The notes below the pieces were generated by a model, which searched no databases, was not told where the DNA came from, and saw nothing but the letters and a program-made list of their open reading frames with translations. A DNA stretch of 37,321 nt from Desulfobacterales bacterium (GTDB lineage Bacteria > Desulfobacterota > DSM-4660 > Desulfatiglandales > Desulfatiglandaceae), in the NCBI GenBank assembly GCA_021107495.1, contig JAIOSR010000244.1, positions 1 to 37,321 on the forward strand. Reading direction: 5' to 3'. Shown in pieces: positions 1-37,321 of this stretch. The first letter of the stretch is position 1. Every line of letters begins with the position of its first letter. A program made the translations under genes and the position numbers.

Positions 1-1
1 G

Positions 2-715
2 GCCGTGGGGAGTTTTGTAATAAAGCTCTTTGAGATCTCTATGGCCAGCGCAGGATTGAGCCTCGAAAGCGCAAAAAAAGAGGGCTTTGATGCTGTGAGT
101 GCCTTTGTGATCCAGTTTGACCGGGCCCATTTTTATCCTGAAAAGGACCTCATGTATTTGGAATTAGTTGTGGAAAAAGGAAGCGGACGTGTCCTGGGCA
201 TTCAGGGTTTAGGAAATACCGGGGAAGGCATGATGGGCAGAATCAGCGCGGTAGCCCCTCTTCTGAAATACAAAATCACGACAGAGGATATAAGCAATCT
301 GGAACTCCCCTATTCACCCCCGTTTTCATCGGCCATGGATATCCTGAATGCATTGGGCAACACGGCTGAAAATATCTTAGCAGGGAAAAACAGGGTTATC
401 GAAGCGGCCGAATTCTCTGATTGGTGGGAAAAGAGACACAAAGGAGACATGCTCTGCCTGGATTGTCGGGAATGGGGAAATGCGGGCCCCTTTGTTGAAA
501 AATACCCTGAGCACTGGAAGAGCATTCCGCAGGGCGAACTGAGAACCCGGTTGGCGGAAGTTCCCAAAGACAAGAAGCTTGTACTGATCTGCAATACGGG
601 TGTCCGCTCCTATGAGGCCCAGATAACCCTCGATCAGATGGGTATAAAGGATAGCTATAACCTTCAGGGTGGGATGGCCGCCGTCAAAAAATGGGGGGTT
701 GATCTGCTGGAATAG
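2..715 (+). CDS. Pyridine nucleotide-disulfide oxidoreductase (NADH oxidase / CoA-disulfide reductase family), C-terminal part with fused rhodanese domain; 5' end lies outside the window
   Basis: The frame is open to the window edge. Dimerisation-domain-like sequence (GIQGLGNTGEGMMGRISAVA, LELPYSPPFSSAMD) is followed by a rhodanese active-site loop, LVLICNTGVRSYEAQ. Confidence 0.75.
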   Translation, partial: AVGSFVIKLFEISMASAGLSLESAKKEGFDAVSAFVIQFDRAHFYPEKDLMYLELVVEKGSGRVLGIQGLGNTGEGMMGRISAVAPLLKYKITTEDISNLELPYSPPFSSAMDILNALGNTAENILAGKNRVIEAAEFSDWWEKRHKGDMLCLDCREWGNAGPFVEKYPEHWKSIPQGELRTRLAEVPKDKKLVLICNTGVRSYEAQITLDQMGIKDSYNLQGGMAAVKKWGVDLLE

Positions 716-1191
716 GCCTCCCGTCCCGACCCTGCCTTCGGAGGCGCAAATGGACTTCTTCGAAGCCCTTTAATGATAAAATAGTAATAATTAATTTGTA
801 TCAGGAGAACGGTTATTACTGCGAACACCCTGTTTGTCATTTCCTTGATGTATAAGTATATCGGGACTGAAGCCATTATGCCGCAGGCGCAACTGACCCA
901 TTCAGCTACCTTCAGACTATCTCCAAAAAGCAATTGCCCACACGCGATAAAAAAAGGATAAAGGGGAGGCAAAATTAGCCCGATATCGGCATAACTCCAA
1001 TTTGGAATGTAGAATTGCCCATTATAGAACAAATCTCTTCCCATGGTCATGTAAGCGACAGTATCTGGAGGAAATTGCCTGGGGCTGTAGTTAAAAAACT
1101 GGGTGACTGGGTTCAATCCAATTACCAAAAGCAAGCAAAGAAAATCTGGATACCAACGCTTGAGATCAGGATTCTTGATGGTAATTCTCAC
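664..1191 (-). pseudogene. Truncated N-terminal remnant of an ArnT/PMT-like GT-C membrane glycosyltransferase
   Basis: GTG-started ORF with AAGGAA upstream. The first ~130 aa are hydrophobic helices with a GT-C-like first loop (PPDTVAYMTMGRDLFYNGQF). The hydrophobic signal stops near 790, and the frame then runs through low-complexity sequence into the 3' end of the convergent gene (overlap 664-715). Intact family members are about 500 aa. Confidence 0.4.
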
Positions 1192-1541
1192 CTTAAATTC
1201 CTTAGCACAGAAAATTCATCATTTCTTTCAAAGGGTTATTTCAGAAAGCTAAAATTCTTCATGTCGTCACGCGCCAGCAGTTTCGAACTACGAGGCTGCC
1301 CCAGAATGTTTATGCTTGGCCAATTTTCCATAAAAGAATTCTGAAAATGATCTGAAATATACTGTGTCAAAACCAAATGTGAACGAAAACGAAATGATAA
1401 TGAAGCACGAAATGTTAGTAAAAACAACAGTATATAATTTATTATAAGTTGACGATACCCATACTCTGTGGTAATTATATGATTTTATCTTAACTGTAGA
1501 TTCGGAAGCTGCTATGCATCGGGATGTGAATAGGAGTCCAA

Positions 1542-2483
1542 TCACTCATCGGACTCGGATCTAACTTTCCTGCGCAACGTCCAAAAAGAAACTCCCAGTG
1601 CGTAGCTCGACGGACCTCCAAGAACAATGCTTGCAAGGATGTTCCCTGTACGGTTGACCAAAGGCACCAATAAGGCAGTTTCATAGGGAACACCCGACTG
1701 GGTAAGAAGCAGAATAATAGTCCCGTCGTAGGCCCCTAACCCCATTGGAATCATGGATATGAATCCGGCGAATATACTGATCATTGTAATAATGGCAAGT
1801 TGGAATAAATCAAGCTTCGTGTTTAGAGCCGCGAGGATAAAGCTATGGCGGCAGACGTAACCTGCAATATCAAAAAGTAAGCATATGATTGCCGAAAAAA
1901 CCACTTTATGGGTTAGCAGCCTCATATTGTCATGCAACATATTCAAAATATTCTGTAACTTGTGCCGAAGCAGGTAAGCGAGAAGCAAAAAAACCGGTAT
2001 TATCAACAGAAACAAAAGGACATATTGCGGGAAATCAATGCCGTAGGCCGGCAGGAAAATGAGGGCCGGGAGTCCCCACAACGAATAGTTCAATAGACCA
2101 TCTAAAGCCATGAAGGTTGTAACATTTAACAATGTTACCTTTAGTTGCGAGGTCAAGAGATACATTCTCACCGGCAGACCGAGTTTGGCGGGGAAGATAT
2201 AAGTGACAAGTGCAGTCACAGAAAAGATGCATAACAGCTTTTTGTATGGTGCCCGGTCTGGTCCTAACGGATTTCCCAAGTAAAAATACCAACGCACAGG
2301 TTCCACAAAAAAATGAAAAAGTGTAAAGAGGAAAGCAAGCCCGAGAGACGATAGTCTCATTTTGCGCAATAAGACCATGACATCGCTGCGAAAACCGGGA
2401 ATCATGTAGGCTTGGGCACCGATGAGAAGAACAGCAAAAACAAAGATCCAAATAAGCTTATTATTAATGAATCGGCTTTTCAT
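1542..2483 (-). CDS. Polytopic membrane protein of the LPG-synthase-TM / flippase-like family (UPF0104-type)
   Basis: 313 aa with about 8 hydrophobic helices. The motifs FPAKLGLPVRMYLL and SMIPMGLGAYDGTIILLL...LVNRTGN resemble the conserved P-x-G-x-G-x-x-E/D and Arg motifs of this family. Confidence 0.55.
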   Translation of the reverse strand: MKSRFINNKLIWIFVFAVLLIGAQAYMIPGFRSDVMVLLRKMRLSSLGLAFLFTLFHFFVEPVRWYFYLGNPLGPDRAPYKKLLCIFSVTALVTYIFPAKLGLPVRMYLLTSQLKVTLLNVTTFMALDGLLNYSLWGLPALIFLPAYGIDFPQYVLLFLLIIPVFLLLAYLLRHKLQNILNMLHDNMRLLTHKVVFSAIICLLFDIAGYVCRHSFILAALNTKLDLFQLAIITMISIFAGFISMIPMGLGAYDGTIILLLTQSGVPYETALLVPLVNRTGNILASIVLGGPSSYALGVSFWTLRRKVRSESDE

Positions 2484-2524
2484 GTAGGCCCTTAAAGGTT
2501 TTTTAGCTCAGAGATCCATTTACC

Positions 2525-3268
2525 ATGGAAAATTTGGAATCCAAACGCTACAAGGAATTTTACAGCCTTGAATCCCGACATTACCACGCCCTGCGCTATG
2601 AGACTCTCTACGGGCGTCTTTTTCAAAGCTTGCATCACTATGTCCTTCGCGAAGTGCTTGACCCCTTGACACGCCAGGCCAAGGTTTTGGAAGTGGCCTG
2701 CGGCACCGGCCATATAACAAAGCTCTTTGTCGACATGGGATTCCGGCCCGTGGCCTGCGATTTAACCCCGCAAATGATGCACCAGGCCCGCGCTCGTTGT
2801 CAAGGGCTTAGCCTTTTTTTGGAGACGGATGCCTTTCAATTGCCTTTTCCAAACGGAATTTTCGACGCCCTAATCTCCACCCGCTTTCTCCATTTGTTCC
2901 CTCATGAACAGCAACAGCTTCTATTCGTTGAGATGCTGCGTGTGCTAAGGCCGGGAGGATTGTTAGTTGTTGATTTCGACAATTTTTTCAGTCGCTGGCT
3001 TCTTGCGGTACCTTTCCTGATTTACAATTTGATTCGTTATCATCGTGTCGCCCCCGATAGCATATATAACCGGATAAAAGCAACCGAAAAAACATTGAAC
3101 AAATTGGGGGTTAACGAGACTTTATGTTACGGCATAGGTGGGACCCATTTAGTAGTGCCTTGCTGGTTTTCCCAAAATCTTGCTTTTTTCTTGGGGCTCA
3201 AACATCAACGTAAACCTCTTAGATGCCTGGCGGAGCAATTTATCATTTGTGGTAGAAAAGGCCCATGA
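2525..3268 (+). CDS. Class I SAM-dependent methyltransferase
   Basis: Motif I VLEVACGTGHITKLF, acidic post-I residue (VACDLTP), and LRPGGLLVVDFD. Its stop overlaps the next gene's start (ATGA at 3265-3268). Confidence 0.8.
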   Translation: MENLESKRYKEFYSLESRHYHALRYETLYGRLFQSLHHYVLREVLDPLTRQAKVLEVACGTGHITKLFVDMGFRPVACDLTPQMMHQARARCQGLSLFLETDAFQLPFPNGIFDALISTRFLHLFPHEQQQLLFVEMLRVLRPGGLLVVDFDNFFSRWLLAVPFLIYNLIRYHRVAPDSIYNRIKATEKTLNKLGVNETLCYGIGGTHLVVPCWFSQNLAFFLGLKHQRKPLRCLAEQFIICGRKGP

Positions 3269-4368
3269 AAATTTTATTGGTGGCACCTGAGATATGTAGC
3301 CCTTGGACAGAGGGCCGGAAGAGATTTGTGCGTGACCTTGGCTTTGCGTTAAGCAAGGAACATGATGTCATGCTCCTATGTACCAAGGCAAAGGGCCAGA
3401 CAACGGATTTCCCGGTACCTTACAAATCAGCGGAGCGTGGATGGGGTCCGTCTCATCTCATTTTCCTGCACAAGGCCATTGGGCCGATCATAAAAAATTT
3501 CAAGCCGCATCTTGTCTGTCATTTTCCTTATGCCACATTTCAACATATATATAAACCGGCCAACACCTGGACCATGTGGAATGTTGACAGATTATGCAGA
3601 AGACATTCGGTGCCTTGTTTTACTATAATGTATTCCATCAGCAAAGAAGCCACACCGGAAATGCTTAAACCATGGGTAAGCCACCTAGTGTTGAATCAAT
3701 TTTCTTCTGGATATGAGAAAAAGGTGCGTTTGGGCATCTGTTTTGACAACAAAATGCCGATTTTAGAGCACCGCAAGGACATACCAAGGCATCCAAAACT
3801 GCTATTTATGGCTGGCATGTGGCAACAGACCCGCAAACGATTAAAGTATGTCATTGAACGTCGTGGCCTATCTACTTTACTAAGAGCAGGTAAAAAATTG
3901 ACTGGAACAGGAACTCAGCTTATTGTTGCGGTCCCGCTCCTGAAAAATCCCAAATTAAGGAATCTGCTCTTGTGTGATCCCAATAATACCTGGCCGAGAG
4001 AATGCATCAAATTGACCGGAGAAGTAACTGTGCCGGATATTTTTAAAAGAGTTGACCTCTTTATTTTTCCCTATGCACGTGAAGAAAGCGTATTCATTCC
4101 AACGTCCGTCATAGAGTCTATGGCATGGGGAACACCTGTTGTTTTATCAGACCATGCCTTTTTGAGTAATTTAAGACAAGGTGGAAAAACCGCCTTAAGC
4201 TTTCCTCCTGGTGATTCGAATAAGCTGACGAGTATTATTGCTGACTTATTAAATGATACGGACAAATACAATACTCTCAGAGAGAACGGCATTCGCTATG
4301 TACGTGAGGAAATGAGCATAGAAGAATCGTGCAAAGATTTATTATCCCTTTATAAGCACCTGCTTTAA
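3265..4368 (+). CDS. Glycosyltransferase family 4 (GT-B fold)
   Basis: 367 aa. The N-terminus KILLVAPE and the C-terminal EX7E-type region FPYAREESVFIPTSVIESMAWGTPVVLSD fit the family. It is translationally coupled to the upstream methyltransferase. Confidence 0.8.
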   Translation: MKILLVAPEICSPWTEGRKRFVRDLGFALSKEHDVMLLCTKAKGQTTDFPVPYKSAERGWGPSHLIFLHKAIGPIIKNFKPHLVCHFPYATFQHIYKPANTWTMWNVDRLCRRHSVPCFTIMYSISKEATPEMLKPWVSHLVLNQFSSGYEKKVRLGICFDNKMPILEHRKDIPRHPKLLFMAGMWQQTRKRLKYVIERRGLSTLLRAGKKLTGTGTQLIVAVPLLKNPKLRNLLLCDPNNTWPRECIKLTGEVTVPDIFKRVDLFIFPYAREESVFIPTSVIESMAWGTPVVLSDHAFLSNLRQGGKTALSFPPGDSNKLTSIIADLLNDTDKYNTLRENGIRYVREEMSIEESCKDLLSLYKHLL

Positions 4369-4510
4369 AAGACGTCCAGATACTCTTGACTCAGACATGA
4401 TAAAACTTACCTCATGAAAGTTGGATCAACCCCATTTATCTGCGTCTCATTCATCCACCAAGTATGCGACAAGGCGATTATGAGGCCAAAAGGACCTTCT
4501 CAACATCTTT

Positions 4511-5596
4511 CTAAGCCTGGCGAATATGCTCACAAATACGTTCGATATCCTCATTAGGAAGAGTATCATAAAGCGGTAAGCAAAGAATCGAACGGGCTAC
4601 CCGTTCAGATACAGGTAATGAGTCTTGTGGTGCGAAAATGGGTACAGTGTTCAGGGAAGGGTAGAAGTATCTACGGGTATATATATTACCATCAATCAAA
4701 CGGTCCATTGCGCGTAACAAAAGCTCTTCGCTGTCAAAAAGAATCGGCATATAGCTATAGTTATACTCTTCCGCATCATATTTTTGAAATGTTATAAACT
4801 GCACCTCTGATAAGAGGTTTTGATAAAGCTCATATTTCTCCCGCCGGTTTCGTCTGACACGATCCAGCCACTTCAAATTGGCCAAACCAAGTCCGGCACT
4901 AACCTCCGTCATTTTGGCGTTCATGCCGGCATCTACGATATCTTTTCGTTCGTCAAATCCGAAAAACCGCATGCGTCGTATTCGTTCGGCCAGAAAGTCG
5001 TTATCGGTAACGCATGCGCCCCCTTCCGCCGTATTAAAAAGTTTAGTCGCGTGGAAGCTCATTGCAGAAATATCCCCATACTGCAATATCGACTTCCTGT
5101 CGACCTCAACTGCGATGGCATGGGCAGCATCATAGATTACTTTCAGACCATGTTTAGCGGCAATAGTTTGGATCAGGTCAACATCACAGGGAGCGCTGAA
5201 AACGTGAACAGGCAGAATAGCTGAAGTCTCATCTGTGATTTTTTCTTCAATCTTTTCTGGGTCGATATTCCAGGTATCAGGGTCTATATCAACAAAAACA
5301 GGTCGACAACGTTCCCAGGCGATAATATTGGCCGTCGCAATAAAAGTGAAAGGGGTTGTTATTACCTCACCCGTTATATCTGTGGCACGAATAGCCAACT
5401 GAAGGGCACAGGTTCCGTTAGAGACACACACTACGTGCTTAACTTTGAGATAAGTGCTTAACTCCTTTTCAAGCCTCTGAACCATGGGACCATGGTGGGT
5501 CATTACACCTGTTTCCCAGATAGTGTTTAGATAGGTCACATATTGCTCAAGCGGAGCAAGTGACGGTTTGGTTACATAAATAGAGGGACTCGTCAT
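4511..5596 (-). CDS. DegT/DnrJ/EryC1/StrS-family PLP-dependent NDP-sugar aminotransferase
   Basis: 361 aa with the PLP-lysine motif SAMSFHATKLFNTAEGG and family-typical VSNGTCALQLA and DAAHA segments. An ATGA overlap (5593-5596) joins it to the upstream oxidoreductase. Confidence 0.9.
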   Translation of the reverse strand: MTSPSIYVTKPSLAPLEQYVTYLNTIWETGVMTHHGPMVQRLEKELSTYLKVKHVVCVSNGTCALQLAIRATDITGEVITTPFTFIATANIIAWERCRPVFVDIDPDTWNIDPEKIEEKITDETSAILPVHVFSAPCDVDLIQTIAAKHGLKVIYDAAHAIAVEVDRKSILQYGDISAMSFHATKLFNTAEGGACVTDNDFLAERIRRMRFFGFDERKDIVDAGMNAKMTEVSAGLGLANLKWLDRVRRNRREKYELYQNLLSEVQFITFQKYDAEEYNYSYMPILFDSEELLLRAMDRLIDGNIYTRRYFYPSLNTVPIFAPQDSLPVSERVARSILCLPLYDTLPNEDIERICEHIRQA

Positions 5597-6558
5597 ACAT
5601 TTTCCTTTCTAATGGCATCCAGGAGCTTAGCCTGGGAAATTAGGGAATCCCAGTGCACTTGGAAATCCTCTCCGTTTATCACCGTCCTTGCAAAAAAGCG
5701 GCACATGTTTACGTAGTGATTATCGGCGGCAAGTGTAAACTCCTGTTTCAGGTCTTGATGCTCCAGGCGTATCGTGGGCCTAAACCCTGGTGCGGCAGTG
5801 AAGGCCCGCTCAACCACAAGCTTACCTTTCGTGCCAAGAAATTCGTAGTTACACTGGTAGTAATAGTTAAACCCAAAAGAAACCTGGGCCACCTGTTCCA
5901 TTTTGTTTGTCAACATGGCATCGCCATAAATATCCACACCGAGGTCATCATCGTACTTCAATTTCGCTCCCAGTACCCTCAGGTCGGAGCCCAGGAAAAG
6001 TTGGGAAGCTTTGACCACATAAGCGCCTGCATCAAGAAGGGCCCCGCCCCCTAAGTGCCTATCATAACGAAAATTGTTCCCAGGCAAGGGTGGAAAACCA
6101 AAAGTACACCGAAGCAGGTGAATGTCACCTAACTCACCCCTTGCAATCAGATCGTTCACCCACGCGTGCTGTAAATGATGTGGGAACAAAAAATTTTCCA
6201 GTACCAACATTTTTTTTTCACGGGCTAGGTCAACCATGGCGCGAGCTGATCGAATATTTTCGGCAAAAGACTTCTCGACCAGGATATGCTTTCCAGCCTC
6301 CAGCGTCTTGATCACCCATTCTTCATGCAGACCTGTGGGCAGAGGCATGTAAATTGCGTCGATAGAGTCGCAACCAAGAAGTTTTTCATAACCTACAAAA
6401 GCATCGCATTTGAAGCGTTCGGCAAATTTTCGCGCCTTTTCTTCGGTACGACTGGCTATTGCGACCGGACAAACATCTTCGCATTCCATCATTGCGGGAA
6501 GCATTGCGCGCCACGCGATATCGGCACAACCCATTACACCAATTCGCAATTTGTTCAT
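5593..6558 (-). CDS. Gfo/Idh/MocA-family NAD(P)-dependent oxidoreductase, candidate NDP-hexose ketoreductase
   Basis: 321 aa with an N-terminal Rossmann motif (LRIGVMGCADIAWRA) and the conserved ILVEKSF segment. It sits between the 2,3-dehydratase and the aminotransferase. Confidence 0.85.
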   Translation of the reverse strand: MNKLRIGVMGCADIAWRAMLPAMMECEDVCPVAIASRTEEKARKFAERFKCDAFVGYEKLLGCDSIDAIYMPLPTGLHEEWVIKTLEAGKHILVEKSFAENIRSARAMVDLAREKKMLVLENFLFPHHLQHAWVNDLIARGELGDIHLLRCTFGFPPLPGNNFRYDRHLGGGALLDAGAYVVKASQLFLGSDLRVLGAKLKYDDDLGVDIYGDAMLTNKMEQVAQVSFGFNYYYQCNYEFLGTKGKLVVERAFTAAPGFRPTIRLEHQDLKQEFTLAADNHYVNMCRFFARTVINGEDFQVHWDSLISQAKLLDAIRKENV

Positions 6559-6587
6559 TCTGACACAATCCTCTACAGCGATATATT

Positions 6588-8054
6588 CTACAGAAAGCCA
6601 AAACAGGACAACAAACAGCGGCCTTCAACATTGAAAAAATTATTGTATCTGATAAAATTTTTGATTTGGCCCATCGTCATCCAGATGTAGTTATCAGGGA
6701 CTTTTAGAGGGAAATCATCCCCCAGTTCAATCAGCATATTCTTATTCTCTTCCTGAAAGAAACGCCCCCCTTCCTCAGATTGAAAGGTTGAAAAATGAAC
6801 TCGCTCAGGTGGGACGTTTGAAACGTATTCCAGGAATGGGGGAAGGTTTTCGGACTTTTCATCTTTATAATTCCCCGTAACACACTGAACCGTCGGTGCC
6901 ATTTCGACCACGTCGAAATTGCCTGCTTCGACTTTTGCCTGTACAAGAAAGTGCAAAACGCCACTAATATTCCGCACTAAATAGGCTACAATCCCGTCCT
7001 CCTGAGGCTTCACCAATGGTTGCGTCCAGTTCAGCACTTCTCGATTATCAGTCTGAACCGCCACAGCGATGACTGTGAAATATTTCCCTTTATCATGGTG
7101 AATCTGGTAATCGGTTTTGTGCCAGTTTTTCACGAACTTGAGGGGTATACACTCCGCATTCAATTCATAACGGACTTTGAGCTCTGTAAACCAACTAATA
7201 ATCGTATCCGAATCGTAGACGCCCTCATTCGTGGCTAAGGCAGAGTTAAAAAGCTTCAGTTGGAATTCATCAAAATCACAATTGACGGCACTTGCATCCA
7301 CAGTACCCATATTTTTAACGGTAGGGAGTAAATCTGACACTCCCATGCCTTGCAGCTCGGGTGCCGCAAATTGAATACAGGACAAAACAGTCCTGGAATC
7401 CATGTTAATAATGTGATCATATTGGATCAACTTGTATATCTGACCTAATGTGAGCCAGCAATAGTCGTCCAGGACCTGCACCTCCTTAGAAGTTTCTATG
7501 ATGATGTTCCTGTTCCGTTTTCTCAGGAAACGGGCTCCCTGCTCCGATTGAAGTGAATCAACAAGTATGGTTGAGTCGGACTTGTCCAAAAAATACTCTA
7601 AGTATGGCGGTGTTCCTCCTCTGTGGACGCGGGTATAATTGCTGCGGGTGGCCTGTAACGTTGGTGCAAGTTGCACCAAATGGATGTTGCCCGGCTCCAT
7701 CTTGGCCTGCATGAGGAAATAAAGAATACCATCAAACTTCTTGGCGAGTATTCCCAATATGCCTATTTCCGGCTGGTTCATAATGGGCTGCGACCATTGG
7801 GATACCCTTCCTACATTGGTCTCTACCCAGATCCCTTCAATGGAAAAGAACTTTCCGGTTGAGTGAATGAGATTTCCTGTTGATGGCTCAAAAGACCATT
7901 CTTCTAAATCTTTAAATGGAATCTGCTCAATGCGGAACTTATGGGTCTGCCGGCGGGATAAAAACCAGTCCATAAAATTCTCAGTCTTCATGAACGGATT
8001 ATGTTCTGTAAGCGCCGATACCAAAAAATTCAATTCTTTAGAATTCATTTTCAC
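6588..8054 (-). CDS. NDP-hexose 2,3-dehydratase (EvaA/TylX3-like, two tandem hexose-dehydratase domains)
   Basis: An internal duplication is visible in the protein. The N-half has LYFLMQAKMEPGN...EQGARFLRKRNRNIIIE...YCWLTLGQI. The C-half has LHFLVQAKVEAGN...EEGGRFFQEENKNMLIEL...YIWMTMGQI. The ORF starts at GTG 8054; ATG 8048, with AGGGA 7 nt upstream, is the likelier start. Confidence 0.85.
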   Translation of the reverse strand: MKMNSKELNFLVSALTEHNPFMKTENFMDWFLSRRQTHKFRIEQIPFKDLEEWSFEPSTGNLIHSTGKFFSIEGIWVETNVGRVSQWSQPIMNQPEIGILGILAKKFDGILYFLMQAKMEPGNIHLVQLAPTLQATRSNYTRVHRGGTPPYLEYFLDKSDSTILVDSLQSEQGARFLRKRNRNIIIETSKEVQVLDDYCWLTLGQIYKLIQYDHIINMDSRTVLSCIQFAAPELQGMGVSDLLPTVKNMGTVDASAVNCDFDEFQLKLFNSALATNEGVYDSDTIISWFTELKVRYELNAECIPLKFVKNWHKTDYQIHHDKGKYFTVIAVAVQTDNREVLNWTQPLVKPQEDGIVAYLVRNISGVLHFLVQAKVEAGNFDVVEMAPTVQCVTGNYKDEKSENLPPFLEYVSNVPPERVHFSTFQSEEGGRFFQEENKNMLIELGDDFPLKVPDNYIWMTMGQIKNFIRYNNFFNVEGRCLLSCFGFL

Positions 8055-8202
8055 ATCCCTAATTGTTCAAATGACATCATGTCGTACCATTCAAATGAGG
8101 GTGCCTTTTTTTAGTCGGCTTGATTATCTTTATGTGAGAAGGTTAAAATACTCAGTAAGCACATCCCTTATCTTGTTGAAGTTTGGTCCCGGGCAAATAA
8201 AA

Positions 8203-9462
8203 TTAGTGATCACTGCCTTCCTTTATCAATCTGTTATGCCAAGATAAACTGGAAGAAAACTTATCCGTTAAATACTTTTGCCATTTCTTTAGTTCGGCAT
8301 TTGTAAAATGCTTTGTATTCCAGTAAGGATTTGAATATTCGTCGGCAAAGGTCCAATCATAACTCTTCATCGTCGACGGTTCATAAAAGTCACAACCGGG
8401 ATATGGACATAGGATGGTAATTCCAAAGATGTCAGGCTGAATTTCATCTACCAGTTTTTCTGTCAACCTGATGTCTTCAACTGTTTCATTGGGCATTCCT
8501 AAGAGAAAATAACTTCTTCTCTCAATTCCTATCTCCCTACACCATTGAAACACTTTTTTGATTTTTTCGACAACAACGCCTTTCCTTATGTCATTTAGAA
8601 TTTTCTGACTACCGCTTTCACAGCCCACATTGATCTGAATGCACCCGGCCGCCTTCATGGCCTTGAGCATTTCCTTGTTCGCAAAAGCGGCATGCACATT
8701 CGCTTCCCATGCCAAGTCAACTTTCTGTCGAATTTTCTCTTCACAAAAAGCAATCACCTTTTCCGTAGAAGTATTCCACGTGGCATCTGCAAACTTGAAA
8801 TAATCCAACGAATATTTACGAGCAAGCCACCTGATCTCCTCAAGGAGGTGTTTGGGGTCTCGTACACGCAGAGGGTTGGTCTTTGGATCGAAAACACCTG
8901 TAACCTTCCTCTCAGCACAAAATGCGCAACGGAACGGACAGACCCTAACGCTTTGTAAACTTGTGATCCTCTTGCCTATCAGCTCTTGGCACAAGTCCAC
9001 AGTTCTATCATTTTTGATCAGATCTCTATCGGGGAAAATATCTTCAAACTCAGCAAATTTGTCTCCGTAGATAATGGGTGAGGTATCACCGGCAAGTATC
9101 TTAAGAAAACCTTCTTCGCCTTCCCCAACGATCACCTGATCAACAGCCTCTTCCTCCAGGCAGTCATTTGGTACTGCCGTAGGGTGAAACCCGCCAAAAA
9201 CGGTTCTCACCTCAGGGTTGATCGCCTTTATTGCGTTTGTGAGTTTTACGGCTGGCCTAAAAACCGGCGAAGTACAAGAAAAAGCCACAATATCAGAAGT
9301 CTTTCCATCCTCTATGATAGTACTATCGCTATCAAAGTAGCCTTGATAAAAACTCATCCTCAGTTTTCCTGGGAACTTCTTCTTTGCATAAGCTCCGATA
9401 TAGGCCAAGCCCAATGCCTCCCAGATATTGAAGTAATAGGGTTGAACAAAAGTAATTTTCAT
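8203..9462 (-). CDS. B12-binding-domain radical SAM enzyme (class B type)
   Basis: 419 aa with the CxxxCxxC cluster motif VRVCPFRCAFCAERK. This is preceded by an N-terminal region of about 130 aa typical of cobalamin-binding radical SAM proteins (RTVFGGFHPTAVP). Confidence 0.85.
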   Translation of the reverse strand: MKITFVQPYYFNIWEALGLAYIGAYAKKKFPGKLRMSFYQGYFDSDSTIIEDGKTSDIVAFSCTSPVFRPAVKLTNAIKAINPEVRTVFGGFHPTAVPNDCLEEEAVDQVIVGEGEEGFLKILAGDTSPIIYGDKFAEFEDIFPDRDLIKNDRTVDLCQELIGKRITSLQSVRVCPFRCAFCAERKVTGVFDPKTNPLRVRDPKHLLEEIRWLARKYSLDYFKFADATWNTSTEKVIAFCEEKIRQKVDLAWEANVHAAFANKEMLKAMKAAGCIQINVGCESGSQKILNDIRKGVVVEKIKKVFQWCREIGIERRSYFLLGMPNETVEDIRLTEKLVDEIQPDIFGITILCPYPGCDFYEPSTMKSYDWTFADEYSNPYWNTKHFTNAELKKWQKYLTDKFSSSLSWHNRLIKEGSDH

Positions 9463-9746
9463 TTTATTTCTTCCTTCATGACAAAAAGTTATCCTAAAAG
9501 CTTTTATAATTCTTTGAATTTAAAGAATCAACATTTTTTCTCTAAATTTGCTTTTGCCAAAATACACCTTTATCTCAAAATCACCTATCAACCACTGGCT
9601 TTTATTTTGCAATAGATAGAAAAAAGCCATGTGTGCTTCTCGTTTTCAAATACAAATCAGTCGAGTCGTGCTGCCATAGATAATAGGAAGGCACTGACCA
9701 ATCAATATCGCGCTTGCATTGTCAAATTGTATATGCTAATCACTCT

Positions 9747-9775
9747 TTTATTTGTTCGCAGAGATTTGTTATAAT
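9747..9775 (+). promoter_or_regulatory. Candidate sigma-70 promoter with extended -10 (TGTTATAAT) for the GT4 gene
   Basis: TATAAT at 9770-9775 is preceded by TGT at 9767-9769. A weak -35 (TTTATT) lies at 9747-9752, giving a 17-nt spacer. The site sits in the AT-rich 431-nt divergent spacer. Confidence 0.3.
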
Positions 9776-9893
9776 CATAAAAATATATCGTCCGTATAAT
9801 AAGGAAGACGCTTTTAAGTCAAGATCACGGCATTACCTCTGCAATTCTTTCTAATTCTCTACTGAGCAACAGCTGGCCAATATCTAAGATATT

Positions 9894-11033
9894 ATGCAAA
9901 ACAGAAAACGGATACTCTTAATAACAAGTTCCTATCCTGCCTTCACAAAAGACACCCGAGCTTCGGCCGGTATGTTTGTTAAAGACTTTGCCCATGAATT
10001 GGCGAAAAAAACCAAATTAGTTGTCCTTACTCAGCATACTGGTCGAGGCCCGGTAATACTTCATGAATCCAATTTTCAAGTGATCCGGTTTCAATGGTCG
10101 GGCAGAGATAAAGCCCTTTCAACATTCCGGTTTCCAAGAGATCTTTTTTTAATGTCATCGGTAATTATTCGGGGGTTTTTTGCTTCTCTAAAAATCGCAA
10201 AAGGGCATAAGTTTCATCATACTCTCGCACTTTGGGCAATTCCTTCCGGCTTATGGGCTCTCTTTCTTAAATGGATCTATAGTATCCCGTATACGGTCTG
10301 GTGCCTTGGAGCTGATATCTGGGACTATAAAAAAAATCCCATCACAAGATGGTTGCTCCGTTTGATTCTCAGGCAAGCGCAAAGTATCTATGCGGACGGA
10401 CATAAGTTGAAGGAGGATGTCCGGTCGCTTTGCGGAAAAAAGTGTGATTATTTGGCATCATCACGCCGGCTCCCTAATCACGTGTCTGTGAAGGCAGATA
10501 TACGGCAAGACAAAAAAAATTATTTATTTATAGGTCGATATCATCCTAACAAGGGGCCGGATATATTGCTTCAAGCCATTGCAAGACTAAATCCTTTAAT
10601 CCGAGAAAAAGCGCACTTCCATCTTTTCGGCGGTGGCGCACTTCGACCAATTTTAGAAGAATTCATAAGCTCACAATATCTTTCCGATGTTGTCACATTG
10701 CATGGTTACATTGATGAAGAATTAGCCACTGCTTATTTGAGAGCATGCGATGCAGTGATTATCCCTTCTCGAAAAGATACAATATCCCTTGTTGTTTCAG
10801 ACGCTTTACAAACCGGAACCCCTATCATAGCTTCCGATGCAGGAGATATGGGATATTTCCTGAAAAAATATAACGCCGGCACGGTTGTACCTTCTAATTG
10901 TCCGGAAGAACTGGCCAAAGCCATTGAGTCTAATGTTCCTAAAAAAAGGAAAATTTCAGCAGGGCAAGCCGACCTGATGAAACTTCTGGATATTTCAAAA
11001 AGCGCTGGACGATTCTTTTCAGATCAACTCTGA
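9894..11033 (+). CDS. Glycosyltransferase family 4 (GT-B fold)
   Basis: 379 aa. The N-terminus RILLITSSYP and the C-terminal donor-binding region VIIPSRKDTISLVVSDALQTGTPIIASD fit the family. Confidence 0.8.
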   Translation: MQNRKRILLITSSYPAFTKDTRASAGMFVKDFAHELAKKTKLVVLTQHTGRGPVILHESNFQVIRFQWSGRDKALSTFRFPRDLFLMSSVIIRGFFASLKIAKGHKFHHTLALWAIPSGLWALFLKWIYSIPYTVWCLGADIWDYKKNPITRWLLRLILRQAQSIYADGHKLKEDVRSLCGKKCDYLASSRRLPNHVSVKADIRQDKKNYLFIGRYHPNKGPDILLQAIARLNPLIREKAHFHLFGGGALRPILEEFISSQYLSDVVTLHGYIDEELATAYLRACDAVIIPSRKDTISLVVSDALQTGTPIIASDAGDMGYFLKKYNAGTVVPSNCPEELAKAIESNVPKKRKISAGQADLMKLLDISKSAGRFFSDQL

Positions 11034-11036
11034 TTT

Positions 11037-11051
11037 CCTTGCTAAGCAAGG
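11037..11051 (+). terminator. Short hairpin just after the GT4 stop (weak terminator candidate between convergent genes)
   Basis: CCTTGC-TAA-GCAAGG forms a 6-bp stem with a 3-nt loop, 4 nt after the TGA. It is followed by a pyrimidine-rich tract, not a clean U-run. Confidence 0.25.
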
Positions 11052-11210
11052 CCTTACTTCTCTTCCACATTACAAACACATCTGAGTCTTAAAACTTTTT
11101 ACCCATGAGATCAAAGGTCTCTTAATTGGTCAGGGTGCCACTTTATATAGAGTGACAAACAAAGTCAGAGCCTTCCGTGGATAGGAAGAAAAAAGGTCAT
11201 AGAAAGATAT

Positions 11211-12095
11211 CTAAAACAACTTATCGCCCTCGCTTCTTTCAAATCTCATAAGACAAATCTGTTCAGAGATAAGACCCATCATAAAAACAATAATAGAGGT
11301 GGTAAAAAGGAGCGCACTCATATTGGTAAAGCGATCCCACATAAAAAAAGTGTATAGGTAGTAGGATAATCCTAAAACAAACATAAAAAAACTTACAGGA
11401 AGAAATATCCTCAACGGAGAATAAAGGGCACATATTTTGGTAATAATCATAAAAAATTTCAATCCATCCCTGAATATCTTGATTTTGCTTTTCCCCATAT
11501 TTCGTTTGCGCGTATTGATAGGGATATATTTCAGACTTTTCCCACTCCTTAAAACACCTAGCGTTAATGTAGTGGGGTAAGAGTATGTATTGGGAAGAAG
11601 GTATAAAAGGTTATGAGCAATCTCAGATTTTATTGCCCGAAAGCCTGAGGTAAGGTCCTGAACAGAGAATTTTGCAACGTATGAGGCCAACCAATTAAAT
11701 ATCCTGTTGCCCACTGCCCGACCCCATGAGGCTTGGTGTCCTTTTGGCCTCGCACCAACGACCATGTCGTTATCTGGAAATTCTTCAATAAATTTCTTAA
11801 TTTCCTCTGGCTCATGCTGACCATCCCCATCCATGAACACCAGGATATCACCCGACGCTATCCTTATACCACTTTTTATAGCCGCGCCATTGCCGATATT
11901 ATTGGGATGAGTGTATACAATAGCTCCTGCATCTTTCGCGACCTGGCCCGTATCATCTGTTGAACCGTCATTAATAACGATTATCTCGAAATCAGGATAA
12001 AGGCTTCTGGTTTTTCCTACAATATCGCCAATCGTCTGAGCTTCATTGTAGACTGGGATAATTATTGAAACTTCCGTTTTATCCATTTTTTGCAA
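11211..12095 (-). CDS. GT2 polyprenyl-phosphate glycosyltransferase (DPM1/GtrB-like) with C-terminal TM helices
   Basis: VSIIIPVYNEAQ, INDGSTDDT and the DxD-type FMDGDGQH are present, with hydrophobic C-terminal helices. It uses a TTG start at 12095 with GAGGAG 5 nt upstream. Confidence 0.85.
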   Translation of the reverse strand: MQKMDKTEVSIIIPVYNEAQTIGDIVGKTRSLYPDFEIIVINDGSTDDTGQVAKDAGAIVYTHPNNIGNGAAIKSGIRIASGDILVFMDGDGQHEPEEIKKFIEEFPDNDMVVGARPKGHQASWGRAVGNRIFNWLASYVAKFSVQDLTSGFRAIKSEIAHNLLYLLPNTYSYPTTLTLGVLRSGKSLKYIPINTRKRNMGKSKIKIFRDGLKFFMIITKICALYSPLRIFLPVSFFMFVLGLSYYLYTFFMWDRFTNMSALLFTTSIIVFMMGLISEQICLMRFERSEGDKLF

Positions 12096-12250
12096 TAAAG
12101 CTCCTCAAAATATAGTATAAAAAATGCTTATACAAATGCTATTTTAATTCTATATGTCAATATGGTCACAAAGTTTTTAAGAATAATCCCCTCAAAGTCA
12201 CATTTTTTATCAGGATCTACATCTTTATAGTATTCAAGAAAAAAATTTTG

Positions 12251-12314
12251 GACGCAGATAGAGGCTGATGTTCAGGATTTTTTATCTGCGGCTATCCGAA
12301 TAAATCTGTGTGCC
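12251..12314. repeat. ATCTGCG-type palindromic intergenic repeat
   Basis: CGCAGATA (12253-12260) is inverted to TATCTGCG (12283-12290), and a degenerate third copy AAATCTGTGTGCC lies at 12302-12314. A related TATCTGCGTC occurs near 4449 in another spacer. Confidence 0.35.
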
Positions 12315-12453
12315 CAAAAAAACTATCTTTATTTCTTATCTTAAGGGCGTTGACTTCTTCCATGATTCACTCTCCTTCTATCTCATCTTATATCTTAGAG
12401 TAAATCGATTTAGTGCACATGTCAAATGTATATGGGTGTATACACATCAGGAG

Positions 12454-14127
12454 TTATGAGGAAATATAATTAATCTGGGATACCCCATATCCCCACTTAA
12501 AAAATAGCATTCTACAGTATCTTAGCATAAATTGATTTAATATATATAGCTTTTTATCATTAAAAATATCCTTTTTCCATTTGTCAAAAAGGTCATAACG
12601 GATGAGCAAATGGTTAATTCCCATGTTTTTTAGTTCAGACAAGATTTGCTCAGGGGAATCCGATCTCTTCACAATCTTATAAAGTGAACCATTGTCTAAT
12701 TGGTACTCTTTGTCACAATAGTATCCCCGTTTACCTATGAAAACGAATAATATTTTGGCATCGTGGGGAAGATTTCTGTTAATGTATCTCATGACAGGGT
12801 ATTCAAACCGGTATTTGTCAATATACTCATCACGAGAAACACTACCGTTCAAGAATCCAAATGGGTCAACCTCCTTGAATTGCCCGTAAATATATAGGCC
12901 ATTGATCCCAAGGGCAACAGCCACTAATCCAAAAACAAGAGCCGTGGCTACCCGCCTCCAATTCTGAGAATGAATTTCCCCCACCTTCTGGAACATCTGC
13001 CTGATCCCGAAGACAGACAGAATCACCAGAGGGGGAATGATGGGCGAGATATACCGCACCCTCACGACCTGGCTGAAAAAGGCGAAACCCAAAAAAAGGA
13101 CAGAAAACGCCAAGAGTATCATTTTTTCATTCCTGATGGAGGCAGGGCCCTCCCGTACTCTGAAAAAGGCAAGGAACGGCAGGAATAGAAGGAAAGGATT
13201 TAGCTTTCCGTCAAAATATTGAGGGTTTCCATCCTTGCCTTGAAAAAAGATACGGGCCGGCAAGAGCATTAGCTGCCACCACTTTTCATTATAAATAATG
13301 CTCCTATAGGTAAAAAGACCATGACTCTGCTTCTTAATGCCGTCCTGGGCAATGGCCTTTGTTGTCAGCTCTTTGGGAGGGTTAAACCAATTATCATAAA
13401 GTGGATAAATTGGGTTGTTTTTCCATTTGTAATTCCTTATCATCCAAGGTGAAAAAATCAGGAGGGCAATGAAGAAGAAAACTAAGCCCTGTCCGGCAGA
13501 CCTGAAAAAATCGGGGCTTCTGCCCTGGTTGTATCTTGAGTGCAAAAAGGGCACAAAAAGGGTTAACAGGAAAAAAGTAACCAGGCCATTGTATTTTGTC
13601 CCCATTGCCAGACCGCAGAGCACAGCGGAAAAAACAAGGGTTCTCATACGAAAACCATTTTTCATCCAACTTAAAAGTAAAAAAAGGGATGCGGTCGAAA
13701 AAAATATAAGACCAAGATCAACATAAACGGTGATGGAAAGCTTTACTATGATAGGGATTGAAAAGAAAAAAAGCGCTCCAATCAGGCCATATATGGTGCT
13801 GATGCGGCGCTTCAAATAGTCGAAAATGAGCCATCCCGTGAGCAGAGCGAAAAAGAAGTGGATAAATTTAGGGATGATGTCGTTCCCGTAATGAAGGGGA
13901 ATTAAATACAAAAGATCCAGGTTCATGGGGTTATATGAAAACGGCATGAATGGAATCTCATACATACCTCCATTATCGAGATACAGCTTGGGGACGGCCA
14001 AGTGATGAACAAGGGCATCTTTACTTACTGGAGGGACAATAGACAAAATAACAATAGAGACAAATAAAACCGCCAAAATGCCCAGCAGGAAAATTTTCAT
14101 GAAAGATATGTCAGTTTTTTCAGCCAT
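12454..14127 (-). CDS. ArnT/PMT-like GT-C membrane glycosyltransferase (GT39/GT83-type)
   Basis: 557 aa and polytopic. The first periplasmic-loop acidic motif (VSKDALVHHLAVPKLY) and the GTKYNGL segment fit the family, and the soluble C-terminal part is of the expected size. Confidence 0.7.
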   Translation of the reverse strand: MAEKTDISFMKIFLLGILAVLFVSIVILSIVPPVSKDALVHHLAVPKLYLDNGGMYEIPFMPFSYNPMNLDLLYLIPLHYGNDIIPKFIHFFFALLTGWLIFDYLKRRISTIYGLIGALFFFSIPIIVKLSITVYVDLGLIFFSTASLFLLLSWMKNGFRMRTLVFSAVLCGLAMGTKYNGLVTFFLLTLFVPFLHSRYNQGRSPDFFRSAGQGLVFFFIALLIFSPWMIRNYKWKNNPIYPLYDNWFNPPKELTTKAIAQDGIKKQSHGLFTYRSIIYNEKWWQLMLLPARIFFQGKDGNPQYFDGKLNPFLLFLPFLAFFRVREGPASIRNEKMILLAFSVLFLGFAFFSQVVRVRYISPIIPPLVILSVFGIRQMFQKVGEIHSQNWRRVATALVFGLVAVALGINGLYIYGQFKEVDPFGFLNGSVSRDEYIDKYRFEYPVMRYINRNLPHDAKILFVFIGKRGYYCDKEYQLDNGSLYKIVKRSDSPEQILSELKNMGINHLLIRYDLFDKWKKDIFNDKKLYILNQFMLRYCRMLFFKWGYGVSQINYISS

Positions 14128-16237
14128 TTCTCGAAAAAAAATAAAAAATTATGGCTACATATTCATAGCCATCGCCTCGAGTCTTCTCTTTTTTTACCCT
14201 CTAATCTTATCAAATAAGACATTTTTTTTCAGGGATATCCACAGATGGTTTTACCCCATGAAATATTTTCTGGCAAGCTCCCTGAAAGCCGGATCGATCC
14301 CTTTCTGGTGTCCCAACTACTTCTGCGGATCACCATTTATGAGTGACCTTCAATCCGGCGTATTTTACCCCATCTCTCTTGTTTTTGTTCTTTTTCCATT
14401 TTCCTGGTCTTTCAATATCTATATCATCCTACATTTTTTTTTAGGTTTCTGTTTCTTCTACCATTTTATTAAAGGTATCGGCCTGTCCAAGGGATCTGCC
14501 CTGATAACCAGCATCTCATACTGCTACGGCGGTTACGCTATTGCATCGGTTAGTACGTTAAATAACTTATCCACTATGATCTGGCTACCGGCAATACTAT
14601 GGTCATTTCAGAAAGCTGCGACAAAAGGCCATAAATCCGGATACTTTTTTACTGTGCTTTTCCTCTGTATGTCCATTTTGGGAGGCGAACCGCAGCTTTT
14701 TATCCTGACCGCCGGGCTTGTTTTTTTCTATGGCTTAACTTCTGTTGCCGATGAAACTCATGGCATTAGCTCACGCATAAAAAACACGGCCATCATCCTA
14801 ATCGTAATCACATCGTCAGTATTGCTCACGATGGTCCAGCTTGGACCCGCATACATGGACTATCAGCTCTCCGCTCGTTTGGGCGGCATCGCTTATGAGG
14901 AAGCAACCGAATTTTCGTTAAATCTTCAAATGCTAAAACATCTTGTTCTTCCTCTACACTTTAGTCTCACCTTTACCACAGACCCTGCCGCATTAAACAA
15001 CTTTTTTCCAGGAAAAGGCCAAATGCCCTGGCTTTTGACCATATATCCGGGCTTCATGATCGTTCCAATGGCCATTTTCGGTCTGTTTTTTGGTTTTTCT
15101 AAAAGGATATTGTTCTGGCTTGTCACTTTTTTCATCACCCTTGCTCTGGCTTTGGGTCATAACACGCCCGCCTATTACATCTTTTTCAAAATTTTCCCCT
15201 TTTTTCGCTTTCCAGAGAAATTCATGTTTTTGGCAGGCTTCAGCCTGCTGGTAATGGCAGCTTACGGTTTTGATCGGATTTTCTGCCTTTTCAGGCAAAA
15301 ATCAGTGAGACCCGGGCTTCTCCTTTTTTTCATGGCCCTAACCGTTTTCGCTGATCTGTACGTGACCCACAAAAACCTTAATCCTTTATGTGAATCAGCG
15401 TTTTTGAAGTCCTACCATCCGGGTCTTCAACCCGTTTTGGATGATCCTGAACCCTTCAGAATCTATGTGGACAATGAAAGGACTTCCCCTGATTTTTACC
15501 AAAATACGATCTTTAACCACCACATAACATGGCAAAAGCTGTTAATGCCAAACCTTGGGATTCTACATAACCTTAACCATGTGGGAGGAACCTCGGGCCT
15601 TGAATTGCGGTATCAATACCTCATAACAGAAATGCTTTTAAAACCCTGGCCCGAAAAGGTCCGTTTTCTCAGATTGGCCAATGTCAAATATATCATTTCC
15701 TTAAAGCCGCTGGACAAAAATCCCGACTTAAAAGGGCAAATAGAAAAAATAAATGCCATTGTCTATAAAATCAGGGGCTATTTGCCAAGGGCCTGGATAG
15801 TGGGACAGCTTCATCCTATCCGAAAAGGCACAATGGATGAATTGATTGACGGCTCTTTCAACCCTGAATATTCGGCGATTGCAAAAGGGAAAATCGCTGA
15901 CCGGTACAATAAACCGTTTTTTAAAAAAATCGACGACATCAGATATGAAAACGATGGCAGGATTAACATTGAGCTTAATGCTGATGAACCGGGGGTATTG
16001 GTGATTTCAGAATCGTCTTATCCCGGCTGGCAGGTATTTGTAGACAGACAAAAAAAGGAATGTCTATGGTTGAACTTGCTCTTTCAAGGGGTAGAAATAG
16101 AAAAAGGTAAACATGAAATTTGTTTCCTATATCGTCCGAGACATTTTAATCTATTTCTCTCTATTTCCCTGATTTCTTCGGTCTTATTCTCTTTTATCTG
16201 GTTATTTTGCTTGTCATTTGGTAAAAATAGACATTAA
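14099..16237 (+). CDS. YfhO-family GT-C membrane glycosyltransferase
   Basis: N-terminal FFRDIHRWFYPMKYF...GSIPFWCPNYFCGSPFMSDLQSGVFYP and C-terminal SYPGWQVFVDR...GKHEICFLYRP are YfhO-typical. The ORF opens at 14078; ATG 14099 has AGGA 8 nt upstream, so the start is uncertain (14078, 14099 or 14108). Confidence 0.8.
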   Translation: MKDMSVFSAISRKKIKNYGYIFIAIASSLLFFYPLILSNKTFFFRDIHRWFYPMKYFLASSLKAGSIPFWCPNYFCGSPFMSDLQSGVFYPISLVFVLFPFSWSFNIYIILHFFLGFCFFYHFIKGIGLSKGSALITSISYCYGGYAIASVSTLNNLSTMIWLPAILWSFQKAATKGHKSGYFFTVLFLCMSILGGEPQLFILTAGLVFFYGLTSVADETHGISSRIKNTAIILIVITSSVLLTMVQLGPAYMDYQLSARLGGIAYEEATEFSLNLQMLKHLVLPLHFSLTFTTDPAALNNFFPGKGQMPWLLTIYPGFMIVPMAIFGLFFGFSKRILFWLVTFFITLALALGHNTPAYYIFFKIFPFFRFPEKFMFLAGFSLLVMAAYGFDRIFCLFRQKSVRPGLLLFFMALTVFADLYVTHKNLNPLCESAFLKSYHPGLQPVLDDPEPFRIYVDNERTSPDFYQNTIFNHHITWQKLLMPNLGILHNLNHVGGTSGLELRYQYLITEMLLKPWPEKVRFLRLANVKYIISLKPLDKNPDLKGQIEKINAIVYKIRGYLPRAWIVGQLHPIRKGTMDELIDGSFNPEYSAIAKGKIADRYNKPFFKKIDDIRYENDGRINIELNADEPGVLVISESSYPGWQVFVDRQKKECLWLNLLFQGVEIEKGKHEICFLYRPRHFNLFLSISLISSVLFSFIWLFCLSFGKNRH

Positions 16238-16341
16238 GCCCGTTCCAACCCTCCCATTGAAGGAAGAGGGAATTCTGGTATCGTGTCGTAAGATATGGAA
16301 TTTTTGCTTAACAATTTGCTGACCTACTGAGTTCCCTGCCC

Positions 16342-17955
16342 ATGCCTGTCCTAAAGCCATCTCACATCCATACTCTGTGGTCAAAAGCAGCCACATTTGT
16401 TGTGCTTTTAGCCCTTACATTCATTCCCGTAGCGCTTACGCTGCCGGACTACGGCGTGACCTTTGATGAACCCATTTACATGGAGGCAGCATGGAATGTG
16501 CAAAAATGGCTTTCCATTGAACCTTCGATCCTCTTTGACCGGGAAGGAATCGACTGCTACTGGAAAACGGACCCCCTTAGAAATGTTCACCCCTCCGGCC
16601 TGAAATGGCTTTACTTATGCGCTCAAAAATCGATTTTCTGGGAAAAAAATCCTTATATACAGAACCGTGTGCTGAACGTGTTTATCCTGGCTGTTTCTCT
16701 GCTTGTTTTTTTACTCTGGTGGGGTGAGGGCTCGTTTTGGAGAGGCACACTATTCATTCTCCTGCTTCTTACTATCCCACGGTTCTTTGCCCATACCCAT
16801 TTTGCCGCCACTGATATCCCCATAACATCATTCCTTTTGCTATTCATCGTGTGTATCGAAAAAACCTTTTCCGGTAAAAGGTTTTGGCTGACAGGTATTT
16901 TGTTCGGTATATTAGCAAGTATCAAAATTACATCCTTACTTGTTGTCTTACCAGCGCTGCTGGCATTTGTTGTGTGGTACAGGCATGAATGGAAGACAGT
17001 GTTGTCGCGCATTATATTAATTTGTCTGGTAGGCATGTTGGTGTTTTACGCCCTTAATCCGGATTGGTGGTTTTCACCGTTATCAAGATGCAGGGAGTTC
17101 CTCGCCCAGACCCTAACCCGACGGACCTGGACCCCTTTCACCACGTATTTCGGAGGACATTTTTACACCTTTAGAGGCCCTTTTTACTATCCTTTCACCA
17201 TGTTCCTCATTACAACGCCTTTACTTCATATTTTTCTCCTTTTTTCAGGGCTTGGATTTTTTCTTTTTGAAAGACCTTGCAGGACCAACCGCAAAATGAT
17301 CCTTTTGATAATCTGTCTTTTAACCCCGTTTATAGTATTGGCCCTCCCTGCGAGTCCCACAAATGATGGCGTGCGGTATCTGTTGCCGGCCTTTCCCTTT
17401 GCCGCATGTTTCATGATGCTTGGTCTTGAAAAGATATGGAATTTTGTGAGAAAAGGATATCCCGCCTCCCCCCTAAGGATGGCAGCAAGGTTGATCATCG
17501 CAGCGGGAGCGTTGATCCTCTTTGCAGGGGACATTTATAATCCGGCCAGGTATCCCCCGTTCGAACTCTCTTACTATAACAAAATAGTCGGAAACCTTTC
17601 AGGCGCTCACCGGCGAGGCTACGAAACTACCTACTGGTTGGAAATATTGAATGATCCGGTACTTGTTCGGTTGAACGAAGTCTGTGCCGGGTCCCTTGTT
17701 TACTTCCCCCTGTCTCCCACGGACCTTTTCTTTAAACATATGCTGGATAAGAAAAAAATAAATTTCGTCCAAACACATACGCCTGAAAAGGCGGAATTCA
17801 TGCTCATTATTGGACGGCCCTTCGTCAGGTTCTGGGAGGCCAAAACATGGCCTATTTACAGACAAATGGGAAAAACACCCAAAGCCGTCTGGGGGATTTC
17901 ACTTGATTCTGTCCCGCTGCTTCGGCTATACCAGATCCAAAGAGGTAAAAAATAA
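16342..17955 (+). CDS. ArnT/PMT-like GT-C membrane glycosyltransferase (GT39-type)
   Basis: 537 aa and polytopic, with a first-loop DE motif (PDYGVTFDEPIYMEAAW) and an HPSGLKWLY segment. Confidence 0.75.
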   Translation: MPVLKPSHIHTLWSKAATFVVLLALTFIPVALTLPDYGVTFDEPIYMEAAWNVQKWLSIEPSILFDREGIDCYWKTDPLRNVHPSGLKWLYLCAQKSIFWEKNPYIQNRVLNVFILAVSLLVFLLWWGEGSFWRGTLFILLLLTIPRFFAHTHFAATDIPITSFLLLFIVCIEKTFSGKRFWLTGILFGILASIKITSLLVVLPALLAFVVWYRHEWKTVLSRIILICLVGMLVFYALNPDWWFSPLSRCREFLAQTLTRRTWTPFTTYFGGHFYTFRGPFYYPFTMFLITTPLLHIFLLFSGLGFFLFERPCRTNRKMILLIICLLTPFIVLALPASPTNDGVRYLLPAFPFAACFMMLGLEKIWNFVRKGYPASPLRMAARLIIAAGALILFAGDIYNPARYPPFELSYYNKIVGNLSGAHRRGYETTYWLEILNDPVLVRLNEVCAGSLVYFPLSPTDLFFKHMLDKKKINFVQTHTPEKAEFMLIIGRPFVRFWEAKTWPIYRQMGKTPKAVWGISLDSVPLLRLYQIQRGKK

Positions 17956-18028
17956 GAGAAGTCTAATCTATCTGAAATTCTGAAACCCCACCACATGCCC
18001 TCGTGCCATGCAATATTAAGCGGGTGGC

Positions 18029-25707: not shown

Positions 25708-26633
25708 TCCTTTGTCCCTCCCATTAACAGATACATTACCGCCATGCGCACGGCGACCCCGTTGGTCACCTGGTCAAGGATGACCGATTGGGGTCCGTCT
25801 GCAACATCATCGGTTATTTCCACGCCACGGTTTATAGGACCGGGATGCATCACGATCGCATCTTTTTTTGCCTGTTTCAGGACTTCCCGGTTTAGCCCAA
25901 AAAAAACGGCGTATTCTCTGAGACCCGGGAACAGGGCCTTGCCTTGTCTTTCCAACTGGATCCGAAGCATCATAACCACATCTTTCTCTTTGACCGCTTC
26001 TGCCGGGTCATGAACCACCTGGACGCCGAAATCTTCGATGCCTGGCGGTATCATGGTGGGAGGCCCGGAAACCGTTACCTCGGCCCCCATTTTGGTTAAT
26101 CCTATGATATCGGATCTGGCTACTCGGCTGTGGGAAATATCTCCTGTAATGACGACCTTCAATCCCTCGATCTTTCCCTTTTTTTCCCTGATCGTAAACA
26201 AATCGAGCAAGGCCTGGGTCGGATGCTCGTTTATCCCATCACCCGCATTTATAACACATGCTTTTACCTCTCTCGCCAAAAGTTGAGGTGCACCGCTTGA
26301 AGAATGCCTGAGAACAATAAGATCAGGGTTCATGGCCTGAATATTCCGGGCAGTGTCAATAAGCGTTTCCCCTTTCACCATGCTGCTTGTTGAAACAGAT
26401 AGGCTGACGGTATCCGCACTCAGCCTCTTTGCCGCCATTTCAAAAGAGGTGCGGGTCCTGGTACTTGGTTCGTAAAAAAAATTAACCACGCTCTTGCCCC
26501 TCAGGGTGGGGACCTTTTTAATATCCCTTTCAGAAATTTCTTTTAAGGATTCAGCAGTATCCAGGATCAATTGTATGTCCCTGACGGACAATTGCCCCAT
26601 TCCAAACAGGTCTTTATGGCCGAATTTACTCAC
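25704..26633 (-). CDS. pyrB: Aspartate carbamoyltransferase catalytic subunit
   Basis: STRTR motif ([11 protein letters not shown]), HPTQ motif ([10 protein letters not shown]) and HPGP ([10 protein letters not shown]) are present. GTG 26633 has AAGGAG 6 nt upstream. The track ORF's extra 15 codons start at a TTG inside a terminator hairpin. Confidence 0.92.
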
Positions 26634-26647
26634 CTGAAGCTCCTTGC

Positions 26648-26685
26648 AAAAAAAACCTCCTTGCCAGCAAACCGGCAAGGAGGTT
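26648..26685 (-). terminator. Strong intrinsic terminator/attenuator between rplQ and pyrB
   Basis: The minus strand reads AACCTCCTTGCC-GGTTTGCT-GGCAAGGAGGTT followed by T-run (8 T total), giving a 12-bp perfect stem. It lies 109 nt after the rplQ stop codon and ends 14 nt before the pyrB GTG. Confidence 0.75.
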
Positions 26686-26754
26686 CTTGTTGTTCCGACT
26701 GTATCCCATCATAGTCCAAGTATGTTTGTTGAGATTAATAACCGTTTCATTTAG

Positions 26755-26784
26755 ATTAGTACACTTTAAGGAACAAAAATGCAA
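26755..26784 (-). promoter_or_regulatory. Candidate promoter upstream of the pyrB leader hairpin
   Basis: On the minus strand, TTGCAT (26784-26779) is followed by an 18-nt spacer ending in TGT, then ACTAAT (26760-26755). This gives an extended -10-like arrangement. Confidence 0.3.
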
Positions 26785-26793
26785 CCCTCACTT

Positions 26794-27252
26794 TTATTTA
26801 TCCTCGGTAGTATCATTCGATGCATCAGAAGGGATTTTGGCGGCCTTGGGCGCCTTTGGTTTCTTCGCCTTCTTTTTGCCCGACTTTTTACCCTCATCAA
26901 CGGGTAGAAGTTGAATAATAGAAACGGGTGCCCCGTCTCCTTTTCGGGTTCCTTTCTTGACAATTCTGAGGTACCCGCCCTGTCTGTCAAGATACCGGTC
27001 TTTCACTTCATCAAACAACCTGTGGGCTACACCTTTATCTTGAATATAGGCTAAGGCCTGGCGTCTAGCATGGAGATCGCCCCGTTTGGCTAATGTTATC
27101 AGTTTTTCGGCCACAGGGCGCAGTGCTTTCGCCTTTGCATCGGTTGTTACAATTTGTTCATGTTTAAATAGGGAGGTCGCCATGTTCCTCAGCAAAGCTT
27201 TACGGTGACTTGTATTGCGCCCTAATTGACTCCCCGCCTTCCTGTGCCTCAT
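26794..27252 (-). CDS. rplQ: 50S ribosomal protein L17 with Lys-rich C-terminal extension
   Basis: The N-terminus [28 protein letters not shown] is L17-typical. An ATGA overlap joins it to rpoA. Confidence 0.95.
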
Positions 27253-28289
27253 TTATCCGTACCCGCTTCCTTTCCCTCTTCCCCTTCTTCATCAAATTCC
27301 TCGGCAGGGGGAAAATTCTCCAGTTTAATCCCCAAAGAAAGATCCATTTCTTCAAGAATGGATTTAATTTCATTCAAAGACTTCCTTCCAAAATTCTTTG
27401 TCTTAAGCATTTCAGATTCCGTCTTCTGAACCAGTTCGCCGATCAGAGTAATATTTGCGTTTTTCAGGCAATTGGCTGAACGTACAGACAATTCAAGCTC
27501 CGATACCGGTCTAAAGAGGTTTTCGTTCATTTTCTCTTCTTTTTCCTCTTCTTCTTCCTCCACAGGCTCCGGTTCCTCTTCAAAATTAATAAAAGGGGTC
27601 ATCTGCTCTTTGAGAATTTTGGCCGCATACGCGACCGCGTCCTCGGGTAAAACACTGCCGTCGGTCCAGACCTCTAACGTCAGCTTATCATAATCCGTAA
27701 CCTGTCCCACCCTGGCGTTTGTCACCACGTGGTTGACTTTTTGAATCGGTGAAAAAATCGCATCCATGGGGATGACACCGATCGGCTGATCTTTTGATTT
27801 ATTTTTTTCGGCAGGAACATAGCCCTTTCCTGTTTTAACGACCATCTCCATATTCAGTTTGGCTTCCTTGTTAAGGGTCGCTATATGATGATCAGGATCC
27901 AGGATTTCAACCAGAGCATCGCTCTTTATGTCCCCAGCCTTAACCTCTCCTTTTCCTTCTCGAGACAGCTGGATGACGGCCTCTTCGGCATCAATAATTT
28001 TTAGCTTAACCTCTTTCAGGTTCAATATAATATCCGTCACATCTTCCAAGACCCCGGGTATGGTGGAAAATTCATGACGCACACCGTCAAACTTTACTGA
28101 AACGATTGCCGCTCCCTGGAGGGATGAAAGCAAAATTCGCCTCAACGAATTGCCGATCGTGACCCCAAGGCCCCTTTCCAGCGGCTCACATATGAATTTT
28201 CCATAAAAATTCGTATACTTCGCCTGATCGATCTCTATTCGTTTGGGCCTAATTAACTCGCGCCAGTTTCTGCTCTTTAAATCTACCAA
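27249..28289 (-). CDS. rpoA: DNA-directed RNA polymerase alpha subunit
   Basis: [14 protein letters not shown]...[22 protein letters not shown] is present, along with a C-terminal domain ([15 protein letters not shown]). The preferred start is TTG 28289, with GGGGAGG 5 nt upstream. The track ORF starts at TTG 28349, which has no SD. Confidence 0.93.
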
Positions 28290-28304
28290 AGAAGCCTCCC
28301 CGTT

Positions 28305-28360
28305 CAATTGACGATTTTCGATTGGTGATTGATAATTCTCAATAGTCAATCTTCAATAGT
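28305..28360 (-). repeat. ATTGA-heptad repeat plus GTCAATTG box (copy A) in the rpsD-rpoA spacer
   Basis: The plus strand has TCAATAG TCAATCT TCAATAG (28339-28359) and CAATTGAC (28305-28312). A 15-nt stretch (AGTCAATCTTCAATA) and a 12-nt stretch (TCAATAGTCAAT) are identical to copy B at 35317-35385. Confidence 0.55.
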
Positions 28361-28378
28361 AAATCGATTCCCCTTACT

Positions 28379-29014
28379 CTACTTTGAGTACAATTCAATG
28401 ATGAGCTGTTCCTGAATAGGCATCGTGAGATCCTCTCGATTGGGAAGGGCCTTTAATATGCCCCTGAATTTCTCTTTTTCCATTTCAATCCAATCCGGGA
28501 TACCCCTTCGGACAACCGTCCCCATGCCCTCCAGAATCTGTGTTACTTTACGGCTCTTTTCTTTAACCTCAATCACATCTTGCGGTTTAACCTGGTAAGA
28601 GGGAATATTAACCTTCCTGTTGTTTACAAGAAAATGGTTATGCCTGACCAGTTGTCTTGCCTGATTTCTCGAATTGGCAAAGCCCATTTTGTAGACAACA
28701 TTATCCAAACGGCATTCCAGTAAAAGCAGAAGGTTTGTGCCGGTAATACCTTTCTGTTTTTCAGCCCGAAAATAATAGCCTCTGAACTGCTTTTCCAGGA
28801 GTCCATAAATCCTCTTTACTTTCTGCTTCTCCCTGAGTTGGACCCTGTAGTCTGAATACTTCCCCCCTCGACTTCGTCTCTGACCGTGCTGTCCTGGAGC
28901 ATAGGCCCTTCTCTCAAAAGCACACTTGTCACCGTAGCAACGGTCACCCTTTAAGAAAAGTTTGATGTTCTCCCGTCGACATAATCTACACGTTGAGCCG
29001 GTATATCTGGCCAA
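28379..29014 (-). CDS. rpsD: 30S ribosomal protein S4
   Basis: The N-terminus [15 protein letters not shown] is S4-typical. It uses a TTG start at 29014 with GGAGGGG upstream. Confidence 0.95.
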
Positions 29015-29048
29015 AATAACCCCTCCTAAACTCGTTATTCATTATCAC

Positions 29049-29444
29049 TCAAACCCTTCGTCTCTTCGGAGGGCGGCACCCGTTATGTGGTATTGGGGTT
29101 ACATCTCTGATAAGGCTCACGCTAAACCCTTCCACCTGAAGCGCGCGAAGCGCTGCTTCCCTTCCGACACCCGGTCCTTTAACTCTCACTTCAGCCAATT
29201 TCATTCCCTGATCCATGGCCTGCCGGATAGCATCCTTAGCAGCTAATTGGGCCGCAAAAGGGGTACTCTTTCGCGAGCCCTTAAACCCTGCCCTGCCCGC
29301 ACTTGATTGGGCGATAACATTCCCGTCGTGATCCGTGATGGTCACGATCGTGTTATTAAAGCTGGACTGTATATGGACTATTCCGGTTGGAACGTTCTTT
29401 TTTTCCTTCTTGCCCTTGCCTCTTTTTTTCGCGCTCTTTGCCAT
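29049..29444 (-). CDS. rpsK: 30S ribosomal protein S11
   Basis: [18 protein letters not shown]...[14 protein letters not shown] is present. Confidence 0.95.
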
Positions 29445-29486
29445 CCTCTTTCCTCAAATTATCAAATCGCTTCTCGATTTAATTAC

Positions 29487-29858
29487 CTATTTTTTTCTTT
29501 TTGACATGACGGACCGGCGAGGGCCTTTTCTCGTCCTGGCATTCGTACTGGTTCTCTGTCCTCTGACCGGGAGGCCTCTTCTATGTCTCAACCCGCGATA
29601 TGCGCCCAAATCCATTAACCTCTTTATATTCATGGAAATATCGCGCCTGAGGTCCCCTTCCACCTTATGTTTCTCGTCAATAACCTTCCTGATTCCAGTA
29701 ACCTGCTCAGGGGTTAGGTCATCCGATTTGGTGCCCCAGTCAATACCAGCCTCTGTGAGTATTTTCTGAGCAGAGCTCCTGCCGATGCCGTAGATATAAG
29801 TCAAAGCAATTTCTATTCTTTTTCCCCTTGGTAGATCAACACCCGCAATTCTTGCCAA
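29487..29858 (-). CDS. rpsM: 30S ribosomal protein S13
   Basis: [26 protein letters not shown] is present. It uses a TTG start at 29858 with AAGGAG 7 nt upstream. Confidence 0.95.
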
Positions 29859-29926
29859 TCTTCGACTCCTTTTACTTAACTCGCTGTTATATCATCAAAA
29901 ATTTGTCAAAAATCAATGACAACAAA

Positions 29927-30040
29927 TCAACCTTGCCGTTGCTTATGACGAGGGTTCTCGCAAATCACGCGTACAACCCCTTTTCGCCTTATGATTTTGC
30001 ATTTAATGCACATTTTCTTGACGGACGGTCTCACTTTCAT
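29927..30040 (-). CDS. rpmJ: 50S ribosomal protein L36 (zinc-binding form)
   Basis: Hand translation of the minus strand gives [37 protein letters not shown] followed by a stop. The gene is below the ORF-track size cutoff. Confidence 0.9.
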
Positions 30041-30092
30041 GATCCAGAATCCCTCCATTTAATTTCATGCTGCCATGTTGAAATTAAATTAA

Positions 30093-30314
30093 TCAATTAT
30101 TAGAACGATATACGATTCTTCCCTTGCTTAAATCATACGGAGATAACTCTATTCTCACTTTATCGCCAGGGAGTATTTTTATAAAATGCTTCCTCATCTT
30201 ACCGGAAATGTGCCCCAAAACCCGGTGACCATTTTCCAGTTCAACTCTGAACATGGCATTGGGCAATGTTTCAATTACAACCCCTTCAACTTCAAGAGCC
30301 TCTTCTTTCGCCAT
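30093..30314 (-). CDS. infA: Translation initiation factor IF-1
   Basis: [53 protein letters not shown] is present. The true start is ATG 30314, not the track's 30335. Confidence 0.93.
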
Positions 30315-30366
30315 ATCCTTTTCCCCGGCAGGCAACTTACACTTTCAAACTATAAAACACGCTCGG

Positions 30367-31680
30367 CTATCTTGCCTTTCCAAAGCCCTTCTTCATAAAA
30401 CCTTCATAGTGCCTTGTCAGCATATGAGACTCAATCTGATTCGTAGTATCCATTGCCACACCAACCACAATCAACAACGCGGTCCCGCCGAAATAGAATG
30501 GAACATTCAGCTTATAGATCAGGATTTGTGGTAAAACGCAAACGGCCGAGACATAAAGAGCACCAAAAAATGTAATCCTTGTTAAAACCCGATCAATATA
30601 TTCCGCAGAATTCTTGCCCGGCCTGATTCCAGGAATAAATCCTCCGTATTTTTTCATATTATCGGCCACATCAACCGGATTAAAATGGACAGCCGTATAA
30701 AAATAGCAGAAAAAGAAAATAAAAATAACATAAACCAGATTATAAACCACATGTCCCGGCGACAAAAAAGTAACAACGTATTGAAGCCATGGCATTTCCT
30801 TTACATTCAAAAAATTCGCTATAGTTGCGGGGAACATTATGATGGAAGAAGCAAAAATTGGAGGAATCACGCCGGCAGTGTTGACCTTTAGAGGCAGGTG
30901 TGTGCTTTGACCGCCATACATTTTACGCCCCACAACCCTCTTGGCATACTGAACCGGTATCCGTCTTTGTCCGCGTTCAACGAAAACAATCGCGCCGATG
31001 ACCGCTATCATAAGGGCAACTATCAAGGCCATAAAAAACGGGGTTACCTCACCTGTCCCCATCAGCCTGAATGAGTTAGCCACTGCCAAAGGAAACCGGG
31101 CCACGATACCGGCAAAAATGATGAGTGAAATTCCGTTACCAATTCCTCGCTCAGTGATCTGTTCACCTAACCACATCAAGAAGGCCGTGCCGGCAGTCAG
31201 GGTGATCACCGTAAGAAGCCTGAAGCCCCAGCCTCCGAAGGGGACGACCATGGCCCCACCGGGGCTGGACATGTTTTCAAGACCGACTGCAATTCCAAAC
31301 CCCTGGATAATACTCAAAACGACCGTGCCATAACGGGTATACTGGGTGATCTTCTTCCGCCCTTGCTCACCCTCCTTTTTTAGCTTTTCAAGATACGGTA
31401 CTACGACCGTTAAAAGTTCTAAAATAATGGACGCACTGATATACGGCATTATACCGAGTGCCATTACCGACATCTGGCTCAGCGCACCACCTGAAAACAT
31501 GTCAAAAAGGCCAAAAAGCGTCCCCTGTTTGGAGCTAAAAAAGGCGGAAAGAGCAGCCCCGTCTATGCCTGGAGTTGGGATATGACATCCGAGCCGGTAA
31601 ACGGCAAGCATAAAAAGAGTAAAGAATATCTTCTTTTTAAGTTCCGGTATTTTGGGGATATTTTGAAAGCCGCCAATCAT
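30367..31680 (-). CDS. secY: Preprotein translocase subunit SecY
   Basis: 437 aa, 10-TM pattern, with SecY-typical [25 protein letters not shown]. Confidence 0.95.
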
Positions 31681-31707
31681 GAATTCAGCCCTTCATCACG
31701 CCTTAAA

Positions 31708-32154
31708 CTATATAAGTTCGACCGTTCCGCCAAGGGCCTCGATTTTTTCCTTAGCGCTGTTGCTGACTTTATGTACTTTCATAAAAACCGGGAAAGTAAT
31801 CTCACCATTACCCAGGAGTTTGATACCCTCTCCCAATCTTTTGACGAGCCCGGCCTCCTTCAATGCCTCTGCATCAAGGCTTGCGTTTGGCTCAAATCGG
31901 TTCAGATCCTTGATATTAATAATATTGTAACGTTTCTTGAATATGTTCGTAAAGCCACGCTTGGGCAAACGCCTTTGCAGCGGCATCTGACCTCCCTCAA
32001 ATCCGGGACGCGGGCCTCCTCCGGAACGTGACTTCTGCCCTTTATGCCCTCGACAGGATGTCTTCCCGTGTCCCGAACCCGGTCCCCTTCCGACTCTCTT
32101 CCTTGTCTTTCTGGAACCATCAGCGGGCGAAAGCTCATGAATTTTCATCGCCAT
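31708..32154 (-). CDS. rplO: 50S ribosomal protein L15
   Basis: [27 protein letters not shown] is present. Confidence 0.95.
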
Positions 32155-32168
32155 ATCCTCATAAAATT

Positions 32169-32345
32169 TCAGCCAATTCTAACGAGGAATGAAACCTTCT
32201 GGATCATTCCCCTTATGGCCTGCGTATTCTCTAACTCCACTGTTTTGTTCAGCTTTGTAAGGCCCAGGCCCCTCAAAGTCTGGCGAATCTTTTTGTTCTT
32301 GCCTATTCCGCTCTTAACAAGAGTTACCTTAATTGTCTCAGCCAT
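32169..32345 (-). CDS. rpmD: 50S ribosomal protein L30
   Basis: Hand translation gives [58 protein letters not shown] followed by a stop. The gene is below the ORF-track cutoff. Confidence 0.9.
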
Positions 32346-32396
32346 AGCTAAATTCTACAAAACCTTTCAATTTACAAAATCGTTTCAGCGATTTTA

Positions 32397-32894
32397 TTAA
32401 GTTAGCAGTTCCTCAACCGTTTTGCCCCTGCGGCGGGCAAATTCTTCGGGGGTCCGTAATGAGCGCAGACCGCTCATGGTAGCCCTCACTATATTGTGGG
32501 GATTATGGGAACCCAGGCACTTTGTAAGTATGTTCTGGACTCCGGCTGCCTCCAAAACTGCCCGAACAGCTCCCCCTGCAATCAAACCGGTACCGGGTCC
32601 GGCAGGTTTAAGGAGGACACGACCGGCACCCGACTGCCCAATCACCTCATGCGGAATGGTTGCGTTATAAAGATGTACCTGTCCCATGTCTCTTTTTGCC
32701 TTATCAACGCCTTTCCTGATGGCGTCAGGGACCTGGTTTGCCTTTCCAAGCCCACTTCCGACCATACCTTTACCGTCTCCAACAATAACAATGGCGCTGA
32801 AGCTAAATCGCCGGCCACCTTTAACCACTTTTGCCACCCGGTTGATGTGAACCACCTTCTCGATCAACTGATCTTCATCCGCTTCCTTAAACAA
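32397..32894 (-). CDS. rpsE: 30S ribosomal protein S5
   Basis: [32 protein letters not shown] is present. It uses a TTG start at 32894. Confidence 0.95.
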
Positions 32895-32965
32895 TGGATC
32901 TCTCCCCTCTTTTTCACTTCGCCGCTGGATGGCGAGTTTGGAGTTATAACCTGTATCTCTCAGTT

Positions 32966-33334
32966 TCAGAACACCAGTCCATGCTCACGTGCGGCCGCAG
33001 AAAGGGCCTTTACGCGACCATGATACAAAAAACCGTTTCGATCAAAGACAACCTTCTTGATCCCCAATTCAAGCGCCCGTTCAGCCAAGGCCGCGCCAAC
33101 TAATGCAGCCCCTTCCTTGTTACAGCCATTTTTCCCGATCTTCGGCCCAAGATCCTTTGACAATGAAGAGACTGTCGCCAAAGTTCTCCCGGCAGAATCG
33201 TCTATGATCTGGGTATAAATATGTCTGGAGCTCCTGAAAACACATAAACGGGGTTTTTCAGGGATGCCACGAACCTTTTTCCGTACTCTTTTCTTTCTTC
33301 TTAGCCTTGCTTCCGCCCTGTTAAAGGTACCCAT
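32966..33334 (-). CDS. rplR: 50S ribosomal protein L18
   Basis: [18 protein letters not shown]...[26 protein letters not shown] is present. Confidence 0.95.
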
Positions 33335-33370
33335 GCCACCAACCTCTTTGTCAAAATAAAATTTCCTCTC

Positions 33371-33910
33371 TTATGTTGTTGCCCCTGCTTTACCCGCCTT
33401 CCTCCGGATCATTTCGTCGGCATATTTTATTCCTTTGCCCTTGTATGGTTCCGGTTTTCTAAAACCCCGGATCTTTGCAGCGGTCTTGCCTAAAAGATCC
33501 TTGTCGATCCCGTTCAAAACGATTTTTGTCTTTTCTATCTTAGCTTCTATACCGTCAGGAAGCTCAAAGTCTATGGGATGCGAATATCCCAGGTTAAAAA
33601 CGGCTGTCCTGCCCTTCAACTCGGCCCGATAACCCACGCCGACGATCTCAAGGACCCTTTCAAAACCTTTTGTGACCCCGGTCACCATGTTATCAATCAA
33701 AATTCTGAAAAGACCATGGAGAGATGCACTCTCTCTCGTTTTATCGGCAACCGAGACAATGACATTGTCACCATCTATATTCACCTGAACCTTGGGGTGG
33801 ATCTTTCGACTCAGTTCGCCCTTTGGCCCCTTCACTTTAAGGAGATCTCCCTCAAGTTTGATCTTAACATCCTTTGGTATCAAAATAGGCTTTTTGCCTA
33901 TGCGTGACAT
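33371..33910 (-). CDS. rplF: 50S ribosomal protein L6
   Basis: MSRIGKKPILIPKDVKIKLEG...GVGYRAELKG...GYSHP is present. Confidence 0.95.
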   Translation of the reverse strand: MSRIGKKPILIPKDVKIKLEGDLLKVKGPKGELSRKIHPKVQVNIDGDNVIVSVADKTRESASLHGLFRILIDNMVTGVTKGFERVLEIVGVGYRAELKGRTAVFNLGYSHPIDFELPDGIEAKIEKTKIVLNGIDKDLLGKTAAKIRGFRKPEPYKGKGIKYADEMIRRKAGKAGATT

Positions 33911-33940
33911 GAAAAACCTCCCTAAAATCGCAAAAAAAAC

Positions 33941-34339
33941 TTACCATACCGTACAAAGGATCTCGCCGCCAGCCCGAATTTTTCTGGCCTGTCCATCTGC
34001 CATAAGGCCTTTTGATGTGGAGACGACATTAATTCCATACCCGTTTAACACTTTCGGAATCTCGTCATATCCTTTGTAGATCCGGCAGCTTGGTTTGCTT
34101 ACTCTTTTAAGTCCGCCAATGACGGAAGTCCCTTCTTCATCATACTTCAAAAATATCCTTATTTGCCTGTGCCGACCATCGGAAACAATCTTAAAATTCT
34201 TTATATAACCTTCGGATTTTAGGACCTTGGCTAAATTGATCTTCAATTTCGAACTGGGAACATCCACCAATTCGTGTGAAGCCCGAAAGGCATTCCTGAT
34301 TCTTGTTAACATATCGGCAATCGGATCAGTCATAGTCAT
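33941..34339 (-). CDS. rpsH: 30S ribosomal protein S8
   Basis: DPIADMLTRIRNA...VSTSKGLMADGQARKIRAGGEILCTVW is present. Confidence 0.95.
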   Translation of the reverse strand: MTMTDPIADMLTRIRNAFRASHELVDVPSSKLKINLAKVLKSEGYIKNFKIVSDGRHRQIRIFLKYDEEGTSVIGGLKRVSKPSCRIYKGYDEIPKVLNGYGINVVSTSKGLMADGQARKIRAGGEILCTVW

Positions 34340-34387
34340 TTGCTATACTCCATGTTACTTTGTATTGAACATTTAAACAGTAAGAAC

Positions 34388-34450
34388 TAGGCAGTAGGCA
34401 GCAGATACCAAGCGGTTTAAATACTGTTTGCTGCACACTGCCTACCGCTT
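34388..34450 (-). promoter_or_regulatory. Structured RNA candidate in the 119-nt rpsZ-rpsH spacer
   Basis: A tandem TAGGCAG TAGGCAG lies at 34388-34401. GTAGGCAG (34394-34401) is complementary to CTGCCTAC (34438-34445). AAGCGGT (34410-34416) is complementary to ACCGCTT (34444-34450). The two pairings overlap on the right arm and so exclude each other. Confidence 0.25.
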
Positions 34451-34458
34451 ACTTCTTT

Positions 34459-34644
34459 TTACCAACTTGACTTGACCACACCGGGAATTGCACCTCTCGA
34501 GGCCAACATCCTGAAACAAATACGGCAAATTCCAAATTTCCTAATAAAAGCCCTGCTCCGCCCACAAATGGGGCATCTGTTATATTGACGTGTTGAAAAT
34601 TTTTGCTTCCGCTGGGCCTTAACAATAAGAGACTTTCTTGCCAA
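34459..34644 (-). CDS. rpsZ: 30S ribosomal protein S14, short zinc-binding type Z
   Basis: 61 aa, [16 protein letters not shown]...[22 protein letters not shown] (two CxxC pairs). It uses a TTG start at 34644 with AGGGAGGA upstream. Confidence 0.93.
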
Positions 34645-34725
34645 AGTATCCTCCCTGTAGATTTCCGGGTTGTGTATTGCGTGTTTTATGTCGGTCGTTG
34701 GCCGGGAGCCGTTTCCGGACAGAAA

Positions 34726-35265
34726 TCAACTCCGAAAAGGCATTCCCAAATGCCTTAATAAAAACAGACCTTCTGCATCGGTTTTTGCCGTTGTCACTAT
34801 GGAAATATTCAGTCCTTTCACCTTGTCTATCTTGTCATAGTCAATCTCGGCGAAAATAATATGTTCCTTAATTCCTATGGTGCAGTTGCCCCGACCATCA
34901 AAGATTTTGTCCGAGAGCCCTCTGAAGTCCCTCACCCGGGCAAGGGCCACATTGAAAACCTTATCCAGAAAATCAAACATCCTGGCACGTCGTAACGTCA
35001 CCATACACCCGATAGGCATCCCTTCACGAAGTTTGAATCCGGCTATGGACTTTTTGGCTTTAGTCACAACTGCCCTTTGACCGGCTATCATCGAAAGTTC
35101 CTCCACGCTGGAGTCAAGGACTTTGATGTTTTGTATAGCCTCTCCCACGCCCATATTTAAGACGACAGATTTTATCCGCGGGACAGCCATAATGCTTTTA
35201 TAGCCGAACTCCTTAATCATAGCGGGTACTACTTCTTCACGGTATTTATCTTTCAACCGAGACAA
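34726..35265 (-). CDS. rplE: 50S ribosomal protein L5
   Basis: [31 protein letters not shown] is present. It uses a TTG start at 35265 with GAGGAGG upstream. Confidence 0.95.
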
Positions 35266-35316
35266 CCTAACCTCCTCAATACACTGATGTTCTCATATTA
35301 AGAGCAAGACGGGAGA

Positions 35317-35385
35317 CAATTGACCAGGATTTCATTTTCTTAAGTTCTAAACAGTCAATCTTCAATATTCAATAGTCAATCGACA
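35317..35385 (-). repeat. ATTGA-heptad repeat plus GTCAATTG box (copy B) in the rplX-rplE spacer
   Basis: The plus strand has TCAATCT TCAATAT TCAATAG TCAATCG (35355-35382) and CAATTGAC (35317-35324). It shares 15-nt and 12-nt identical stretches with copy A at 28305-28360. Confidence 0.55.
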
Positions 35386-35391
35386 ATCCCA

Positions 35392-35742
35392 TCACTCATC
35401 CATGGATTCGCCGCACTTCTTGCAAGCGCGAACCTTTGAGCCATCCTCGAGTGTACGATTGCCAATTCTCGTAGGCTCAGTACATTTATTACAAACAATC
35501 ATTACATTGGAAATATTCAGAGGCGCTTCCTTTTCGACGATTCCTCCCTGAGCACTCTGCCCGCTTGGTTTTGTATGTTTCTTAACCATATTAACCTTTT
35601 CGACAATCACGCGCCCTTTTTCAGCATCAACTTTCAAAACCGTACCGATCTTGCCTCTCTCTTTTCCAACAATTACAATAACTTTATCATTTTTTTTGAT
35701 CTTAGGATACTTTTTCAGTGCTGTCATCGCCTTAAATGCCAT
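35392..35742 (-). CDS. rplX: 50S ribosomal protein L24 with C-terminal CxxC...CxxC zinc-ribbon-like tail
   Basis: KIKKNDKVIVIVGKERGKIG...GGIVEKEAPLNISNVMIVCNKCTEPTRIG...VRACKKCGE is present. ATG 35742 overlaps the rplN TGA by 1 nt (TGATG). The track ORF starts at TTG 35745. Confidence 0.93.
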   Translation of the reverse strand: MAFKAMTALKKYPKIKKNDKVIVIVGKERGKIGTVLKVDAEKGRVIVEKVNMVKKHTKPSGQSAQGGIVEKEAPLNISNVMIVCNKCTEPTRIGNRTLEDGSKVRACKKCGESMDE

Positions 35743-36110
35743 CAAAGCACCTCCGGGGCCAACGAAATAATTTTCATAAAGTTTTTGGCCCTTAACTCTC
35801 TTGCCACCGGCCCAAAAATCCTGGTCCCGATAGGCTCCCTTTGCTGGTTAATCAAAACGGCTGAGTTATCATCAAATTTAATATAGGACCCGTCCAGTCT
35901 ACGAATCTCTTTGGCCGTCCTGACAATTACGGCTCGAACAACATCTCCCTTTTTGACTTTTGAATTAGGAATTGCTTCTTTCACCGTTACAACAATGATA
36001 TCACCCACACTGGCGTATCTCCTCTTGGAACCGCCTAAGACTTTTATGCAGGAGAGCAATTTCGCCCCGGAATTATCCGCTACCTTTAATTTCGTTTGAG
36101 CCTGTATCAT
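35742..36110 (-). CDS. rplN: 50S ribosomal protein L14
   Basis: [40 protein letters not shown] is present. Confidence 0.96.
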
Positions 36111-36284
36111 CTCAAAAGCTCCAATGAATTATTCCTATACCCTGACAGGCGCCAATTTCAAACCCTAAAAAGGCGCAGTGCCGTTTCAGATTCAATCCCT
36201 ATTTACAGGGAGTTGTGAAGAAAAGATATTATATTCGGACGGACACTATATAGAGTCCCGTTTTCATTTACAAATGGACACTAC

Positions 36285-36551
36285 TCAGGCTTCGGCTTTG
36301 TTTTTCTGAATAATATCGGAAATCTGCCATCTTTTTCTCTTGCTGATAGGCCTGCTCTCAACAATCCGCACCTTGTCTCCGATCTGGCACCTGTTCTGGG
36401 GATCATGGGCCATATATTTTTTGCGTCTTTTGAGATATTTATTATAGGTACGATGTTTGGTTAACCGTTCCACCAAAACCAAAGCCGTTTTATCCATCCC
36501 GTTTTTAAGAACGGTTCCTATCAATTTTTTCCGCAATCCGCGCTCTGCCAT
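36285..36551 (-). CDS. rpsQ: 30S ribosomal protein S17
   Basis: MAERGLRKKLIGTVLKNGMDKTALVLVERLTKHRTYNKYLKRRKKYMAHD is present. ATG 36551 is preceded by GAGGTG. The track ORF starts two codons upstream at GTG 36557. Confidence 0.93.
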   Translation of the reverse strand: MAERGLRKKLIGTVLKNGMDKTALVLVERLTKHRTYNKYLKRRKKYMAHDPQNRCQIGDKVRIVESRPISKRKRWQISDIIQKNKAEA

Positions 36552-36577
36552 TACCACCTCATACCATTTTTTTGCCC

Positions 36578-36766
36578 TTAAGATTTCAATTCCTTGAGCA
36601 AAGTTTTCACCCGTGCCAGATCTCTCTTTGTTTTGGGAATCATAGCCGTGTTGCCCAATTGTCCCGTGGCCTTCTGGAATCTCAGATTAAACAATTCCTG
36701 AGCCGTTTCCTTTTCTTTTTCCCTGAGCTCTTCTTCAGCTAACGCTCTCAATTGCTTTGCCTTCAT
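36578..36766 (-). CDS. rpmC: 50S ribosomal protein L29
   Basis: [37 protein letters not shown] is present. Confidence 0.93.
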
Positions 36767-36769
36767 CAG

Positions 36770-37180
36770 CTATGACCCTCTGGTTACAAATCGTGTTGCA
36801 AATGGCAGTTTATGCCCGGCCAAACGAAAGGCCTCCCCCGCCACATTCTCATCTACGCCCTCTATTTCGTACAGGATTCTTCCGGGCTTTATCACAGCCA
36901 CCCATCCGTCAGGAGCGCCTTTGCCTTTTCCCATCCTTGTTTCAGCGGGCTTTTTTCCAACAGGTTTGTCCGGAAAAATCCTAATCCAGATCTTTCCACC
37001 CCTCTTTACGTGTCTTGTTACAGCAATCCTTGCCGCTTCTATTTGTTGTGCGGACATATGACCACACTCCACGGCCTGCAATCCATAATCACCGAATTCC
37101 AGACTGCTACCCCGAAAGGCCTTTCCTTTTGTGCGGCCTTTTTGCTTCTTACGATACTTGACTTTTTTTGGGCTTAGCAT
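36770..37180 (-). CDS. rplP: 50S ribosomal protein L16
   Basis: [36 protein letters not shown]...RMGKGKG is present. Confidence 0.96.
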
Positions 37181-37189
37181 AAACGAGTC

Positions 37190-37321
37190 CTATTCGTTTC
37201 TGTTTTTTTCGGGCAAAATTTCACCCTTGAAAATAATCACTTTAACCCCAATCACTCCGTAGGTCGTGAACGCCTCTGCAAATCCATAATCTATGTCGGC
37301 TCTAATGGTGTGGAGTGGGAC
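37190..37321 (-). CDS. rpsC: 30S ribosomal protein S3, C-terminal 43 codons (5' part outside window)
   Basis: Hand translation of the minus strand gives [43 protein letters not shown] followed by a stop (TAG at 37190-37192). Confidence 0.9.

Follow-up and report, generated by a model that had tools for sequence, protein, structure and literature searches.

An operon in a Desulfobacterales glycosylation island very probably makes a 4-amino-2,4,6-trideoxy sugar for the cell surface

The window, a stretch of 37,321 nucleotides from an uncultured Desulfobacterales bacterium, carries a minus-strand operon of four open reading frames (9462-8203, 8048-6588, 6558-5593, and 5596-4511). Reading frames and Pfam matches bear out the order and strand given by a first-pass annotation of the same DNA:

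8203 to 9462, minus strand: radical SAM enzyme with a B12-binding domain, 419 aa (Pfam B12-binding and Radical_SAM), from a family that has no characterised member and is associated with DegT aminotransferases
8049 to 8202, minus strand: spacer between the radical SAM and dehydratase genes, 148-154 bp according to which start codon is used
6588 to 8048, minus strand: NDP-4-keto-6-deoxyhexose 2,3-dehydratase, two-domain, Nudix-like, EvaA type, 486 aa (Pfam Hexose_dehydrat, twice)
5593 to 6558, minus strand: NDP-3,4-diketo-2,6-dideoxyhexose 3-ketoreductase, Gfo/Idh/MocA, KijD10 type, 321 aa (Pfam GFO_IDH_MocA and C3 domain)
4511 to 5596, minus strand: PLP-dependent DegT sugar aminotransferase, predicted C4-specific, 361 aa (Pfam DegT_DnrJ_EryC1)

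The reductase stop and the aminotransferase start overlap in the ATGA already noticed in the first pass (aat gtA TGA cg), and a gap of 29 bp separates the dehydratase and reductase genes. Given the 148-bp gap that follows it, the radical SAM gene may be transcribed separately; this spacer (8049..8202) contains no terminator-like site and no Rfam match, and two 90-91% relatives (L003 and L010) have a spacer of comparable length. For the dehydratase, whose reading frame spans 6588-8054, the ATG at 8048 is a likelier start than the GTG at 8054, because it lies 7 nt after an AGGGA and because the gene calls of relatives and the closest homologues likewise give 486 aa. The protein formerly counted as 488 aa is thus slightly shortened, and its identity as a 2,3-dehydratase is upheld by two Hexose_dehydrat domains (517.5 bits).

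All Pfam families named for a search in the first pass were matched (Hexose_dehydrat, GFO_IDH_MocA, DegT_DnrJ_EryC1, B12-binding, and Radical_SAM), and the dehydratase, reductase, and aminotransferase form a genuine trio with catalytic residues intact by alignment. The dehydratase matches EvaA (4j7g) with 435 bits: its motifs AKMEPGN and QSEQG align with E139 and E190, which are named as catalytic in EvaA (PMC8987622), and both glutamates are present. The reductase possesses the N-terminal and C-terminal domains of the GFO_IDH_MocA family and aligns end to end with KijD10, a 'sugar 3-ketoreductase' (3rbv), at 280 bits, the next PDB match reaching 131 bits; the lysine of EK(P/S) and the tyrosine of GGGALLD..Y are kept in this alignment. 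In the aminotransferase (DegT_DnrJ_EryC1, 331.9 bits), the Schiff-base lysine is found in SFHATK. Its best PDB match is DesI (2po3, 218 bits), which is also its best NCBIfam match at 302 bits, under the cut-off of 650.

The most likely product of the trio is NDP-4-amino-2,4,6-trideoxyhexose, aminated at C4 and not at C3, since the ketone at C3 is lost to the reductase and DesI is the top-scoring match of the aminotransferase. The substrate of this first module would be an NDP-4-keto-6-deoxyhexose supplied from elsewhere in the genome. EvaA-type dehydratases require a pre-existing 4-keto-6-deoxy substrate (PMC8987622), and the window reading frames scanned include no nucleotidyltransferase or 4,6-dehydratase gene (rmlA, rmlB), as the first pass had also found. 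The dehydratase would then remove the C2 hydroxyl, the reductase would reduce the new C3 ketone, and the aminotransferase would aminate the remaining C4 ketone. We hold this route to a vicenisamine-type core with considerable confidence; the identities of the enzymes are firm, the regiochemistry and stereochemistry are those we infer, and the sugar would have the D-arabino configuration if its stereochemistry follows KijD10 and DesI.

As an orthologous cassette, the trio can stand alone. The cultured Pontiella sulfatireligans, like MAGs, has an orthologous trio (56-70% identity) in a polysaccharide locus that lacks the radical SAM gene; more broadly, surface-polysaccharide loci with such trios are found in Kiritimatiellota (cultured), Hydrogenedentes, Nitrospirae, and others. 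In Pontiella (L038), the order is dehydratase-reductase-aminotransferase-Hexapep-GT2-GtrA-PMT_2, the trio being 56/57/67% identical to the window proteins, and in one MAG (L040) the trio lies inside an ABC/Wzz locus (62/64/70%); the radical SAM gene is absent from both. The description of the pathway as actinomycete-style and uncommon in Gram-negatives therefore holds for the characterised enzymes (PMC8987622) but not in sequence space, where the dehydratase family yields at least 7993 matches in addition to these surface-polysaccharide trios: the label mirrors the literature more than the biology.

The fourth enzyme combines a B12-binding domain (54.6 bits; gathering score 32.1) with a Radical_SAM domain (81.4 bits; gathering score 29.5), and its motif VRVCPFRCAFCAE provides a CxxxCxxC at C175/C179/C182. 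All NCBIfam matches stay far below their cut-offs (HpnJ 138/577, BchE 134/481, AprD4 70/500). Foldseek searches with the AF2 model (pLDDT 92.5) returned AprD4 (TMq 0.76) and MgmA (0.71) at the top, followed by TsrM and TokK. The N-terminal domain matches the cobalamin domain of TokK with 46 bits, and the protein, some 420 aa long, does not reach the length of TokK, TsrM, or CysS.

The best 120 database clusters are all at least 52% identical to this protein, and the family occupies 28 genome loci, all from MAGs, in at least 15 phyla, with more than 50% identity across Nitrospina, Elusimicrobia, CPR, an Asgard archaeon, and others; neither a characterised member nor a cultured carrier was found among these clusters and loci. 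In the 25 non-redundant loci that we used for synteny counts, a DegT gene is never more than 3.5 kb away from the radical SAM gene: a lysine-bearing DegT is its immediate same-strand neighbour in 20, shares its operon in three, and lies within 2 kb in two, and some pairs abut with a start/stop overlap or gaps of 0-10 bp. At least 10 loci have an ArnC-like GT2 directly after the radical SAM gene, the 2,3-dehydratase is carried by only five lineages, and the remaining neighbours are all GT2, GT4, GT8, or methyltransferase genes. The conserved partner is consequently the aminotransferase, usually together with an ArnC-like GT2, and not the 2,3-dehydratase. That the radical SAM gene belongs with the trio, as first supposed, is nevertheless a functional tie, as the window lineage, Nitrospina, Sedimentisphaerales, and 'Eubacteriales' all have the same set of four genes, in four different arrangements. 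The new element is thus a large, uncharacterised B12/radical SAM family that adjoins a sugar aminotransferase in glycan clusters of at least 15 phyla.

Synteny makes the coupling of radical SAM enzyme and aminotransferase likely, and the former would constitute a second, add-on tailoring module that works with the aminotransferase on an NDP-4-amino-6-deoxy sugar. Against this stands the diversity of the partner aminotransferases, which belong to three widely divergent clades, whereas identity within the radical SAM family remains above 50%; a shared substrate feature is therefore hard to define. Its product should be directly usable as a donor, since minimal loci such as that of Elusimicrobia (L005; YfhO-GT4-DegT-rSAM-GT2 plus a methyltransferase) have no extra reductase or second aminotransferase. 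The most parsimonious reaction, which we propose tentatively, is that the enzyme C-methylates the sugar ring or its C6 methyl group by cobalamin-dependent radical chemistry, as sugars are C-methylated by the cobalamin radical SAM enzymes GenK, GenD1, Fms7, and MoeK5 (PMC9204698). Against methylation it can be said that HpnJ and BchE, which lead the NCBIfam matches, are non-methylases, and that AprD4, which leads the structural ones, is a cobalamin-free sugar diol dehydratase (PMC9204698, PMC12931638).

These matches lend some weight to an elimination or rearrangement of the amino sugar of the DesI/DesII or AprD4 type, which could convert a 4-amino-3-hydroxy sugar to a 3-keto-4-deoxy sugar, deoxygenate C3 to a forosamine-type tetradeoxy sugar, or contract the ring in an HpnJ-like manner. 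AprD4 (6fd2), a radical SAM diol dehydratase on an aminosugar ring, is the best PDB match in sequence as well as in fold, ring contraction of a glucosaminyl hopanoid has been proposed for the top NCBIfam match, HpnJ (PMC9204698), and the partner aminotransferases of clades A and B match DesI best (295-336 bits). However, the AprD4 alignments span only the radical SAM core and the C-terminus, and AprD4 works without cobalamin (PMC12931638), whereas the B12-binding domain retained in this family is canonical, and many of its residues are invariant. Moreover, the 24 NCBIfam matches of the protein include no DesII-named model, and a DesII-type keto product would need a further reductase or aminotransferase, which the minimal loci do not offer and for which the window has a single DegT. 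We consider this chemistry unlikely, though more credible than the readings that follow.

It is improbable that the radical SAM enzyme acts first and makes the keto group for transamination, in a BtrN/BtrS-like manner or by an AprD4 reaction followed by amination, which would turn the DegT-rSAM pair into a self-contained hydroxyl-to-amine module. The pairing is invariable whatever the DegT clade, and a 4,6-dehydratase is generally missing from the surrounding loci, which speaks for this idea; yet the trio of the window, Pontiella, and L040 already yields a C4 ketone and needs no radical SAM enzyme to be complete, and the EvaA-type dehydratase itself needs a 4-keto-6-deoxy substrate beforehand (PMC8987622). 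The B12 domain also speaks against it. The radical SAM alcohol dehydrogenases known to us do not use one.

The position of the amine had been left at C3 or C4. EvaB, KijD2, and DnrJ are C3 aminotransferases that act on the 3,4-diketo intermediate, and if the window enzyme did likewise, a 3-amino-2,3,6-trideoxy sugar would result and the Gfo/Idh/MocA protein would have its role elsewhere. QdtB, WbpE, and NtdA are clear homologues (about 142-147 bits), but the C4 enzyme DesI lies well above every C3 enzyme in the same PDB search. To our knowledge, C3-aminating pathways have no 3-ketoreductase step for that sugar after 2,3-dehydration, whereas here the reductase matches KijD10 over its entire length; in the window, L003, L011/12, L021, L038, and L040 it is also conserved together with the aminotransferase, to which it is translationally coupled. 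Amination at C4 is hence favoured and amination at C3 highly improbable. A radical SAM gene that is merely a neighbour, transcribed alone and acting on an unrelated lipid, protein, or cofactor, would accord with the 148-bp gap ahead of the dehydratase, but the terminator-free gap, the DegT gene close by in every locus, and the glycosyltransferase and methyltransferase genes that make up all other neighbours leave it very little room.

C-methylation, as the most plausible reaction of the radical SAM enzyme, would precede Und-P-linked export of the sugar to GT-C transferases, and the flanking reading frames provide candidates for these steps; their Pfam and NCBIfam matches substantiate the glycosylation island that had been described around the operon:

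1542 to 2483, minus strand: membrane protein with an MprF-type flippase-like domain, candidate flippase for a lipid-linked sugar (Pfam LPG_synthase_TM, 62 bits)
2525 to 3268, plus strand: class I methyltransferase (Pfam), convergent with the operon
3265 to 4368, plus strand: GT4 glycosyltransferase (Pfam), convergent with the operon
9894 to 11033, plus strand: GT4 glycosyltransferase (Pfam/NCBIfam), divergent from the radical SAM gene
11211 to 12095, minus strand: AglJ/PpgS/ArnC-like GT2 (Pfam/NCBIfam)
12454 to 14127, minus strand: PMT_2 GT-C-type membrane glycosyltransferase (Pfam)
14078 to 16237, plus strand: YfhO GT-C-type membrane glycosyltransferase (Pfam)
16342 to 17955, plus strand: GT87 GT-C-type membrane glycosyltransferase (Pfam)
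18029 to 18799, plus strand: class I SAM methyltransferase (Pfam Methyltransf_23/11), translationally coupled to the GT2
18796 to 19761, plus strand: ArnC/PgfS-like GT2, candidate polyprenyl-phosphate transferase, 321 aa from ATG 18796 (NCBIfam)
19971 to 22157, plus strand: 728-aa protein with C-terminal TPR repeats (Pfam TPR families)

Judged by family membership and synteny, an island class I methyltransferase may N-methylate the finished sugar, the ArnC/PgfS-like GT2 (PgfS 212 bits, ArnC 158 bits) would load it onto polyprenyl phosphate, the lipid-linked sugar would be flipped across the membrane, and a GT-C enzyme (PMT_2, YfhO, or GT87) would attach it to an extracytoplasmic acceptor. This GT2 overlaps the upstream methyltransferase gene by ATGA, and at least 10 other loci have a homologue of it directly after the radical SAM gene; a PDB search with the methyltransferase gave no match specific to sugar N,N-dimethyltransferases. 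The flippase-like protein scores 40.7 bits with TIGR00374 ('flippase-like domain'), just below the cut-off of 43.2. Its gene is kept in L003, where the methyltransferase and GT4 pair at 2525..4368 also occupies the same place; in L001-L004 and L010, the radical SAM gene likewise has both the GT4 of 9894-11033 and the GT2 of 11211-12095 beside it. A YfhO homologue flanks the DegT-rSAM-GT2 module in Elusimicrobia (L005) too. In Nitrospina (L011/L012), a homologue of the TPR protein, whose N-terminal ~450 aa received no assignment, is the direct neighbour of the radical SAM gene, and in L010 such a homologue adjoins PMT_2. On balance, we consider it somewhat more probable than not that the operon as a whole is a chromosomal sugar-nucleotide pathway for a surface glycan, built from two separable modules.

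The closest known counterpart is the dTDP-vicenisamine pathway of Streptomyces, with VinD as 2,3-dehydratase, VinE as 3-ketoreductase, VinF as aminotransferase, and VinG as N-methyltransferase (PMC11284099), to which the kedarosamine and N-demethylforosamine pathways are related. The three enzyme families, their chemical order, and the conversion of a 4-keto-6-deoxyhexose to a 4-amino-2,4,6-trideoxyhexose are the same (PMC11284099), and the role of VinG could fall to the island class I methyltransferases, although none of these specifically matches known sugar N-methyltransferases. In contrast to the Streptomyces system, the window is a chromosomal glycan island of a deltaproteobacterial MAG and not a polyketide cluster, has no VinA/VinB (RmlA/RmlB) nearby, adds a B12-radical SAM enzyme, and apparently proceeds via a polyprenyl-phosphate GT2 and GT-C enzymes where the antibiotic route has a GT1 and an aglycone. 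EvaA, KijD10, and DesI are the structurally characterised prototypes of the trio (435, 280, and 218 bits); relative to DesI, the substrate would be the 2-deoxy analogue, and the aminotransferase scores below the NCBIfam equivalog cut-off.

With GenK, GenD1, Fms7, MoeK5, and Fom3, the last of which acts on a nucleotide-linked substrate, the radical SAM enzyme shares a B12-binding domain and a radical SAM core; those enzymes act on sugar or nucleotide-linked substrates (PMC9204698) and belong to natural-product pathways, the similarity is at superfamily level with none near its NCBIfam cut-off, and methylation here is putative. AprD4, HpnJ, and DesI/DesII represent radical SAM restructuring of amino sugars. 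AprD4 differs in being cobalamin-free, HpnJ in acting on a hopanoid glycoside, and DesII in having no B12 domain and in the downstream enzyme for its keto product, which is not conserved in the radical SAM loci; the pairing of a DesI-like aminotransferase with a radical SAM enzyme is common to DesI/DesII and the window.

Three-component periplasmic glycosylation is exemplified by ArnB/ArnC/ArnT, which places Ara4N on lipid A, by GtrA/GtrB/GtrX, and by CsbB/GtcA/YfhO. The window differs from these systems in its trideoxy-amino hexose, its several GT-C and two GT2 enzymes, and the want of a GtrA or ArnE/F-type flippase, for which the MprF-like transmembrane domain protein is the only candidate. 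It resembles them in combining a DegT aminotransferase, an ArnC/PgfS-like GT2, and GT-C enzymes (PMT_2, YfhO), and the Pontiella locus, with its trio followed by Hexapep, GT2, GtrA, and PMT_2, shows this arrangement in textbook form.

The minus-strand operon at 4511-9462 contains the four ORFs that the first-pass annotation had reported; ORF calls and Pfam bear them out, together with the enzyme class given to each and the ATGA common to the reductase stop and the aminotransferase start:

9462-8203, minus strand: radical SAM enzyme of 419 aa with B12-binding (PF02310, 54.6 bits, gathering threshold 32.1) and Radical_SAM (81.4 bits, gathering threshold 29.5) domains
8054/8048-6588, minus strand: 2,3-dehydratase with two tandem Nudix-like Hexose_dehydrat domains (PF03559, 517.5 bits, gathering threshold 25)
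6558-5593, minus strand: oxidoreductase with N- and C-terminal Gfo/Idh/MocA domains (Pfam)
5596-4511, minus strand: aminotransferase of the DegT_DnrJ_EryC1 family (PF01041, 331.9 bits)

The dehydratase probably starts at ATG 8048, because AGGGA lies seven bases before this codon and the resulting length of 486 aa recurs in the gene calls of relatives and in the closest homologues. A gap of about 150 bp, in which a terminator-like hairpin is absent, separates it from the radical SAM gene. A promoter and terminator scan of 4300-9950 returned no more sites than shuffled sequence and therefore carries no information on operon structure, save for the missing terminator in this gap. Searches of the whole window with Rfam (gathering thresholds) and for tRNAs gave no hits, and the 431 bp that precede the radical SAM gene contain no match to a cobalamin riboswitch.

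The dehydratase, reductase and aminotransferase can be assigned to successive steps on a nucleotide sugar. The sole match of the dehydratase among solved structures is EvaA (435 bits, two domains): AKMEPGN and QSEQG align with EvaA E139 and E190, which are essential catalytic residues (PMC8987622), and both pocket A glutamates are kept. The predicted activity, of the EvaA type, is the conversion of an NDP-4-keto-6-deoxyhexose to an NDP-3,4-diketo-2,6-dideoxyhexose. The oxidoreductase is a KijD10-type sugar 3-ketoreductase like OleW, SpnN and VinE and aligns with KijD10 end to end (280 bits, residues 2-317), the runner-up in the PDB reaching 131 bits. Its 'veKsf' and 'gaYvv' segments align with 'aeKpl' and 'gvYpi' of KijD10, whereby the lysine of the EK motif and the tyrosine after GGGALLD are kept, which we take to be the catalytic Lys102 and Tyr186 of KijD10. 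In the DegT family, a histidine in place of the Schiff-base lysine marks dehydratases; the aminotransferase has the PLP Schiff-base lysine, in SFHATK. Its best PDB match by a wide margin is the C4 enzyme DesI (218 bits versus 142-147 bits for the C3 enzymes QdtB, NtdA and WbpE), and the top NCBIfam model is likewise DesI (TIGR04427, the equivalog for dTDP-4-keto-6-deoxyglucose 4-aminotransferase) with 302 bits, under the 650-bit equivalog cut-off, so that the protein is not a DesI equivalog. From this ranking and from pathway logic we infer C4 specificity: Because the 3-ketoreductase, which is translationally coupled to the aminotransferase, removes the C3 ketone, only C4 remains for amination. 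The C3- or C4-amino 2,6-dideoxyhexose considered initially is thereby narrowed to its C4 version, that at C3 being very unlikely. The predicted product of the trio is an NDP-4-amino-2,4,6-trideoxyhexose, which would have the D-arabino configuration if the stereochemistry that we assume for KijD10 and DesI carries over.

The first-pass annotation had termed the trio actinomycete-style and such sugars uncommon in Gram-negative surface glycans; these descriptions fit the characterised enzymes but not the family as a whole. All characterised 2,3-dehydratase pathways do lie in actinomycete antibiotic clusters (PMC8987622); however, the dehydratase has at least 7993 homologous matches, the best 120 of which are 53-88% identical; the few with names belong to Hydrogenedentes, Nitrospirae and the cultured Pontiella sulfatireligans (Kiritimatiellota). 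Orthologous trios are present in glycan loci of P. sulfatireligans and of a MAG, with identities to the window of 56-62% for the dehydratase (DH), 57-64% for the ketoreductase (KR) and 67-70% for the aminotransferase (AT). The Pontiella genes are ordered DH-KR-DegT-Hexapep-GT2-GtrA-PMT_2 within a polysaccharide cluster rich in Wzx and GT4, the trio of the MAG is flanked by methyltransferases, an ABC transporter, GT4s and Wzz, and the radical SAM gene is absent from both loci. Consequently, the trio is an autonomous, widespread cassette of environmental Gram-negative glycan loci, whose association with antibiotics mirrors what has been studied (PMC8987622); we found no paper on 2,3-dehydratases in O-antigen loci that describes it. 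Since the trio probably feeds Und-P/GT-C surface glycosylation in both the window and Pontiella, 2-deoxy amino sugars are probably real and so far overlooked parts of Gram-negative envelopes. A secondary-metabolite cluster was considered and rejected, as PKS and NRPS are lacking from the window, glycosyltransferases surround the operon, and pyrB, pyrC, rpoA, secY and ribosomal protein genes border the island.

The adjacent glycosylation island to which the sugar had been assigned at first pass is indeed found around the operon, with glycosyltransferases, a flippase-like protein and GT-C enzymes:

1542-2483: MprF-like flippase-domain protein
18796-19761, plus strand: GT2, coupled by ATGA to one of the methyltransferases
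19971-22157, plus strand: 728-aa TPR protein with C-terminal TPR and an N-terminal part of about 450 aa without Pfam match
Elsewhere in the island: two GT4 enzymes and two class I methyltransferases; a second GT2 of the AglJ/PpgS/ArnC type; three GT-C enzymes (PMT_2, YfhO, GT87)

The GT2 at 18796-19761 scores 158 bits with the ArnC and 212 bits with the PgfS model of NCBIfam, both under the equivalog cut-offs. A candidate polyprenyl-phosphate GT2 and GT-C enzymes thus occur in one locus, as an Und-P-linked three-component system requires. A GtrA-type protein, which is present in the Pontiella locus, was not found in the window, where the MprF-like protein is the sole flippase candidate. Judged by its gene content, the island is a putative polyprenyl-phosphate-linked extracytoplasmic glycosylation system of the Arn/Gtr/CsbB-YfhO type, and candidate acceptors of the sugar are lipid A or LPS, proteins and other glycopolymers. 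PDB searches with the two island methyltransferases revealed no likeness to sugar N,N-dimethyltransferases and matched only generic class I methyltransferases. The 728-aa TPR protein may take part in the glycosylation of proteins or pilins.

Several further observations concern the island and its flanks. The Methyltransf_23 methyltransferase gene at 18029-18799 and the GT2 gene at 18796-19761 (both plus strand) form a second ATGA stop/start overlap; a mechanical ORF list begins the GT2 gene 210 nt before its start at 18796, which is too early. Next after the TPR protein gene, on the other strand, comes a type IV pilin-like gene (22186-22566, N_methyl motif), and homologues of the TPR gene abut the radical SAM gene in two Nitrospina loci (L011, L012). 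Among the close relatives L003 and L010 (90-91% identical) the island is mosaic: the edge of the L003 island has a Polbeta/HepT toxin-antitoxin pair and a DDE transposase (4305-5248, 16293-17003), and in L010 the TPR gene sits directly beside PMT_2 and the YfhO-GT87-methyltransferase-GT2 block of the window is missing. GC is low in part of the window island (0.35 at 12-13 kb). Downstream of the MprF-like gene, two short minus-strand ORFs (664-1191 and 1288-1545), of which the one of 175 aa aligns with no more than about the first 65 positions of PMT_2, together look like a disrupted GT-C glycosyltransferase gene. ORF 664-1191 overlaps the 3' end of the truncated plus-strand ORF 5-715, the 3' part of a gene running off the window start, whose pyridine-nucleotide-disulphide oxidoreductase dimerisation domain and rhodanese domain give it a CoA-disulfide reductase-like architecture. 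On the other side, 23064-37180 holds housekeeping genes for a sigma-54-dependent response regulator, a dihydroorotase-like protein (pyrC) and aspartate carbamoyltransferase (pyrB), followed on the minus strand by rplQ, rpoA, rpsD, rpsK, secY and on to rplP; the glycan island therefore abuts a ribosomal protein gene cluster.

The radical SAM protein contains the CxxxCxxC cluster motif VRVCPFRCAFCAE (C175-x3-C179-x2-C182), which is invariant in its family. Full-length identity is 52% or more in each of its best 120 homologue clusters, which are nearly all metagenomic and of which none bears a functional name. An alignment of 15 members has a mean column identity of 66% and about 100 invariant positions, many of them N-terminal in the motifs QPxYxNxWE, SCTSP, FGGxHxxA and GEGE. 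The protein is a member of a large, highly conserved family of about 420 aa without a known cultured or characterised representative, and we found no paper on this family or on the pairing of B12-radical SAM and DegT enzymes in glycan clusters. NCBIfam scores stay far below the cut-offs for HpnJ (138.3 versus 577.6), BchE (133.7 versus 481), MgmA-type TIGR04014 (74.6 versus 360) and AprD4 (69.8 versus 500), and the ladderane enzyme, with 103 bits, is far under its cut-off. None of the 24 NCBIfam families at E<=1e-5 is named for DesII, which is not known to have a B12 domain. Against the PDB, single-sequence and profile searches give 58 and 76 bits for AprD4, confined to the radical SAM core and C-terminus, 40 and 72 bits for MgmA (9ccb), and 35 and 46 bits for the B12 domain of TokK. 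With the confident AlphaFold model (pLDDT 92.5), Foldseek ranks AprD4 (TMq 0.76) and MgmA (0.71) about equally, followed by TsrM, TokK, CysS and OxsB, so that structure prediction does not separate methylases from non-methylases.

For the genomic context of the family, a one-genome-per-species scan yielded 28 loci, all from MAGs and 25 of them non-redundant, which were read by six-frame ORF searches with the window proteins (all loci) and by selected gene calls. They include loci from Deltaproteobacteria, Nitrospina, Elusimicrobia, Victivallales, Lentisphaeria, Pseudobdellovibrionaceae, Binatia, Rokubacteria, Sedimentisphaerales, Planctomycetales, Nitrospirota, Calditrichaeota, Deferribacteres, Desulfobacterales, Desulfuromonadales, Eremiobacterota, a CPR Shapirobacterium and one Promethearchaeota (Asgard) archaeon; the closest is L010 (91%, MAG Meg19_1012_Bin_18). 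In 20 of the 25 loci, the gene directly next to the radical SAM gene on the same strand encodes a DegT protein; in three (the window lineage and two Nitrospina) a DegT gene lies in the same operon, and in the remaining two within 2 kb. In the three loci whose gene calls were read, the radical SAM and DegT genes overlap or are 0-10 bp apart. The family is thus strictly coupled to sugar aminotransferases. By their scores against the window DegT, the partners fall into three clades: the window type (about 450-710 bits), a DesI-like clade of about 420 aa (165-292 bits; 295-336 with the NCBIfam DesI model) and a divergent clade of the SFSFTK/SLSATK type (30-68 bits). PMP-dependent 3-dehydrases of the E1, ColD or SpnQ type were considered and rejected, as the catalytic lysine is kept in all 25 partners. 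In at least 10 loci, the next gene after the radical SAM gene encodes an ArnC/PgfS-like GT2, and GT4, GT8 and class I methyltransferase genes are other neighbours. Dehydratase and reductase accompany it in only five lineages, in the orders rSAM-DH-KR-AT, rSAM-GT2-DH-KR-AT, DH-KR-AT-rSAM and AT-rSAM-GT2-DH-KR (rSAM, radical SAM gene); four genes in four orders are strong evidence for functional coupling.

Individual loci add to this picture. In the Promethearchaeota MAG (L031, 8503-12100 of a 700-kb contig), the radical SAM gene, 54% identical, and the gene of a DesI-like DegT (295 bits with the DesI model) form a divergent pair, and a GT8-like gene follows; this could reflect inter-domain transfer or bin contamination. 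Two Desulfuromonadales loci (L008/L009, 1-12700) combine DegT-rSAM with MptE-like, CTP_transf_3 (CMP-sugar synthetase type), Gfo/Idh/MocA, Ldh_2 and FkbM-type methyltransferase genes, a nonulosonic-acid-like context; the family is therefore not confined to hexose pathways. The glycan loci L007 (3977-5002, 6747-8210), L021 (1287-2189, 20082-21239) and L034 (11577-13067) each have one or two additional radical SAM genes, among them one for a SPASM-domain protein, and radical chemistry may be common in the glycan tailoring of these uncultured, mostly anaerobic lineages.

What reaction, then, does the radical SAM enzyme catalyze? In Pontiella, an N-acetyltransferase gene follows the aminotransferase gene at the position where L021, from Sedimentisphaerales, has a radical SAM gene. 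Because of this correspondence, and because the trio is complete without it, we interpret the radical SAM enzyme as an add-on, which would tailor an NDP-4-amino-6-deoxy sugar. Cobalamin-dependent C-methylation is the most parsimonious prediction, since the B12 domain is matched and C-methylation of sugars by cobalamin radical SAM enzymes is known (GenK, GenD1, Fms7, MoeK5; PMC9204698); it is a tentative one, with the chances tilted somewhat against it. The first-pass interpretation is supported in part: of its proposal for this enzyme, the functional link to the trio stands, given the four gene orders with DegT always near, and the methylation is a prediction. A serious, if improbable, rival is a radical rearrangement or elimination in which no methyl group is transferred: Neither of the two sequence families matched best, HpnJ and BchE, is a methylase, and contraction of an amino-sugar ring has been proposed for HpnJ (PMC9204698), but a keto product of the DesII type is disfavoured because the minimal Elusimicrobia locus L005 (YfhO, GT4, DegT, rSAM, GT2, methyltransferase) has neither a reductase nor a second aminotransferase. 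With C-methylation or radical rearrangement of NDP-4-amino-4,6-dideoxyhexoses as candidates, alongside whichever DegT is present, we regard it as almost an even call that the family performs a reaction on sugar nucleotides so far undescribed in primary glycan biosynthesis and, with DegT, produces an undescribed class of surface amino sugars. If so, uncultured bacteria from more than 15 phyla, CPR bacteria and at least one Asgard archaeon would make use of this class, and the window would combine new radical SAM chemistry with C2 deoxygenation. The question is directly testable because the proposed substrate can be made enzymatically, and the family offers a clearly delimited place to look for new radical chemistry on nucleotide sugars.

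In comparison with known systems, the sugar pathway is a further instance of an established type: The trio is the same enzyme set as VinD, VinE and VinF, which make dTDP-vicenisamine (PMC11284099), with the difference that counterparts of VinA and VinB, the RmlA/RmlB-like nucleotidyltransferase and 4,6-dehydratase, are missing from the window ORFs scanned, as had been noted at first pass. AprD4 has a B12-like domain that lacks cobalamin (PMC12931638); the N-terminal domain of the radical SAM enzyme, by contrast, scores above the B12-binding threshold and can be aligned with a proven cobalamin domain. The module of radical SAM enzyme and aminotransferase is an uncharacterised, widespread variant that is worth experimental follow-up.
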